Below are positions 1-64,000 of a DNA stretch of 64,000 nt, piece by piece (within the stretch, counting starts at the first letter, position 1; each line of letters starts with the position of its first letter). The notes under the pieces were generated by a model. It worked only from the letters and a program-made list of their open reading frames with translations. It had not been told where the DNA came from and did no database searches. The translations under genes were made by a program, and so were the position numbers. This stretch comes from Candidatus Marinacidobacterales bacterium (lineage in GTDB: Bacteria; Acidobacteriota; Vicinamibacteria; Marinacidobacterales; DATDRI01): positions 32,001 to 96,000 of the forward strand of contig OZ245365.1 in NCBI GenBank assembly GCA_965226495.1, given 5' to 3'.

Positions 1-198
1 GTCAAACTGCCCAGTCAGCCAGACGTTCACCTCGGCTTCGGCCGAAGTCGACCAGGTCTGCCAGTGGCCACCAGCCCACGTTCCCGTCTGTCCGGAGGCA
101 CAACATCTAATTAGGTTAAATGCTTGTGGCAGCGTGAAGTCCAACGTCCCGCGCACCTGCTCCACAGTGGCTGTGAGCCGATGATTCAGATGAGGCAT
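1..198 (-). CDS. possible island ORF downstream of alpA, open to the window edge (partial)
   Basis: ATG at 198 (MPHLNHRLTATVEQ...) with no stop before position 1; co-oriented with alpA; no recognisable motif. Confidence 0.25.
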   Translation of the reverse strand, partial: MPHLNHRLTATVEQVRGTLDFTLPQAFNLIRCCASGQTGTWAGGHWQTWSTSAEAEVNVWLTGQFD

Positions 199-231
199 GA
201 CCTGAACCGCGTTGAATCAGCGAAGGTCCTG

Positions 232-501
232 CTACCGGCGGCCATCGATCGTCTGGCGTTCCAATTCCAGGCGTGCCACCAGGGCGCGTATCTCATCGTC
301 GGTCCTGCCGGCGATCCGCGCGGCGTTAACGGCGGACACTTCGCCAGCCGGCCAACCCACGGCGCGAGCACCAAGGCTCACAGGTTTTGGCCAGAGGCCT
401 TGGGCGATACGCAGGTACAACGTAGAGCGCGGATAGCCGGATTCAGCTTGAACTTGCTTGCGTCGGAAAATTGCCAGCGTCGAGTAAGAGAACTGTGCCA
501 T
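232..501 (-). CDS. alpA: AlpA family phage regulator/excisionase
   Basis: FRRKQVQAESGYPRSTLYLRIAQGLWPKPVSLGARAVGWPAGEV matches the AlpA pattern. Confidence 0.9.
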   Translation of the reverse strand: MAQFSYSTLAIFRRKQVQAESGYPRSTLYLRIAQGLWPKPVSLGARAVGWPAGEVSAVNAARIAGRTDDEIRALVARLELERQTIDGRR

Positions 502-580
502 GTCTTGCCCCTTGTGGAGCGTTCCCGGCTCATCCGGGGAACGACATGGCGATCAGAGCATGGGCGAGGCCGTGCGTGGT

Positions 581-614
581 CGCAATTGCGGAAACTTCTT
601 CCGCAATTGCGGAA
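581..614. promoter_or_regulatory. paired palindromic operator-like sites upstream of alpA
   Basis: CGCAATTGCG at 581-590 and 602-611 (21 bp apart); the second extends to the 16-bp palindrome TTCCGCAATTGCGGAA (599-614). Confidence 0.5.
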
Positions 615-1349
615 CTAGTTGGAGATCTTACCTCGTCGTTCAAGAGCGTCGGGGATGCGTTTCAGGTGGTCTTCGATGGTGCGCGCAGAAACCCTTGCGC
701 GAAGCCCTATGGTCTGCGCCTCAATGACTTCACCCGCTTTAGACGCCTTGGAGATGTCAATGTTCGCCGCACGAGCAAGTGCGGCAATGATGGTCAAGAG
801 CGTTGCCCGCTCGCGCTGCTCCAGAGGTTTATCGAGAGGATCCATGGTGTCGCCCGGTTTCGACGGTTGTTGTTCTTCGGGCCCGAGTGAAGGTGAAGCA
901 AGGCTGGCAGCGACCGCGTCGAGGGCCTGGGGTCGGACCACGAGCAGACTGCCGACATCGAACGACGTGTCAAAACTGGAAAATAGTTGATAGACCACGT
1001 CATCCTTCCCCGTGACGTATGCCACCGGAATGTCGAATACCTCCACACGGGTGTCGAGCTTGACGTTGGGCAGCCCACACCTCGCTCGGTACCGGGTTTC
1101 TAACTCAGGGCGAACAGGGCCTTTCAGGAGGAGATCCCACACTCCTTCAACCTTTTCCGACTCGGCTCCCTCACAGTCTTGGATTGCTGTCATGGGTTTC
1201 AGGAGATTCACAGACAGTTGAAGCTTGCCATCCAGGCCCAGTCGGAGAATGTCATCCTCGTCAACATCGACGCCGGTCTCGGAAGACAGGTAATCTGCTG
1301 CCTCGTCGAGGTTCAACCACTCGCGGAGCTTCCAAAGGTTAGAAGTCAT
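615..1349 (-). CDS. island hypothetical protein with probable N- and C-terminal HTH-like regions
   Basis: WLNLDEAADYLS N-terminus and ARVSARTIEDHLK C-terminus; ATG at 1349 overlaps the integrase-remnant stop (ATGA). Confidence 0.7.
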   Translation of the reverse strand: MTSNLWKLREWLNLDEAADYLSSETGVDVDEDDILRLGLDGKLQLSVNLLKPMTAIQDCEGAESEKVEGVWDLLLKGPVRPELETRYRARCGLPNVKLDTRVEVFDIPVAYVTGKDDVVYQLFSSFDTSFDVGSLLVVRPQALDAVAASLASPSLGPEEQQPSKPGDTMDPLDKPLEQRERATLLTIIAALARAANIDISKASKAGEVIEAQTIGLRARVSARTIEDHLKRIPDALERRGKISN

Positions 1350-1480
1350 GCCCGGATCGCCACAATACCAGCCGGTGTCGAGGTGGCAAATCTGGCCCAC
1401 GACTCCATCAAGGCTCGACGACGCTCAAACAGGTCCGTGCGGCGATACGCCGCCTCGGTCTTGTCACGTACATGGGTCGG
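1346..1480 (-). pseudogene. C-terminal remnant of a P4-like tyrosine integrase
   Basis: THVRDKTEAAYRRTDLFERRRALMESWARF resembles the conserved H...AAY.R.D.F.RR.LM..W tail; the rest of the gene is missing. Confidence 0.8.
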
Positions 1481-1589
1481 GTCCTGAGAGCACTCCAGAC
1501 CCATGATGGCCGCCTCGCTGAATCGCCGGCTCGCTTCATCAACGTCTATGAACAAATCAGGAAGACAGGAGGCTCGGGCGGCAGCACGA

Positions 1590-1675
1590 TGGCGGAGGGA
1601 GAGGGATTCGAACCCCCGGACCTCTCGGTCAACGGTTTTCAAGACCGCCGCCTTAAACCGCTCGGCCATCCCTCC
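1590..1675 (-). tRNA. tRNA-Ser (anticodon TGA)
   Basis: GGAGGGATGGCCGAGCGGTTTAAGGCGGCGGTCTTGAAAACCGT...GGTTCGAATCCCTCTCCCTCCGCCA; long variable arm, encoded CCA; upstream TACAAT -10 at 1695-1700. Confidence 0.97.
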
Positions 1676-1703
1676 GCGCCTGTCTCAAGGAGTTATTGTA
1701 CCG

Positions 1704-1877
1704 CCCCCTGACGAGTTTTGGTTATGGCACCTCCGTAATTTGGGTGGCCCGCGGTGATTTGGATGACCCCCTGACTCGGTTCGGTTGTAGCAACCTCGTA
1801 GTTTGGGTGGGCAGCTGTGATTTAGGTAGTCCCCTTGACGCGGTCTGGTTGAAGCAACCTCGCCATTTTAGGTGGCC
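1704..1877. repeat. degenerate tandem repeat, 3 units of 63-64 bp (module B of the dispersed family)
   Basis: Units start at 1704, 1767 and 1831: CCCC(C/T)TGAC...GGTT...GCA(A/C)CTC(C)G..TTT(G/A)GGTGG. Confidence 0.8.
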
Positions 1878-2107
1878 GCACGACGAGGGGAACTCCGTGA
1901 CCTGGCTGGCCCCGCTACTGCGGGTGCATTGGGCTTCGAATTGAAAAAGCGGCGTGGGGATTTTCTCCACGGGTGATGAGGGCGAAAGCCCTCAGGGCTG
2001 GACTCTAGGAAGAAGTTATGGACCCATAACTCCTTATTTAACAACGGATTGAAAGATCGAATAGCAAGGTGTTCTAACGACAAACTTGTTTCCTCTGAGC
2101 ATGTTTC

Positions 2108-3499
2108 TTGCAAAGTACCGCGTCGACTGGAGCAGGGGTTCTCGCCACTGGATTCTCTTGTGCCTGCGAGCGACGCCCGACTCAATCGAGACTCGATATG
2201 ATAGAAGCGGACGGGGTCCCATACCGAGAGCGACTGGACGAGATACTGCTGCTGCTGGTCCGACACGGCAGCATGGCATTGCTCCTTGTCGATCTCTCTC
2301 AGTTGAGCCAGGTGGAGCACGACTACGGTTCCAAGGCCTACGAAAAGGTTTTGGACGACGCCACGCAGCTCTTTCGAGACTTGCGCGGTGGAGAGGTTCG
2401 CGCCACCGATATGCTGGCGAGCAGCGACAAGGGAGGCGACGCCTTTCTCGTGTTCCTCTCTCCAAAGCGTACCGGAGGCCCAGCGCGAATCGCCGAGCTC
2501 GAGGCAGCGGCGGCGAGGATCGAGAACTACTTCGACCAGAGGTTGTCAAAACTAGCATCGCCGTATGTGCAAAATCTCAAGGTGCCGGTCGGATACAGTC
2601 TCGTGCTCCACAATCCACTGGTCATGGCGGAAAGGTTGGTTACCCGACTCGTAAACGAGGCGTGGGAGTGTGTCCGCTATCAGCAACTGCAGAAGGCGTT
2701 CAAGAGTCGAGCCCAGATACTCGAGATTATCCTCAACGACAATTTGAAAACGCTCTTTCAACCGATCTTCAGAATGGACAACAAGGAAGTGATGGGTTAC
2801 GAGGCGCTTTCCAGGGGGCCGGAGGGAACGGTGTTTCAGAGTCCGCTCAATCTCTTCGAGGGGGCGGCCGAAGCCGATCTCGTCTTCGAGCTCGATCGCG
2901 CGTGCCGTCTCCGCGCACTCCGGAGCGGCCAAGGACTTTCTATGCCGACCAAGCTCTTCATCAACATTCTCCCGTCTTCTATGTACGATCCCGATTTCCA
3001 TGGCGCCCGTCTCCTGGACCGGCTGGAACAATTGGGGATCGCTCCCGAGCAAGTCGTACTTGAGGTCACCGAGAAGTACGCCATCGAGAACTATTCCCTT
3101 TTCGGTGAGGCGGTGCGCAACTTCACCAAGATGGGAATCGCGATCGCGGTGGACGACATCGGTGCCGGGCATTCCGGTCTGGAAAAAATCGCCAACCTGA
3201 ATCCCAAGTACTTGAAGTTCGACATCGAGCTGGTAAGGGATATCGACGCCAGTTACGTCCGCCAGGAGATGGTGAAGGCCCTCAAGATCTTCGCCGACAA
3301 GATGGGCTCCACGATCATCGCCGAGGGAATCGAGCGGCAGGAAGAGCTCGAGACCCTTCTGCAACTCGGCGTCGATCACGGCCAGGGCTATTTGCTCGGG
3401 CGACCCGAAAAGGGGTTGGGCGAGCACCAGTCGAAATCGGAGCTCCGCTTAGCGGACGAGCCCAAGCTCCATAAGGTTGCGACGAAACCCGCCTCCTAG
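2108..3499 (+). CDS. EAL-domain c-di-GMP phosphodiesterase with a degenerate N-terminal GGDEF-like domain (start may be ATG 2198)
   Basis: FQPI, YEALSRG, LFINI, LEVTE, DDIGAGHSGL, KFD, AEGIE, QGYLL; GGDAF in place of GGDEF. Confidence 0.88.
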   Translation: MQSTASTGAGVLATGFSCACERRPTQSRLDMIEADGVPYRERLDEILLLLVRHGSMALLLVDLSQLSQVEHDYGSKAYEKVLDDATQLFRDLRGGEVRATDMLASSDKGGDAFLVFLSPKRTGGPARIAELEAAAARIENYFDQRLSKLASPYVQNLKVPVGYSLVLHNPLVMAERLVTRLVNEAWECVRYQQLQKAFKSRAQILEIILNDNLKTLFQPIFRMDNKEVMGYEALSRGPEGTVFQSPLNLFEGAAEADLVFELDRACRLRALRSGQGLSMPTKLFINILPSSMYDPDFHGARLLDRLEQLGIAPEQVVLEVTEKYAIENYSLFGEAVRNFTKMGIAIAVDDIGAGHSGLEKIANLNPKYLKFDIELVRDIDASYVRQEMVKALKIFADKMGSTIIAEGIERQEELETLLQLGVDHGQGYLLGRPEKGLGEHQSKSELRLADEPKLHKVATKPAS

Positions 3500-3503
3500 G
3501 ACA

Positions 3504-4805
3504 CTAGGCAGGCTGAGCGGCAGTTATCCTCTCGAGCCCATCGAGATAAGGCCTGAGTGCTTTGGGGATGCTGACCGAACCGTCGGGATTCTGAAAGTTC
3601 TCCAGGATGGCCACCAGCGTTCTTCCCACTGCGAGGCCGGAGCCGTTCAGAGTGTGTACGAATCGAACCTTGGATTTCGCGTCCGGCCGGTAACGTATCT
3701 TCGCCCGTCGAGCCTGGAAGTCGGTGCAGTTGCTGCAAGAACTAATTTCTCGAAAAGCGTTCTGACCGGGAAGCCATACCTCGATGTCGTAGGTTTTGGC
3801 GGCAGAGAAGCCCATGTCTCCCGTCGATAGTGCCGCCACCCGATAAGGAAGCTCGAGCCTCTTCAGAACCTCTTCGGCGTCAACCGTCATCTTCTCGAGC
3901 TCTTCGAAAGAGGTCTCCGGGGTAGTCAGCTTGACCAACTCCACCTTGTTGAATTGGTGCTGGCGAATGAGTCCTCGCACATCCTTTCCATAGGAGCCGG
4001 CTTCACTCCGGAAACAAGGCGTGTAAGCGGTGTAGTAGATGGGAAGTTGAGCGCCATCTAAGACTTCGTCTCGATGCAGGTTGGTAAGCGGCACTTCGGC
4101 GGTCGGGACCAAGTAGAGGTCGCGCTCTCGAACCCTAAAGAGATCCTCCTCGAACTTGGGAAGCTGTCCGGTGCCTTCGAGGGAGGCGCTATTCACGAGG
4201 ATGGGGGGAAGCACCTCGCGATAGCCGTGGCTGTTGGATTGCAGATCGAGCATGAAATTGATGAGGGCTCGCTCGAGCTTGGCTCCGAGATCCAGGTAGA
4301 CCACGAAGCGGGCTCCCGACAGCTTGGCCGCCCTATCGAAGTCGAGGATGCCGAGCTCCGTGCCGATCTCCCAGTGCGGCCGTGGTGGGGAATCGAACTG
4401 TGGCAACTCGCCATGCCGTCGCACCTCGACGTTGGCTGAGGCATCGGGTCCCACCGGGACACTTTCATGGGGAAGGTTGGGGACGTTGAGCAAAATTTGG
4501 CGGAGGAGCTCTTCCACTTCGCGTTGCCGTTCCTCTTTGCCTTTGATGACATTAGATGCTTCTCGCAAACGGCTGCGCAGGGCGTCCGCTTCGTCCTTTT
4601 TCTTTTCCTTGAGTAATGCTCCGATCTGTTGCGACTCCTTCTGGTGGTCGTGGCGCATCTGGCTGATTTCGGTCTGGAGGCTCTTGCGTTCGCCGTTTAA
4701 CGTCACGACTTCGGAGAGGTCGACGGAGATCCCACGGTCTTTGAGCTGTGTAGAAACTAGGTCCAGATTGTCAGCGACGAAGTTGAGGTCCAACATCGGT
4801 GACAT
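3504..4805 (-). CDS. serS: serine--tRNA ligase
   Basis: MLDLNFV start, [58 protein letters not shown]; SD-like GGAGAGG upstream of ATG 4805. Confidence 0.97.
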
Positions 4806-4983
4806 GTTAGTCCTCTCCCGTTCCCGATTCAAAGCCCTGCTTAGGACCGTCGGCCATTGGCGGGAGCGGTTGACCCCGACCACAAATCCTTCTGCACCCG
4901 ATCGCACTATTTTGTGATCGGGGTTAAGATGCGCACTGTTTCCTTTCTGAAAGTCCGCGTACAGCCGAGTATAGGATGAAGAG

Positions 4984-5862
4984 ATGACGCATCCAGCCAG
5001 ACTCCGTAAGGCTGTGCTCCCGGCCGCGGGGCTCGGCACTCGTTTTCTCCCGGCCACCAAGGCTCAGCCGAAGGAGATGCTGCCCTTGGTGGACAAGCCA
5101 CTGATCCAATATGTTGTGGAGGAGGCGGTGGCGGCAGGAATCGAAGACATCATCATCGTCACCGGCCGCGGCAAGTCGGCCATCGAAGATCATTTCGACG
5201 TCTCGTTCGAATTGGAGAGGTTCCTGGAGGAGCGCGGAAGGGATGCCGAGCTGGCGACGGTTCGAGCCATCTCCGACCTGATTCAAGTTTCCTACGTGAG
5301 ACAGAAAGAGGCGCTTGGGCTCGGACATGCGGTGGGAGTTGCAGAGCATCTTGTTGGGGACGAGCCCTTCGCCGTGTTGCTCGGTGACGATCTCATCGCG
5401 AGCGAGGTGCCTTGCACTAAGCAGATGTTGGAAGTTTTCGAGAAAGAGCAAGGGCCGATCCTGGCGGTGATGAAGGTGCCTCGCGAGGAAATCGGAAGCT
5501 ACGGCGTCATCGCCGGCGAACAAGTAGGCGAGCGGCTCTATCGGGTCCGGGACATGGTGGAGAAGCCGGCTGCCGATGAAGCTCCGTCGGATCTCGCCAT
5601 CATCGGTCGCTACATCCTTACTCCAGACGTATTTTCCCATTTGGCGCGAACCGAAAAAGATCAGCGTGGCGAGATCCAGTTGACGAACGGTTTGCGCAGT
5701 CTGGCCTCCGAGCGTCCGGTCTTCGGGTACGAGTTCGAGGGGCAGCGTCATGATTGTGGGAACAAGCTAGGCTTCCTCAAAGCGAGCGTAGAGTACGCGT
5801 TGAAACGCCCCGATCTGGGGGCTCCCTTTCGGGACTATCTGAGACGTCTGCAGCTAGACTAG
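4984..5862 (+). CDS. galU: UTP--glucose-1-phosphate uridylyltransferase
   Basis: [43 protein letters not shown]. Confidence 0.96.
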
Positions 5863-6025
5863 CCTCCCCGGCTCTTCCTTAGCTGGCGTCCAGGAAACGT
5901 CACTTCTTGCCCACCCGTGGGTGTCTTTACCCCCACCCTTTGGTCGAGTGGCCTAGCAAGTTACATTGTCACAATAGTTTGTAGAGATTTCTCTCTGGCA
6001 CGGATTCTGTATTCCTGTTGTCTTT

Positions 6026-8476
6026 GTGGAACTCTACTTGGTCTACAGGGCATCGGCCGCGGGCCCGCTGGACGACGTTTTGCGGGAAATCGTGCCCTAC
6101 CTCGGCTGGAAGTACGGCCAGAAGATCCTCGTTCTGGTGGCTATCGTTTGGGCGGTCCGCTGGTTTCTCGCGCGGTCTGGAGCCGGAGGCGATGGGCTAG
6201 TCGCTACTTTGTTGGGAAGGCTCTTTGGTCAGGGTTTCGAGAACGGCAAGCTTCGCCGCGAGGCGGCCCGAGCGGCGAGGGCCCGCGACTGGTTCGGAGC
6301 CGGACAACTTTACGAGGAACTCGGCGAGCTTGGCAAAGCCCTCGACTGCTACGAGAAGGGTGAAGAGCACCGCTTGTGCGGAGAAATCTGTTTGCGCATG
6401 GGTCGTAAAGACTACGCCGCCGATTGGTTCGTTCTTGCCAACGAAAAAGTTCGTGCCGCCCGTCTGTTTGCTGAAGCGGGGAAGTTGGAGCGTGCCGCCG
6501 AGATCTACCTCGAGGCGGGCTCGGCCTTGGAAGCGGCGGCGATGTTCGGCAAGGCCGGGAACTTCGAACGCGCCGGGGAGCTCTACAGTCGAGGTGGTTA
6601 CTATCTGAAGGCCGGGGTCGCCTATGAGAGCGCCGGTGATTTCCGGAGGGCGGCGGAGCTCTTCGAGCGCCAATTGGGCGAAGTCTCGGCCGGGGCGCAA
6701 GGGTACCTCTCCGAAAAACAACGACAGGAGCTGGCCCGGCTCTCGGCTCGTGCCGCGAGCGGCTTTCAAAAGGTGGGCGAACGAAAAAGGGCCGCCTCTA
6801 TTATGGAACGCGGTGGCCAATACGGCCTCGCCGCGGCGGTGTGGGAAAAGTTGGGCGAGCACAAGCGGGCCGCCGAGCTCTACCGAAAATCCGGCCAGAT
6901 GCACAAGGCTGCGGAGATGTTCGGGGAAGTAGGGGACTCGAGAACCGCTGCCTCGCTCGAAGGCGAGCACCAACTGTCGCTTGGAAATCAGCCGGTGGCG
7001 GCGGAGTGTTTCTTGAAGGCCGGTGACCCGGTTCGTGCCGCTGAGCTCTTCGAGACTCTTCAGGAGTACGGGCGGGCCGCCGATTGTTATGAGAATGCGG
7101 GTGCCTTCGCGGCAGCCGCCGATGCAGCGCTTCTTGGTGGGGACAAGTCTCGCGGGGCTGGTTTCCTGGAGAAGGCCAAACAGTTCGATCGCGCTGCGGA
7201 GCTTCGCATGGAGCTCGGTCACTTCGAGCCAGCTGCCAAGTTCTTTGCCGAGGCGGGTCGATTCTTCGAGGCCGCGAAAGCCGCCTCCCAGGCGAATTTG
7301 GAAAAAGATATGGTGGGTTATCTGCAACAGGTGCCCCCGGATGACACGCACTATACGAACGCGACCGCCCAGCTGGCTAAATTATTCCTTCGCCGCGGCT
7401 GGACCTCCCTCGCGATCGAAAAGCTACAGAGGGTGGTGGGACAAGCGGATGTTCGCGCCGACAATCTTCATCTTTGGGATGTCCTCGCGCAGGCTTATGA
7501 AGCCCAGGAGGATTTTCAGAAGACCGCCGATGTTCTACACCAAATTATGGGGGTGCAGTACAACTACGAGGGTGCCGACGAGCGCCATGCGCGAGCACTC
7601 GAACGGCTCGCCGCAGAGAAGTCCCGGGAAATCGAGCTCGAAAGCCCGGCGACGGCCCTAGGCGGTGGCACCAACGGCAACGGCCATCGGTACGAATTGC
7701 AGAAACTGCTTGGCAAGGGGGGGATGGGCGCGGTTTACCTTGCTTTCGACAGCTTGCTCAAACGACCGGTGGCCTATAAGGTCCTATCGGCCGAGCTGGC
7801 CCGGAGTGCCGACGCCCGCGATCAGCTCTTGGCCGAAGCGCGTGCTGCGGCCGCTCTCAACCACCCCAACATCATTACCGTCTTCGACATCGGATTTAAA
7901 GACGATCAGCCGTTCATTTGTATGGAGTTGGTGGAAGGTGAGAACTACGCCAAGATTCTCCGAACCAAGAAGCACCTCCAGATCTCCGAGGCGATGCATC
8001 TCCTCGTATCGGTCTGCCAGGGACTCGAGCATGCCCACCGTCGAGGAATAGTGCACCGGGACCTGAAACCTTCCAATGTGCTGCTGACCACTGAGAATCG
8101 AGTAAAAATCGTCGACTTTGGGCTCGCGCAGCTCAACCATGGCGACAAAGTGGTGGATGGGAACATGTCCATATCCGGAACCCCGAAGTACGTCTCACCG
8201 GAGCAAGCGCGGGCCCAGCCGACCGACCCTCGATCGGATATCTACTCGTTGGGTGCCTCTTTGTACGAGATCCTGGTCGGCCACGCCCCCTTCACCGAGG
8301 GGAATTTGGTGATGCACCATCTTTACTCGCCGGTTCCTCCCCTGCGGAAGACTCGACCCGAGATACCCGAGCCTTTGGAGGAGCTGGTGTTGCACTGCCT
8401 CGCCAAGCAACCCCAGGAGCGATTCCAGTCCACGGGGGAGATTCTCGCCTTCGCCCAGGCCGCCAAGCTTCTCTAA
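6026..8476 (+). CDS. Hanks-type Ser/Thr kinase with an N-terminal membrane anchor and a long alpha-solenoid (TPR/SNAP-like) repeat region
   Basis: GKGGMGAVY, VAYK, HRDLKPSN, DFG, GTPKYVSPE, SDIYSLG at the C-terminus; ~13-aa repeats A(A/G)ELYxxAGxxxx. Confidence 0.9.
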   Translation: MELYLVYRASAAGPLDDVLREIVPYLGWKYGQKILVLVAIVWAVRWFLARSGAGGDGLVATLLGRLFGQGFENGKLRREAARAARARDWFGAGQLYEELGELGKALDCYEKGEEHRLCGEICLRMGRKDYAADWFVLANEKVRAARLFAEAGKLERAAEIYLEAGSALEAAAMFGKAGNFERAGELYSRGGYYLKAGVAYESAGDFRRAAELFERQLGEVSAGAQGYLSEKQRQELARLSARAASGFQKVGERKRAASIMERGGQYGLAAAVWEKLGEHKRAAELYRKSGQMHKAAEMFGEVGDSRTAASLEGEHQLSLGNQPVAAECFLKAGDPVRAAELFETLQEYGRAADCYENAGAFAAAADAALLGGDKSRGAGFLEKAKQFDRAAELRMELGHFEPAAKFFAEAGRFFEAAKAASQANLEKDMVGYLQQVPPDDTHYTNATAQLAKLFLRRGWTSLAIEKLQRVVGQADVRADNLHLWDVLAQAYEAQEDFQKTADVLHQIMGVQYNYEGADERHARALERLAAEKSREIELESPATALGGGTNGNGHRYELQKLLGKGGMGAVYLAFDSLLKRPVAYKVLSAELARSADARDQLLAEARAAAALNHPNIITVFDIGFKDDQPFICMELVEGENYAKILRTKKHLQISEAMHLLVSVCQGLEHAHRRGIVHRDLKPSNVLLTTENRVKIVDFGLAQLNHGDKVVDGNMSISGTPKYVSPEQARAQPTDPRSDIYSLGASLYEILVGHAPFTEGNLVMHHLYSPVPPLRKTRPEIPEPLEELVLHCLAKQPQERFQSTGEILAFAQAAKLL

Positions 8477-8505
8477 GACCCCGTAACCGTGATAAAAAAG
8501 TCCGC

Positions 8506-9459
8506 ATGCGCGGACGATATCTACTGGGAGTGTTCGTGCTCCCGAGCCTACTGAGTGCTTTTTCTTTGCCCGGTGTCGGCGACGATTCCGATTACCGGGT
8601 AGTACATGGCTGGCCCTCCCTTCCCGAGGGCTTCGCCCTAGGGCAAGTGCCTGGCGTCGCCGTCGATTCACACGATCACGTTTTCGTGTTCCATCGCGGC
8701 AATCGTCCTATCATCAGTTTGGATGGCGAGAGCGGGGAGATCGTAGCCTCATGGGGTGACGGTCTCTTTGGGAACCCGCACGGGTTGGCAATCGACCAAG
8801 AAGACAACGTGTGGGTCACCGACATGGGGTCGCATCAAGTCTTCAAGTTCAGTCACGAAGGTGAGCTCCTCATGACGCTGGGTGAGAAGGATGTGCCGGC
8901 TTGGGATGAGACGCATTTCAATGAACCGGCGGACATTGCGGTGACGCCAAACGGCGATTTCTACGTCGCCGACGGATACGGAAACCAGAGGATTGCCAAG
9001 TTCTCTAAGGAGGGTCGTTTCCTACTCGAGTGGGGCAGCAAGGGCGAGGAGCCGGGAGAATTTGGTCAGCCGCACGGAATCGCGCTCGATGCCGAGGGCC
9101 GAGTCTACATTGCCGATCGCACCACTTCTCGAATTCAGGTCTTCGATGAGAACGGCAAGTTTCTCGATCAGTGGAAGTCCGAGGAGCTCGGAAGCCCCTG
9201 GGGTTTAGATGTCGGGCCCCGAGGTTTCTTGTACATGGTGGACGGTGGTGACTTCAAAGAAAAGCCTCCCGAGCGCAATCGGGCTTTGAAGCTCGATCTT
9301 AAGGGAAACATTCTTGCCAAGTGGGGCTCCTTCGGCAAGTACGACGGACAGTTTTATTGGGCCCACGACGTTGCGGTCTCGAAGAGCGGCGCGGTTTACG
9401 TCGTCGATGTGAACGTCGGAATGCGCGTACAGAAATTTATCCAGCTGGAAAGCCAGTGA
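8506..9459 (+). CDS. exported NHL-repeat beta-propeller, similar to peptidyl-alpha-hydroxyglycine alpha-amidating lyase
   Basis: Signal peptide; repeated PHGLAID, PADIAV, YVADGYGNQRI, YIADR motifs. Confidence 0.85.
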   Translation: MRGRYLLGVFVLPSLLSAFSLPGVGDDSDYRVVHGWPSLPEGFALGQVPGVAVDSHDHVFVFHRGNRPIISLDGESGEIVASWGDGLFGNPHGLAIDQEDNVWVTDMGSHQVFKFSHEGELLMTLGEKDVPAWDETHFNEPADIAVTPNGDFYVADGYGNQRIAKFSKEGRFLLEWGSKGEEPGEFGQPHGIALDAEGRVYIADRTTSRIQVFDENGKFLDQWKSEELGSPWGLDVGPRGFLYMVDGGDFKEKPPERNRALKLDLKGNILAKWGSFGKYDGQFYWAHDVAVSKSGAVYVVDVNVGMRVQKFIQLESQ

Positions 9460-9472
9460 TCATTACGCGTGA

Positions 9473-10580
9473 TTAACTACGAATCTGTAGCTGTCCTGCT
9501 GGTATGTCGGCGATTCGCGAGAGGGGGGACGTCTCGGCTTCGCCGGGTGAAAGCAACCCAAAAATTTCATCCGTGATGCCGAAGGTGGCCATCGCGTTTC
9601 GCAGGTCGTCGACCGGCTTGTCTTGTCCTTCCTCCGAGAGGCGGAACGTGCCGTAGTGCATCGCGAGACTTCGAAAGGCCCCGAGCTCTCGGTGCGCCCG
9701 CACCGCTTCGGCGGGATTCAGATGCACCGGCCCCATCAACCACTGGGGTTCGTAGGCGCCGATGGGAAGGATGGCTAGCCGTATGGGACCGAATGTCTCC
9801 GCCGTCTCCACGAAGTGCGCGCCGTAGCTCGTATCCCCCGCGAAGTACACGCCTCCGCCCGGGCTCGCTATCAGAAAACTCACCCAAAGGTTTCGTTGTC
9901 GATCGACGAACCCGCGTCCGGAGAAATGACGGCAGCGTTCCGCAATGATCGAGATCGGCTCGACGTCGAACGCCTCACCCCAGTCGAGCTCGCGTATACG
10001 CTCGATCCCGTGTCGTTTGAGCATCGCACGATTGCCCAGCCCGACGACGAACTCGGGATCGTGCTTTTTCGCGAGCGCATTCAGGGTGGGGATGTCCGTA
10101 TGATCGTAGTGGTTGTGACTGACGAGGACAAAATCGATCGGCGGAAGCTCGGCGAGTGCCAATCCCGGGGCATGACGTCGGCGTGGACCGATAAAAGAGA
10201 AGGGGCTCGCGCGTTCGGACCAGACCGGGTCGGTCAGCAAGTTGATGCCGTCGAGCTGAATGAGTGTCGTGGCGTGGTTGATGAAAGTGACCCTTAGCTC
10301 GCCGGGACCCACTCGTTCGGGAGGAGGGGGGCGCCTTCGGTATGTCGCGCCAATTGTCCCAAGGCCCCGAGTTCGTCGTAAGCAGATACCGGATGCCCTT
10401 GCCAAAATTCGGAAGCTCCACCGGTTCCCGATTTCGGAAATGCTCACCATCGAAATGATCGGTTTCCGGGCCCGAGTAGCCGGGTGCGCTGACCCAGCGC
10501 CCGATGACGTTCGAGACGATGAAAACGAGTCCAACGACACCCAGAAACGCATAGAGCATAGTAACCAGTAGTCCCTTCAT
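9473..10580 (-). pseudogene. MBL-fold metallo-hydrolase (NAPE-PLD/RomA-like) split by a 1-nt frameshift
   Basis: N-terminal part (TM helix, DHFDGEHFRN) lies in ORF 9975..10580; catalytic part (HATTL, TDPVWS, SHNHYDH, FAGDT, PIGAYEP, MHYGTF) lies in ORF 9473..10552; the frames join at the G6 run 10326-10331. Confidence 0.8.
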
Positions 10581-10655
10581 CCGGTAGGACCGGGCCTGCT
10601 AAGCCTAGGGCCGTGACCGAACCCTCCAGGGGGGTCAGCGCACATGAACGCCCGC

Positions 10656-10955
10656 TTACTTACGTTTGCGGGACGCTTTGGGTCGGGCTCCAGCTTTCCG
10701 TCTCGCCGAGCGGCGGGAATCCGAAGATTTCGCCTGGCGCGTTCGTGCCGCGCTCGGCTCGTATCTCCAAAGCGTTCCGTCCACCATCCCACTCACGAGG
10801 AGTCGCCCGTCGACGATCGAGCAGCCGTTGAAATACGCGCCCTTCTCACGTTGGACCCCCACCACGCGACCTTCGACCAGGTCGACTGTCACGATATACC
10901 CACCCTCATCGACTACGCCATCCGGTTTTCGTACGCGCTGGGCTGCGAATCCCAT
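10656..10955 (-). CDS. small hypothetical protein or gene fragment
   Basis: Protein-like beta-rich N-terminal half; co-oriented downstream of xerC; no family recognised. Confidence 0.3.
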   Translation of the reverse strand: MGFAAQRVRKPDGVVDEGGYIVTVDLVEGRVVGVQREKGAYFNGCSIVDGRLLVSGMVDGTLWRYEPSAARTRQAKSSDSRRSARRKAGARPKASRKRK

Positions 10956-11034
10956 AGCGTGGGCGCCGCGCGTTCCGCTTCGACGATCGTTTTCCCGTTA
11001 GATCGGTTCAGAATCAGAAGATGGCCATTGTTAG

Positions 11035-11937
11035 TCAGGCCTTCGGATGACTCTTCTCGTACACCTTCAAAAGCCTGGCTGTCGAAAGGTGAGTGTACTT
11101 CTGCGTCGTCGATAGGCTCGAGTGGCCGAGCAGTTCTTGTATCGATCGCAAGTCCGCTCCACGTTCGAGTAGGTGTGTGGCAAAGGCGTGTCTGAGGCTG
11201 TGAGGCGAAAGCCCCGAGCGAAGCGCCGCCTGCGTCAAATACTTTCGAACCAGGCGGTGGACGCTCCGTGAAGTGAGTCGCTGTCCGCGCGCGTTCAGGA
11301 AGAGCGCGTCGGTGCCCGGTCCTCGCCGGGCGAGCTCTTGTCGGTCTTGAATGTAATTTTCGAGAGCCGCCGCCGCTGGCTCACCGTAAGGGACGAGCCG
11401 TTCTTTGCGTCCCTTTCCTTGGGCTCGCACCAGTCGCGCATCCCGTTCGATGGAGCTGCGATCGAGCCCCACCAATTCGCCGACCCGGAGTCCCGTTGCG
11501 TAGATCAACTCTAAGATCGCGTAGTCGCGCCTCCCGAGCGGCTCTGTCCTGTCCGGAGAGTCGATGAGTCTCTCGACCTCGCTTTCTTCCATGCGATCAG
11601 GGATTTTCTTTTCTTGCCGAGGGGTTGCGATCAAACGAGCCGGGTTCTTCTCGAGTCTCCCTTCGCGTGTGAGAAATCGGAAGAACGTGCGAAGGGCGGC
11701 GAGCTTGCGAGCGATCGAAGATCGCGCCGTCCCTTTGTTGTGTAGGTGAGCAAGAAACCCGCGGAGCGTCAGCACGTCGACGTCCCCGGGAGTGAGCTTC
11801 TTGGGGTCCATGCCCCACTCATCGACGAGAAAGCCGGTGAACTGATTGAGGTCGGCGCGGTAACTCTTGACGGTGTGCGCGGAGACTCCGCGCCGGTGTT
11901 CCAAATCGTCCAAAAACGCTTTCTGGGCGCCCAGCAT
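11035..11937 (-). CDS. xerC: tyrosine recombinase XerC
   Basis: SAHTVKSY, RKLAALR, YATGLRVGEL, GKGRKER, HSLRHAFATHLL, LLGH, TTQKYTH; topA-trmFO-xerC context. Confidence 0.93.
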   Translation of the reverse strand: MLGAQKAFLDDLEHRRGVSAHTVKSYRADLNQFTGFLVDEWGMDPKKLTPGDVDVLTLRGFLAHLHNKGTARSSIARKLAALRTFFRFLTREGRLEKNPARLIATPRQEKKIPDRMEESEVERLIDSPDRTEPLGRRDYAILELIYATGLRVGELVGLDRSSIERDARLVRAQGKGRKERLVPYGEPAAAALENYIQDRQELARRGPGTDALFLNARGQRLTSRSVHRLVRKYLTQAALRSGLSPHSLRHAFATHLLERGADLRSIQELLGHSSLSTTQKYTHLSTARLLKVYEKSHPKA

Positions 11938-13268
11938 CAGTGAGGCGTTTCTTTCGTGATGGTAACGGAGTTCGCTGAGGCGGCGAAGTCATCGATGTCG
12001 TTCAAGGCGCGTCGCCCGAGCTCCCGTTTGCGTTCGCTCTTTTTTCGCACGTGTGTTTCGAGGCGCGGGAAGAGTCCAAACGCAATGTTCGTGGGCTGAT
12101 AATTCTCGGTGTTGGAGTGAGAGATGTAGAACGCCAGCGACCCCAAAGCCGTGGTGCGCGGTGGCGTCAAAGGCGTCAGCTCACGAGACAATCGAGCCGC
12201 GTTGATCCCGGCGAGAAGCCCAGAGGCCGCCGATTCGGTATAGCCTTCCACTCCCGAGATCTGCCCGGCAAAGAACAAGTCGGCGCGTTGGCGCGTCTGA
12301 AACGTTGATCTCAACACCGCGGGCGAGTTGATATATGTGTTGCGATGGATCATTCCGAAGCGGGAAAACTCGGCGTTCTCGAGGCCGGGGACCATCCGGA
12401 GCAGATTCCTCTGTTCGCCCCACTTGAGCTGATTCTGAAAACCGACGATGTTGTAGAGGCTCGCGGCCAAATCGTCCTGGCGAAGTTGCACTACGGCGAA
12501 AGGCCGTTTTTCGGTGCGGGGGTCGATCAGGCCGACCGGTTTCAGGGGGCCGAAGCGGAGCGTGTCGTAGCCACGACGCGCCATGACCTCGATGGGAAGG
12601 CATCCTTCGAAGAACTTGTCGATGTCGTGGAGATCGACGGAGGCGGCCGATACCAGCGTTTCATGGAATCGCTGGTACTCCTCCTCGTTCATTGGGCAAT
12701 TGATGTAATCGTCCCCACCCTTCCCATAGCGTGAGGCGCGAAATGCCTTGGTCATGTCAATGCTTTCCGCTTCCACCACCGGGCTGAGCGCATCGTAGAA
12801 GTAAAGACTCTGTTTGCCGGTGAATCGAGTAATCGACTCCGTCAGCGCTTCCGAAGTGAGAGGTCCACTCGCGACCACGACGATCCCTTCTTCCGGGATC
12901 GAAGGGACTTCTTCTCGGCGCAGCGTGATTTTCGGAGAGCGAGTGATCGCTTCGGTCAAATGAGAGGCGAAGAGGTTACGGTCGACCGCAAGGGCGGAGC
13001 CGGCGGGTACTCGCGCTCGGTCCGCTGCTTGCATCACCAGGGAGTCGAGCCGCCTCATCTCCTCCTTCAAAACGCCGTGAGCGGTTTCGAGGCGATCGGA
13101 TCGGAGGGAATTGCTACAAACAAGCTCGGCCAGTTGGTCAGTGCGATGGACGGGAGTTGGACGGTGGGGTCGCATCTCGAAGAGATGAACCGGGGTGTCC
13201 CTTTTGGCAATCTGCCAGGCCGCTTCGACTCCCGCTAGCCCGCCGCCGATTACCGTGACGTGCGGCAT
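11937..13268 (-). CDS. trmFO: folate/FAD-dependent tRNA U54 methyltransferase
   Basis: GGGLAGVEAA, AELVCSNSL, VPAGSALAVDR, FEGCLPIE, FGPLKPVGL, FAGQISGVEGY. Confidence 0.96.
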   Translation of the reverse strand: MPHVTVIGGGLAGVEAAWQIAKRDTPVHLFEMRPHRPTPVHRTDQLAELVCSNSLRSDRLETAHGVLKEEMRRLDSLVMQAADRARVPAGSALAVDRNLFASHLTEAITRSPKITLRREEVPSIPEEGIVVVASGPLTSEALTESITRFTGKQSLYFYDALSPVVEAESIDMTKAFRASRYGKGGDDYINCPMNEEEYQRFHETLVSAASVDLHDIDKFFEGCLPIEVMARRGYDTLRFGPLKPVGLIDPRTEKRPFAVVQLRQDDLAASLYNIVGFQNQLKWGEQRNLLRMVPGLENAEFSRFGMIHRNTYINSPAVLRSTFQTRQRADLFFAGQISGVEGYTESAASGLLAGINAARLSRELTPLTPPRTTALGSLAFYISHSNTENYQPTNIAFGLFPRLETHVRKKSERKRELGRRALNDIDDFAASANSVTITKETPH

Positions 13269-13294
13269 TTTGCTATGTGTCTAGGCCATTGTGT

Positions 13295-15796
13295 CTAGGT
13301 GGCGCTGGTTTCCGCGGTTTCCGCACTCTCCTCGGTTTCCTCGGTTTCCTCGGTTTTCGCGGCGGTGCGTTTGAACTTGCACTCTTCCTTGTAACAGGCC
13401 AAATAGTCCCCGTCGCGCTTGGAAGTCTTTTCTATCAACAGCGGAGCGCCACACTCCGGGCAGGGCTCGTTCACCGGCTTGTACCAGACGGTGAAGTCGC
13501 AGTCGGGATATTGGCCACAGCCATAAAAGAGCTTGCCGCGTCGCGAGCGTCGCTCGACAATCTGTCCGCCGCAGGCTTCTTTCGGGCAAGCCACGCCGAT
13601 TTCCTTCTGCTTGATGTATTTGCAGTCCGGATAGTTGCTGCAGGCGGTGAACTCTCCGAAGCGACCATGTTTGAGAACCAAGTGGTTCTCGCAGCGGGGA
13701 CACTTCTCGTCGAGCGCAACATCCGCCTTCGACGCTACACTTCCGTCCTTGCCACGAAGGATGCGTCGCGTATTCTTGCAATCGGGATACCCCGAGCAGG
13801 CTAGAAACTGACCGTAGCGGCCCTTCTTGAGTACCATGGGCTTCGTGCATTTCTCGCAGGTCTCGCCTTCGAAATTGTCTGGATCGGCGGAACCGTTGAC
13901 CCCGTAATTTTGCACCTCGCGGGTGTTCCGGCACTCGGGATAGGCCGAGCAGGCGAGAAAGTGTCCGAACCGGCCCCACTTGATGACCATCTTCGAGTTG
14001 CACTTATCGCAGGTTTCTTCGGTAGGGATCTCTTGTGCCTTCACGTTGGTCATGTTGGTCTGGGCTTCTTCGAGATCCTTGCGGAACTTCTTGTAGAACT
14101 CGTCGACCGTGGAGAGGTAATTTGCTCTGCCCTCCTCGATATCGTCCAGGAGCTCCTCCATACGAGCGGTGTATTCCACCTCCATGAGGTCGGCGAAGTT
14201 CTTGGTCAACAGATCGGTGACCAGGAAACCGAGCTCGGTGGGCACGAACTTGCGTTGTTCCTTATTGACGTACTCTCGATACTGAAGCACGGAAAGGATC
14301 GACGCGTAGGTGCTCGGACGGCCGATACCTTTCTCTTCGAGCTCCTTGACCAGAGACGCCTCGGTGAATTGCGGCGGCGGCTGGGTGAAGTGCTGCTCCG
14401 GGTTGATCGACTGGCGGCTTAGTTGCTCATCCTTCTCGAGCTTCGGGAGCTTGCCAGAGGTCTCGGTAGGAGGGGCCTTGGTATCCGCTTCATCCGTCTC
14501 GGAATCCTTTTTGGTGGCTTCCTCGTCCTTGCCTTCCTCGTAGAGGCCGAGAAAGCCCGGGAACTTCATCACTGAACCGCGCGCCCTCAGGTCGTAGCGG
14601 CCGGCCTTGATGTCCACCACGGTCTCATCGAAGACGGCGGGCGGCATCTGGGACGCAACGAACCGATTCCAGATGAGCTTGTAGAGCTTGTACTCGTCCT
14701 TGTCGAGATAGTCCGAGACACTATCCGGCTCGCGCATGGAGGAGGTAGGCCGGATGGCCTCGTGCGCGTCTTGAGCCCCTTTCTTGCTTCGAAAAACGTT
14801 CGGTTTGTCGGGAACCATTTCCTTCCCGAAGCGCTGGCCGATGTACTCGCGAACTTCTTCCAAGGCTTCGTTGGCCACTCGCGTCGAATCGGTCCTCATA
14901 TAGGTGATGAGACCGATCGGACCTTCGCTGCCGAGCTCGATGCCTTCGTAGAGCCTCTGCGCGACCATCATGGTGCGCTTGGCAGTGAAGCTGAGCTTGC
15001 GCGCCGCCTCCTGCTGGAGCTTGCTGGTGATGAAGGGCGGGACCGGGTGTCGCTTCCGCTCTTTGGCGGTAATCTTGGCGATCTGAAACTCGAGTTTTTC
15101 GAGCTCGGACGTAACCTCGCGAGCCCGTTCCTCGTTGTTGATGTCGAAGGCCTTGCCTTTGATCTTGACGAGCTTGGCCATGAACGAGGGAGGCTCTTTT
15201 CCAAGAAGCTCCGCATGGATCGACCAGTACTCTTCCGACTTGAAGGCCTGGATTTCTCGTTCGCGGTCACACACGAGACGTAGAGCAACCGATTGAACGC
15301 GTCCCGCGGATAGCCCTCGACGTACCTTGTCCCAAAGGAGGGGTGAGAGCTGATAACCCACCAAGCGATCTAGGACTCTCCTCGCTTGCTGTGCGTCGAC
15401 TTTGTTCTGGTCGATCTCCCCGGGGTTTTTGAAGGCCTCCTGAATCGCTTTCTTGGTGATTTCGTTGAACATCACACGATGGATCTTGTTCTTCGGTCCC
15501 TTCAGCTCTTCGGCGAGATGGAAACAGATGGCCTCACCTTCACGATCGGGGTCGGGCGCTAAGTAGACATCCTTGACCTTCTTGGCCGCCTGCTTGAGCT
15601 CGGTGAGCAATTTTTTGCGCTTCGGAATGACGACGTAATTTGGATTGAAACCCTTGTCGACATCCACACCAAGCTTGCTCTTCGGCAAGTCCCGGACGTG
15701 TCCCATGGAGGCTTTGACCAGGTAGTCCCGTCCCAGGAATTTGTTGATGGTTTTCGCCTTCGCAGGCGACTCTACGATAACCAGCGATTTGGCCAT
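13295..15796 (-). CDS. topA: DNA topoisomerase I with C-terminal Zn-ribbon repeats
   Basis: IVESPAKAKTI, DPDREGEAI, SAGRVQS, LITYMRTDS, QDAHEAIRPT, GIGRPSTYA; four CxxC...C..YP.C ribbons. Confidence 0.97.
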   Translation of the reverse strand: MAKSLVIVESPAKAKTINKFLGRDYLVKASMGHVRDLPKSKLGVDVDKGFNPNYVVIPKRKKLLTELKQAAKKVKDVYLAPDPDREGEAICFHLAEELKGPKNKIHRVMFNEITKKAIQEAFKNPGEIDQNKVDAQQARRVLDRLVGYQLSPLLWDKVRRGLSAGRVQSVALRLVCDREREIQAFKSEEYWSIHAELLGKEPPSFMAKLVKIKGKAFDINNEERAREVTSELEKLEFQIAKITAKERKRHPVPPFITSKLQQEAARKLSFTAKRTMMVAQRLYEGIELGSEGPIGLITYMRTDSTRVANEALEEVREYIGQRFGKEMVPDKPNVFRSKKGAQDAHEAIRPTSSMREPDSVSDYLDKDEYKLYKLIWNRFVASQMPPAVFDETVVDIKAGRYDLRARGSVMKFPGFLGLYEEGKDEEATKKDSETDEADTKAPPTETSGKLPKLEKDEQLSRQSINPEQHFTQPPPQFTEASLVKELEEKGIGRPSTYASILSVLQYREYVNKEQRKFVPTELGFLVTDLLTKNFADLMEVEYTARMEELLDDIEEGRANYLSTVDEFYKKFRKDLEEAQTNMTNVKAQEIPTEETCDKCNSKMVIKWGRFGHFLACSAYPECRNTREVQNYGVNGSADPDNFEGETCEKCTKPMVLKKGRYGQFLACSGYPDCKNTRRILRGKDGSVASKADVALDEKCPRCENHLVLKHGRFGEFTACSNYPDCKYIKQKEIGVACPKEACGGQIVERRSRRGKLFYGCGQYPDCDFTVWYKPVNEPCPECGAPLLIEKTSKRDGDYLACYKEECKFKRTAAKTEETEETEESAETAETSAT

Positions 15797-15947
15797 GATC
15801 CTAGTTTAGCGCCTCATGCAAGTTTTTTACCAACGGAGGTTCAAACAGGGATTCCGTCTCCCCCATTTATCCAGATCAAAGGTCGTCACTAACGAGTATC
15901 TCGGTCAGCATCAACCGAGGGCTCAACTCGGCTAATGAGTCCGACAG

Positions 15948-17072
15948 TCATCCTTTAATCCAGTAAAAACCTCCAGGCAACCCACTCACCAGCCCCTTGA
16001 TCCGAAGGCCGGCGAGCGCGGCCATAACCCTCGCCGGCGAAATGCCGGCGAGCTCGATCAAACGATCCGTATCTACTGTGCCAGAGTGTCGTAATCTATT
16101 GAACACGATCTGCTCGTCTTCTACAAGTTCCTTCGGGGAGACAGCCGATCGTCCATCCGCAGGCCCCCCTTCGGCTAGTCGCTCTTGGATCTCTGGTCTC
16201 AGCTCGTCGAGCACGTCCCCGACACAGGTGACGAGCTTGGCGCCATCTTGGATGAGTCGATGGACGCCGGTCGTGGTCTTGGAGTCGATCGGACCGGGTA
16301 CCGCGAACACTTCGCGGTTCTGCTCGAGCGCGTGACGAGCCGTAATGAGTGAGCCGCTTCGCTCCGCGGCCTCGACGACGACAGTTCCCAAGGTCATGCC
16401 GGCAATAACGCGATTGCGCATAGGAAAATGGCCAGGCAGCGGCGGACTCGTGAGTGGCAATTCTGAGATCACCGCGCCTTTCTCCGAGATCTCTTCTGCG
16501 AGCCGCCGGTGCTCGGGTGGGTAGATTCGATTGAGGCCGGAGCCCAAGACCGCAATCGTCCGTCCCCCCACTTCGAGTGCTGCACGGTGAGCCACGGCGT
16601 CGATGCCGCGCGCCATGCCGCTGACGATCGAGGCGCCTCGTCGAGCCAGTTCCGCAGCCAGTCTGTGACAGACAGCCATGCCGTAGGCGCTCGCCCGGCG
16701 CGAGCCGACCAGGGCGATGGAGTTTTCGTCGTCCTCGTCCAGGCTGCCCCATAAATAGAGGACCAGTGGAGGATCCACGGTCATCTTGAGAGAGGGTGGG
16801 TAATCGGCGGCCATCAAATCGAGAAGCCGGAACCCTTGCCGTGTAGCGTTTCGGTACTCGCCCTCGGCCTGTGCGATAAGGGTTCGAGGAATGGGGGAGG
16901 CCAAGCAGGTAAGGGCAGCTCGGTAGCTTTCGAATCGGCGGACTAACTCGACCTTTTTCCGCAACGGTAGCCCGGGGAGAAGGGAGAGGGCGAGGGCGTC
17001 AATCTGGGATGGCTGGGATGGCTGGGCTGGCGGGCCCCCTGGATGTTTGGCTGGGGCAATGGGTCGGTTCAT
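15948..17072 (-). CDS. dprA: DNA-processing protein DprA
   Basis: ALVGSRRAS.YG, IVSGMARGIDA.AH, FPMRNRVIAG, SGSLITA, VFAVPG, LIQDGA. Confidence 0.95.
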   Translation of the reverse strand: MNRPIAPAKHPGGPPAQPSQPSQIDALALSLLPGLPLRKKVELVRRFESYRAALTCLASPIPRTLIAQAEGEYRNATRQGFRLLDLMAADYPPSLKMTVDPPLVLYLWGSLDEDDENSIALVGSRRASAYGMAVCHRLAAELARRGASIVSGMARGIDAVAHRAALEVGGRTIAVLGSGLNRIYPPEHRRLAEEISEKGAVISELPLTSPPLPGHFPMRNRVIAGMTLGTVVVEAAERSGSLITARHALEQNREVFAVPGPIDSKTTTGVHRLIQDGAKLVTCVGDVLDELRPEIQERLAEGGPADGRSAVSPKELVEDEQIVFNRLRHSGTVDTDRLIELAGISPARVMAALAGLRIKGLVSGLPGGFYWIKG

Positions 17073-17208
17073 TCCTTTTTGGCCTCTTAGTCTCAGTAAT
17101 GCCGGTTACAGCAGCGCCGAGGCTGCCCGTCTAAGCTTGGCGCCCGCAGGCTGTGGCATGAGGTAAGGGACGAGAAAAGGGCGGCTTCACCACCCCGCTC
17201 GGCCGTGC

Positions 17209-17237
17209 TTGCAGGACCCTGGGGCGTGGGATAACAT
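17209..17237 (+). promoter_or_regulatory. sigma70-like promoter of the TPR-lipoprotein-Omp85 operon
   Basis: TTGCAG-N17-TAACAT. Confidence 0.5.
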
Positions 17238-17289
17238 ACGGTGGCCTGCCTGCCCCCTGTGAAGGCGGCTTTTTTCATCTGACCGCCCC

Positions 17290-17703
17290 GTGCTAGGAAC
17301 GCCTATGCGAAAGCTCGAGCACCGGTTGAGATCACGGATTACCACCCTCCTTGCACTCGCGCTCTTAGCCCTTGCCTGCCCGGCGTTCGCCGATCAGAAA
17401 CCCGAAGAGGTTGCCAAGAAGGAAGTCGAATTCGGGATCGAAGTTGCCCGAATCGGCCTCTGGCGCGAGGCGGTTTATCGATGGCAAAAAGCCGTAGAGA
17501 TCGACCCGTCGAACGCAAGTGCTCGTAACAACCTTGGGGTTGCCTACGAGCAAGCTGGCCAGTTCGACCTCGCCGACGAACAATACAAGCGGGCGCTCGA
17601 GCTGGACTCCAACAACCTGTACATTCGTCAGAACTACGAGCTTTTCAGGGAAGCCTATGAAAAAAGAAAGAGGAAGACCGGACGCAGCCGCCGTAGTCCG
17701 TAA
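17290..17703 (+). CDS. exported TPR protein
   Basis: Signal peptide (AFA|D); AVEIDPSNASARNNLGVAYEQAG, ALELD TPR motifs. Confidence 0.85.
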   Translation: MLGTPMRKLEHRLRSRITTLLALALLALACPAFADQKPEEVAKKEVEFGIEVARIGLWREAVYRWQKAVEIDPSNASARNNLGVAYEQAGQFDLADEQYKRALELDSNNLYIRQNYELFREAYEKRKRKTGRSRRSP

Positions 17704-18514
17704 CCTTAGGAAGTTTGCCGCTAAAGTAGGAACCGGCGCTCTAGCCCTTACCGGAACCCTGTTCGCCATTTCCTTGGGCTCCTGTACCAATTACTACGAA
17801 GTACCGATCGAGATCCCGGTATCCGCTAAGCTCGATGTCTCCAACTACAACCGCGTCCTGGTCGCGAGTTTCGTCACTCAGACGACGGAAGACCTGGATC
17901 TCGATGCCGAAACGGTTCGCCTTTTGCGTAACCAGCTTCGAACACGTTCTCAGTTGCGGGTCTTGGAAGCGGAACTGGCGCCGCTCGGAGATTTTTCTGA
18001 GACGACTTTGAAGGGGAGCGGAAAGCTCGAGGAGTTCCGTCAACTGGAGGAGGAGGCGAGAGCCGAGGGCGAGGAAGAGATATCGAGGCAAGAGTGGATC
18101 GATATGGAGCAAGACAAGCTGCTTGCCGACTCAGACTATTGGAAGAAGATCGGTGAAGAGTATCAAGATCCCCTCATCGTCAGCGGCCGATTAACATTCA
18201 GCTCCGAGGCACGGTCTGGTTTTGCTCGAGGTGACCGCTACGTGCGGGACGCCTACGGCCGCCCGCGCTTGGTCCGCAGCACGCAGTTTCAGGAGAGGAC
18301 CGGCTTCATCTTGAACGCGGAGTTCTATTTCATCGATGGGCGTACCGGCAAATCAATTCACCGCGAGCGGTTTACCGAAGAGGTAATCTACGGTCGGGAC
18401 GAGAAAACTTCGGCCCTGTCCTCCTATTTCGAGCTGATGGATCGTTTGCTGCCCAATTTCCTGAGTATCCTGAGCCCCCAAACATTTCGAGGAACGCGTA
18501 TTCTCTTGAAATGA
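17657..18514 (+). CDS. lipoprotein, possibly CsgG/LpoB-like alpha/beta fold (start uncertain)
   Basis: Hydrophobic stretch with lipobox LGSC; IDGRTGKSI-type motif near the C-terminus. Confidence 0.7.
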   Translation: MKKERGRPDAAAVVRNLRKFAAKVGTGALALTGTLFAISLGSCTNYYEVPIEIPVSAKLDVSNYNRVLVASFVTQTTEDLDLDAETVRLLRNQLRTRSQLRVLEAELAPLGDFSETTLKGSGKLEEFRQLEEEARAEGEEEISRQEWIDMEQDKLLADSDYWKKIGEEYQDPLIVSGRLTFSSEARSGFARGDRYVRDAYGRPRLVRSTQFQERTGFILNAEFYFIDGRTGKSIHRERFTEEVIYGRDEKTSALSSYFELMDRLLPNFLSILSPQTFRGTRILLK

Positions 18515-18621
18515 CCGACAACGATCTGATTCAACAACGATAGCAATCCAAGCTAGCGAAGCCGCTTCTTTCTTCGCTCGGTCTTGGGATCAACAGGTAG
18601 ATTCAGCAGCGAGGTACGGCA

Positions 18622-21600
18622 ATGAGCGACGTAGCGGGAAGTCTCAGACGGATCGGTGGGGCGACATTGGTCTTCATACTGGTAGCCGGCTCCACCGGGG
18701 CTCAACAGGCGCAATTCCGACCCTACTATGGCAAGAACAAGGTCCAATACGACCACCATGCCTGGCACGTGTACCGTTCGCCTCACTTCGAGGTGTATTA
18801 CTACCCCGAGTTCGAGCAACATCTCGGCCGCGTGGTGAGCTATGCCGAGAGCGCTTACGAGAGGGTATCGAACGAGCTCAAGCACGAAATCTCTTTTCCC
18901 ATTCCGCTGATTCTCTATAAGACCTTCTCCGAGTTCGCACAGACCAACCTGTTGCCCTTCGAAGTTCCGGAAGGCATCCTCGCGTTCGCCGAGCCGGTGC
19001 GGGATCGGATGGTGTTGCCCATCGATGAGCCGCCGGACAAGCTCCAAGAGCTCATCATTCACGAGCTGACTCATATCTTCGAGTTCGACATCATCCCCCG
19101 CTCGTTGGTGCGTCGTTCGGTTCCTTTGTGGATCGATGAGGGACTCGCCGACTACATGACCGGCAAGTGGGATTCGTTGGATCTGATGACGATCCGCGAT
19201 GCTGCGGTCACGGATAATATCCCGACTTTTGAGGAGCTCAACCTGGGATTCTCCAGAACACCCTACAACTTCGGTCATGCCATCTTCGAGTTCATGGAGG
19301 AGCGGTTTGGTAAAGAAGGCATCCGCCGGTTCTTGTTCTCCCTCCGTCGGGCCGTGGTGGGAGGGGTGGGCTCCGACGTCTATCAGCAGGCATTCCGAAT
19401 GGACCCTGATGAGTTCGATCGGCAATTCCGCAAATGGATTAAGGAGCGTTTCAAGCCCTTTCGGGACAAGGAAATCCCTTCCGACTACAGCCAGGACTAT
19501 TCTCCCAATCCGCGGCGGCAAGGAAAGTGGGTGGCGGCGCTCACGGCGGCTCCGTCCCCCTCGCGGGAACTGGCAGCGGTTCTGAGCTTCAACCGGCGTG
19601 ACGGAGAGCTCGACGTCGTCCTCATCTCCGGCAAGGATGGTTCGGTGATTAGAAACCTCACTCCCGGCTATACCGGGGAGTTCGAGTACATCCCGCTAGT
19701 TGGGCAGGATTCGTTTCTGGGGGCCGCCTTGGCGTGGACACCCGACGGCGCGCACGTGGCTTTTTTCGGTAGGTACCAGAAACGTCGCGCCCTAGTTCTC
19801 GTCAATGTACTCAACGCCAAGGTCGCTCGCCGCTACGTGATGCAGGACGACCAAGCGGCCTTTCCGAATTTCGGGCCCGATGGTAAGTACGTCTACTACG
19901 CGGCGTTGAAAGACGGTGTCGGTGACATCTTTCGAATGGACCTCGACACCGAAGAGGTCAACAACATCACCCAGGACGAATTTCGCGACAAGTTCCCGGT
20001 CGTCGATTCGGAGAGTGAGTGGCTCTACTATTCTCGCCGCATCAGCAGCTACGACAAGCTCTACCGCCTGAAACTCGACAACCCCGAGGAAAAAGAACAG
20101 TTGACCTTCGGTCCCTACGACGATTCTGCTCCGACTTTCTCGACGGACGGCAACCTACTTTTCCACGTTTCCAACGAGGACGACAGTATTTACAACCTTC
20201 GCTCGCTGGACCTGGAAACGGGGGATATTCTCCAGTACACCGACGCGCTGGGAGGAAATTTTGCTCCTGCGGTCGTCCTTGACGACAAAGGAACCGAGCA
20301 GCTCCTCTTCACCAGCTACTACAAAGGTGACTATGGACTTTATCGTTTGAGTCTCGAAGAACCAGTCAAGGAGATCACCGCCGATCAGATCATCCGCACC
20401 GAGGGGCCGGTCATCGACTTCGTGCCTCCCGTTCTCCATCAAGTTATTCCGGAGAACAAACGGAAAAAGGGGACATTCGAAAAGCTCTACGTCGCCGGTG
20501 CACCGCCGATCGCGGTAGGAGTCAATAGCGACGGTAGCTTCTTCGGAGGCACCGGCATCCAGTTCAACGACGTGTTGGGCGATCAAAATTTCAGCTTCTT
20601 CGCCTTGTCGGTTCGTGAGTTTCGAAATTTCTCCGGAAATTACACTAACCTTGGACACCGACTGCAGTACTCGGTCACCGGCTTCGATACCACCAGCTTT
20701 TTCTTCACCAATCCGTTCATCCTCGGCCAGCAACGCAATTCGTTCAGCCGTGCCGGTGAGATTGCGACCTTGAAGCAGACTGGTGCGACCATCGCGGCCA
20801 TCTACCCACTAGATCGTTACCGGCGCTTCGAGTTCTACACCGGCTACATCAACCAACGGACTCAGTTCCAGAATCCGTTTCTCGACCCCGACATCAACGT
20901 GGGTGGCGTCGGGTTCGATCCGGGAGTATTTGCCGCTTTTCAGAACTCACTCGACCGGCGCTTTCCGACCGGGGACATCCTGCCGATAGGTGTCACGTAC
21001 GTTTCCGAGACGACTCGCTTTCGGAATTTTGGGCCGCTGGCTGGCAGCACGATGCTCGTCGGCTTCAACGTATCGCCGGGCGGGCCCTTTCTTTCTCGCT
21101 ACACGCTGCAGGCCGATCTGAGAAAGTATCTGCAGCTCACCGGTAGCAGCTTGGCGGCACTGCGCGTGCGGGGTTTTAGTAGCCGTGGGGACAATCCCGA
21201 CTTCTTCTGGTTCGGCGGCGACAATACGATGAGGGGCTACCCCTTTCAGGGATTCGTTGGTAACCGTGGATTCCACGCCAACGCCGAGCTTCGTTTCCCC
21301 ATCATCGACGCCGCGATCACACCGATCGGACTTTTCGGGCCGTTGCGAGGGACGGTGTTCGTCAATTGGGGAGGGGCGGCGTTCGAAGACGAGGCGTTTC
21401 AGGTGTTTGCGAGCGACCTCCGGATCTCGAGAGTGGACGGCCGCGTCGTAGACGGGTGGGGCACCAAGGATACCGTGGCGTCCTGGGGTTTCAGCTTAGG
21501 CTTGAACGCCTTCGGACTCCCGCTTCATTTCGACTGGGTGAAGGTCACCGACTTCGCCTCGACCGTCACGAACAATCTCTCGCTTCGAAACGAGACGCAG

Positions 21601-21630
21601 TTCAAGTTCTGGATGGGGTTCGATTACTAG
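18622..21630 (+). CDS. outer-membrane protein: Zn-peptidase (MA-like) domain, PD40/TolB propeller and Omp85/BamA-type barrel
   Basis: Signal peptide; HELTH...WIDEGLADY; PD40 repeats; GGDNTMRGY barrel lid motif, NAELRFP, aromatic C-terminus (MGFDY). Confidence 0.88.
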   Translation: MSDVAGSLRRIGGATLVFILVAGSTGAQQAQFRPYYGKNKVQYDHHAWHVYRSPHFEVYYYPEFEQHLGRVVSYAESAYERVSNELKHEISFPIPLILYKTFSEFAQTNLLPFEVPEGILAFAEPVRDRMVLPIDEPPDKLQELIIHELTHIFEFDIIPRSLVRRSVPLWIDEGLADYMTGKWDSLDLMTIRDAAVTDNIPTFEELNLGFSRTPYNFGHAIFEFMEERFGKEGIRRFLFSLRRAVVGGVGSDVYQQAFRMDPDEFDRQFRKWIKERFKPFRDKEIPSDYSQDYSPNPRRQGKWVAALTAAPSPSRELAAVLSFNRRDGELDVVLISGKDGSVIRNLTPGYTGEFEYIPLVGQDSFLGAALAWTPDGAHVAFFGRYQKRRALVLVNVLNAKVARRYVMQDDQAAFPNFGPDGKYVYYAALKDGVGDIFRMDLDTEEVNNITQDEFRDKFPVVDSESEWLYYSRRISSYDKLYRLKLDNPEEKEQLTFGPYDDSAPTFSTDGNLLFHVSNEDDSIYNLRSLDLETGDILQYTDALGGNFAPAVVLDDKGTEQLLFTSYYKGDYGLYRLSLEEPVKEITADQIIRTEGPVIDFVPPVLHQVIPENKRKKGTFEKLYVAGAPPIAVGVNSDGSFFGGTGIQFNDVLGDQNFSFFALSVREFRNFSGNYTNLGHRLQYSVTGFDTTSFFFTNPFILGQQRNSFSRAGEIATLKQTGATIAAIYPLDRYRRFEFYTGYINQRTQFQNPFLDPDINVGGVGFDPGVFAAFQNSLDRRFPTGDILPIGVTYVSETTRFRNFGPLAGSTMLVGFNVSPGGPFLSRYTLQADLRKYLQLTGSSLAALRVRGFSSRGDNPDFFWFGGDNTMRGYPFQGFVGNRGFHANAELRFPIIDAAITPIGLFGPLRGTVFVNWGGAAFEDEAFQVFASDLRISRVDGRVVDGWGTKDTVASWGFSLGLNAFGLPLHFDWVKVTDFASTVTNNLSLRNETQFKFWMGFDY

Positions 21631-21640
21631 GAAATCACTT

Positions 21641-21808
21641 AGTGCGCGTGGGGCCCCACCGCCGCCTGGCTAGCTCTGGTCAAAGCAACCACGTAATTTG
21701 GCGGCCGGCAGGCGGCTACCCATGGGCTCGCTCGTCCATCAATGGCGCGGGGCCCCACCCCCACGCCTCATGCTCCGTCGGCAGGCGACTCCGCATGGGC
21801 TCAAGGCT
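21641..21808 (-). repeat. composite intergenic repeat (A-core-B-core)
   Basis: Two GGGGCCCCACC cores, the GTCGGCAGGCGAC hairpin and module B; collinear with 47785-47943 in the opposite orientation. Confidence 0.85.
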
Positions 21809-21906
21809 GCGCTCGCGCCTAAAACCACGGCCGGGTTCCCTTGGCTTCCTCACTTCGTGGCCAATTCCTCCCGGCCGGGCGGGCCTGCGGCCAGCAAGCA
21901 GGCGGG

Positions 21907-21935
21907 TTGACAGGGGCGTTTCAGCTCCATAAAAT
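21907..21935 (+). promoter_or_regulatory. sigma70 promoter of rplU-rpmA-obgE
   Basis: TTGACA-N17-TAAAAT. Confidence 0.85.
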
Positions 21936-21973
21936 AGGGGGATCTCTACGGTATGTAGATGGGAGGAAAGCTC

Positions 21974-22291
21974 TTGTACGCGATTTTCGAAAGCGGTGGA
22001 AAACAGATTCAAGCCTCTCCCGGTGAACGGGTTCGAGTCGAGAAGCTCGAGGCCGAGGTCGGGTCCAAGGTTCGGTTCGAGCGGGTGTTGTTGCTGAACC
22101 AGGATGGGAAGGTTCAAGTCGGCAAGCCATACCTCGATGGAACCATCGTCGTGGGAACGGTCCTCGAGCAGGCTCGAGATCGAAAAGTTTTGGTCTTCAA
22201 GAAAAAGCGTCGAAAACAGTACCGCCGGACTCATGGACACCGGCAACCCTTTACCGCCGTCGAAATCGAGAAAATCGAAGGCGAGAAGTAG
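21974..22291 (+). CDS. rplU: 50S ribosomal protein L21
   Basis: YAIFESGGKQ, VFKKKRRKQYRRTHGHRQPFT; TTG start after SD GGAGG. Confidence 0.97.
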   Translation: MYAIFESGGKQIQASPGERVRVEKLEAEVGSKVRFERVLLLNQDGKVQVGKPYLDGTIVVGTVLEQARDRKVLVFKKKRRKQYRRTHGHRQPFTAVEIEKIEGEK

Positions 22292-22348
22292 ACAAGGACC
22301 CGCGGTCCCCGCAAGTTAACAAAGTCAACAAGGTCAAAAGGACTCTTC

Positions 22349-22612
22349 ATGGCACACAAGAAAGGTCAAGGCAGCTCCCGGAACGGGCGGGACAGCAACT
22401 CACAACGTCTCGGCGTCAAAGCGTTCGGTGGCCAGTTGGTCACGGGAGGTACTATCCTCGTCCGCCAGAGGGGGACTCGCTTCAAACCAGGAGACAACGT
22501 GGGGCGCGGTAAAGACGATACGCTTTTCGCCCGTTCCAACGGCATCGTTCAGTTCCGGGATCGAGGTCAGCGCGGGCGCTTCATTAGCATTATTCCCCGA
22601 GCGACTTCGTAG
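22349..22612 (+). CDS. rpmA: 50S ribosomal protein L27
   Basis: [24 protein letters not shown]. Confidence 0.98.
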
Positions 22613-24375
<1,763 letters not shown>

Positions 24376-24401
24376 CCGCCAGGTAAGGGCCAGGTAACTA
24401 A

Positions 24402-24770
24402 TTGACACAGAAGAAGCTAACACTGCGAAGCATGGGGAAGGAACTACGGGTGGCGGTCAAGGCGTCCCAGGAAAAGAAGGCCGCCGATCTTGTGGTATTG
24501 GATTTGAGAGGGCTGGCCAGCTTTACCGATTTCTTTTTACTCGCTTGTGGAACATCGACTCGACAGTTGAAGGCGATCGCGGATGCGGTCGAAGAAGCGC
24601 TCGCGAGCAAGGGCATCAAGCCAGGCCACGTGGAGGGTTATCAGCAAGGCGACTGGATCTTGATGGACTACGTGGATTTCGTGGTTCACGTCTTCACTCC
24701 TCGTAGCCGAGCCTATTACAACTTGGAGCGTCTCTGGGGCGATGCGGAGCGTTTAGCGATAGCGAGTTGA
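24402..24770 (+). CDS. rsfS: ribosome silencing factor
   Basis: KKAADLVVLDL, WILMDYVDFVVHVF, YYNLERLW; follows nadD. Confidence 0.95.
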   Translation: MTQKKLTLRSMGKELRVAVKASQEKKAADLVVLDLRGLASFTDFFLLACGTSTRQLKAIADAVEEALASKGIKPGHVEGYQQGDWILMDYVDFVVHVFTPRSRAYYNLERLWGDAERLAIAS

Positions 24771-24845
24771 GGAGTTCGCGTAGGGAGCTGAAGGCTGCGC
24801 GTGGAGCCATCAGCTGTCCCGAAGCCGCTTGCCGGCGAAGGGACG

Positions 24846-24872
24846 GCGGTGGGGGTGGGGCCCTGCCGCACT
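24846..24872 (+). repeat. core hairpin copy of the dispersed repeat family
   Basis: GCGGTGGGGGTGGGGCCCTGCCGCACT. Confidence 0.75.
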
Positions 24873-24888
24873 AATATTGAGGCACTAA

Positions 24889-25881
24889 ATGTCCAAATCT
24901 TCTGACGCGACCGACACGAAGAGTGGAGCCGTGGCGCGTGAGCTCTCGAGTGCTTTCGTTGCTCACGACCCCCAGATGGTCGAAATCGTCGCCCTACTTC
25001 AACGCCTCGCCAACGCACCCACCAATGTTTTGCTTTCCGGGGAAAGCGGAACCGGAAAGGATTTAGCCGCCAGCGCGCTTCACTACTGGGGCAAGCGGGC
25101 CGCTGAGCCGATGGTCAAGGTGGATCTTCCGACCATCCCGGCCGAGCTCATGGAAAGTGAGCTGTTCGGATACGAGAAGGGTGCCTTTACCGGAGCTCAG
25201 GGGACCAAGCTAGGCAAGCTAGAGCTTGCAGGCGAGGGGACGATCTTCTTAGATCAAATCGGAGAGCCGGTGCCGGCGCTTCAGGCGAAGCTGCTTCGGG
25301 TGGTGGAAGACAAGACCTACGAACGCGTCGGTGGGACGCGGACGCTTACCGTTCAAGCACGCATGGTTGCATCGAGTACGGGTAACTTGATGGAAGCGGT
25401 AGAGCGCAAGTCTTTTCGACGTGACCTGTTTCACCGTCTGAGTATTTTCTGGATTCAGTTACCGCCGCTTCGGGAGCGCCGGGACGATATCGTTCCGTTA
25501 GCGCAGCACGTTCTTCGGCGAGAGGGCGAGCGGCTGGGCGGAAATTTCCCCGAGGAATTCGCGGACGGTGTATTGGAAGCGTTCCGCAACTACGTTTGGC
25601 CGGGGAATGTCCGCGAGCTCAAAGGAGCCGTGGAACGCGCTGGGCTGGTGGCACAGGGATCCCGCATAGAACGCGACGACCTGCCCGATTCCGTATTGGA
25701 CAGTCCTTCGGTAACGTTTCGCCTGGGAAGTAAGGATAAACCGACTCTGGTCGATGTCGAAAAAAGCTACATCGAGCGGACTCTCCGTTACGTAGGGGGA
25801 AATCAAACCCGAGCCGCGAAGATTTTGGGAATCAGCCGGAAGGCGCTCTGGGAGAAGCGCAGGCGGTATGGTATGGACTAA
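24889..25881 (+). CDS. sigma54-dependent enhancer-binding protein (AAA+ plus Fis HTH) with no sensory domain and an atypical Walker B
   Basis: GESGTGKD, ESELFGYEKGAFTGA, TIFLDQI, FRRDLFHRL, WPGNVREL, GNQTRAAKILGISR. Confidence 0.92.
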   Translation: MSKSSDATDTKSGAVARELSSAFVAHDPQMVEIVALLQRLANAPTNVLLSGESGTGKDLAASALHYWGKRAAEPMVKVDLPTIPAELMESELFGYEKGAFTGAQGTKLGKLELAGEGTIFLDQIGEPVPALQAKLLRVVEDKTYERVGGTRTLTVQARMVASSTGNLMEAVERKSFRRDLFHRLSIFWIQLPPLRERRDDIVPLAQHVLRREGERLGGNFPEEFADGVLEAFRNYVWPGNVRELKGAVERAGLVAQGSRIERDDLPDSVLDSPSVTFRLGSKDKPTLVDVEKSYIERTLRYVGGNQTRAAKILGISRKALWEKRRRYGMD

Positions 25882-25893
25882 ACTGGAGCGTAG

Positions 25894-27258
25894 ATGAGAT
25901 TCAAGACCCTGTTTAGCCTGCTGATGATATTTGTGGCGGTCTGGTTTTTGGCGTCCACGATCGCCATGAACCGGGCTCCGGTGGAGATCAGCCTGGCCCT
26001 CCTCCAGCCCCTCAGCTTGGAGCTGTGGATGGCGCTGTTAGGGGCCTTTGGCGCCGGGGCGGCAGTCATTCTCTTTTTCGATCTCGCCGGTGGGGCGCGG
26101 CGCTTCGCGCAAAACTGGAGGGCCCATCGGCTCAACCGTGCACACGAGAAGACCGAGGACCTCTATCTCCATGGTTTGGACGATATGGTGAACACGCGCT
26201 ACGAGGAGGCGGTGGTCTGCTTCGACAGCGTGCTCTCGCGAGAACCTGAGCACCTGAATGCACTCATCAAACGGGGCGACAGCCTCCATGTGCTAGAGCG
26301 TTATCGGGAAGCGGCGGAGTCGCTGAAGCGCGCGACCCGGCTTGCCCCTCAGCATTTGGTGGCACTCTACTGCCTGTCGGACGTCTACCTAGATCTCGGC
26401 GACTGGGAACAGGCGGAAGACGTGCTCAAGAGTATCATCCAGCTCGATCCTCGAACGACCGTCTCTGCTCATCGAAAGCTCCGCGAACTCAAGATCAGAC
26501 AGAAGAACTGGCAAGCTGCCGATGAGCTTCAGACCAAGGTAGAAAAGATGGTCACGTTGAGCGCCGAGAAGGAGAAGGCCAAAGCAGTTTGGTTGGGTAT
26601 TCGCTTCGAAGTGGGCCGAGCCCAACTCTCACGGGGCGAGCCGAAGGAGGCCATCGTCTCATTCAATTCCGTGATCAAGCGCGACCCCCAGTTCGTCCCC
26701 GCCTATCTGAAGCTTGGTGAGGCGCACGAGATGGCCGGACAGACGAAAGAGGCTCTGGTTGTTTGGCGCATGGGCTACAAGACCACCGGTTCGACGGAGT
26801 TTCTCGCGGCGATTCAGAATTTCTTCCTTGCGAACGAGGAGCCCGAGGAGGCGATCGGAGCTTGGAAGCAGGCGATTGTACTTTCCGACAACGAAGCGCC
26901 ACTACGATATTGCTTAGGGAAATTGTACTACCGACTCTTCATGTTGGACGAGGCCTTACACGAGTTCCGTCAGATCGAAGATACGGTCAGTGGTCTTCCA
27001 GCTCTCCACGTCTACATCGCGCGAGTTCTAGAGAGCCAGGGAGACTTCAAAGAAGCACTGAGCAAGAGTAAGACCGTTCTCGGCGAGGTCGGCGGATTGA
27101 TGCAGGACTATGACTGCGGCTCTTGCAAGACGACGTATTCAGAATGGAGCGACTATTGCGAGCATTGTCGGAAGTGGAACTCGGTCCAGCTCAGCGTACG
27201 TGCCGCGGTCCGACCTGAACCCACGATTCGACCCGCTCCGACTTGGTCCACCTCCTAG
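25894..27258 (+). CDS. lapB: LapA-domain/LapB-like fusion (LPS assembly/regulation TPR protein)
   Basis: Two N-terminal TM segments with N...V.I.L (LapA-like), TPRs, C-terminal rubredoxin YDCGSC...CEHCRKWNSV. Confidence 0.75.
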   Translation: MRFKTLFSLLMIFVAVWFLASTIAMNRAPVEISLALLQPLSLELWMALLGAFGAGAAVILFFDLAGGARRFAQNWRAHRLNRAHEKTEDLYLHGLDDMVNTRYEEAVVCFDSVLSREPEHLNALIKRGDSLHVLERYREAAESLKRATRLAPQHLVALYCLSDVYLDLGDWEQAEDVLKSIIQLDPRTTVSAHRKLRELKIRQKNWQAADELQTKVEKMVTLSAEKEKAKAVWLGIRFEVGRAQLSRGEPKEAIVSFNSVIKRDPQFVPAYLKLGEAHEMAGQTKEALVVWRMGYKTTGSTEFLAAIQNFFLANEEPEEAIGAWKQAIVLSDNEAPLRYCLGKLYYRLFMLDEALHEFRQIEDTVSGLPALHVYIARVLESQGDFKEALSKSKTVLGEVGGLMQDYDCGSCKTTYSEWSDYCEHCRKWNSVQLSVRAAVRPEPTIRPAPTWSTS

Positions 27259-27271
27259 GTCCCATTCCGGG

Positions 27272-28021
27272 ATGTCAGGCGTATCGCTCGAGACTGGTCC
27301 GGTGCGAACCATCCTCGCGGGCCTCGTTGCCATTGGGTTCCCATCGCCTTGTCTCATTTGCCGGGCATCTCTCGAGTGGCCGCTCGAGGGACCGATCTGC
27401 GATCTCTGCTGGCGGTCGATGCCAATGATCATGCCGCCCTATTGCCCGCGTTGCGGCATGCCCTTCGGGGAGACGGTGGCGCCCGGACTATGTGGCCCGT
27501 GCCGTGTGGAAAATGGACGCCGCTTTCGCCGTGCTCGCGCGTTGGGGCCATACGATGGGGGCCTGAAAGAGACGCTCCTCTCCCTGAAGTTCGGCGGGCG
27601 GTCCCGCCTGGCCTCGACCTTGGGGAAGAGGGCGTTTCGATCGATCCTCGCCACCGGCGAACTGGACGCGGGGGCGGCGGTTGTCCCGGTGCCACTTCAT
27701 TGGCGTCGTCGTCGTGAGCGCGGATACAACCAGGCGGAGTTATTGGCGAAGGCCATCGCAAAGGTTGCCGAGCGACCCTGCTGCTCGGCCCTGGTCAAAG
27801 TCGTGCCGCGTCCTCCTCAATCCGGGTTGAGCGCGGGTGCGCGTCGACGAAACGCGGCCGGAGCCTACCGCGCGCGGCTTCCAGCTTGGCTCCGGCGCAA
27901 GCGTCTGTTGCTGGTCGATGACGTCTTCACAACGGGCGCGACGGCCGAGGCGTGCACGCGGGCGTTGCTCGGTGCCGGTGCGCGGTCGGTGGACGTCCTC
28001 ACCGTAGCCCGCGTTCCGTAG
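27272..28021 (+). CDS. comF: ComF family protein (Zn-finger plus PRTase domain)
   Basis: CxxC clusters, VPVPLH, RGYNQA, LLVDDVFTTGAT. Confidence 0.92.
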   Translation: MSGVSLETGPVRTILAGLVAIGFPSPCLICRASLEWPLEGPICDLCWRSMPMIMPPYCPRCGMPFGETVAPGLCGPCRVENGRRFRRARALGPYDGGLKETLLSLKFGGRSRLASTLGKRAFRSILATGELDAGAAVVPVPLHWRRRRERGYNQAELLAKAIAKVAERPCCSALVKVVPRPPQSGLSAGARRRNAAGAYRARLPAWLRRKRLLLVDDVFTTGATAEACTRALLGAGARSVDVLTVARVP

Positions 28022-28082
28022 AAAGCTGAAGAGTGGCCGCTTTTTGATCCCTACTATGGAAAGGGTCTAGAATAGAGGCGAC

Positions 28083-28919
28083 GTGTTCAGAGGAGCGATG
28101 ATGTCGAGGCGGAGCATCTTTTTGTTGTTTTTCATTCTCGCGGTGGTGGTCGGATGGACCGGCCACGGATTGGCCTGGGGTGACGTGGCCTATCGACTTG
28201 CGCTAGAAGAAGCGATCGATGCGTTACCCAAGCCGCTCAAGAACTTCTACAAAGACCGGAAGGTCTATTTGACGCAGCAGCTAGAAGACGTGACCATAAC
28301 CGCACCGAGGTCTGTTTTCGAGGTCGATCTGTTGGAGCCCTTCCCCTTCGACAATCTATCGCTCGATAGAGAGTCGGCGGTTCGGACATATGGGGAGGAC
28401 AAGCTCGGCGAGGTCGGAGATCTGCCGTGGAGGATGATCGAAACCTACGAAAAACTCACCGAGGCGTTCAGGCAGATGGACCTCGAGACGATCGATATGC
28501 TTTCGGCGGAGCTCCTACTGTACGTCGCGGACCTGAGTCAACCTTTGATCGTGTCGAAGGAAGGCGACGGCGACATGATTAGTCAGGAAGGCTTTCGTGA
28601 GCGCTTCGACAGCCGGTTGCTGGACATCTATGGGAGCAAGTTGAAGGTGGACGCGTCGACCGCGATTTACCTTGACGACCCCAACGCGTACATCATCTCC
28701 ATGCTCGTCCGCTCCTATGTCTGGGTGGATAACCTTCTGCTGTACGATTATCTCTCCCGCAAAGGCGTCTCGAGCTATGACCGGTTCTACTACGAGGGGC
28801 TCTGGCTTCGCGCCGAGGAGATCGTCAATGAGCGTGTCTCGGATGCTGCAGAGGATGTCGCGAGTTATTGGTATACGGCGTGGAGCAAGGCAGGAAGGCC
28901 GGATCTACCCAAGAACTAA
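28083..28919 (+). CDS. exported S1/P1-nuclease / Zn-dependent phospholipase C-fold protein with degenerate metal sites
   Basis: Signal peptide, then WG....L...A...LP..L..FY, GDLPW, YVADLSQPL, SYWYTAW..AG.PDL. Confidence 0.6.
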   Translation: MFRGAMMSRRSIFLLFFILAVVVGWTGHGLAWGDVAYRLALEEAIDALPKPLKNFYKDRKVYLTQQLEDVTITAPRSVFEVDLLEPFPFDNLSLDRESAVRTYGEDKLGEVGDLPWRMIETYEKLTEAFRQMDLETIDMLSAELLLYVADLSQPLIVSKEGDGDMISQEGFRERFDSRLLDIYGSKLKVDASTAIYLDDPNAYIISMLVRSYVWVDNLLLYDYLSRKGVSSYDRFYYEGLWLRAEEIVNERVSDAAEDVASYWYTAWSKAGRPDLPKN

Positions 28920-29054
28920 CTTTAGCAGGGTGCTGGGGAATGCACTGCAGCCTGCGCGAGCCGAGCGAGCCCGGCCCGCATGGGCCGACGAAAGGAGCGC
29001 CGAGCGAGGAGCGAGGCGCCAAGCGCGCGAACGAGGAGTGAGCGCGCATTGATG

Positions 29055-29969
29055 CTAGTAAGCTTGGAAACTCCTGACCGTCCAGACATCGATTCCCCGA
29101 AAAACCAAACCCACATAAGCTGCGACCAGCAGCCAAAAGGCGAACCTTACCGCGGGTCTTTCGGCCAGCGCCGTGAGTAGCTTCTCGGTCGCAACGTACA
29201 TCTCGTGGGACGCGACCGCGAACGGGGGGAACCCCAAGAAACCGGCAACCGGCATCTCGAAGATTGGCGCCCAGTCGAAAAAGGGTATCTCGTAGACCCA
29301 CTTACTTCGCGCCCAGAAGTTCCAGCATTCCCAAAGGAGGCCACAGATCATTCCTGCACCGGCCAACCGATAGAGACTTCCTGGTCCCCGTTCGCGGATC
29401 GTCCGCAAGACTCCTTTTCCGCCCAGGCGAAAGTTGAGGGCGGCAAAAAATACCGGAGGCCCTAACCAGATCAAGGGGAAGAAGTAGAGGGGCCAAATCC
29501 AGGGCAACAGGCTTCCGAGCAGTCCCATCCACAGCAGGCGGTTCGGCAGCTTGGGCGGGAGGGTTGAACTTGGAGCCGATGGGGGTCGCCAAAAGACTTC
29601 GAGGAGCTGGGCAGTCACGAAGATGCCGGGCAAGACAGTAGCGTAGGAGAGTGCATAGCCAAACCATCTCACGGCGAGTTCGGAAGGGATCTCGACGTAG
29701 TACCAATTCCCGAGGCGGAAGTTTGTTAACTCGAATGTGGCCCAAATGGCGATGGACAACAACAACAACCTCGGTGCCTGAGGGTTGGAGAGGACGATGC
29801 TCGTCCCGCCCCGCCTCCGGAGCCACGCGTCGGCGAACACGATGTAGCTCCACCAAGCGAAGGAGTAGTACCAAGTAGCGAATGGCTCCCACCCGGCCAA
29901 CATGCTTGCGGTGGCCACGGCAAAGACCGCCGCCGCCCCACCCATTGCTATCAAGTCCAATCGAATCAC
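29055..29969 (-). CDS. polytopic membrane protein of unknown function
   Basis: About 9 hydrophobic segments; repeated FE..N....NW.Y / WE.WNFWA.SKW.Y motifs. Confidence 0.8.
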   Translation of the reverse strand: MIRLDLIAMGGAAAVFAVATASMLAGWEPFATWYYSFAWWSYIVFADAWLRRRGGTSIVLSNPQAPRLLLLSIAIWATFELTNFRLGNWYYVEIPSELAVRWFGYALSYATVLPGIFVTAQLLEVFWRPPSAPSSTLPPKLPNRLLWMGLLGSLLPWIWPLYFFPLIWLGPPVFFAALNFRLGGKGVLRTIRERGPGSLYRLAGAGMICGLLWECWNFWARSKWVYEIPFFDWAPIFEMPVAGFLGFPPFAVASHEMYVATEKLLTALAERPAVRFAFWLLVAAYVGLVFRGIDVWTVRSFQAY

Positions 29970-30014
29970 CGTTTTGCCCCGGAAGCCCTAATTCAGGAAA
30001 CTGAAACTCCTAAA

Positions 30015-30023
30015 TGCTACAAT
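30015..30023 (+). promoter_or_regulatory. extended -10 element for the ECF operon
   Basis: TGCTACAAT. Confidence 0.45.
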
Positions 30024-30058
30024 AGTTCGGGGGAGCGTTTCTTCTCTGCTCTGGGTCA

Positions 30059-30802
30059 TTGATCCGGCAGCAACTTCGCGTTCTTCCTGGTGACAGGAGT
30101 CACTCCACCTCAAACAAACCGTGGGATTTGGTGCCGCCTAGCAAGGATCGATCGACAGAGACATTGGTCTCTGAGCTTGCCGACCGGGCACTCATCGACC
30201 GGTGCGTGGCTCGACGGTCCGTTGTCGAGAAGGAGGCGGCCTGGGAGGAGATCGTCCGCCGCTACCGCCGAAAGGTGTTTGGGATCGCCTACAAGTTCAC
30301 CGGCCGGTACGAAGAGTCCGAGGACCTGTCTCAAGAGATTTTTTTTCGCGTCTTCCGATCTCTCGATCGATTCGACCGCGGCGCCGATTTCGGCACCTGG
30401 CTGTACTCGGTTAGCCGGAATCACTGTATCGATCACTATCGGAGCGGCCGCCGGGAGCGCGAGGCGCTGGTCGATCGAGAGATCAGGATGGAGGATATGG
30501 TTTCTAGTCGATTCGATCCGCATCGATCGCTGGAGGCGTTGGACCATAAACAGTTGCTGTCGCGCGCCCTCGAGGAGCTACCCGCTAAGCTCCGTGAGGC
30601 GGTGGTGTTGAGAGACATTCATGGTCTAACCTATCAGGAGATCGTGGACCGTCTCGGGCTGCCGGAGGGCACGGTGAAGAGCCGAATTAATAGAGGCCGT
30701 TTGGAGCTGGGGCGGGTACTGTTGGCTGCGAACGGCAACGATTTATCGAAGGGAGCTGCCACCGAAAAGGCAGGCAAACATACCTATGAATCTCCAAATT
30801 GA
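30059..30802 (+). CDS. ECF sigma-70 factor (start uncertain)
   Basis: SEDLSQEIFFRVFRSL, FGTWLY.V.RN.CID, LTYQEI...LGLPEGTVKSRINRGR. Confidence 0.93.
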   Translation: MIRQQLRVLPGDRSHSTSNKPWDLVPPSKDRSTETLVSELADRALIDRCVARRSVVEKEAAWEEIVRRYRRKVFGIAYKFTGRYEESEDLSQEIFFRVFRSLDRFDRGADFGTWLYSVSRNHCIDHYRSGRREREALVDREIRMEDMVSSRFDPHRSLEALDHKQLLSRALEELPAKLREAVVLRDIHGLTYQEIVDRLGLPEGTVKSRINRGRLELGRVLLAANGNDLSKGAATEKAGKHTYESPN

Positions 30803-31121
30803 ATCATCGGGCGAAGTAAAAATAGTTCGCATCAAGGAAGCCAAGCTGGTCTATCCCAAATTGACTGATTTTTTTGGGGAAGTCTCCGGGCTCATGGAGT
30901 CCGGTACTCGGAAGCTTATTATCGATCTATCGGATGTAAGCTACATCGACAGTGCTTCCATCGGCTGTCTCATGGATATATATCGACTGATGTCGGAGCG
31001 CTCCGGTTCGCTGAAGTTGGTAGGGTTACAGGAGCGAGTGGAGACGATGGTCAGTTTGACGGGACTCCATAATCTGGTAGACGTTTACCGTGAAGAAAAA
31101 ACAGCTCTGGACAGCTTCTGA
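30786..31121 (+). CDS. STAS-domain anti-sigma-factor antagonist
   Basis: LIIDLSDVSYIDSASIGCL with the conserved phospho-acceptor Ser. Confidence 0.9.
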   Translation: MNLQIESSGEVKIVRIKEAKLVYPKLTDFFGEVSGLMESGTRKLIIDLSDVSYIDSASIGCLMDIYRLMSERSGSLKLVGLQERVETMVSLTGLHNLVDVYREEKTALDSF

Positions 31122-31124
31122 GGG

Positions 31125-31517
31125 ATGCCCGACATGAAGAGAACCAAGATTAGTCAGGTCGGCGCCGCCGAGCTCAGGAAAATAAAGATGCTAACTGGCC
31201 ATGAGATTCCTCTCGATGGGGATCTTCTGTACGTTTTGGAATCACTGTATCGGGAGGTCACCCTGAAACAGGAGCTCAAGGCGACCTTCGAGGACGTGAT
31301 GCAAGAGATCAACCACCTCGTGGAGGAGATGGACGAGGTTTCAAGAAAGCGCTATCTAGTCGAGAGTCTTTTCTTGAACACCGTGACTTATGAAAACGAA
31401 AGGCTGGGCGCGTATATGAAGACGCTGACCGGAGGGGCGGAGGAGGCTAAGGCGATCGACTCGGGTCAAACTGGCCAAACAGACAAGGCCGGTGAGCCGG
31501 AGAGTGAAGATTCTTAG
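31125..31517 (+). CDS. hypothetical helical protein
   Basis: Tightly coupled downstream of the STAS gene; natural composition. Confidence 0.75.
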   Translation: MPDMKRTKISQVGAAELRKIKMLTGHEIPLDGDLLYVLESLYREVTLKQELKATFEDVMQEINHLVEEMDEVSRKRYLVESLFLNTVTYENERLGAYMKTLTGGAEEAKAIDSGQTGQTDKAGEPESEDS

Positions 31518-31548
31518 CGTGAACAAAACGAACAACGAAGGAGAAACG

Positions 31549-31986
31549 ATGAAGAGACTAGCCGGCACGTTGTTAATGCTAGCTTGGATTGGTCTTCCGA
31601 CGATGACCGCGATGGGTCATCAGAGCAAGAGTGCGACCAAGCCGGTGAAGGGGCCGGCAATCGAAGTGACGCCAGAGTTACACGACTTCGGTAAAGTCGA
31701 GCAAAACCTTACCCTCGATACGGAGTTCGAGATCCGTAACATTGGTACGGTGGAAGTGAACATCGGACGTATCTCGACTTCTTGCGGTTGCACGGCGGCA
31801 CTCACTGCCGATCAATTGGTGAAGCCCGGCGAGTCGACGACTCTCAAGGTGACGCTGGAGACGAGGCGTTACAAGGGGCGCATTACGCGCAGCGTCTCCA
31901 TCGCGTCGGACGCCGTGAATAAAATCTCGACCGTCAAGGTAACGGCGTTCGTGCTCGAAACGACTGAGGAATTACCGCCGAGATAG
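31549..31986 (+). CDS. exported DUF1573 (Ig-like) protein
   Basis: Signal peptide; HDFG, F...N.G, STSCGCTAA, VKPGES; SD AAGGAG. Confidence 0.85.
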   Translation: MKRLAGTLLMLAWIGLPTMTAMGHQSKSATKPVKGPAIEVTPELHDFGKVEQNLTLDTEFEIRNIGTVEVNIGRISTSCGCTAALTADQLVKPGESTTLKVTLETRRYKGRITRSVSIASDAVNKISTVKVTAFVLETTEELPPR

Positions 31987-32007
31987 GTTTCCCTAGAAAG
32001 GGGAACC

Positions 32008-32130
32008 CCGTCGCCCATATGGTCGCCAGAATACGGGAGTGCCGGTTACCAGAGGTGGCCAGGCGGTTCCGTCGCCCGTGCCAGCCGCCAAAATACGGGG
32101 TGCCGGTCACCAAACGTGGCCAGGCGGCGG
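32008..32130 (+). repeat. two degenerate ~61-bp tandem units (module B of the dispersed family)
   Basis: CGCCAGAATACGGGAGTGCCGGTTACCAGAGGTGGCCAGGCGG and CGCCAAAATACGGGGTGCCGGTCACCAAACGTGGCCAGGCGG. Confidence 0.8.
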
Positions 32131-32145
32131 TAGGGAAGGGTTCTT

Positions 32146-33054
32146 CTAGGAGACGGGCTCGGTGACCGGAGTCTTGGCCGCGGTGACCGCCACGGTGACT
32201 GGCTCCGGGTAGCTCACTTGCTCCCAGCAATCCGGCGACTCGATGATCTGGCGCACCAACTGCGTGTGGAGACAGTGCCCGGCGCGAACCGCGACCACGT
32301 GAGCGAGCAATGGGCGGCCCAGTAACGACAGGTCCCCTAAGATATCGAGGATCTTGTGCCGGACGAACTCGTCGGGGAAGCGAAGCGGGTTGTTGAGCAC
32401 TCCGGCCTCACCGAGAACGACCGCGTTATCCAAGGACCCACCAAGCGCTAATCCCGCCTGCCGAAGTTGTTCCACATCTTTGAGAAACCCAAAGGTGCGG
32501 GCCGGGGCGAGCTCTTCGACGAACGAATCCTCGTCGATCTCGAGCGAGTGCTGTTGATGTCGTAGCAAAGGATGGTCGAAGTTGATCGTGTAGCTCACTC
32601 GCAGTGAATCGGCTGGATAAGCGGCGACCTGCCGACCTTCTGATTCCACGGCTATCGGACGGGTGAGCTTCAAATAGGAACGCTCTTTCGGTAAGCTCCG
32701 AAACCCCGCTTCGTGGATCAAATAGATGAAGGGCGCGGCACTGCCATCCATAATGGGAACCTCGGGGGCATCGAGCTCGACGATGGCGTTGTCTACACCC
32801 AGCGTCGCGAGTGCCGCAAGGAGGTGCTCGACCGTCTCTACTCGTACTTCACCCTTGGAAAGGCAGGTTGCGTAATTGAGCCGGGCAAGATGTTCCGATG
32901 TCGCGGGGATCTCGAAGTGATTGCGGTCCATTCTTCTAAAAATGATCCCCGTGTCCGCCGCCGCAGGTTTTAGGGTTAGCCTGACCTTGCGACCCGAGTG
33001 GAGGCCTATCCCGACACAGCCACTTTCACGTTTTAGAGTTCTTTGAAAATGCAT
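32146..33054 (-). CDS. lpxC: UDP-3-O-acyl-GlcNAc deacetylase
   Basis: QRTL, GIGLHSG, TVEHLLAAL, EVPIMDGSA, ARTFGF, GGSLDNA, RHKILD.LGDL. Confidence 0.97.
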   Translation of the reverse strand: MHFQRTLKRESGCVGIGLHSGRKVRLTLKPAAADTGIIFRRMDRNHFEIPATSEHLARLNYATCLSKGEVRVETVEHLLAALATLGVDNAIVELDAPEVPIMDGSAAPFIYLIHEAGFRSLPKERSYLKLTRPIAVESEGRQVAAYPADSLRVSYTINFDHPLLRHQQHSLEIDEDSFVEELAPARTFGFLKDVEQLRQAGLALGGSLDNAVVLGEAGVLNNPLRFPDEFVRHKILDILGDLSLLGRPLLAHVVAVRAGHCLHTQLVRQIIESPDCWEQVSYPEPVTVAVTAAKTPVTEPVS

Positions 33055-33096
33055 GAGACCTCGAAACCCCTCTATATAATAGGCAGCCAAACAACC

Positions 33097-33112
33097 AGCA
33101 AGCATTGTGCCA
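33097..33112 (-). promoter_or_regulatory. sigma54 (-24/-12) promoter of lpxC
   Basis: Minus strand TGGCAC-AATGC-TTGCT, consensus with exact spacing, about 43 bp upstream of the ATG. Confidence 0.8.
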
Positions 33113-33192
33113 GGAAAGCCGTGGCGGGCTCGCTCAGTAAACCTATGATGGTAAACGGATTGGGCCTGCACCCCGACAAGCGCCAGGCGGGC

Positions 33193-33243
33193 TGTGTCAC
33201 GATTGCCACAGTAACTTCTGCCCATTGTCTCATATCTGCAACA
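33193..33243. promoter_or_regulatory. two candidate upstream activator sequences
   Basis: TGTGTCA-N4-TGCCACA (33193-33210) and TGTCTCA-N4-TGCAACA (33226-33243), 33 bp apart. Confidence 0.6.
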
Positions 33244-33312
33244 GGCGTCTGGCCAGGTCCCAGCTACGACTCCCCGTTGAATGACGCTCGAGTGGTCAGG
33301 CATTGGTAACTC

Positions 33313-33321
33313 TGCTAAAAT
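33313..33321 (+). promoter_or_regulatory. extended -10 element for the SDR gene
   Basis: TGCTAAAAT 34 bp upstream of the start. Confidence 0.5.
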
Positions 33322-33354
33322 GCTCGCGTCTCCACGAACAAGGATCAGATCCGG

Positions 33355-34098
33355 TTGAGAGTCGCGGGTAGGGTTGCGCTCGTCACGGGCGCTGCGGGCG
33401 GGATCGGGCAAGCGGCGGCCAGCATTCTTGCCGAAGAGGGGGCGCGGCTCGCGCTCAACGACCTGCCGGGAGCAGAACTCGGGGCTCTCACCGCAGAGCT
33501 CGAGAAAAAAGGCCATGCTTTTTCCGTGCATCAGGCCGATGTGACCGACGGTCGAGCGGTCGAAAAGATGTTCTCCGAGGTCATCGCTCGATGGGAAGGG
33601 CTGGACATCGTACTGGCCAATGCTGGCATCAATCGAGATGCCTTCGTCGAAAAACTCGACGAAGAGGAGTGGGACCGAGTCCTAGACGTGAACTTGAAAG
33701 GCTGCTTCCTCACGTGCCGAGCCGCTTTCCAGGCGATGTCGTCCCGGGGCGGCGGGACGATCGTCGCGACTTCTTCCGTCTCTGCTCTCGGCAACATCGG
33801 CCAGAGCAACTATGCCGCGTCCAAGGCGGGGATTTTGGGGCTGGTTCGGTCACTAGCCCTCGAAGGCGCTCACGTCGGAATCCGTGTGAACGCGGTGGCC
33901 CCCGGATTTACCGACACCTCGATGGTAAGATCGATCCCCGAGAGAGTCCGGGACAAGTTGCTCGCTCGCGTGCCGCTTGGTCGGATGGCGCGCCCGGACG
34001 AGATCGGCCAAGCGATGCTCTTCCTCGCTAGTCCGGAATCGAGTTACATTACAGGACAAGTGATTTTTGTGGACGGCGGCGCAAGCGTGGGGTTTTAG
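33355..34098 (+). CDS. fabG: SDR family oxidoreductase, 3-oxoacyl-ACP reductase-like
   Basis: TGAAGGIG, NAGI, GNIGQSNYAASK, VNAVAPGF, YITGQVI.VDGG. Confidence 0.75.
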   Translation: MRVAGRVALVTGAAGGIGQAAASILAEEGARLALNDLPGAELGALTAELEKKGHAFSVHQADVTDGRAVEKMFSEVIARWEGLDIVLANAGINRDAFVEKLDEEEWDRVLDVNLKGCFLTCRAAFQAMSSRGGGTIVATSSVSALGNIGQSNYAASKAGILGLVRSLALEGAHVGIRVNAVAPGFTDTSMVRSIPERVRDKLLARVPLGRMARPDEIGQAMLFLASPESSYITGQVIFVDGGASVGF

Positions 34099-34112
34099 CG
34101 GAGAACGACGGA

Positions 34113-34631
34113 ATGGAATTCGGCGCCTACCTGCAGAAGGGGATTCAGATCCTCCAGTTGGACACGAATACCATTCGTGACGTCTACCGAGACGAGGATG
34201 CTTTGCTGCCCGCGATCCTTTTCGTTGCGCTGGCCGGTTTGGCGAGCGGCGTGGGGCAGTTCAGTTTTCGCAGCATGGTCTTCGGGATCTTGCTGATGAC
34301 GCTCGTCTCCTTCGTCGTTGTGGGGCTCTTGCATGTGCTGGCCCGTCTCTTCGGCGGGACGGCATCCTTCCTGGAGCTCTACCGGCCGCTCGGCGCTGCA
34401 GCATCGGTTCACTGGGTGTTGGCCGTGCCTTTCCTCGGTCCCGTTCTCGGTTTCCTGGCCGCGCTCTACTCGCTGGTGGTGGCGGTGATCGTGGTCGAGA
34501 CCGCCGGCGAATTACCTCGATCGAAATCGCTGGTGGTGGTGGCTCTATTCTTCGCCTTGACCCTCTTCTTGTATTTGGTCTTCTTCGCGGTGATCGGGTC
34601 CTTGGCGCTCCTGAGATGGTTCGCCTCGTGA
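34113..34631 (+). CDS. YIP1-like membrane protein
   Basis: About 5 TM helices; ARLFGG..SF..L.R motif. Confidence 0.7.
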   Translation: MEFGAYLQKGIQILQLDTNTIRDVYRDEDALLPAILFVALAGLASGVGQFSFRSMVFGILLMTLVSFVVVGLLHVLARLFGGTASFLELYRPLGAAASVHWVLAVPFLGPVLGFLAALYSLVVAVIVVETAGELPRSKSLVVVALFFALTLFLYLVFFAVIGSLALLRWFAS

Positions 34632-34635
34632 TGGC

Positions 34636-35787
34636 TCAGGGAAGGAACTTGCTTACCCGCTTCAGCTTCTGCGGGAGATACTCCTCTAGCACGTAGTTCA
34701 ATCCCCACTTCGCTAGAGCTTGTTGCTCGGCGCGCACACCCATCTTTAGTAGCTGGGTGATGGCCGCTGACCAGGCCGGCTGGCTCTTGAAGAAGGGGTC
34801 GTTCTTGAGGGCGTCCTTAGCGCGTTTGATGTCGACCTCTTTGAGGGGGTGGGTCGGGAGCTTGTAGTCCCGAATATCCTGAGGCGTCACTCCTAGGTAG
34901 CGGGCGCTGGGGACACAGAAAAATTGATTGATGTGGGCGGCGTTTCCGGAGCCTACCTTGAGCGTTCGGTAGATGTTTGAGATCCCGTAAGGATCGCAAT
35001 CGACGAAGGCGTACACTGGAATCTTCGCTTCTTCGGAAAGTTTGCGGATGAAACGGCGGGTGGCACGCGTCGGCACCCCTCCCATCGAGACCAGAATACA
35101 TTTGGCCTTCTGCCAGAACTTGTGGCTCTGCAGTCTTTGAAACATGCCGCCCGTCTCGATGGCGAGGACGAACTTGGCGTTGGTCTCGAACGATAGATGT
35201 TCCACCGAGCTCGGGATCGAGTAGGCGCCGGAGCCGAAACGCGTGCAATCGATCCGCTCCACCGCACCGGTCTCGATATCGGGGTCGTAGACGATGAGCT
35301 GACCGGCGACCGCGCCGCCATGCTCGTCAGGAGTGAACCGCAGCTGCTCCCGACTCACCTTGTACATTGAGAACATCGCCTCGATGTCGTCCATGACCGT
35401 ATCGGACTCGGTTTGCTCCTGGAATCCGGCGTCGCCCCAATTCTTGGACTGGTAGTAGGCGTCTCGTTTGGTGGCGAAGTCGTTGGATTCGATGAGATCC
35501 TTGGAGAGCGACATCATCCGGAGCGTTTGAGCAAAGGTCTTCACCGTGGACACCGTGAGCGTTCGCACCTTCTTCTGCTTTCCGATTTCGAGATAGCCAC
35601 TCTTTTTCGAATAGCTGACGTTAGAGAGCGACCGAACGGGAAACTTCAAATCGGGTTTGCCGCGCTTTAGGATCTTCCTATTGGTCTCTTCAGCGGTTCG
35701 GGTGATGAGCTTGAGCGTGTTCTGATCGAGCCGTTTGTTCTTCCGCTTGACCTCGGCGACGTAGCGTTTGGCCTGGGTGGCTCTCAT
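34636..35787 (-). CDS. top6A: DNA topoisomerase VI subunit A (Spo11 family)
   Basis: TKRDAYY catalytic Tyr motif, [43 protein letters not shown]. Confidence 0.93.
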
Positions 35788-37670
35788 ACCTTACGACTCC
35801 TCTCTAACGTGTCGGTGAGCACGTTCACGGTTTTGTCCCGTTGTTTGTCGGTCAAAGAGAGTATGTCCTGCAGTGCAACCCCGATCTGTGGGATGTACTT
35901 TTGAATGTACGCCAGCTTCTTGGTCTCTGCCGCTTCTCGTTTCCGCCGCCGGATGTGAGCACCCAGCTTCCTTCCCACCTCCTGTAGACCCAGGCGTAGC
36001 TCTTTGAGTATCTCCGGGTAATGCGCGATCGCCTCTTTACTCTCCGAGGTAAAGGGCACCCAGACCGAGGCGATGTGAACGAACAAAACCATGGGGCCGG
36101 TCGGTCCCGCACTGCGGGATTGTTGGAGTCCGTAGTTTCTCCAATCGGTACCGATGACCGCCTTGTTGATGGCGCAAGCCGAGGCCTGGTATTGGAGAGG
36201 GACACGATTGGCAACCCTAAAGACATCGGCCAGCTCTTCCGCTGCCAAAGAGCCTCCGTATGCCACCCCGATCTCGACCTGAAAGGGATTGCCGCGGTAG
36301 ACGTTCGGCGAGCGAGTGCTCGCCTCGTAGAAATCGGCCTCGATCCGTTTCTTGAGGCCGGACACGATGGCCTCCTCACCGATGGGGGCTAGGCAGTTGG
36401 TGGGAGGGGCCATGATCTTCACTTCCGGGATGGCGCGAAAGACCTTCTCGGCGTCCACCCTAGAGAGATTCTTCGGGCGGTTCTCCGGCCGAAGTCCCGC
36501 TTTTTCGATGATCTGGTTGGCCACTTTGGAGGAGACTCGGGAAAAGTCGTCCATGAGCGCTCCTTTGAGGGAGCGTGAGCGCGTTTCTTTGAGCATCTTT
36601 ATCAACACGCCCAGTTCGACCCCGTTAGGGTGGGGCTTGATAGCGACCGTTTCCCGCGGATGCTCTTTGGTGGCACGCTCGTAAACCACGGCCTCCCGGC
36701 TGGGGGCCGTGTATTTGATCGAAGCGTGCGGATTGGCTATGGCCGTTTGTTCGATGTAGTCGTCGACTGAGCGGCGGCCTCTCTTGTAGGTGCCCTCGAG
36801 CTCGATCTCGACTCGCGTTCCGTGATCGAGATGCCAGCTCGAGAGCTTATCGTCCTTGACGACCTCGGGTTGATTAGTCCGGGTGTCGATATGCATCTCA
36901 TAGTAGTGAGCCGGCCTACTCTTGCCAGTTCGCGACCAGATCCGAACGGGTTTTCCAGTCGTGAGTTGGCCATACATGGAAGCTGCTGAGATGCCGATAC
37001 CTTGCTGACCGCGGCTTTGCTTCAAAGTGTGAAACTTGGAACCGTAGAGCAGCTTGGCGAAGATCTTCGGGATTTGAGCCCTGACGATGCCAGGGCCATT
37101 GTCCTGAACGGCGATCCGAAACCGATCTTCGGCCAGAGTCTCTATGGTCACCTCGAGATCGGGAAGGATGCCGGCTTCTTCGCATGCGTCGAGGGAGTTG
37201 TCCACTGCTTCTTTGACGGTGGTCAGCAACGCCTTTTGAGGATTATCGAACCCCAGGAGGTGGCGGTTCCGAGTGAAGAACTCGGATACCGAGATCTCGC
37301 GCTGCTTGGTGGCGAGAGTTTCCGCGGAAACCCGCGGTGGCGTTTTGGGTTCTGCCGGTTTCGTCGGTTGCCCAGTTGTTGGCTCCGCAGTCTCATCGAC
37401 ATTTTTCGGCGAGGTTACGAGCTTCAGCGACGATTGTTTTCTTCTCTCTGTTGCAGTAAGCGGCAGTTCGATCTGTTTCGACTTGCCTTTGACGACCCGC
37501 AACGAGCGCTTGGAAGCAGTCCCTTTCTTTTTCTTGGGCTTTGATCTCTTTCGCGCCTTCGGGCTCTCTTTACGCTTTGGCTTGTGCACTCCCAATAGCC
37601 TCCTTTGGGATTTCACTTCGCGGGGCAACGACTCGCGACCCTCGAGTAATCGTGAATGTGAAAGAGTCAT
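35784..37670 (-). CDS. top6B: DNA topoisomerase VI subunit B (GHKL ATPase) with a basic N-terminal extension
   Basis: [72 protein letters not shown]; ATGA overlap with top6A. Confidence 0.95.
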
Positions 37671-37737
37671 TATAGAGCAAAACCGCCACGCTCGACACCG
37701 TTTTGACCGGTCGTGAGTCCGTTGCTACTCTTGACCC

Positions 37738-39141
37738 ATGGCGAAGAAGTTTCTCGTGGTCGCGGTTGCGATCGTCGTCCTCGCCGTAGCCGTCGTGTTT
37801 TTCGTGGACTTCGAATCTCCCGAACTCGGGAATGCAGTTGTCGAGAAGGCAAGGGAGGCTACCGGGGCTAGACTTTCGGTTGAGAGGTTTCGTCTGAATC
37901 TGATCCGCGGGTTAGAGCTCGAAGGGGTCGAAGCGACCAGTTCCTTTCCGGGGACCCTCGTCGATGCTCGAATCGATGAATTGGTGCTGAGACACCGGCT
38001 GCTCCCGTTGTTGTCGGGACGGGTGGTGGTCGATCAGCTTCTTATTAGACGCCCCGAAGTAGTGCTCGTCGAACGGGATGCGAAAAACAAACAGAGCTCT
38101 GGCAAACGCGGCAAGCCGAAAACGAAATCCGAGGCCGAACCTTCGGGTGCAAACGGTGCGGATGGCCAGCCCCCTGCCAAGGAAGCCGAGGAGAGTTTCG
38201 GAGGGCTCGCTCTCGAGATCTCCGAGATTCGCATCGAGGATGGATCGATCCGGACTGGTTCGGTCGGGCCCTTTTCTATTGACGGGCTCGACCTTACGCT
38301 GCGGGATCTGTCTTTCAATCGACGGGCGATCTCGCTCCTTCACGCCATCACTGCAGTGGGGTCGCTCGGTCTGGGCGAACTCACGTTGAACGATACGGAA
38401 ATTCATGAAGTCCACGGTGAGCTCACGCTCGACCATGGACTTCTTGAAGGAAAGAACTTCACTTTCGTCACCGAGCAGGGTAGCTTCCATGCCCAACTGA
38501 GCGCGGATTTCAATCGAATCCCGTTCGGATACACGCTCTCGCTGCGCGGGGATCCGATCGACGTGAACGCCATCGCTCGAGCGAAAGAAGGGGGCTTCGG
38601 CGCCGGCCTCCTCGAGCTCGAGGCGGAGGGCTTCGGGACGGATTCGAAGGGCATCAAGGGTAAAGGTGTCTTACACCTCGGTAAAGGTGTCTTACACCTC
38701 GAAGAAGGGACGTTGCCTTCGACACCTGTCTTGGCGGGGTTGGAAAAGGCTTTGGGGCGTGGCACGGCGCTGGTTGGTTCTCGCTACCGCGCGACCGACG
38801 CACCGTTTCGCATCGAAAAAAATCAGGTGATACTCGAGCGATTCCGATTGGGGACTCCCCAGGCGGGGCTCGACCTCGAGGGAATAGTCCATCTCGACGG
38901 TCCCTTGGCTCTAGCGCTGGTACTGCGGACCCCTCGCGAAGGCCTCGTCATCAGAGAAGTTCCCGATGACGTGCTCGACGCCCTGACCGATGACGAGGGC
39001 TGGGTTGCTATCCCTTTCCGGATCACGGGAACTCGGGATGCACCCACGGTCCTGCTAGACGCAAAATCGCTATTGACCGGTAGCGGTACCCAGAAACTCA
39101 TCGAACGAGGAATCAAGGAGTTGCTCGATAAAAAGTTCTAG
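37738..39141 (+). CDS. AsmA family protein
   Basis: N-terminal TM anchor, L.PLL.GRVVVD.L.I.RPEV motif, beta-rich body, IPF.I.GT...P.V C-terminal motif. Confidence 0.8.
   Translation: MAKKFLVVAVAIVVLAVAVVFFVDFESPELGNAVVEKAREATGARLSVERFRLNLIRGLELEGVEATSSFPGTLVDARIDELVLRHRLLPLLSGRVVVDQLLIRRPEVVLVERDAKNKQSSGKRGKPKTKSEAEPSGANGADGQPPAKEAEESFGGLALEISEIRIEDGSIRTGSVGPFSIDGLDLTLRDLSFNRRAISLLHAITAVGSLGLGELTLNDTEIHEVHGELTLDHGLLEGKNFTFVTEQGSFHAQLSADFNRIPFGYTLSLRGDPIDVNAIARAKEGGFGAGLLELEAEGFGTDSKGIKGKGVLHLGKGVLHLEEGTLPSTPVLAGLEKALGRGTALVGSRYRATDAPFRIEKNQVILERFRLGTPQAGLDLEGIVHLDGPLALALVLRTPREGLVIREVPDDVLDALTDDEGWVAIPFRITGTRDAPTVLLDAKSLLTGSGTQKLIERGIKELLDKKF
38659..38700 (+). repeat. perfect 21-bp in-frame tandem duplication
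   Basis: GGTAAAGGTGTCTTACACCTC x2 (GKGVLHL x2). Confidence 0.95.
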
Positions 39142-39182
39142 CCTTTCAGCTGCTCGAGTTAAGACCCGGGTTGGGAACGGTA

Positions 39183-40085
39183 CTAGTCTTGATCGGAAGG
39201 GTTGGAAGCCCGGTCTGCTACCGGCGGAGGCTGGAACCGCAGAAAAGCGATTTGCTCCGAGAGAAGCCCGAACAAGAAAAGCACTGCCGAAGCGGTGAGA
39301 AGTAGCACCGAGGTATTGGTGACGTGAACTTCGGTAATGATCGTGTAAACGAGATACCCAAAACCGAGAGCAAAGAATGTTGCGGCAATCGGCAGAAAAA
39401 TTCGCAACGGGCTGAAGAGCGTAATCATACGCAGGATGATGATCAAGAACCGCGCACCTTCCCGCCAGGGTCTCATCTTGCTGTGAGAGTCGGCGGAGCG
39501 TTTCCTGCCTTCGATGGGGACGAAAAGAAGGTTGTATCCGGTTCTAACGAACGCCATGGTGCTCGTTGTGGGGTAACTGAAACCGTTTGGTAGTAGGTGT
39601 AAGAACTCTCGCAAGCGATCCCGCCGCGCGGCGCGAAAGCCCGATGTGAGATCTGGGATCTTACGCCCACACAGGTAGGACGCGAGCCGGGCCAATAGCA
39701 AATTACCCAGCCCCCGCGAGGCGTTGGCCTGGGCGCTCCAGTCGCGAGCACCCACGACCATATCGTACTCTCCAAGCGGCCCGATCAGCTTCCGAATGTC
39801 CTCCGGGTCGTGTTGGCCATCGGCATCCATAAGAAGCACCAGGTCGCCCTTCGCTTCTCGAATAGCGGATTTCACCGCGGCGCCGTTTCCTTTGTTGTAG
39901 GGGTGGCGGATGACCCTGGCACCCGCTGCCTCGGCGGCTTCGGCGGTGCCATCGCTGGAGCCATCGTCGATAACGACGACTTCGAGCCAGTTTCCCGCCG
40001 TCTTCGCTCTTTTGACGAGAGCCCCGATGGAGCCCTGCTCGTTGAAAGCCGGGATCAGAACACTGATCCGCTCGGGCTCCGCCAT
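39183..40085 (-). CDS. GT2 glycosyltransferase (DPM-synthase-like) with two C-terminal TM helices
   Basis: IPAFNE, DDGSSDGT, N.G.G.A, DADGQH, DLTSGFRA. Confidence 0.92.
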   Translation of the reverse strand: MAEPERISVLIPAFNEQGSIGALVKRAKTAGNWLEVVVIDDGSSDGTAEAAEAAGARVIRHPYNKGNGAAVKSAIREAKGDLVLLMDADGQHDPEDIRKLIGPLGEYDMVVGARDWSAQANASRGLGNLLLARLASYLCGRKIPDLTSGFRAARRDRLREFLHLLPNGFSYPTTSTMAFVRTGYNLLFVPIEGRKRSADSHSKMRPWREGARFLIIILRMITLFSPLRIFLPIAATFFALGFGYLVYTIITEVHVTNTSVLLLTASAVLFLFGLLSEQIAFLRFQPPPVADRASNPSDQD

Positions 40086-40086
40086 C

Positions 40087-41082
40087 TCAGCTGCTTTTCC
40101 TCGTGGCGGGCTCAGGCGCGGAGGATCTTTCGCTGCCGGCCGCGGACACTTGGTCTTCCATGCGGCGTTGGCGATACAGGACCTCTTCGAGGAGCCGTCT
40201 CACCGAGCCCATGATGTCTGCGACGAGGCCGATGAGGACGATCTGAAAACCGACGATCAGTAAGACTCCCGCGGCGATCACCGACTGTACGTGCCCGCGG
40301 CCCTCTCCGATCCAAACGAAGTACCCATAGCGAGCAGAAAGCAGGAGGCCCGCGGCCAAGAAAACCGCACCGATGTAGCTGAAGATCTTGAGCGGCTCAT
40401 ACATCGCGTAGATCCGCACGATAGTCGCGGCGGAACGCTTGACGTAATTCCAATCGCTGGAGATGAGCCGACTGGGTCGTGTTGGACGCGGCGTAATGGG
40501 TATCTGCGCGATGGCCATTCGTTTCTTGCCCGCTTGAATAATGGTCTCGAGCGTGTAGGTGTAGTCGGAAATCACATTCAATCGTTGCGCCGCGTTCCGG
40601 GAAAAGGCTCGGAATCCGCTCGTCGTGTCGGGAACCTTGGTGCCCGATACCTGCCGAACCACCCAGCTGCCGATGGCCTGGAGTTTCTTCTTGGTGAAGG
40701 AGAAGTGTTCCACGTTTCCTACTTGCCGGTCTCCTATCACCATCTCCGCCCGGCCTTCGAGAATGGGGGCGATCAATCTTGGGATCTCGCTGCCGGGGTA
40801 CTGGTTGTCGCCATCGGTATTGACGATGATGTCCGCTCCGAGGCGGAGGGAGGCATCGATTCCGGCCTTGAAGGTAGCGGCGAGTCCTCGCGTTCGCTCG
40901 AAGTGTATGACGTGGTCCGCCCCATGCTGCGTGGCGATTTCCGGCGACCCGTCGGTTGAGCCGTCATCGACGATCAGGATTTCGACCTCGTCCACTCCGA
41001 CCACGTGTCGCGGAATTTCGGCGAGGGTCATCGGAAGCGCGTCGGCCTCGTTCAGGCACGGTATCTGGACGATTAGCTTCAT
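40087..41082 (-). CDS. GT2 glycosyltransferase (DPM-synthase-like)
   Basis: QIPCLNE, DDGSTD, NTDGDNQY, DTTSGFRA, C-terminal TM helices. Confidence 0.92.
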   Translation of the reverse strand: MKLIVQIPCLNEADALPMTLAEIPRHVVGVDEVEILIVDDGSTDGSPEIATQHGADHVIHFERTRGLAATFKAGIDASLRLGADIIVNTDGDNQYPGSEIPRLIAPILEGRAEMVIGDRQVGNVEHFSFTKKKLQAIGSWVVRQVSGTKVPDTTSGFRAFSRNAAQRLNVISDYTYTLETIIQAGKKRMAIAQIPITPRPTRPSRLISSDWNYVKRSAATIVRIYAMYEPLKIFSYIGAVFLAAGLLLSARYGYFVWIGEGRGHVQSVIAAGVLLIVGFQIVLIGLVADIMGSVRRLLEEVLYRQRRMEDQVSAAGSERSSAPEPATRKSS

Positions 41083-41097
41083 GATCGCCTTACTAAT

Positions 41098-42159
41098 CTA
41101 CACGTTGAAGCGAAAGATGACCACATCGCCGTCCGCTAGCGGATAGCCTTTGCCTTCCAATCGAAGGAGCCCTTTGTCCCGGCACGCGTTCCAAGTGCCC
41201 TCTTCCCTGAGTGCTTCATAGTGTACGACCTCGGCCCGTATGAAGCCGCGCTCCATGTCGCTATGGATGGTGCCGGCCGCAGCCGCCGCGGCTGTGCCGC
41301 GGCCAATGATCCACGCTCGCGACTCCTTTTCACCGGTCGTGTAAAAGGTGATCATTCCCAAAAGTTCGAAGGCCGCCGATACGATTCGCTCGATCGTATC
41401 CTCGGCTAATCCAAGGGTCTCGCGGAAAGCTTGCGCATCCTCGGGAGAGAGCTCGGCCATCTCCGCCTCTATTTTCGCCGAAGCGTAGGCTAAGCAGACC
41501 TCGGGAGCTTCCATCCAGCGATTGAGCCCCAGTTTTTCCGGCAACTCGTCCCGCGCCACCGCGTCGTCCTCGCCGATGTTCAAGAGCAGCAGCAGAGGTT
41601 TTGTGGTGAGCAACGCATAGCCACGTAATCGAGTTTGATCCTCTTCGGAAAGAACACCCCGTAACGGAGTGCCATCGGCCAGACTTTCCCTCGCGCGCTC
41701 GAGGGCTTCCTGCTCCCGCCGATCGACGTTCTTCCCTTTCCCAGAATCTGATTGCAGTCGTTCTAGTCTCTTCTCCACCAGTGCCAAATCGGCTAGCGTG
41801 AGCTCGAGCTCCACCATTTCGATATCGCGAGCCGGGTCGACCGAACCGTCGGGGTGAGCCACCGACGGGTCTGCGAAGGCGCGAGCGACGTGAACCAGAA
41901 CATCGACCGAGCGGAGCGCGGGTAGGTCCAGCTTCTCCTGTGATTCGCCTTTTACCAAACCAGGAACCAATACGAACTGGATCGTCGATGGCGTGATCTT
42001 CCGAGAGGCATGGAGCCGGTTCAGCTCATCGAGCCGCTCATCGGGGATCCTGAGAACCCCGAGCTGGGCCTCCCGACCCGACCCGGCCGCAACCTGCGTG
42101 AGGAGGGAGAAGATCGTTCGGCGGCCGGAGCCCGCAAGACCGAGAATACCTGCTTTCAT
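41098..42159 (-). CDS. ychF: YchF/OLA1-like protein with a degenerate P-loop
   Basis: PD.RLD.L, GLVKG, LLT.KP, AAG.IHSD.ERGFIRAEV, RLEGK.Y...DGDV..FRFNV. Confidence 0.85.
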   Translation of the reverse strand: MKAGILGLAGSGRRTIFSLLTQVAAGSGREAQLGVLRIPDERLDELNRLHASRKITPSTIQFVLVPGLVKGESQEKLDLPALRSVDVLVHVARAFADPSVAHPDGSVDPARDIEMVELELTLADLALVEKRLERLQSDSGKGKNVDRREQEALERARESLADGTPLRGVLSEEDQTRLRGYALLTTKPLLLLLNIGEDDAVARDELPEKLGLNRWMEAPEVCLAYASAKIEAEMAELSPEDAQAFRETLGLAEDTIERIVSAAFELLGMITFYTTGEKESRAWIIGRGTAAAAAAGTIHSDMERGFIRAEVVHYEALREEGTWNACRDKGLLRLEGKGYPLADGDVVIFRFNV

Positions 42160-42233
42160 AGGGGTGAATCTTACTACAGAGCCAGCATCGATGGCTTAAG
42201 GGCCAGCCTCCTCGGTCGCGGGCATCCATCCAT

Positions 42234-42298
42234 CGTTTGGGGCCCCACCCCCAAACGGCGCGCTTCGTCGGCAGGCGACTGCGCGCGGGCTGAGGGCT
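42234..42298 (-). repeat. core plus module A copy of the dispersed repeat
   Basis: CGTTTGGGGCCCCACCCCCAAACG...GCGCTTCGTCGGCAGGCGACTGCGCGCGGGCTGAGGGCT. Confidence 0.85.
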
Positions 42299-42377
42299 CT
42301 CGCCCGTTCTCGCACCCCCTGGGAAATTCTGTCGTAGGGAATTCCCCCTATCGCCGTAACTCATTGTTAATTAAAGC

Positions 42378-42439
42378 TTGACACAAGGACGTACGTATCT
42401 TAGGATTTTAAGTGGAGTAAAGTGGAATAAAGTGGTCTA
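42378..42439 (+). promoter_or_regulatory. dcw promoter with three MraZ-binding boxes
   Basis: TTGACA-N17-TAGGAT followed by AAGTGG at 10-bp period x3 (42410-42439). Confidence 0.88.
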
Positions 42440-42509
42440 GGAGTCTTCTATCTAGTCAGGATTGTACCCGATCCTTGGCTGAATTTGATCTCGGTATTGG
42501 GAGGTCTCG

Positions 42510-42950
42510 GTGCTCCGGGGAAATCATCCTGCTCGTGTCGATGACAAGGGCCGGATAAAGGTACCCAACGGGTTCCTTCAGCTTCTGGAGGCGAACTTCG
42601 GGGTGGAGGTGTTCATCACCAGCCTGAGTGGCGACAACGTGCGCGTGTATCCCATGGAAGTGTGGCTAGAACTGGAGCGAAAGCTGGAAGCGATACCCGG
42701 TTTACATCCTTCGAAGGCTCGCTTTCTCGATCGCGTGCATTTCTTCGGACAGGCGACGTCACGGGACAAGCAAGGAAGGCTGCTGATCCCAGCTTTGTTG
42801 CGGGAGATGGCCGACATGAAAGGCCCGGTCGACGTGCTGGGCAAGTACGACTTCCTCGAGATTTGGAACCACGAGCGGTTCTTGGAAAAACTGAAGAGCG
42901 ACCCGCTAACGGAAGACGACGGGCATCGACTGGCGGAGTTCGGAATCTAG
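42510..42950 (+). CDS. mraZ: transcriptional regulator MraZ
   Basis: DDKGRIKVP and DKQGRLLIP duplicated motifs, LEIW. Confidence 0.95.
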   Translation: MLRGNHPARVDDKGRIKVPNGFLQLLEANFGVEVFITSLSGDNVRVYPMEVWLELERKLEAIPGLHPSKARFLDRVHFFGQATSRDKQGRLLIPALLREMADMKGPVDVLGKYDFLEIWNHERFLEKLKSDPLTEDDGHRLAEFGI

Positions 42951-42977
42951 ATGCTGTTGGTGCAGGAGGAAAGGGAA

Positions 42978-43868
42978 GTGAAATCCTTGGAGTATCCGCA
43001 TCGACCGGTACTCGTGGATGAGGTTCTTGCGCACCTCGAGCCTCAGCCGGAAGGTGTCGTGGTCGACGCGACTCTTGGCGCCGGTGGCCACGCGGAAGCG
43101 ATCCTGAAATCGTCATCGCCGTCGGGCCGGCTGCTGGGACTGGATCGTGACGAAGGGGCCCTAGGCGTAGCGCGCGCGCGACTGCATCCGTTCGGCGATC
43201 GAGTTCGGTTACGTCAGGGTTCGTTCGTCGACCTACCCGAACATCTCGATCGGGAAGGCTTCACAAACGTAAATGGCATCGTAGCCGATCTCGGTCTTTC
43301 CAGTGCCCAGCTCGGTGATGGCGACCGTGGTTTTGCTTTCTCCTCGGACGGTCCGCTCGATATGAGGTTTGATCGGAGCGCGGGAGAAACCGCGGCCGAG
43401 CTCATCAGCCGGCTCGACGAGAAAGAGCTCGCCGATCTGATTTTCAATTTCGGAGAGGAACGGAAATCACGCGCCATCGCACGCCGCATCGTTCAGCGAC
43501 GACCGATCCTAGACACTGCCGAACTGCGTCGGGCAGTGCACTCCGTTCTCGGTCCGGCGCGTCGCGGCGGAATCGACCCGGCGACCCGCACTTTCCAGGC
43601 CCTGCGCATCGCTGTCAACAAAGAGTTAGACGCGCTCGATGCCTTCCTCGAGAGCGCGGCGGAGCGACTCGCACCGGGCGGCCGCTTGGTAATCATCTCC
43701 TACCATTCGCTCGAAGACCGAGCGGTGAAGTGGGCATTCAGAGAAAAGAGTGGCACGGAGAGCTTTAGCGTGTTGACCCGCAAACCTGTTCGTGCCGGCG
43801 AAGACGAGATTGCGGAGAACCGCCGGGCACGGAGTGCGAAGCTTCGAGCGCTCGAGAGAGCGTCTTGA
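42978..43868 (+). CDS. rsmH: 16S rRNA m4C1402 methyltransferase
   Basis: HRPVL, DATLGAGGH, DLGLSS.QL, PLDMR, TFQALRIAVN, SYHSLEDR, RARSAKLR. Confidence 0.96.
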   Translation: MKSLEYPHRPVLVDEVLAHLEPQPEGVVVDATLGAGGHAEAILKSSSPSGRLLGLDRDEGALGVARARLHPFGDRVRLRQGSFVDLPEHLDREGFTNVNGIVADLGLSSAQLGDGDRGFAFSSDGPLDMRFDRSAGETAAELISRLDEKELADLIFNFGEERKSRAIARRIVQRRPILDTAELRRAVHSVLGPARRGGIDPATRTFQALRIAVNKELDALDAFLESAAERLAPGGRLVIISYHSLEDRAVKWAFREKSGTESFSVLTRKPVRAGEDEIAENRRARSAKLRALERAS

Positions 43869-43869
43869 C

Positions 43870-44244
43870 ATGACCAATCTTCGTTATCAAGTCAGCCGGC
43901 GGGTAGCCAACGAGCAGCTGGTGCGGCAGGTCGACCGGGAACGCAACAAGCAACTCGTGATGGTCACGATCACCGGACTTCTCTTGGCCGCCGCCGTCTT
44001 GGCGTACGGTTGGCAGCATTTCGAGATGATTCGAAGCGGCTACCGGATGGAAGAGCAAAAGCAGGAGCGGGAATACCTCGTCAAGATTCAGCGACAACTG
44101 GCCCTCGAAAGGGCATCGCTGGTCTCGCCGGATCGCATCGAGACGATCGCGACTCGCGAACTTGGGATGGTGCCGCCATCGGACGACCAGGTCGTGGTCA
44201 TCGAGCCTTACCGTGTCAGAGAAGACAGTACGCCCGAGGAGTAG
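43870..44244 (+). CDS. ftsL: cell division protein FtsL
   Basis: Single TM, coiled coil, RIE.IA..LGM; between rsmH and ftsI. Confidence 0.88.
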   Translation: MTNLRYQVSRRVANEQLVRQVDRERNKQLVMVTITGLLLAAAVLAYGWQHFEMIRSGYRMEEQKQEREYLVKIQRQLALERASLVSPDRIETIATRELGMVPPSDDQVVVIEPYRVREDSTPEE

Positions 44245-44246
44245 AA

Positions 44247-46250
44247 GTGGACCGTAACCGCAGTCTGGCTCGCGCTCGCTTCAGAGTAACGCTGCTCGCT
44301 CTTCTGAGCACGTTGTGGGTGAGTGGGCTCGTCGGCCGGTTGGCGTACTTGCAGATTTACGCGCGCCAGAGTCTTCAGGAGCGAGCCGAGCTTCAACAGC
44401 AACAGACGATGAAAATCGATCCGACCCGGGGAACGATCTACGACCGCAATGTACGGCAACTCGCGGTGAGCGTGGATGTGGAGTCGGTTTATGCGGTGCC
44501 ACGAGCGATCGAAGATCCGGATACTACTGCGAATCGACTGGGCACCTGCTTGAAAGTGGACGTTGGAGAGCTTTCCGCTCGTCTGGCGAGCGACAGGAGT
44601 TTCCTCTGGGTCAATCGAAAGGTGGACCCAGCCGCCGCCGACTGCGTTCGTAGCCTCGGTCTTTCGGGCGTGAACTTCCTTCCCGAGATCCGTCGCTTCT
44701 ACCCGAAGCGGCGTCTTGCGGCCCACGTTTTGGGTTACGTGGGAATGGATAACGAAGGCATGAGCGGGGTCGAGTACGCCTTTGAGAAAGAGATTCGAGG
44801 AGAGGACGGACGGCAAATCATTTGGAGCGATGCGCGAAACCGCCCCGCCGCGAGCCGTGTGGAAAAGCTCCCCCAGCCGGGTCGAAACATTTATCTAACC
44901 ATCGATGAAACGCTCCAATACGTGGCGGAGACCGAACTGGAAGCAGCGGTCGATGAGAGTGGGTCGAAGGGCGGCTTGGCTATTCTTTTGCGTCCTGAGA
45001 CCGGTGAAATCCTCGCCATGGCGGCCGTGCCAGGTTTCAATCCAAATCGCTACGGGGATTTTCATCCGAGCACTTGGCGTAATCGTTCGGTGACCGACGC
45101 CTATGAGCCCGGGTCTACCTTCAAGATCATCACCGCCGCCGCTGCCCTCGAAGAAGGGGTCGTGACCGAAGACGAACGGATCGACTGTGGGCGGGGAGTG
45201 CTCGAAGTCGGTGATCGCCTCATTCGCGACCATAAGGTGTTCGACGTTCTCACCTTCCGTGAGGTCATCGAGAAGTCGAGCAACGTCGGGATGATTCGGA
45301 TCGGGCAGCGCCTGGGACCGGAGCGATTCGAGGCGTACGTTCGAGCTTTCGGTTTCGGCGAAACGACTGGTGTGGGGCTTTCAGCGGAGAGCAGGGGAAT
45401 TCTTCGCGACGTCTCGGAGTGGTGGCCTGTCACACTCGCGGCCATCTCGTTCGGGCAGGAGATCGCGGTGACATCACTTCAGATGGTGACTGCGGTCAAC
45501 GCGATAGCGGCCTCCGGCTACTTGATGCGCCCCATTCTGGTCAAGGAGATCCGCTCGCCTCGTAACGAAGCCCTGACGACCACATCTCCTTCTCCGGTGC
45601 GCCGGGTTGTCAGCACGGAGACCGCGGCACGACTCAGCGACATCTTGGTGGGAGTGGTCGAGCGAGGCACGGGGACTCGCGCCGCCATTCCTGGCTACAC
45701 CGTGGCGGGCAAGACGGGAACTGCTCAGAAGGCCGCTCCGGAGGGAGGTTATTCGAAAACGGATTTTGTTGCCTCTTTTGTCGGGTTCGCTCCGGCTGGT
45801 GCTCCCGAGCTCACCGCGCTCGTTCTGCTGGACTCGCCAATCGGAGATCATACGGGAGGCCGCGCCGCGGGTGTTTTTGCGCGCATCGTAGAGAGAAGCC
45901 TTCGTTATTTGGGTGTTCCGCCGGACGTGCCGAGAGAGGATGGTGCCCGTTCGATCAAGTTGGCCTCGCGTTGGCCGCGCCAGGAACCACTGGACAGAGC
46001 AAACGATGCACTGGCGTCGTCCCGCCTGCCCGTGGCTCGGGCCGCATTCGGATCACGGATGTCGGCGAAGATACGGATGCCTTCCCTAGAGGGACTTCCG
46101 GCTCGCGACGCGGTGGCTCGTCTGATCTCCGCCAGTTTGTCTCCCGAACTCATGGGCTCAGGGTGGGTCATCGATCAGGATCCCGCAGCCGGATCGTCGG
46201 TGGATCCTGGCTCGCGGTGTTTGGTGTTCCTCGGAGGCCGTGACCAATGA
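44247..46250 (+). CDS. ftsI: class B PBP with a C-terminal PASTA-like domain
   Basis: RGTIYDRN, R.YP, G.SGVE, EPGSTFK, KSSN, GKTGTAQ. Confidence 0.93.
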   Translation: MDRNRSLARARFRVTLLALLSTLWVSGLVGRLAYLQIYARQSLQERAELQQQQTMKIDPTRGTIYDRNVRQLAVSVDVESVYAVPRAIEDPDTTANRLGTCLKVDVGELSARLASDRSFLWVNRKVDPAAADCVRSLGLSGVNFLPEIRRFYPKRRLAAHVLGYVGMDNEGMSGVEYAFEKEIRGEDGRQIIWSDARNRPAASRVEKLPQPGRNIYLTIDETLQYVAETELEAAVDESGSKGGLAILLRPETGEILAMAAVPGFNPNRYGDFHPSTWRNRSVTDAYEPGSTFKIITAAAALEEGVVTEDERIDCGRGVLEVGDRLIRDHKVFDVLTFREVIEKSSNVGMIRIGQRLGPERFEAYVRAFGFGETTGVGLSAESRGILRDVSEWWPVTLAAISFGQEIAVTSLQMVTAVNAIAASGYLMRPILVKEIRSPRNEALTTTSPSPVRRVVSTETAARLSDILVGVVERGTGTRAAIPGYTVAGKTGTAQKAAPEGGYSKTDFVASFVGFAPAGAPELTALVLLDSPIGDHTGGRAAGVFARIVERSLRYLGVPPDVPREDGARSIKLASRWPRQEPLDRANDALASSRLPVARAAFGSRMSAKIRMPSLEGLPARDAVARLISASLSPELMGSGWVIDQDPAAGSSVDPGSRCLVFLGGRDQ

Positions 46251-47731
46251 CACTGGGAGATCTTCTGTCGAGCATCCCTGTCGAGGAGGTGCGAGGCACC
46301 GTTAAGCTCGAAGTCAAGGGTGTGACCGTCGACTCTCGGGCCGTCGAGTCGGGTTTTGTCTTCGTTGCGATCGCTGGCCAGATGACCGATGGCCATCGCT
46401 ACATCGGTGACGCGATCAAGCGAGGCGCCATCGCGGTGGTCAGTGAAAACGATCCGGGGCAGGGCGGACTCGTCTGGGTGCGCACTCCCGACGCCCGCCG
46501 CGCGGCAGGATTGCTTGCGGCAAGTTTCCTCGGCCAACCGTCGCAGCAGTTGAGCCTGGTTGGCGTGACCGGCACGAACGGAAAGACCACGACTGCATTT
46601 TTGTTGGAGGCGGTCTTCCAGAGTTTGGCTCCGCCGTCGGCGATGATGGGAACGGTCGTACATAGGGTGGGCTCGACGAGCAAGCCAGCGCGACACACGA
46701 CTCCGGAATCTCCCGAGCTTCAGTCCTTCCTGAGAAACTCCGTTGAGAAGGGCTGCCGCTTTGGAGTCTTGGAAGTCTCCTCGCATGGACTGTCGCTCGG
46801 GCGTCTAGAAGGTACCGAGTTCGAGTGTGCGGTCTTCACGAACCTGAGCCGAGATCACCTCGACTTTCACCGCGACATGGAAGACTACTTTGCTGCCAAA
46901 CGAATACTCTTCGAGCGCCATCTTCGATCGGCAGGGACTGCGGTGGTAGGGCTTGATAATAGCTATGGCCGTCGGTTAGCCGAGTCTCTCGACCACCGTT
47001 CGACCCTCACTTACGGCTACGGCGTCGACGCCGATCTGCAGGTCGAAAGCGTAGAGGCTGACTTCGACGGGCTTCGTTTCCGATTCAACGACCGCGGTGT
47101 CGTGCGAGCGATCGAGAGCCGGTTAGTGGGCCGCCACAATGTGTTGAATCTCTTGGCCGCCTACGGGGCGGCTTCCGCATTAGGGCTCGACCCGACCGAT
47201 GTTTTGACGGCGCTCGCCCAAATCGAGGGTGTACCGGGGCGCTACGAGAAGATCGAAGCCGGGCAGGCTTTTCACGTCGTTGTGGACTATGCCCATACCG
47301 ATGACGCCTTGCGCAACATCTTGGAGACGACTCGGGCCCTGCCGCATTCCAAAGTCCTAACGGTCTTCGGGTGCGGCGGCGATCGTGATCGCTCGAAACG
47401 GCCGCTGATGGGAGCGGTTGCCGCCCGCCTCTCCGATCTTGTGGTGCTGACTTCGGACAACCCGAGAAGCGAAGACCCGGGTTCCATTATCCGAGAGATC
47501 GAGCTGGGGACGAAGGGAAGGCAGTGTCAAGCGGATGTCAGGGTGGAGCCCGATCGCCGCAAGGCCATAGCGCTCGCTCTCTCTTTGAGTGAGCCTGGCG
47601 ATGTGGTCTTAGTAGCGGGGAAGGGGCATGAACCCTATCAAGTCATTGGCGAACGCGTGATTCGGTTCGATGACCGAGAGGTGGTGCGGGAGATTTTGAC
47701 TCGGCGTATGCAACCGTTGAACAGCCATTAG
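46247..47731 (+). CDS. murE: UDP-MurNAc-tripeptide synthetase (meso-DAP type)
   Basis: GVTGTNGKTT, TTPE, EVSSH, DHLDFH, DYAHT, GCGGDRD, DNPR, GKGHE. Confidence 0.96.
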   Translation: MTLGDLLSSIPVEEVRGTVKLEVKGVTVDSRAVESGFVFVAIAGQMTDGHRYIGDAIKRGAIAVVSENDPGQGGLVWVRTPDARRAAGLLAASFLGQPSQQLSLVGVTGTNGKTTTAFLLEAVFQSLAPPSAMMGTVVHRVGSTSKPARHTTPESPELQSFLRNSVEKGCRFGVLEVSSHGLSLGRLEGTEFECAVFTNLSRDHLDFHRDMEDYFAAKRILFERHLRSAGTAVVGLDNSYGRRLAESLDHRSTLTYGYGVDADLQVESVEADFDGLRFRFNDRGVVRAIESRLVGRHNVLNLLAAYGAASALGLDPTDVLTALAQIEGVPGRYEKIEAGQAFHVVVDYAHTDDALRNILETTRALPHSKVLTVFGCGGDRDRSKRPLMGAVAARLSDLVVLTSDNPRSEDPGSIIREIELGTKGRQCQADVRVEPDRRKAIALALSLSEPGDVVLVAGKGHEPYQVIGERVIRFDDREVVREILTRRMQPLNSH

Positions 47732-47784
47732 GGACTATGGGCAACGTTAGTTCACACCGGTGGCCGGAACGTTGGCGCGGGGAC

Positions 47785-47943
47785 AGCCCTGGGCCGATGC
47801 GTAGTCGCCTGCCGACGGAGCATCAAGCGTTGGGGGTGGGGCCCCAACGCACTGATCGAAAACCGAGGGCCAGGCGCGTGTCGGCCGCCAAAAAAGGTCG
47901 GTGCCACGAATCGACCGCGCCAGGCGGCGGGCCCCGCGCCACT
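47785..47943 (+). repeat. composite intergenic repeat (A-core-B-core) inside the dcw cluster
   Basis: Collinear with the reverse complement of 21641-21808. Confidence 0.85.
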
Positions 47944-47958
47944 CATTGAAAGAGCTTT

Positions 47959-49374
47959 TTGAATCTAACGGCGGGAGAGGTGGTTTCTTACTTGGGAGGA
48001 AAGCTCACGTCCGGTTCGGCAGAGACTCGAGTTGCGTCCGTCTCCATCGACTCGCGAACAGTCGAGCGAGGCGATCTGTTCTTCGCCATCGTGGGCCCGC
48101 GTTTCGATGGGCATCAGTTCGTCCCCCAAGCCCTAGAGAAGGGCGCGGTAGGAGCGGTGGTGTCGAAGCCACGGACAGTGGGTGAGAGAGACGAAACTGA
48201 AATTGAGATTTGCGTCGAGGATACGACCGTAGCACTCCAAGATTTGGCTAAGGCGGTGCGCCAGTCGGCGGGCGTCAAGGTGGTGGCCATCACCGGAAGC
48301 GTAGGCAAGACCACTACCAAGGAAGCAACCGCCGCCGCACTAGGAGCCAGATTTCGGGTGCTGAAATCGGCGGGGAATCTAAACAATTTGTACGGTCTTC
48401 CACTCTCGATTCTGAAGTTAGATGGAGAAGAAGTCGCAGTTTGGGAAATGGGAATGTCGGCGCCCGGCGAGATCGCACGCCTCACCGAGATCGCGAGGCC
48501 AGACGTGGGAGTGCTGCTGAACGTAGCAGAAGTTCACCGCGCGTTTTTTCCTTCTCTCGAAGCCATCGCGAAGGCGAAGGGAGAGCTTTTCGATGGCCTA
48601 GCCGGAGAGGCGGTGGCAGTTGTCAACGCCGACGATCCGTTGGTGCTCGAAGAAGCTCGCCGGTTCTCGGGGAGACAGGTTCGCTTCGGGATCGGAGAAA
48701 AAGCCGAGCTACGTGCCCGGAAGCTCGTTCGAACGTCGAACGGTATGCAGTTCATCGCTGAGCTCGAGGATTCCACCGGCGAACATCCTAAGGAACGAAC
48801 GAACGTGGTGGCCCCTCTTTTCGGGAGGCACAACGTCTATAACCTGCTCGCCGCCCTCGCCGCTTCCTGGACACTTGGATTGTCATTGGAAGAGGCGGCG
48901 GAGAAACTGCGGAATCTACAACCGGCAGCGCGGCGAGGTGAGCGTATCCACTTTGGAGGCGGTCCCCTCGTCATCGACGAGACTTACAACTCGAATCCCG
49001 CGGCAGTGAAGGCGGCGCTCGCTTCTTTGATGGAGGAAGGGGCTTCGCGACACATCGCGGTACTGGGGGATATGCTGGAGCTCGGGGATCGTGCCGAAGC
49101 GCTTCATGTCGACTGCGGCCGTTATGTCGCCGAACGCGGAGTGTCTCTCCTCATCGGTGTCGGTCCACTGGGGGCGACCCTCGTCGAAGGCGCGCGGCGC
49201 GCCGGAATGTCGAAGGACGCTCTTTTCACCGCTGCCGATGCGGTGGAAGCGGGCGAGCTTCTGGCCAAGCTGGTCTCTCCCGAAGACGCGGTCTTACTCA
49301 AAGCCTCGCGCGCAGTGACTCTCGAAGAGGCCATCACTGAACTTCGGAAGCGATATCCGGTGGAGTCGGCCTGA
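47959..49374 (+). CDS. murF: UDP-MurNAc-tripeptide--D-Ala-D-Ala ligase
   Basis: IDSR, FDGH, ITGSVGKTTTK, NLNN..G.P, EMGM, YNSNP, GDMLELG, KASR. Confidence 0.96.
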   Translation: MNLTAGEVVSYLGGKLTSGSAETRVASVSIDSRTVERGDLFFAIVGPRFDGHQFVPQALEKGAVGAVVSKPRTVGERDETEIEICVEDTTVALQDLAKAVRQSAGVKVVAITGSVGKTTTKEATAAALGARFRVLKSAGNLNNLYGLPLSILKLDGEEVAVWEMGMSAPGEIARLTEIARPDVGVLLNVAEVHRAFFPSLEAIAKAKGELFDGLAGEAVAVVNADDPLVLEEARRFSGRQVRFGIGEKAELRARKLVRTSNGMQFIAELEDSTGEHPKERTNVVAPLFGRHNVYNLLAALAASWTLGLSLEEAAEKLRNLQPAARRGERIHFGGGPLVIDETYNSNPAAVKAALASLMEEGASRHIAVLGDMLELGDRAEALHVDCGRYVAERGVSLLIGVGPLGATLVEGARRAGMSKDALFTAADAVEAGELLAKLVSPEDAVLLKASRAVTLEEAITELRKRYPVESA

Positions 49375-50459
49375 TGCTCTTTCATCTTCTCTATCCGCTT
49401 CACACCGAGTACAGCGCCTTCAACGTATTCCGTTACGTGACGTTCCGCACTGCGTGCGCCACGCTCACCGCGCTTCTCATCAGTCTCTTATTGGGGCCAT
49501 GGCTCATCAGACGATTGGGGGACTTCCAGATCGGTGAACGCATTCGAGAGGAAGGTCCGGAGCACCACCAGATTAAGGCCGGCACTCCCACCATGGGAGG
49601 TCTGTTGATTCTGTCCGCGATCGTGATTCCAACTTTTCTCTGGGCAGACCTCAGAAACACCTTCGTATGGATTGCCTTGGCGATGACCATCGGCTACGGC
49701 ACCATCGGCCTAGCCGACGACTTCCTAAAGCTGCACCGTAAACAATCGGGAGGGCTGGCCGGGCGATGGAAGCTGGTGCTTCAGATCGTCGTAGCCCTTG
49801 CCCTCGCGGGCTATCTGTTGCAGCTTTCGTATCGTGGCTCGTACAGCACGGAGTTGTTGTTTCCCTTCTTCAAGGACGTGAGGCCCGACCTATCGTGGGC
49901 CTTCGTGCCGTTCGCGGTTTTGGTACTGGTGGGGGCTTCTAACGCCGTTAACCTCACCGATGGTCTCGACGGGTTGGCGGTCGGTAGTGTTTTGATCGCG
50001 GCTGCCACCTACACCGTGTTGACCTACGTCACCGGTCACGCTCAATTCTCGACATACCTAGATTTGATTCATATCCCGCGGATTTGGGAGCTCACCATTT
50101 TCGGCGGAGCGATGGTCGGAGCCAGCCTCGGTTTTTTGTGGTTCAACTGTTACCCGGCGCAGGTGTTTATGGGTGACGTAGGCTCGCTGGCATTGGGTGG
50201 GGCGATCGGAACAGTAGCCCTGCTGATCAAGCAGGAACTATTGTTGATTCTTGTGGGTGGATTGTTCGTGGTGGAGGCGCTGTCGGTGATCATCCAGGTG
50301 ACGTCGTTTCAGTTGACTGGCAAGCGGGTATTTCGCATGGCGCCTTTACACCATCATTTCGAGCTCGTGGGTTGGAAGGAGCCGAAGATCATCATTCGGT
50401 TTTGGATCGTAGCCATCATTTTCGCGTTGGCCAGTCTCACGACTTTGAAGATTCGGTAG
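49374..50459 (+). CDS. mraY: phospho-MurNAc-pentapeptide transferase
   Basis: KAGTPTMGG, SNAVNLTDGLDGLA, FMGDVGS, MAPLHHHFE. Confidence 0.97.
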   Translation: MLFHLLYPLHTEYSAFNVFRYVTFRTACATLTALLISLLLGPWLIRRLGDFQIGERIREEGPEHHQIKAGTPTMGGLLILSAIVIPTFLWADLRNTFVWIALAMTIGYGTIGLADDFLKLHRKQSGGLAGRWKLVLQIVVALALAGYLLQLSYRGSYSTELLFPFFKDVRPDLSWAFVPFAVLVLVGASNAVNLTDGLDGLAVGSVLIAAATYTVLTYVTGHAQFSTYLDLIHIPRIWELTIFGGAMVGASLGFLWFNCYPAQVFMGDVGSLALGGAIGTVALLIKQELLLILVGGLFVVEALSVIIQVTSFQLTGKRVFRMAPLHHHFELVGWKEPKIIIRFWIVAIIFALASLTTLKIR

Positions 50460-50463
50460 ATGC

Positions 50464-51879
50464 GTGGACGACACAGAAGAAATCGGGGGCACGCGTTATC
50501 GGGGGCGCCGCGTGCTCGTGATCGGTCTCGCCCGGAGCGGACTGGCGGCCGTGGAGTTTCTCCTCCGTTGCGGTGCTCAGGTACGTGCCAACGATCGGAA
50601 GCGCGTGGAGGAGCTCCCACCGCGAGTGTTGGAGCTCGCCGAACGGGGTGTCGATTTGGTCACTGGCTCCCATCCGGCGGGACTCGTGAGAGACATCGAT
50701 CTGGTCGTTCTGAGTCCTGGTGTTCCCATGGACGTCAACCCGTTGAAAGAAGCCAGAGAGCAGGGAGTGCCCATTTTGGGAGAGTTGGAGCTGGCGTTTC
50801 GAGCGATCGAGGGGTCGGTGGTGGCAGTGACCGGCACCAAGGGCAAATCGACGACCGCGACGCTCATCGCGGACATCTTGAGTCGAGACGGTCGGTCGGT
50901 CGTGTTGGGCGGCAACATCGGGCAACCGCTCACCAGCTTAGTGGAAAAGGCGGGGAAGGACTCATTCGTAGTGGTAGAGGTTTCGAGCTTCCAACTCGAA
51001 ACGACGGTGAGTTTTCGACCAAGAGTCGTGGTACTTCTCAACGTGACACCCGACCATCTGGACAGGCACCCATCTTTCGAAGCGTACCGCGAGGCCAAGG
51101 CGCGCATCTTTGCCAATCAGGAGCAGGAAGATTGGGCCGTAGTCTACGGCGGCAATCCCCTGACGATGGATATGGGTTCTAGAAGTCGATCGCAGAAGAT
51201 CTATTACAGTCTCGATTGCATGGGTGACAAGATGCCTCACGTTTGCGTCAAGGAGGGGTGGATCGTAAGACACGAGGACGCGTTCACCTACGAATGGATA
51301 CCGTTAGAGAGCATTTCCATTCCCGGCGAGCACAACGTGGAGAACGTGATGGCGGCCGCCGCGGCGGCGGCAACTCTTGGGGTTCCGGTCGAAGCGATGA
51401 GGGAGGCGGTGGCCAGCTTTCCAGGCATTCCGCACGCCCTCGAGAGGGTCGCCAAGATTGCGGGGGTTTCGTTTTACGACGACTCGAAAGCCACGAACGT
51501 CGCGGCCGCGCAAGCCGCGATCGCGAGCTTCGATGAGGGCGTGATTTTGGTTTTGGGCGGGCGTTCCAAGGGTGCCGATTTCGAGACGTTGCTCGACGAC
51601 GTCAGGGGGAAGGTCAAATTAGTGTTGGCTCTCGGCGAAGCGAAAGAGCAAATTGCGGGAGTTCTGGGTTCAGACGTCCCAGTGATTATATGCACCGGGT
51701 TACGGGAGGTGGTGGAGCGGGCTTTCGAACACTCGGAGCCGGGAGATACCGTGCTCTTTTCTCCCGCTTGTGCGAGCTTCGATATGTTCGCCGATTACGC
51801 CGAGCGAGGCAGGCTCTTTAGAGAAGAAGTCGAGAGACTCAAGAAGAAGAAACGCCCCGACAGGGGGAAGAGTAAATGA
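50464..51879 (+). CDS. murD: UDP-MurNAc-L-Ala--D-Glu ligase
   Basis: GLARSG, SPGVP, TGTKGKSTT, GGNIG, EVSSFQL, DHLDRH, DSKATN, SPACASFD. Confidence 0.96.
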   Translation: MDDTEEIGGTRYRGRRVLVIGLARSGLAAVEFLLRCGAQVRANDRKRVEELPPRVLELAERGVDLVTGSHPAGLVRDIDLVVLSPGVPMDVNPLKEAREQGVPILGELELAFRAIEGSVVAVTGTKGKSTTATLIADILSRDGRSVVLGGNIGQPLTSLVEKAGKDSFVVVEVSSFQLETTVSFRPRVVVLLNVTPDHLDRHPSFEAYREAKARIFANQEQEDWAVVYGGNPLTMDMGSRSRSQKIYYSLDCMGDKMPHVCVKEGWIVRHEDAFTYEWIPLESISIPGEHNVENVMAAAAAAATLGVPVEAMREAVASFPGIPHALERVAKIAGVSFYDDSKATNVAAAQAAIASFDEGVILVLGGRSKGADFETLLDDVRGKVKLVLALGEAKEQIAGVLGSDVPVIICTGLREVVERAFEHSEPGDTVLFSPACASFDMFADYAERGRLFREEVERLKKKKRPDRGKSK

Positions 51880-51898
51880 CGGCCCGTCAGGGCCGTCG

Positions 51899-51929
51899 GC
51901 CAGGCGTGGGGGTGGGGCCCCAGGCAATT
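51899..51929 (+). repeat. core copy of the dispersed repeat between murD and ftsW
   Basis: GCCAGGCGTGGGGGTGGGGCCCCAGGCAATT, preceded by the hairpin GACGGCCC-GTCA-GGGCCGTC. Confidence 0.75.
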
Positions 51930-51970
51930 GAGAAATGCCGGAAAGAGGCAGTAGTAGCGAGCACTAAGTA

Positions 51971-53062
51971 ATGGCCAAGAAACTCTCAGCAGATCGAACG
52001 CTTTTCATCGTCACCATCGGATTGGTGTCGTTCGGCCTGGCTATGCTCTACAGCGCTTCGGCGGTCGTTGCCGATGCAGCGCATCGAGGGCCCAATTTCT
52101 TTCTCATCAAACAGCTCATCTGGGCGGCCTTGGGTCTGGCGGTCATGACAGTGTTGATGAAGATGGACTACCGCAGACTTCGACAGCCGGTTCTGGTCTA
52201 CGGTTTTCTTATCTTAACCGTGGTTTTTCTCATCGCGGTGCTCTTCTCTCCGCCGCTTAAGAACGCACACCGATGGCTTCGCTTTAGTCTGCTTTCGTTC
52301 CAACCTTCGGAGATGGCGAAACTGTCGTTGATCTTGACGGTGGCTTACCTATTGGATCAGAAGCGCGAGCGGATCGACGATTTCTTTGGTGGGCTCTTTC
52401 TTCCTTTGGCCGTCACTGGGTTTCTGGCCTTTCTGGTTCTCATCGAGCCGGATTTCGGCACCGCCACGTGCCTGGCGTTCGTTGGTTTCTGCCTTTTCTT
52501 CGTGGCCGGAGCTCCCTTTCGTTACCTGGCAGGACTCGGCATGGCGGCGGCACCCCTGATGTACCTTTTGATTGTTCGAGTGGACTATCGCCGGGAGCGG
52601 CTACTCGCCTTTATCGATCCATTCGAGGATCCGTTAGGCCGAGGTTTTCAAATCATCCAGTCTCTCATTGCGGTCGGGACGGGCGGAATTCTGGGCGCGG
52701 GGTTCATGCGGAGCCGCCAGAAGCTGTTCTACTTACCAGAGCCGCATACTGACTTCATCTATTCGGTGATCGGTGAAGAATTGGGTTTCGTCGGAGCCGT
52801 GGCGGTGCTGGGCGCCTTCGTGGTGTTGCTGTGGCGGGGCGTCGTCATCGCGCGGCGTGCGCCGGATCTTTTCGGGACTTTGTTGGCGAGCGGACTTACC
52901 GCCCTGATCGTTGGGCAGGCGCTCATGAACATGGGAGTGTCCTTGGGGATGCTTCCCACCACGGGAATACCACTGCCGTTTATTTCGGCGGGTGGGTCTT
53001 CCTTGGTGACATCGTTGGCGGCAGTCGGGCTGCTGCTGGGCATTTCCCAGCATGCGAGGTAA
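51971..53062 (+). CDS. ftsW: SEDS peptidoglycan polymerase FtsW
   Basis: RWL, FQPSEMAK, EPDFGT, LPEPHTDFI, GEELG, PTTGIPLPFIS.GGSS. Confidence 0.96.
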   Translation: MAKKLSADRTLFIVTIGLVSFGLAMLYSASAVVADAAHRGPNFFLIKQLIWAALGLAVMTVLMKMDYRRLRQPVLVYGFLILTVVFLIAVLFSPPLKNAHRWLRFSLLSFQPSEMAKLSLILTVAYLLDQKRERIDDFFGGLFLPLAVTGFLAFLVLIEPDFGTATCLAFVGFCLFFVAGAPFRYLAGLGMAAAPLMYLLIVRVDYRRERLLAFIDPFEDPLGRGFQIIQSLIAVGTGGILGAGFMRSRQKLFYLPEPHTDFIYSVIGEELGFVGAVAVLGAFVVLLWRGVVIARRAPDLFGTLLASGLTALIVGQALMNMGVSLGMLPTTGIPLPFISAGGSSLVTSLAAVGLLLGISQHAR

Positions 53063-53065
53063 AGG

Positions 53066-54175
53066 TTGTCGGGTAGCCGAAATGGCTTGCGGCTGCTGGT
53101 GGCGGCAGGCGGCACCGGGGGGCATCTCTACCCGGCCCTTGCGGTCGCTCGAGAGCTCAAGCAGCGGGATGCGGAGTCGGAAGTGATCTTCGCGGGTACG
53201 AGGCGGGGATTGGAGGGGAAGGTGGTTCCCCAGGCAGGTTACCCGCTCGAGATACTGAGAGTGGATCCTCTTCGAGGGGGCTCTGTCTTTCGGAAGTTGA
53301 AAGGTCTGTTGCAGATTGGCCCGGCGATGCTCGAGTCCTCGCGTCTACTACGGCGCATCCGTCCTCACATCGTGATGGGGGTAGGCGGCTACGTCTCCGG
53401 CCCCCTACTGGCGGTGGCTGCCGTTTCGGGAGTGCCGACACTCATCCTGGAGCCCAACGCGGAACCGGGGTTGACCAATCGATGGCTATCGCCTTGGGTC
53501 GATGCGGCCGCTCTCGCTTGGGAAGAGACAGGGCGTTTTTTCCGCGGGAAGGGATTCGTCTCTGGTAACCCGGTTCGAGAGGAGATCACGCGTGTCGAGT
53601 CGCGTCCGCCGTGCGAAACGATGCACGTGTTGGTCTTCGGGGGAAGCCAAGGCTCCCTAGCGCTCAACCGCGCCATGGTCGAAACGCTTCCTCACCTCCG
53701 GTCCCATCGGGACCGGTTGCGGATCACCCATCAGACAGGCGAGGCGGGGCTCGAGTGGGTACGAACGGCCTACCAAAAAGAGGGATGGACCGCTCGCGTC
53801 GAAGCCTATTTCGACACGATGGCGAACGAGTACGGAGATTGTGACCTGGTGGTGTCTCGAGCCGGAGCGACGACGTGCGCGGAATTGGCAGCAGCGGGGC
53901 GCGGGGCGGTTTTGGTTCCCCTGCCGCTTGCCGGAGACCACCAGCGAGCGAACGCCGAGGCTATGGCGCGCGCAGGTGCAGCCCGAATGGTTCTACAAGA
54001 AATTCTCACCGGAGAGAATCTGGCCTGCACCCTGATCGATCTCCTGGAGGATCGAGCGGGTCGCCAACGAATGGCGGAGGCCGCGAAAACATTGGCGAGG
54101 CCGGGAGCGGCAGGTGTGATCGTCGATCGTTTGGTGGAACTGGTGGACAAGAATCCGAGGGAGGAGGCGGCGTGA
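53066..54175 (+). CDS. murG: lipid II GlcNAc transferase
   Basis: GGTGGHLYP, GGYVS, GNPVR, GGSQG, RAGATT, HQ..NA. Confidence 0.96.
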   Translation: MSGSRNGLRLLVAAGGTGGHLYPALAVARELKQRDAESEVIFAGTRRGLEGKVVPQAGYPLEILRVDPLRGGSVFRKLKGLLQIGPAMLESSRLLRRIRPHIVMGVGGYVSGPLLAVAAVSGVPTLILEPNAEPGLTNRWLSPWVDAAALAWEETGRFFRGKGFVSGNPVREEITRVESRPPCETMHVLVFGGSQGSLALNRAMVETLPHLRSHRDRLRITHQTGEAGLEWVRTAYQKEGWTARVEAYFDTMANEYGDCDLVVSRAGATTCAELAAAGRGAVLVPLPLAGDHQRANAEAMARAGAARMVLQEILTGENLACTLIDLLEDRAGRQRMAEAAKTLARPGAAGVIVDRLVELVDKNPREEAA

Positions 54176-55560
54176 GTGCACCGTTGTTCTCCAGAAAGAC
54201 CCGAATCCATTTCGTGGGCGTAGGCGGAATCGGAATGAGTGGGCTCGCCGAGGTGCTCGTGAACCTCGGCTACCCGGTGAGTGGTTCTGACTTGAGCAAA
54301 GGCGTCGTGGTCGAGCGGCTTCAATCGATAGGAGTCAAGTTCTTCGAGAAACATCGCAAGGACCATGTGCGTGGCGCTGACGTGGTGGTGGTCTCGTCTG
54401 CCGTGCGCTCCGATAATCCAGAGCTCGAGGAGGCCCGGCGACTTCAAATCCCGATCATTCCGCGCGCCGAAATGTTGGCGGAGTTGATGCGGTTGAAATA
54501 CGGCATCGCAGTTGCCGGATCGCATGGAAAGACGTCGACGACTTCGATGGTTTCGGTGCTATTGGCTCGCGGGGGGCTGGATCCAACGATGGTGATCGGC
54601 GGTCGGTTGGGTATCTTGGGGAGCAACGCCAAGTTGGGTCGATCGGACTTCATGGTTGTAGAAGCGGATGAGTCCGACCGCAGCTTCTTGCACCTTTCCC
54701 CGGTGGCGGCGGTGGTCACCGGAATTGATCGCGAGCACCTCGAAGCCTATCGCGACATGGAGGATCTGAAGGACGCCTTCGTGGATTTCGTGAACAAGAT
54801 CCCCTTTTACGGTGCGTCTCTATTGTGTCTGGATGACGAGCGCGTGCAGGATATTTTGCCCCGCATCAAACGACGCTATGTGACCTACGGCTTCTCGACG
54901 CAGGCCGACATTACCGCGGACGCCATCAACCTTTCAGGTATGAATTCTTGCTACCGATTGAAGGTTCGTGGGCAGGAGATGGGCTCGATTAAGCTTCGCG
55001 TTCCGGGGCGGCACAACGTCTTGAATAGCCTCGCGGCGGTGGGCGTGGGGCTAGAGTTGGGTATCTCGCTCGAGGACATCGGTGCGGGGCTCGAGTCTTA
55101 CTCGGGAGTCGACCGAAGATTTCAGGTTAAAGGCGACCATGCGGGGATCCTGGTGGTGGATGATTACGCACACCATCCGACGGAAATACGAGCCAGCTTG
55201 GCCACCGCAAAGGAGGCGTTCGGGCGTCGCACGGTCGTCGTCTTCCAGCCCCATCGTTACTCGCGGGTGAAGGAGCTCTTTGATGACTTTTGTCGAGCCT
55301 TTCATCAGGCGGATCTCTTGTTGGTGACTGAGATCTATCCGGCCGGAGAGGATCCGTTGCCGGACGTATCCGGTCAACGGCTTGCGGACGGTATCAAAGT
55401 GCATGGTCACCGCGATGTCCGCTTCGTCGGTGACCTGCAAACGATTCCCAAGATCTTGGAAGACCAGCTTCTGGAGGGTGACTTGATCATGACGTTGGGA
55501 GCGGGCAGCGTCACATCGCTATCTGATGAACTTGCGGAGATGATTCGTGAACGTGGCTGA
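54172..55560 (+). CDS. murC: UDP-MurNAc--L-Ala ligase
   Basis: HFVGVGGIGMSGLA, GSHGKTSTT, EADESD, DDYAHHPTE, FQPHRYSR. Confidence 0.96.
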   Translation: MSAPLFSRKTRIHFVGVGGIGMSGLAEVLVNLGYPVSGSDLSKGVVVERLQSIGVKFFEKHRKDHVRGADVVVVSSAVRSDNPELEEARRLQIPIIPRAEMLAELMRLKYGIAVAGSHGKTSTTSMVSVLLARGGLDPTMVIGGRLGILGSNAKLGRSDFMVVEADESDRSFLHLSPVAAVVTGIDREHLEAYRDMEDLKDAFVDFVNKIPFYGASLLCLDDERVQDILPRIKRRYVTYGFSTQADITADAINLSGMNSCYRLKVRGQEMGSIKLRVPGRHNVLNSLAAVGVGLELGISLEDIGAGLESYSGVDRRFQVKGDHAGILVVDDYAHHPTEIRASLATAKEAFGRRTVVVFQPHRYSRVKELFDDFCRAFHQADLLLVTEIYPAGEDPLPDVSGQRLADGIKVHGHRDVRFVGDLQTIPKILEDQLLEGDLIMTLGAGSVTSLSDELAEMIRERG

Positions 55561-56461
55561 ATATCCGGTCGTGCAGCTGGTCACTGCCTTCAAGGAGGCG
55601 GGGGTGCGTTTTCGGCAGGAAGAACCCTTAGCCCGTTTTACGACCGTTGGCTTGGGGGGGCCGGCCGAGGTGTTGGCGTTTCCCGCTTCGACGGAAGAGC
55701 TGCTGTCCGCGGTTCGTTTGGCCAGCGAGCTCAAGGTTCCTGCCCGTGTGTTGGGAGGGGGAAGCAATCTTCTGGTGAGCGACGAAGGCGTTCGCGGAGT
55801 CGTCATTCACACGGGAGCGATGAAGATCGTCGGTTTTGGAGACAAAGGGGAAGTCGAGGCCGAAGCCGGCGCTCATTTTCCTGGGTTGGTAAGGGCTGCC
55901 GTGTCACGGGGGCTACGCGGTCTCGAAGGCGGGGTCGGTATTCCCGGTACGGTGGGTGGTGTCCTGACGATGAATGCCGGCGCCTACGGGTTTTCCATCG
56001 GCGAGTGGGTCGAGCACGTGACGGTGGTTGACCCACAGGGAGAGAAGTTGGAGCTTTCGCGGGAGCAAATCGATTTTCGCTATCGTCATTCTTCTTTCGG
56101 AGGCGAGCTCGTGGTGGCGAGATGCCGAGTGAAGTTGGCTGAGGATGATCCGCGGGCTATCCGCGCGGACATGGAAAAACAGCTAGCCGATCGGAAGACC
56201 AACCAGCCGGTCGGGGTGAAGAGTGCCGGCTGCATCTTCAAGAATCCATCGGGCGATTCGGCCGGCCGGATCATCGATAGCTTGGGGTTGAAAGGTCGGC
56301 GTGTGAACGGTGCGCGAGTCTCCGAGGTCCATGCAAACTTTTTTGTTCACGACGGCACGGCGACAACGGCGGATGTCCTGGCCCTCATCGAGCAGATCAA
56401 GGAGAAGGTTTACCAGGCTACCTCTATCGAGTTGGAGGAGGAGGTTCGACAGTGGACTTAG
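55547..56461 (+). CDS. murB: UDP-GlcNAc-enolpyruvate reductase
   Basis: GGPA, LGGGSN, GIPGTVGG..MNAGAYG, F.YR.S, SAGC.FKNP, HANF. Confidence 0.95.
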   Translation: MNVAEYPVVQLVTAFKEAGVRFRQEEPLARFTTVGLGGPAEVLAFPASTEELLSAVRLASELKVPARVLGGGSNLLVSDEGVRGVVIHTGAMKIVGFGDKGEVEAEAGAHFPGLVRAAVSRGLRGLEGGVGIPGTVGGVLTMNAGAYGFSIGEWVEHVTVVDPQGEKLELSREQIDFRYRHSSFGGELVVARCRVKLAEDDPRAIRADMEKQLADRKTNQPVGVKSAGCIFKNPSGDSAGRIIDSLGLKGRRVNGARVSEVHANFFVHDGTATTADVLALIEQIKEKVYQATSIELEEEVRQWT

Positions 56462-57345
56462 AAAAGCGATCGAAGGGGAGTAAGGCCTCTTCCGAGCTTT
56501 TCTTGAGGAGGCGTGTCCGTCCTCGGCGCGCCTCTAGAAGAGCGGTCTTGGTGGCGCTGCGTTGGATGGGAGCAGTCACCGGGCTCGCGATTCTCGTCGC
56601 CGCGGGGTTTTGGACCGCCGCGGCGGCGGGGCGAGCTCCCGAGCTTGCGGTTAGCAGAATTCTTGTTGAAGGGAACAATCGACTGGCAGAGGGGGAGATT
56701 CTTGAAGCGCTAGGGCTTCATCCGGGTTCGAATATTCTCACGTTGGACCTCGATACTTTGAAGCAGAAACTGCTCCTTTCGGCGTGGGTGAAGGATGTGG
56801 AGCTGGCGCGGATTCTTCCCGCAACACTCACTCTCAAGCTAGAGGAGCGCGTCCCGCTCGGAATCGCGGTGGTGGATCGTCTTTACCTCATCGATGCCAG
56901 CGGGGTGTTTCTCGACGAAATGGGTCCTGGTTACGGAGACCTTGCGCTTCCTGTGGTGAGCGGACTCACCGACCAGCGAGGGGAGTTACTACCCGGTCGC
57001 CGCGAACTGGCGGGACGAGTTCTTTCGGCTTTGGCGGCCGATGAAAGGCTCGAGGCGGCGGTCTCGGAGATCGACGTCTCGGGAGGCGCCGACTCGATCC
57101 AAGTCTTGCTTCGCCATCCGCCGCTCGCCATCATCGGAGGGGAAGCCGACCTGGCTTCTCGCCTCCAGGAGATCATTCCACTTACGGAAGAGATTCAAAA
57201 TCGTTTTTCATCGGTTGACGCTGTGGACGTGCGATTCCAAGGACGCGTGTACTTGCAACTCGCCGCGCCCGAAATGTCGGAGGACGTCGTGCTCGAGACG
57301 TCTGAAGATGTTGTCGAAGAGCTGGTCCCGGCTGGGGGGAGGTGA
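56452..57345 (+). CDS. ftsQ: cell division protein FtsQ/DivIB
   Basis: Basic N-terminus, TM, POTRA (V.GN..L; WV.....R..P.TL....ER.P), DVRF; upstream of ftsA. Confidence 0.9.
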   Translation: MDLEKRSKGSKASSELFLRRRVRPRRASRRAVLVALRWMGAVTGLAILVAAGFWTAAAAGRAPELAVSRILVEGNNRLAEGEILEALGLHPGSNILTLDLDTLKQKLLLSAWVKDVELARILPATLTLKLEERVPLGIAVVDRLYLIDASGVFLDEMGPGYGDLALPVVSGLTDQRGELLPGRRELAGRVLSALAADERLEAAVSEIDVSGGADSIQVLLRHPPLAIIGGEADLASRLQEIIPLTEEIQNRFSSVDAVDVRFQGRVYLQLAAPEMSEDVVLETSEDVVEELVPAGGR

Positions 57346-58598
57346 TCGTCCTGACCAAGAAAGAGAGATACATCGTTGGCATCGACATTGGCACTGCCAA
57401 GGTGACTGCCATCGTCAGCGAGGTAACGGAGGAAGGTCGTCTAGAGATCATCGGTATCGGGTCGACCGAGTCCAAGGGTTTGCGCAAGGGGATGGTGATC
57501 AACCTGGAGCAGACCGTCGAGTCCATCAAGCGCGTGGTCGAGGAGGCGGAGCTCATGGCCGGGGTCGAAATCGAATCGGCCTACGTCGGTCTCGCCGGGG
57601 GGCACATCAAAGGTTTCAACAGCCGAGCGGTGGTGGCGATCACTAGCAAGACCCGTGAGATCGGTAGGGAAGACGTCTACCGAGCCATCGAAGCCGCCAA
57701 AGCCATTCCGTTGCCAAGCGACCGGGAGATTGTCCACGTGCTGCCGCAAGAGTTCGTAGTGGATGGGCACGACGGAATCTTCGATCCCACTGGGATGACC
57801 GGTAGCCGACTCGAAGCCAACGTGCACATCATCACCGCGAGCACGACTGCCATCCAAAACATCGTGACGTGTGTGAATCGCGCCGGGATGGAAGTCATCG
57901 AGACGGTACTGGAACAGTTGGCAGCGGCTGAAGCATGCCTGACCGACGACGAAAGGGAGCTCGGCGTCGCCTTGCTCGATATCGGTGGAGGAACTACTGA
58001 TATCGCCATCTTCGACAAAGGTACGATCTGGCACACCTCGGTCTTGCCGACCGGCGGAGATCACTTCACCAACGACGTCGCGGTTGGATTGCGCACCCCC
58101 ATCTTGGAGGCGGAGAAGATCAAGAAGAAATACGGTTGCGCTTTGGCGACGATGGTGTCGGAGGAGGACACCATCGAGGTGCCGAGTGTAGGGGGGCGGA
58201 AACCGCGTATCCTCGGACGCCAGATCCTGGCGGACATTCTTCAACCGCGAGCGGAAGAGATCTGCCACTTGGTGTTTCAAGAGATTCGTCGCGCCGGCTA
58301 CGAGCGAACCTTGAACTCGGGTGTGGTCATCACTGGTGGAAGCGCCTCTTTGGAGGGACTTCCCGAAGTGGCAGAGCGAGTCTTCGATATGCCGATTCGT
58401 CGGGGGGTTCCGACCGGTATCGGAGGACTCGTCGATGTCGTAGCCAGCCCTTCTTATGCAACCGGGGTGGGGTTGGTACTTTATGGGCTTAGAAGCAGGT
58501 CAAATCGCCTCTTGCCTCGCGTTACGGTGGGATCGCCATTAGGGCGGGCGGCGGCGCGGGTGCGTGAGTGGCTACACGCAATGTCAATCAGTTTTTGA
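57342..58598 (+). CDS. ftsA: cell division protein FtsA
   Basis: GIDIGTAKV, GLRKG, P.GM.G.RLE, DIGGGTTD, GG..FT.D, TGG. Confidence 0.97.
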   Translation: MIVLTKKERYIVGIDIGTAKVTAIVSEVTEEGRLEIIGIGSTESKGLRKGMVINLEQTVESIKRVVEEAELMAGVEIESAYVGLAGGHIKGFNSRAVVAITSKTREIGREDVYRAIEAAKAIPLPSDREIVHVLPQEFVVDGHDGIFDPTGMTGSRLEANVHIITASTTAIQNIVTCVNRAGMEVIETVLEQLAAAEACLTDDERELGVALLDIGGGTTDIAIFDKGTIWHTSVLPTGGDHFTNDVAVGLRTPILEAEKIKKKYGCALATMVSEEDTIEVPSVGGRKPRILGRQILADILQPRAEEICHLVFQEIRRAGYERTLNSGVVITGGSASLEGLPEVAERVFDMPIRRGVPTGIGGLVDVVASPSYATGVGLVLYGLRSRSNRLLPRVTVGSPLGRAAARVREWLHAMSISF

Positions 58599-58622
58599 TT
58601 CCTCGATAAGGGAGGTGGGTGA

Positions 58623-59846
58623 ATGATTCGTTTCGAAGACGACGATTTGTCGGCAGATACACCGAAGGATTTCGCATCTGAAGAAGACCTCGTCACTGGG
58701 GCTAGGATCAAGGTGATCGGAGTGGGCGGAGGAGGAGGCAACGCCGTGAATCGGATGATCGCTTCTCGCATCGGGGGGATCGAGTTCCTTTCTGCGAACA
58801 CCGACGCACAAGCGCTCCGCACGAACCACGCCACAACCAAGATACAGCTCGGTGAGAAGCTCACCAAAGGGCTGGGCTGCGGAGCGCAACCGGAGGTGGG
58901 CCGCCAGGCGGCACTCGAGGATACAGAAAAAATCCTAGAGATCCTCGAGGGAGCCGACATGGTGTTCATCACTGCCGGTCTCGGAGGCGGAACCGGAACC
59001 GGTGGCGCGCCCATCGTCGCCTCACTGGCGAGTGAGCTCGGTGCGCTGACGGTGGCGGTTGTAACGAAGCCGTTCACGTTCGAAGGCAAGCGTCGCATGG
59101 CGCAGGCCGATCAGGGGATCCGTGAGCTTCGCGACTGCGTCGATACGCTCATCTGCATCCCGAATGACCGGTTGCTCGCAACCGTCGAAAGGGATACGCC
59201 CCTGCCCGAAGCGTTCAGCGTAGCCGACGATGTCTTGCGGCAGGCCGTCCAGGGCATCTCCGATCTGATCACCGTCCCGGGCCTGATCAACTTGGATTTT
59301 GCCGACGTCAAGACCATCATGCGCGGCATGGGCGATGCGGTGATGGGCACCGGTATTGCCAGCGGAGAGAATCGCGCCGTGGAAGCCGCCCAGAAGGCCA
59401 TTTCCAGCCCGCTTCTCGAAGACACTTCGATCCAAGGGGCGAAGGGGGTCATCATCAATATCACCGGCGGCGACGACCTGAGCCTCAGCGAGGTGAACGA
59501 AGCGTCTTCGATCATTCACCAAGAGGCCGACGAGGACGCGGTCATCATCTTCGGCGCGGTCATGGAGCCCAAGATGGAAGGGAAGGTCAAGATCACCGTC
59601 ATCGCCACCGGCTTCCCGAGGAGCGAAAAGGCGGGCCGTTTGCAGCGAGCTACGACTCCGGTGGACATGCAGAACTACCAGTCGGTGGTCCGCGAGGGTA
59701 CCACCGGTGGGAGCAGCTTCTACCGTCCGGGAAGCGAAGAGAGCAATGTGGACAGTGCTCTCAACTCGGATTTGGACTTCGGTCCGGTGGAAGAGGCTGA
59801 AGGGGAGGATCTCGACGTTCCGACGTTTTTGAGAAAATCGAAATAG
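58623..59846 (+). CDS. ftsZ: cell division protein FtsZ
   Basis: [23 protein letters not shown]-terminal LDVPTFLRK. Confidence 0.98.
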
Positions 59847-59923
59847 CTTTTTTGCGAGACCCCGCCAACTCGGTCCAGGCGGAGTTGTCTACGCCGTTCT
59901 GGGAGAGGGTGGGGTGAGGGGTC

Positions 59924-62530
59924 GTGGCTCTTAGCGCTGGTGAGCGTCTCGGTCCCTATGAAATCCTCGCACCTCTCGGTGCAGGTGGCATGGGTGAGGT
60001 CTACAAGGCCCAAGACACTCGGCTCGATCGCACCGTCGCCATCAAAGTTCTCCCTTCTCATGTAGCCGGCAACCCAGAAGTCCGCCAGAGATTCGAGCGA
60101 GAAGCCCGCGCCGTCTCGAGCTTGAACCATTCCCACATTTGCACGCTTTACGACATCGGCAGCGAGAATGGTGTCGACTTCATGGTCATGGAGCACATCG
60201 AGGGGGATACGCTCGCCGATCGATTGAGCAAAGGAGCGCTTCCTTTCGACCAGGCGCTGCGACGGGGGATCGAGATCGCCGACGCCCTGGACAAAGCGCA
60301 CCGTCAAGGCGTGGTCCACCGAGATCTGAAACCGGGCAATATCATGCTCACGAAGTCAGGCGCGAAACTACTCGACTTCGGCCTCGCGAAGATGACGGCG
60401 GCGGAAACGAATGCCGGTGGCGTATCGGCCTTGCCCACTGAAGCGAAGCCTCTTACTCAGGAAGGCTCGATCCTGGGAACCTTCCAGTACATGGCCCCGG
60501 AGCAGCTCGAGGGGAAGGAAGCTGACGCGCGGGCAGACCTCTTTGCGTTCGGAGCCGTCCTCTACGAAATGCTCACCGGGCGGAAGGTTTTCGAAGGAGA
60601 GAGTCAGGCTAGCCTCATCACCGCCATCATGAGCGCCGAGCCCGCGTCCGTTTCCGACCTTCAGCCTTTGACGCCGTTCGCTCTCGAGCGTCTCGTTAAG
60701 AGGTGCCTGGCGAAGGATCCCGAGGATCGCTGGCAGAGCGCGAGGGACGTGACGCTGGAGCTCGGATGGATTCGCGACAAGGGTGACGCGGACGCTTCGA
60801 CAACGGCGCCGGCCGGAGCACGAAGCCGTAAGCGACTCTCTTGGGCGCTTGTCCTCTTGCTTGCGGCCGCCATCGTAGGCGTTGTGGTTCATCGATTCAC
60901 GGAGCCCGATGCCCCACCGGTGATCCGGTTCCGAACCGAAGCCGGCGAGCTCAGTGTCACCAATGGGCAGTTCGTGAAGATCACACCCGATGGCAGGACC
61001 CTCGTCTATCGCGGCGAGCGGGACGGCGTCAGTCAGTTGTATCGACGCGCGCTCGACGAGATCGAAGGGACGCCGCTTCCCGGAACGGAAAATCCCAACA
61101 ATCTCTTCATTTCCCCGGACGGCCGGTGGGCTGGGTTCCTCCAGGTCGCGGATCTGCTCCTTAGGAAGGTGTCCCTTTCCGGCGGAGCTCCGGTGACGAT
61201 CTCCGAGTTGCCTGTGGCCGCAAGGGGAGTGAGCTGGGGCGACGACGATACGATCGTCTTCGGTTCTGACGGCGGGGGCCTGTGGCAGATACCCGCCCGC
61301 GGAGGCGAACCACAACCGCTCACCAACCCAGCCGAGGGACACGAGCACAACCGGCCCTTCCACTTGCCGGGAGCGAAGGGAGTCCTCTTCACGGTTTGGG
61401 CGGGAGGAACGAGCGAAGTTGCGGTCCTTCCCCCTGGAAGCAACGAGCCGCGGGTCCTCCTCGAAGGGACGACGCCCCAGCTCACCGCGTCCGGCCATCT
61501 GGTCTATCAGCGAGAGGGCGGCCTATGGGCGGTGGCGTTCGATTCCGATCGGTTGGCGATCAAAGGGACGCCCGCGCCGGTCGTCGAGGGCGTTCAGTTG
61601 ACGGGCAACACCGCGGCACAGTTCGCACTTTCTCATGAGGGTACTCTCGTGTACGTGCCGCCCGATGTGGGCGCCGCCTTCCGATTGGTTGGGGTCGACC
61701 GAGAGGGTAGCGTAACGCCGCTCTCTAAGAACCTTGAAGCCCTCGATCAGCCGAGACTATCCCCCGATGAGAGTCGCGTCGCTGTGGAGATGAACTCTCC
61801 CTTGACCGGCTTCGATTTGTGGCTCCATGACATCGAGCGTGGAACGCGCTCGCGCCTCACGGTGGATGGCGGAACCAACGCCGTCTGGTCGCCCGGAGGC
61901 GATCGGATCGCTTTTCGTCACTACGCGGGCAACTTGCTCACCATCTCCGCCGACGGAAGCGGGGAATCAGAGGTCCTTTATCGGCGTGACGACGGCGATC
62001 TTCTCCACCCTGTGCCATCCTCGTGGTCCCCGGATGGCCGATTCCTGGCTCTCGCGACCCTTGGAGGAGACATTTTTGTGTTGGCGCTCGGTGGCGAACC
62101 GGAACCCTTCCTCGCCACCGAGTTCACTGAGCGAAACCCGATGTTCTCTCCCGACGGGCGCTTCCTCGCGTACGTCTCGGACGAGACGGGGCGGAACGAG
62201 GTCTACGTTCGGCAATTCCCCGGCCCGGGAGGAAAGTGGACCCTCTCGATCGACGGCGGTACGTTGCCCGTTTGGTCCAAGGATGGAAGTGAGCTCTTCT
62301 ATCGGGAGGGCAACCGGATCATGGAGGTTAGTATCCAAAAGGAGCCCACGTTCTCCGCTGATGCGCCACGCGTCGTCCTCGACATTGGATTCGCGGCAGA
62401 GCCGCCCACGTTCGACGTCTCTCGCGATGGAGAGCGCTTTCTCATGATTCAACGGGATGCTAGCTCGAAGAGAAGCTTGGTAGTCGTTCTCAACTGGTTC
62501 GAGGAACTGAAGCGCCTCGTTCCAAAGTAA
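59924..62530 (+). CDS. Ser/Thr kinase with a TM segment and a C-terminal PD40/TolB-like propeller
   Basis: GAGGMGEVY, VAIK, HRDLKPGN, DFG, GT.QYMAPE; SPDG repeats; VVLNWFEEL terminus. Confidence 0.95.
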   Translation: MALSAGERLGPYEILAPLGAGGMGEVYKAQDTRLDRTVAIKVLPSHVAGNPEVRQRFEREARAVSSLNHSHICTLYDIGSENGVDFMVMEHIEGDTLADRLSKGALPFDQALRRGIEIADALDKAHRQGVVHRDLKPGNIMLTKSGAKLLDFGLAKMTAAETNAGGVSALPTEAKPLTQEGSILGTFQYMAPEQLEGKEADARADLFAFGAVLYEMLTGRKVFEGESQASLITAIMSAEPASVSDLQPLTPFALERLVKRCLAKDPEDRWQSARDVTLELGWIRDKGDADASTTAPAGARSRKRLSWALVLLLAAAIVGVVVHRFTEPDAPPVIRFRTEAGELSVTNGQFVKITPDGRTLVYRGERDGVSQLYRRALDEIEGTPLPGTENPNNLFISPDGRWAGFLQVADLLLRKVSLSGGAPVTISELPVAARGVSWGDDDTIVFGSDGGGLWQIPARGGEPQPLTNPAEGHEHNRPFHLPGAKGVLFTVWAGGTSEVAVLPPGSNEPRVLLEGTTPQLTASGHLVYQREGGLWAVAFDSDRLAIKGTPAPVVEGVQLTGNTAAQFALSHEGTLVYVPPDVGAAFRLVGVDREGSVTPLSKNLEALDQPRLSPDESRVAVEMNSPLTGFDLWLHDIERGTRSRLTVDGGTNAVWSPGGDRIAFRHYAGNLLTISADGSGESEVLYRRDDGDLLHPVPSSWSPDGRFLALATLGGDIFVLALGGEPEPFLATEFTERNPMFSPDGRFLAYVSDETGRNEVYVRQFPGPGGKWTLSIDGGTLPVWSKDGSELFYREGNRIMEVSIQKEPTFSADAPRVVLDIGFAAEPPTFDVSRDGERFLMIQRDASSKRSLVVVLNWFEELKRLVPK

Positions 62531-62715
62531 AAAAAACATATTTTCCCTTGACAAGATTCTCGTAACAGACTTTCCGATCTCCTCGATTGCCTCCGCAGCG
62601 CCATCTCTCGAGTGTGCGTTGACGTTCTAGTCAACGTCTAGAAGTTTCGAGACAAAAACTTCGTCGAAGTACGTTCCTTTCGACTCACGTCATCTCCAGG
62701 CCAAAAAAAGTGCGT

Positions 62716-62724
62716 TGTTATATT
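62716..62724 (+). promoter_or_regulatory. extended -10 element upstream of the HNH gene
   Basis: TGTTATATT about 20 bp before ATG 62745. Confidence 0.4.
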
Positions 62725-62744
62725 GCTTGTGGGGGTAACGAGAT

Positions 62745-63824
62745 ATGTTTAGCAAATTACTAAGATCGATTTCGGATGATGAGCTACTCCACAGCTTGTC
62801 CGGGCTGGTGCATCAATCACGACGCGTCGAGTCGGAGTTGGTCGCACACATCGCCGAGGTGGACGAGCGGCGTTTGTATGCCCGGGAAGCGTGCTCGTCG
62901 ATGTTCACTTATTGCATCGAGGTCCTACATATGTCGGAGGCCGAGGCCTATCTCCGAATTCGAGCCGCCCGTGCATCGCGAAAACACCCAGAGCTCCTGG
63001 CCATGCTGAAGGACGGGCGCATTCATCTGACCGGCGTCGCCAAGCTCTCGCCGTACCTCACCGAGGCGAATCGGGAGACGGTTCTGTCGCGTGCTGCTCA
63101 TAAGTCCAAGGCAAGGATCGAAGAGCTGGTGGCGGAGATTGCACCGAAGCCCGATGTTGCCCCCGCGATACGCAAGCTTCCCGCACAACTGCGCCCAGAC
63201 GCAGTTGGCCCTTCGCCCGCGCCTCCCGTCGTCCCAGTCGCTAGGCCCGCAGCGATTAAGCCACTGGCGCCAGCGCGTTACAAGGTCCAGTTCACGGCCA
63301 GCGCCGAGCTGAAGGACAAGATCGAGCGCCTGCGCGGGCTCATGCGCGGCTCGGTGCCCGACGGCGATTTGGCGGCGATCATCGAGGAAGCCGTGACGGA
63401 GAAGCTCGAGCGGCTCGAGGCGAAGCGTCTTGGCAAGACGAAAGCGCCCAGGAAGAGCGTCGAAGAGACCGATACGTCGCCGTCGTCACGTTATATCCCG
63501 GCCGCGGTGAGGCGTGCCGTGAGCGAGCGGGACCGGAATCAGTGCACCTTTGTGGACGCGCGGGGTAAGCGCTGTAGTGAGCGATCCCAACTTCAGTTTC
63601 ACCACAACCAGCCCTATGCCCGTGGAGGCGACCACAGTGTCGAGAACATCCAAGTGATGTGCTCCACGCACAACCAGCATCTCGCCGAGTACGACTATAG
63701 CAAAGAAACAATGGAGCGATACCGTATCCGGGAGCCCGACCCCGTCTACGACTCGCTGGTCATAATAAATAGCGGCTTGCCGTCGAACTTGTCGAAGATG
63801 GGTCGTAGTCGGTCGGTGTCGTAG
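62745..63824 (+). CDS. HNH endonuclease with a DUF222-like N-terminal region
   Basis: R.IP..VRRAV..RD..QC......C.....QFHH..P...GG.....N....C..HN. Confidence 0.88.
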   Translation: MFSKLLRSISDDELLHSLSGLVHQSRRVESELVAHIAEVDERRLYAREACSSMFTYCIEVLHMSEAEAYLRIRAARASRKHPELLAMLKDGRIHLTGVAKLSPYLTEANRETVLSRAAHKSKARIEELVAEIAPKPDVAPAIRKLPAQLRPDAVGPSPAPPVVPVARPAAIKPLAPARYKVQFTASAELKDKIERLRGLMRGSVPDGDLAAIIEEAVTEKLERLEAKRLGKTKAPRKSVEETDTSPSSRYIPAAVRRAVSERDRNQCTFVDARGKRCSERSQLQFHHNQPYARGGDHSVENIQVMCSTHNQHLAEYDYSKETMERYRIREPDPVYDSLVIINSGLPSNLSKMGRSRSVS

Positions 63825-64000
63825 TACTTCTCTACGTTCACGACCTTCTTCTTACTGGTCACGACATCGAGCGGGACGCTGTCGTAACGTCCGTTTCGAA
63901 CCGAGACCAACTTGCCTTCCACACCCCGAAGGACGAGATCCATCGCTAGGTTGCCGAATGCCATCGGTACGATGGAGTCCATCGCGTCGGGGTTGCCGCA
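63746..64000 (-). CDS. pfkA: 6-phosphofructokinase family, 3' end (partial)
   Basis: CGNPDAMDSIVPMAFGNLA.DL...G..G.LV....G.Y..VP resembles the PfkA C-terminus. Confidence 0.75.
   Translation of the reverse strand, partial: CGNPDAMDSIVPMAFGNLAMDLVLRGVEGKLVSVRNGRYDSVPLDVVTSKKKVVNVEKYYDTDRLRPIFDKFDGKPLFIMTSES

Follow-up and report, generated by a model that had tools for sequence, protein, structure and literature searches.

The window analysed here, a 64-kb stretch of DNA from a Vicinamibacteria-type (soil-type) acidobacterium, contains a sensorless sigma-54 activator (bEBP) gene, a lapAB-like fusion gene and lpxC, all three of which were confirmed. Pfam and synteny place rplU, rpmA, obg, nadD and rsfS directly 5' of the bEBP gene. 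Its immediate neighbour, rsfS (24402..24770, + strand), belongs to an obg-nadD-rsfS-lapAB-comF backbone, and crude scans not built for Acidobacteriota detected neither a terminator-like nor a sigma-70-like site in the 118-bp gap between rsfS and the bEBP gene. The bEBP gene (24889..25881, + strand) is separated from the fusion gene (25894..27258, + strand) by 12 nt, the bEBP stop codon having its last base at 25881 and the fusion gene its ATG at 25894. The gap contains a GGAG, and this arrangement suggests that the two genes are likely co-transcribed. The lpxC gene (32146..33054, - strand) lies 7 kb from the bEBP gene, with eight ORFs in between, and 4.9 kb separate its 3' end from that of lapAB. 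A Ser/Thr kinase gene, not lpxC, follows ftsZ (58623-59846). The original prediction is thus borne out on the 12-bp spacing, on the distance of about 5 kb to lpxC and on the absence of lpxC from its usual place after ftsZ. No rpoN gene is present in the 64-kb window.

The bEBP, a protein of 330 aa, was examined using Pfam, NCBIfam, sequence motifs, PDB relatives and a homologue survey. It consists of a Sigma54_activat domain (PF00158, residues 24-189, E 4.5e-55), an AAA lid and a Fis-type helix-turn-helix (HTH_8, PF02954, residues 287-327, 53 bits versus a cut-off of 22). The Walker A motif GESGTGK and the EKGAFTGA loop are intact, and both are invariant in 36 orthologues. No Pfam domain was found in the 23 residues ahead of the AAA+ domain, and NCBIfam models of the NtrC, AtoC and PspF types match the protein solely over their AAA+ and HTH parts, with PspF scoring below the NtrC, AtoC and ZraR types in family scans. 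An upstream stop makes an extension of more than 60 residues ahead of the AAA+ domain impossible in 37 of 47 bEBP loci. Six of the ten loci with longer N-terminal frames were tested, and no sensor domain was found in those six. None of the 120 best database homologues listed has a sensor domain either. These data agree with the original description of a bEBP without a sensor domain. Pfam searches also found no receiver domain in the protein and no kinase gene adjoining it. Among 45 window ORFs scanned with Pfam, this gene is the only bEBP, and the sensorless bEBP is also the sole bEBP match within 10 kb in each of 14 lpxC-holding loci from related genomes.

The 454-aa product of the fusion gene was analysed using Pfam, profile searches, an AlphaFold2 model and structure matching. 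Residues 26-88 match the LapA domain (PF06305) marginally, at 27.9 bits versus a cut-off of 28; PF06305 is carried by many homologues, some of which NCBI names LapA domain-containing. Many TPR matches were also detected by Pfam. Two hydrophobic segments with positive flanks, at approximately residues 5-25 and 42-65, lead to a predicted topology in which N-terminal helices lie in the membrane and the TPR domain is in the cytoplasm. Consistent with this layout, the AlphaFold2 model (pLDDT 85.8) displays a helical hairpin followed by TPR helices. The C-terminus carries a CxxC...CxxC arrangement typical of a rubredoxin-like Cys4 metal site. In alignment A4 all four cysteines (C408, C411, C422 and C425) are invariant, and in alignment A1 they are nearly so. 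Profile alignments match solved LapB chains of the PDB over their full extent; the one with 8v24_A pairs fusion residues 65-432 with residues 12-381 (E 5e-23) and runs through the Cys4 domain, and the best TM-scores of the model are all with LapB structures (9up5_B, 0.75; 4zlh_A, 0.72; 7t6d_A, 0.61). The protein does not reach the NCBIfam equivalog cut-off for LapB, its best score being 49.9 bits versus 363 for NF008757; by NCBI's rule this makes it a distant homologue of LapB rather than an equivalog. Judged from the profile alignment and the modelled fold, the fusion protein is a true, though distant, LapB homologue, and the proposed LapB identity of the gene holds in that sense.

The assignment of lpxC, which encodes a UDP-3-O-acyl-GlcNAc deacetylase of 302 aa, is firm (Pfam LpxC, E 3.7e-106; TIGR00325 equivalog, 328.8 bits versus a cut-off of 187.25). 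The start codon is read at 33054; a longer ORF reaching 33531 was rejected as an in-frame artefact. A Shine-Dalgarno-like GAGGGG, with a presumed role in ribosome binding, is located at 33067..33072 on the - strand. Sigma-54 promoters follow the consensus TGGCAC-N5-TTGC, with GG at -24, GC at -12 and fixed spacing between them. An exact match, TGGCACAATGCTTGC, occupies 33112-33098 (- strand), 43 nt from the lpxC ATG, and is the only exact match in the 64 kb. The transcription start inferred from it is 33087. The promoter was compared across 15 related lpxC-holding sequences, comprising the 14 loci and the window. TGG[CT]A[CT]-N5-TTGC is present upstream of lpxC in all 15, with variable N5 letters. 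Almost all invariant columns of the alignment (A5) fall in TGG.A and TTGCT of the promoter and in the two boxes farther upstream. Across the 1.36 Mb formed by the window and 80 surveyed loci, all seven perfect 10/10 promoter matches lie upstream of lpxC, and within 10 kb in the lpxC-holding loci, the lpxC promoter alone is a conserved sigma-54 match.

Two candidate activator sites lie farther upstream on the same strand, in keeping with the approximately 80-150 bp from the promoter that is usual for such sites. The proximal site is an 18-bp dyad of the form TGTGKC-N6-GMCACA (TGTGGCAATCGTGACACA, 33210-33193), its centre approximately 115 nt ahead of the inferred transcription start. Its TGT..C and ACA columns are invariant in the 15 sequences, and nine of 11 exact TGTG-N10-CACA matches in the 1.36 Mb are upstream of lpxC. 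The distal box (33243-33226), TGTTGC-N6-GAGACA, is a degenerate copy of the dyad found in 15/15 sequences of alignment A5, with invariant columns G44, C45, A48, A50, G52, A55, C56 and A57; 33 bp separate its ACA from that of the proximal dyad. The enhancer-like sites originally placed within 33190-33245 are therefore both there and conserved, as is the consensus -24/-12 element that was proposed with them, and the original suggestion to survey relatives for TGGCAC-N5-TTGC plus upstream sites found both in all 15 sequences. Because the -24/-12 element and the dyad are kept in 15/15 sequences while their surroundings have drifted, lpxC is, on comparative evidence, preceded by a real sigma-54 promoter. 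The same evidence supports sigma-54-driven transcription of lpxC, with a predicted need for RpoN and for ATP hydrolysis by a bEBP.

Conserved synteny of bEBP and lapAB, also put forward for survey, was found in 47 of 80 loci, spread over deep branches of the Acidobacteriota; all but one of the 47 are titled Acidobacteriota or a class within it. The synteny table also shows the rsfS-lapAB-comF backbone without a bEBP in other phyla, and on this gene-order evidence, the bEBP gene is an insertion into an older backbone. A quick tree indicates at least six losses or gains of the bEBP while lapAB stayed. In a second acidobacterial group of 31 loci (group 2), a DksA/TraR-type gene separates bEBP and lapAB, and neither lpxC nor a conserved sigma-54 promoter occurs within 10 kb. 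A promoter between bEBP and lapAB in group 2 was considered and rejected, as only 8/10 matches were obtained, in nine of 32 scanned loci, and no match at a conserved position was found in this interval outside three closely related gp22 loci. A conserved sigma-54 promoter elsewhere in the 31 loci was likewise discarded, since the 8-9/10 clusters sit in coding sequence; one such cluster lies within lapAB on the other strand. Group 1 and group 2 bEBPs differ in their HTH recognition helix. When the HTH in alignment A3 was compared by eye with the sites upstream of lpxC, no clear signal of covariation with the half-sites emerged. In a sister clade (L048, L056, L057 and L062), the comF...DUF1573 block is kept, and bEBP and lpxC are both absent from their syntenic places; this joint absence is probably a single evolutionary event. 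The ORFs after DUF1573 in L056 have no Pfam matches. In a further locus, L012, transposase genes stand in place of the block that normally follows comF, which accounts for its lack of lpxC.

These observations allow us to propose a mechanism for the locus. Transcription of lpxC would start from the sigma-54 promoter and would need an ATP-driven activator bound approximately 115-150 bp upstream. The likeliest activator would be the sensorless bEBP encoded 7 kb away, whose Fis-type HTH would recognise both the dyad and the distal box, with lpxC as its main or only target, like the dedicated regulator in Desulfovibrio. Sequence comparisons make this assignment likely, because the protein is the only bEBP within 10 kb, because the only conserved sigma-54 promoter there belongs to lpxC, and because both genes are missing together from the sister clade. 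The bEBP would be co-transcribed with the LapA/LapB fusion protein, which most likely retains a LapB role and would bind LpxC and restrain it at the membrane. One operon may thus encode both an accelerator (lpxC transcription) and a brake (inhibition or turnover of LpxC) acting on the committed step of the lipid A pathway. We give this account as a whole, in which the sensorless bEBP drives lpxC and the co-transcribed lapAB has a LapB-like role, about an even chance of being correct.

The most serious competitor accepts the sigma-54 promoter of lpxC but assigns it to another bEBP encoded elsewhere, for example, a DVU2934-like response regulator, with the sensorless bEBP acting on an unlinked target. 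DVU2934 orthologues are reported for Acidobacterium capsulatum in the accessible part of PMC3333781, so a response-regulator-type activator encoded elsewhere is possible. The pairing of bEBP and lapAB in the 31 group 2 loci, which have no lpxC or conserved sigma-54 promoter within 10 kb, points the same way, as do the unlike recognition helices of groups 1 and 2 and the lack of any dyad around the bEBP operon in a TGTG-N10-CACA scan. However, no other bEBP match lies within 10 kb in any of the 14 lpxC loci, no other conserved sigma-54 promoter lies within that distance, and bEBP and lpxC disappear together from the L048/L056/L057/L062 clade. Moreover, the part of PMC3333781 available to us indicates that the true target in D. 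vulgaris was found by the same nearest-promoter reasoning. An activator encoded elsewhere is a possibility that we regard as less likely than not.

The sensorless bEBP acting on lpxC, our preferred explanation, has two special cases that differ in how the bEBP itself would be controlled. In the first, the cytoplasmic TPR/rubredoxin part of LapAB would bind and switch the bEBP, by analogy with PspA and PspF, so that membrane or LPS status feeds back on lpxC transcription. The absence of a sensor domain from the bEBP (37/47 loci, the six tested longer frames and 120/120 best homologues listed), the gene order kept in 47/80 loci across deep branches, the 12-nt intergenic gap and the predicted cytoplasmic location of the TPR domain are in keeping with such a switch. 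However, in 30 of 77 tree rows lapAB stands at its usual position and with its usual length although no bEBP is present, while the bEBP comes and goes (at least six losses or gains), and no LapAB sequence feature was found that tracks bEBP presence. The DksA/TraR-type gene between bEBP and lapAB in group 2 also argues against it, and because the adjacency lies inside the older rsfS-lapAB-comF backbone, the linkage may be inherited rather than selected. A predicted complex of the bEBP (A3) with LapAB residues 70-454 (A4) scored 0.00 versus a mark of 0.32, and this value, obtained without controls, speaks neither for nor against binding. We consider a LapAB-operated switch unlikely. The corresponding candidate role for LapAB, as the bEBP's missing sensor that binds it through the TPR/rubredoxin part or passes it to FtsH once LPS or LPS precursors accumulate in the inner membrane, is likewise given a low probability. 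If it is true, the acidobacterial LapB checkpoint acts on lpxC transcription via sigma-54, beside or instead of LpxC proteolysis.

In the second special case, the bEBP would be constitutively active and its amount would be set by transcription of rplU-rpmA-obg-nadD-rsfS-bEBP-lapAB, such that lpxC follows growth or stringent status and LapAB does not touch the bEBP. The five genes directly upstream fit this arrangement, as does the 118-bp rsfS-bEBP gap with no terminator-like or sigma-70-like site found, although the promoter and terminator scans were crude and not designed for Acidobacteriota. DksA-like proteins would point to stringent control, and the DksA/TraR-type gene between bEBP and lapAB in group 2 is consistent with this coupling, which we judge to be quite improbable. 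Finally, it is very unlikely that the motif matches are due to chance and that a housekeeping sigma factor transcribes lpxC: approximately 2.6 matches with no more than one mismatch are expected per 64 kb, but the elements hold the same place around a variable spacer in 15/15 sequences, the perfect matches in 1.36 Mb are at lpxC in 7/7 cases, and a crude scan not built for Acidobacteriota found no sigma-70-like site on the lpxC strand.

LpxC catalyses the committed step of lipid A synthesis and is an antibiotic target, and its control outside enterobacteria is largely open. Sigma-54 transcriptional control of lpxC is now well supported in a second phylum, and the regulatory region is clean enough for direct testing. 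The proposed operon also offers a possible reason for a LapB-like gene and a sigma-54 activator travelling together in many Acidobacteriota. If LapAB and the bEBP interact, LapB regulates a transcription factor besides being a proteolysis adaptor.

PspF and HrpR/S are sensorless bEBPs under in-trans control by the partner proteins PspA and HrpV, respectively. Like them, the acidobacterial bEBP combines AAA+ and HTH domains with no N-terminal regulatory domain, and the product of a neighbouring gene, predicted to be membrane-associated, may be a partner. LapAB, however, is not homologous to PspA or HrpV, and the target gene lies 7 kb away instead of adjacent. E. coli encodes LapA and LapB by separate genes, whereas LapA-like and LapB-like parts form one polypeptide in the acidobacterium; the fusion protein shares with E. 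coli LapB a membrane anchor, a TPR array and a Cys4 rubredoxin domain, and it also has a putative LapA-type two-helix domain. According to the accessible text of PMC11046580, PMC9356133 and PMC9460159, LapB (YciM) of E. coli works with LapA (YciS), FtsH and YejM/LapC, binding LpxC and delivering it to FtsH, with a LapB-LpxC interface formed by loop glycines and the rubredoxin domain (PMC11046580). Control there is mainly by proteolysis, to which the acidobacterium adds a dedicated sigma-54 promoter. For Leptospira, the available portion of a review (PMC12655853) mentions a computationally predicted sigma-54 promoter of lpxC and names no dedicated activator, upstream activator site or lapB link. 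No link between LapB and a bEBP or sigma-54 was found in the open-access literature, mostly at abstract level, and the main text of Francke et al. 2011 (PMC3162934) contains no lpxC, lipid A, TPR, yciM or Acidobacteria.

The closest known system is that of Desulfovibrio vulgaris and D. alaskensis, in which a dedicated bEBP and sigma-54 control lpxC alone, as described in the accessible parts of PMC3333781 and PMC4045070. The original prediction that this control mode had not been described is therefore not upheld, and sigma-54/bEBP control of lpxC is not itself new. DVU2934 of D. vulgaris has lpxC as its single target, with a site, GTGTGCAGAACACAC, at -136 (PMC3333781, Table S7). The lpxC gene of D. 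alaskensis carries a sigma-54 site together with a regulator site whose centre is at -101, and no other gene is strongly changed in the kinase mutant (PMC4045070). As far as these sources extend, the DVU2934/Dde_3003 regulon resembles the acidobacterial locus in having a -24/-12 promoter immediately ahead of lpxC, one dyad approximately 100-136 bp upstream with GTGT...ACAC-type half-sites, and a regulator gene some genes distant from lpxC. The half-site spacing differs, being TGTG-N5-CACA in Desulfovibrio (motif of the GTGTG-N5-CACAC type, PMC3333781, Table S7) and TGTG-N10-CACA in the acidobacterium. The Desulfovibrio activator is also a two-component response regulator that works with a cognate kinase and has an HD-GYP partner, whereas the acidobacterial bEBP has no receiver or other sensor domain, and the accessible parts of PMC3333781 and PMC4045070 report no lapB linkage. 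If LapAB and the bEBP do not interact, the locus adds a member to the Desulfovibrio-type lpxC regulon, one with another activator architecture. The novelty here lies in a likely activator that has no sensor domain and is linked to lapB.

The lpxC gene of the window (33054–32146, reverse strand) does not follow ftsZ (58623–59846), the last gene of the dcw cluster, which is followed instead by a Ser/Thr kinase gene. Its ATG at 33054 affords a 302-aa protein that scores above the curated LpxC score. The mechanical ORF (32146–33531, reverse strand) is 461 aa long owing to an in-frame upstream extension, and its LpxC domain begins only at ORF residue 163. The 159 codons beyond the true start span the promoter and both activator boxes described below, and the start of lpxC could be mis-called by automatic annotation. 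The kinase directly 3′ of ftsZ (59924–62530) is one of two large Ser/Thr protein kinases in the window, the other lying at 6026–8476, both on the forward strand; one has an N-terminal TPR region and the other has C-terminal PD40/β-propeller repeats.

The sole exact −24/−12 match in the 64 kb, TGGCACAATGCTTGC at 33112–33098 (reverse strand), lies 43 nt from the lpxC ATG. Upstream of it are a dyad, TGTGGCAATCGTGACACA at 33210–33193 (reverse strand), and a second, distal box at 33243–33226. To these sites the original prediction had added a bEBP gene, a lapAB-like fusion gene 12 nt behind it, and the lack of lpxC after ftsZ; all were found in their places. Species genomes were scanned with a profile of the LapAB-like family, yielding 80 loci, each with flanks of up to 10 kb; the top-ranked of these loci carry the titles Candidatus Marinacidobacterales or Vicinamibacteria. 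The names of close protein homologues assign the window to class Vicinamibacteria of the Acidobacteriota. In 14 of the 80, all Vicinamibacteria-type, lpxC lies on the opposite strand 4–6 kb downstream. TGG[CT]A[CT]-N5-TTGC occurs 16–100 nt 5′ of the lpxC start in all 14 loci and the window, and the N5 spacer varies between lineages. Across the 1,361,732 bases of the window and loci, 52 sites match the −24/−12 consensus at 9/10 or better. All seven perfect matches are lpxC promoters, as are 7 of the 45 matches at 9/10; the fifteenth lpxC promoter (locus L042) is an 8/10 match. When the 15 lpxC upstream regions are aligned, mean column identity is 54%, and the 27 invariant columns fall almost entirely in the distal box, the dyad (TGT..C and ACA), the −24 TGG.A and the −12 TTGCT. 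Of 11 exact TGTG-N10-CACA sites across the 1.36 Mb, nine are upstream of lpxC, and close variants of the dyad are present in the remaining six lpxC upstream regions. A σ70-like site was sought on the lpxC strand of the upstream region, and none was found. These data make σ54-dependent transcription of lpxC very likely in the Vicinamibacteria-type clade; the window itself contains no rpoN. The predicted promoter is thus far better supported than it was from one sequence, with −24/−12, dyad and distal box all conserved in the 15 sequences surveyed.

The same 300-bp control region is shared with a divergent FabG-like reductase gene (33355–34098, forward strand), which is served by a conserved extended −10 element (TGnTAnnAT) at 33293–33321 (forward strand). 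In locus L001, the lpxC leader contains seven tandem 12-nt units (8679–8762), each with a Shine–Dalgarno-like GAGGGG, and these copies stretch the promoter-to-ATG distance to 100 nt. Both subunit genes of a type IIB topoisomerase, here in a bacterial genome, adjoin the lpxC region (Topo VI A, 34636–35787; B, 35784–37670; reverse strand).

The bEBP gene (24889–25881) stands in a forward-strand string consisting of rplU (21959–22291), rpmA (22349–22612), obg (22664–23716), nadD (23713–24375), rsfS (24402–24770), the bEBP gene itself, the LapA/LapB-like gene (25894–27258), and a comF-like gene ending at 28021. In the encoded protein, a σ54 interaction domain starting at residue 24 is followed by a lid and an HTH of the Fis type. 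No Pfam domain lies N-terminal to these, and both Walker A and GAFTGA are intact. Its stop codon is separated from the lapAB ATG by 12 nt, within which lies GGAG. In 47 of the 80 loci, a bEBP gene precedes the lapAB-like gene in the same orientation, with three more loci ending without upstream sequence. In 37 of these 47, a stop codon upstream leaves room for fewer than 60 residues N-terminal to the AAA+ domain; ten frames are longer, and the six of them that were scanned contain no extra domain. The best 120 database homologues listed (54–93% identical, 193–385 aa) likewise have AAA+, lid and HTH domains only. Judged from these sequences, the activator is sensorless throughout the bEBP–lapAB loci. 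The bEBP frames of L013 (8977–9879) and L041 (6063–8111) each contain an in-frame stop, which could mean that they are pseudogenes or were misassembled. In L013 the promoter and dyad of lpxC are still present.

The gap between the two genes is 12–208 bp in 16 Vicinamibacteria-type loci. The other 31 bEBP–lapAB loci, assigned to other Acidobacteriota and titled gp22, Polarisedimenticolia or Terriglobia except for one Verrucomicrobiia, have gaps of 400–600 bp in 30 cases and 1,637 bp in L041. The gap of L022, the sole one annotated, contains a gene (9565–9951) for a 128-aa zinc-finger protein of DksA/TraR type; 29 other non-Vicinamibacteria loci have gaps of similar size, 400–600 bp. The arrangement obg-nadD-rsfS-lapAB-comF also occurs without any bEBP in Nitrospirota, in deltaproteobacterial loci and in many Acidobacteriota, so that the bEBP gene is best seen as inserted into a string of genes that is old and stable. 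A quick tree built from 77 LapAB proteins requires eight changes in bEBP presence, at least six of these being forced by well-supported branches, indicating that the bEBP was repeatedly lost, or gained, while lapAB stayed. The predicted bEBP–lapAB pairing occurs in many Acidobacteriota, but the older bEBP-free backbone and these repeated changes temper the weight of the synteny.

LapAB contains two hydrophobic segments flanked by positive charge, a marginal LapA_dom match (27.9 bits versus a cut-off of 28), many TPR matches and a C-terminal CxxC...CxxC, the four cysteines of which are nearly invariant in family alignments. A family profile built from 23 members aligns in a single stretch with solved LapB chains (8v24_A, positions 65–432 versus 12–381, E 5e-23; also 7wzb, 9up5 and 4zlh). 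An AlphaFold2 model (mean pLDDT 85.8) predicts a helical hairpin, then an extended array of TPRs, and at the C-terminus a small domain of strands. Its top PDB TM-scores are to LapB structures (9up5_B, 0.75; 4zlh_A, 0.72; full-length 7t6d_A, 0.61); generic TPR proteins rank better by E-value but fit the model more poorly. The score of LapAB is far under the NCBI LapB equivalog cut-offs. The lapAB-like assignment holds as homology but not as certified equivalence: LapAB is distantly homologous to LapB and carries, in the same polypeptide, a putative membrane domain of LapA type. Loci L002 and L004 share a 5.7-Mb contig, so that one genome has a pair of LapAB-like genes, their products 80% and 75% identical to that of the window; the second gene lacks an adjoining bEBP, rsfS or comF.

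Between comF and lpxC are two ORFs without a family (28083–28919, forward; 29055–29969, reverse) and a forward-strand block (30059–31986) encoding an ECF sigma factor (30059–30802), a STAS anti-sigma antagonist (30786–31121), an unknown 130-aa ORF (31125–31517) and a DUF1573 protein (31492–31986). This block looks like a partner-switching module. It is complete in 11 of the 14 loci with lpxC, partial in L001, L005 and L006, and complete in four sister loci that lack the bEBP. In L012 the conserved block behind comF has given way to transposase genes, one each of the DDE, Mutator and IS110 families (12299–19935), which accounts for the missing lpxC.

The neighbouring bEBP is the leading candidate for the activator of lpxC. 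No other bEBP match lies within 10 kb in any of the 14 loci with lpxC, where the lpxC promoter is the only conserved σ54 match. In the sister clade (L048, L056, L057 and L062), both bEBP and lpxC are missing from their syntenic places although the comF-to-DUF1573 block is kept, a joint absence that is probably a single event. Desulfovibrio, moreover, offers a precedent for a dedicated lpxC activator. These same observations weigh against the possibility that a different activator, such as a response-regulator type encoded elsewhere, serves lpxC while the neighbouring bEBP has another target. That alternative draws on the 7 kb separating the bEBP gene from lpxC, on a search near the bEBP operon that found no copy of the dyad, and on the 31 loci outside the Vicinamibacteria type, which have neither lpxC nor a conserved σ54 promoter within 10 kb; it is the main rival and the less probable reading.

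With the neighbouring bEBP as the lpxC activator, the sensorless protein would bind both boxes 5′ of lpxC and drive open-complex formation at the σ54 promoter. Lacking a sensor, the bEBP would have its output set by its own amount or by a partner protein. LapAB, probably encoded on the bEBP transcript, most likely restrains LpxC as LapB does elsewhere. In E. coli, LapB binds LpxC via TPR loops and its rubredoxin domain, inhibiting the enzyme and committing it to FtsH (PMC11046580). The chances that this overall picture, activation by the bEBP and restraint by co-transcribed LapAB, is correct are about even. The original interpretation is supported in part: the link from bEBP to lpxC is much likelier than one from LapAB to the bEBP; gating of the bEBP by LapAB is improbable, and control through the ribosome-linked operon upstream of the bEBP slightly more so. 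In a literature survey made mostly by abstract, with few subscription journals, no report tying LapB to a bEBP or σ54 was found.

The original prediction knew of no description of this control mode. Such a mode, in which σ54 and an activator dedicated to lpxC control the gene, has already been described in Desulfovibrio. DVU2934 of D. vulgaris, a σ54-dependent response regulator, has lpxC (DVU2917) as its single target, with a validated site, GTGTGCAGAACACAC, at −136 (PMC3333781, Table S7, Additional file 2); PMC4641369 also includes the pair in its regulon table. The lpxC gene of D. alaskensis G20 carries a σ54 site together with a site for the regulator, its centre at −101, and it is the only strongly up-regulated gene in a mutant of the cognate kinase (PMC4045070). 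A σ54 promoter is also predicted at lpxC in Leptospira, according to a review (PMC12655853). The system of the window resembles the Desulfovibrio-type regulon, and its dyad has similar half-sites (TGTG/CACA), although their spacing differs by five bases. Whereas the Desulfovibrio activator is a response regulator, the bEBP of the window has no receiver domain. What is new relative to Desulfovibrio is that the candidate activator is sensorless and encoded within a lapB operon, and that the phylum is a different one.
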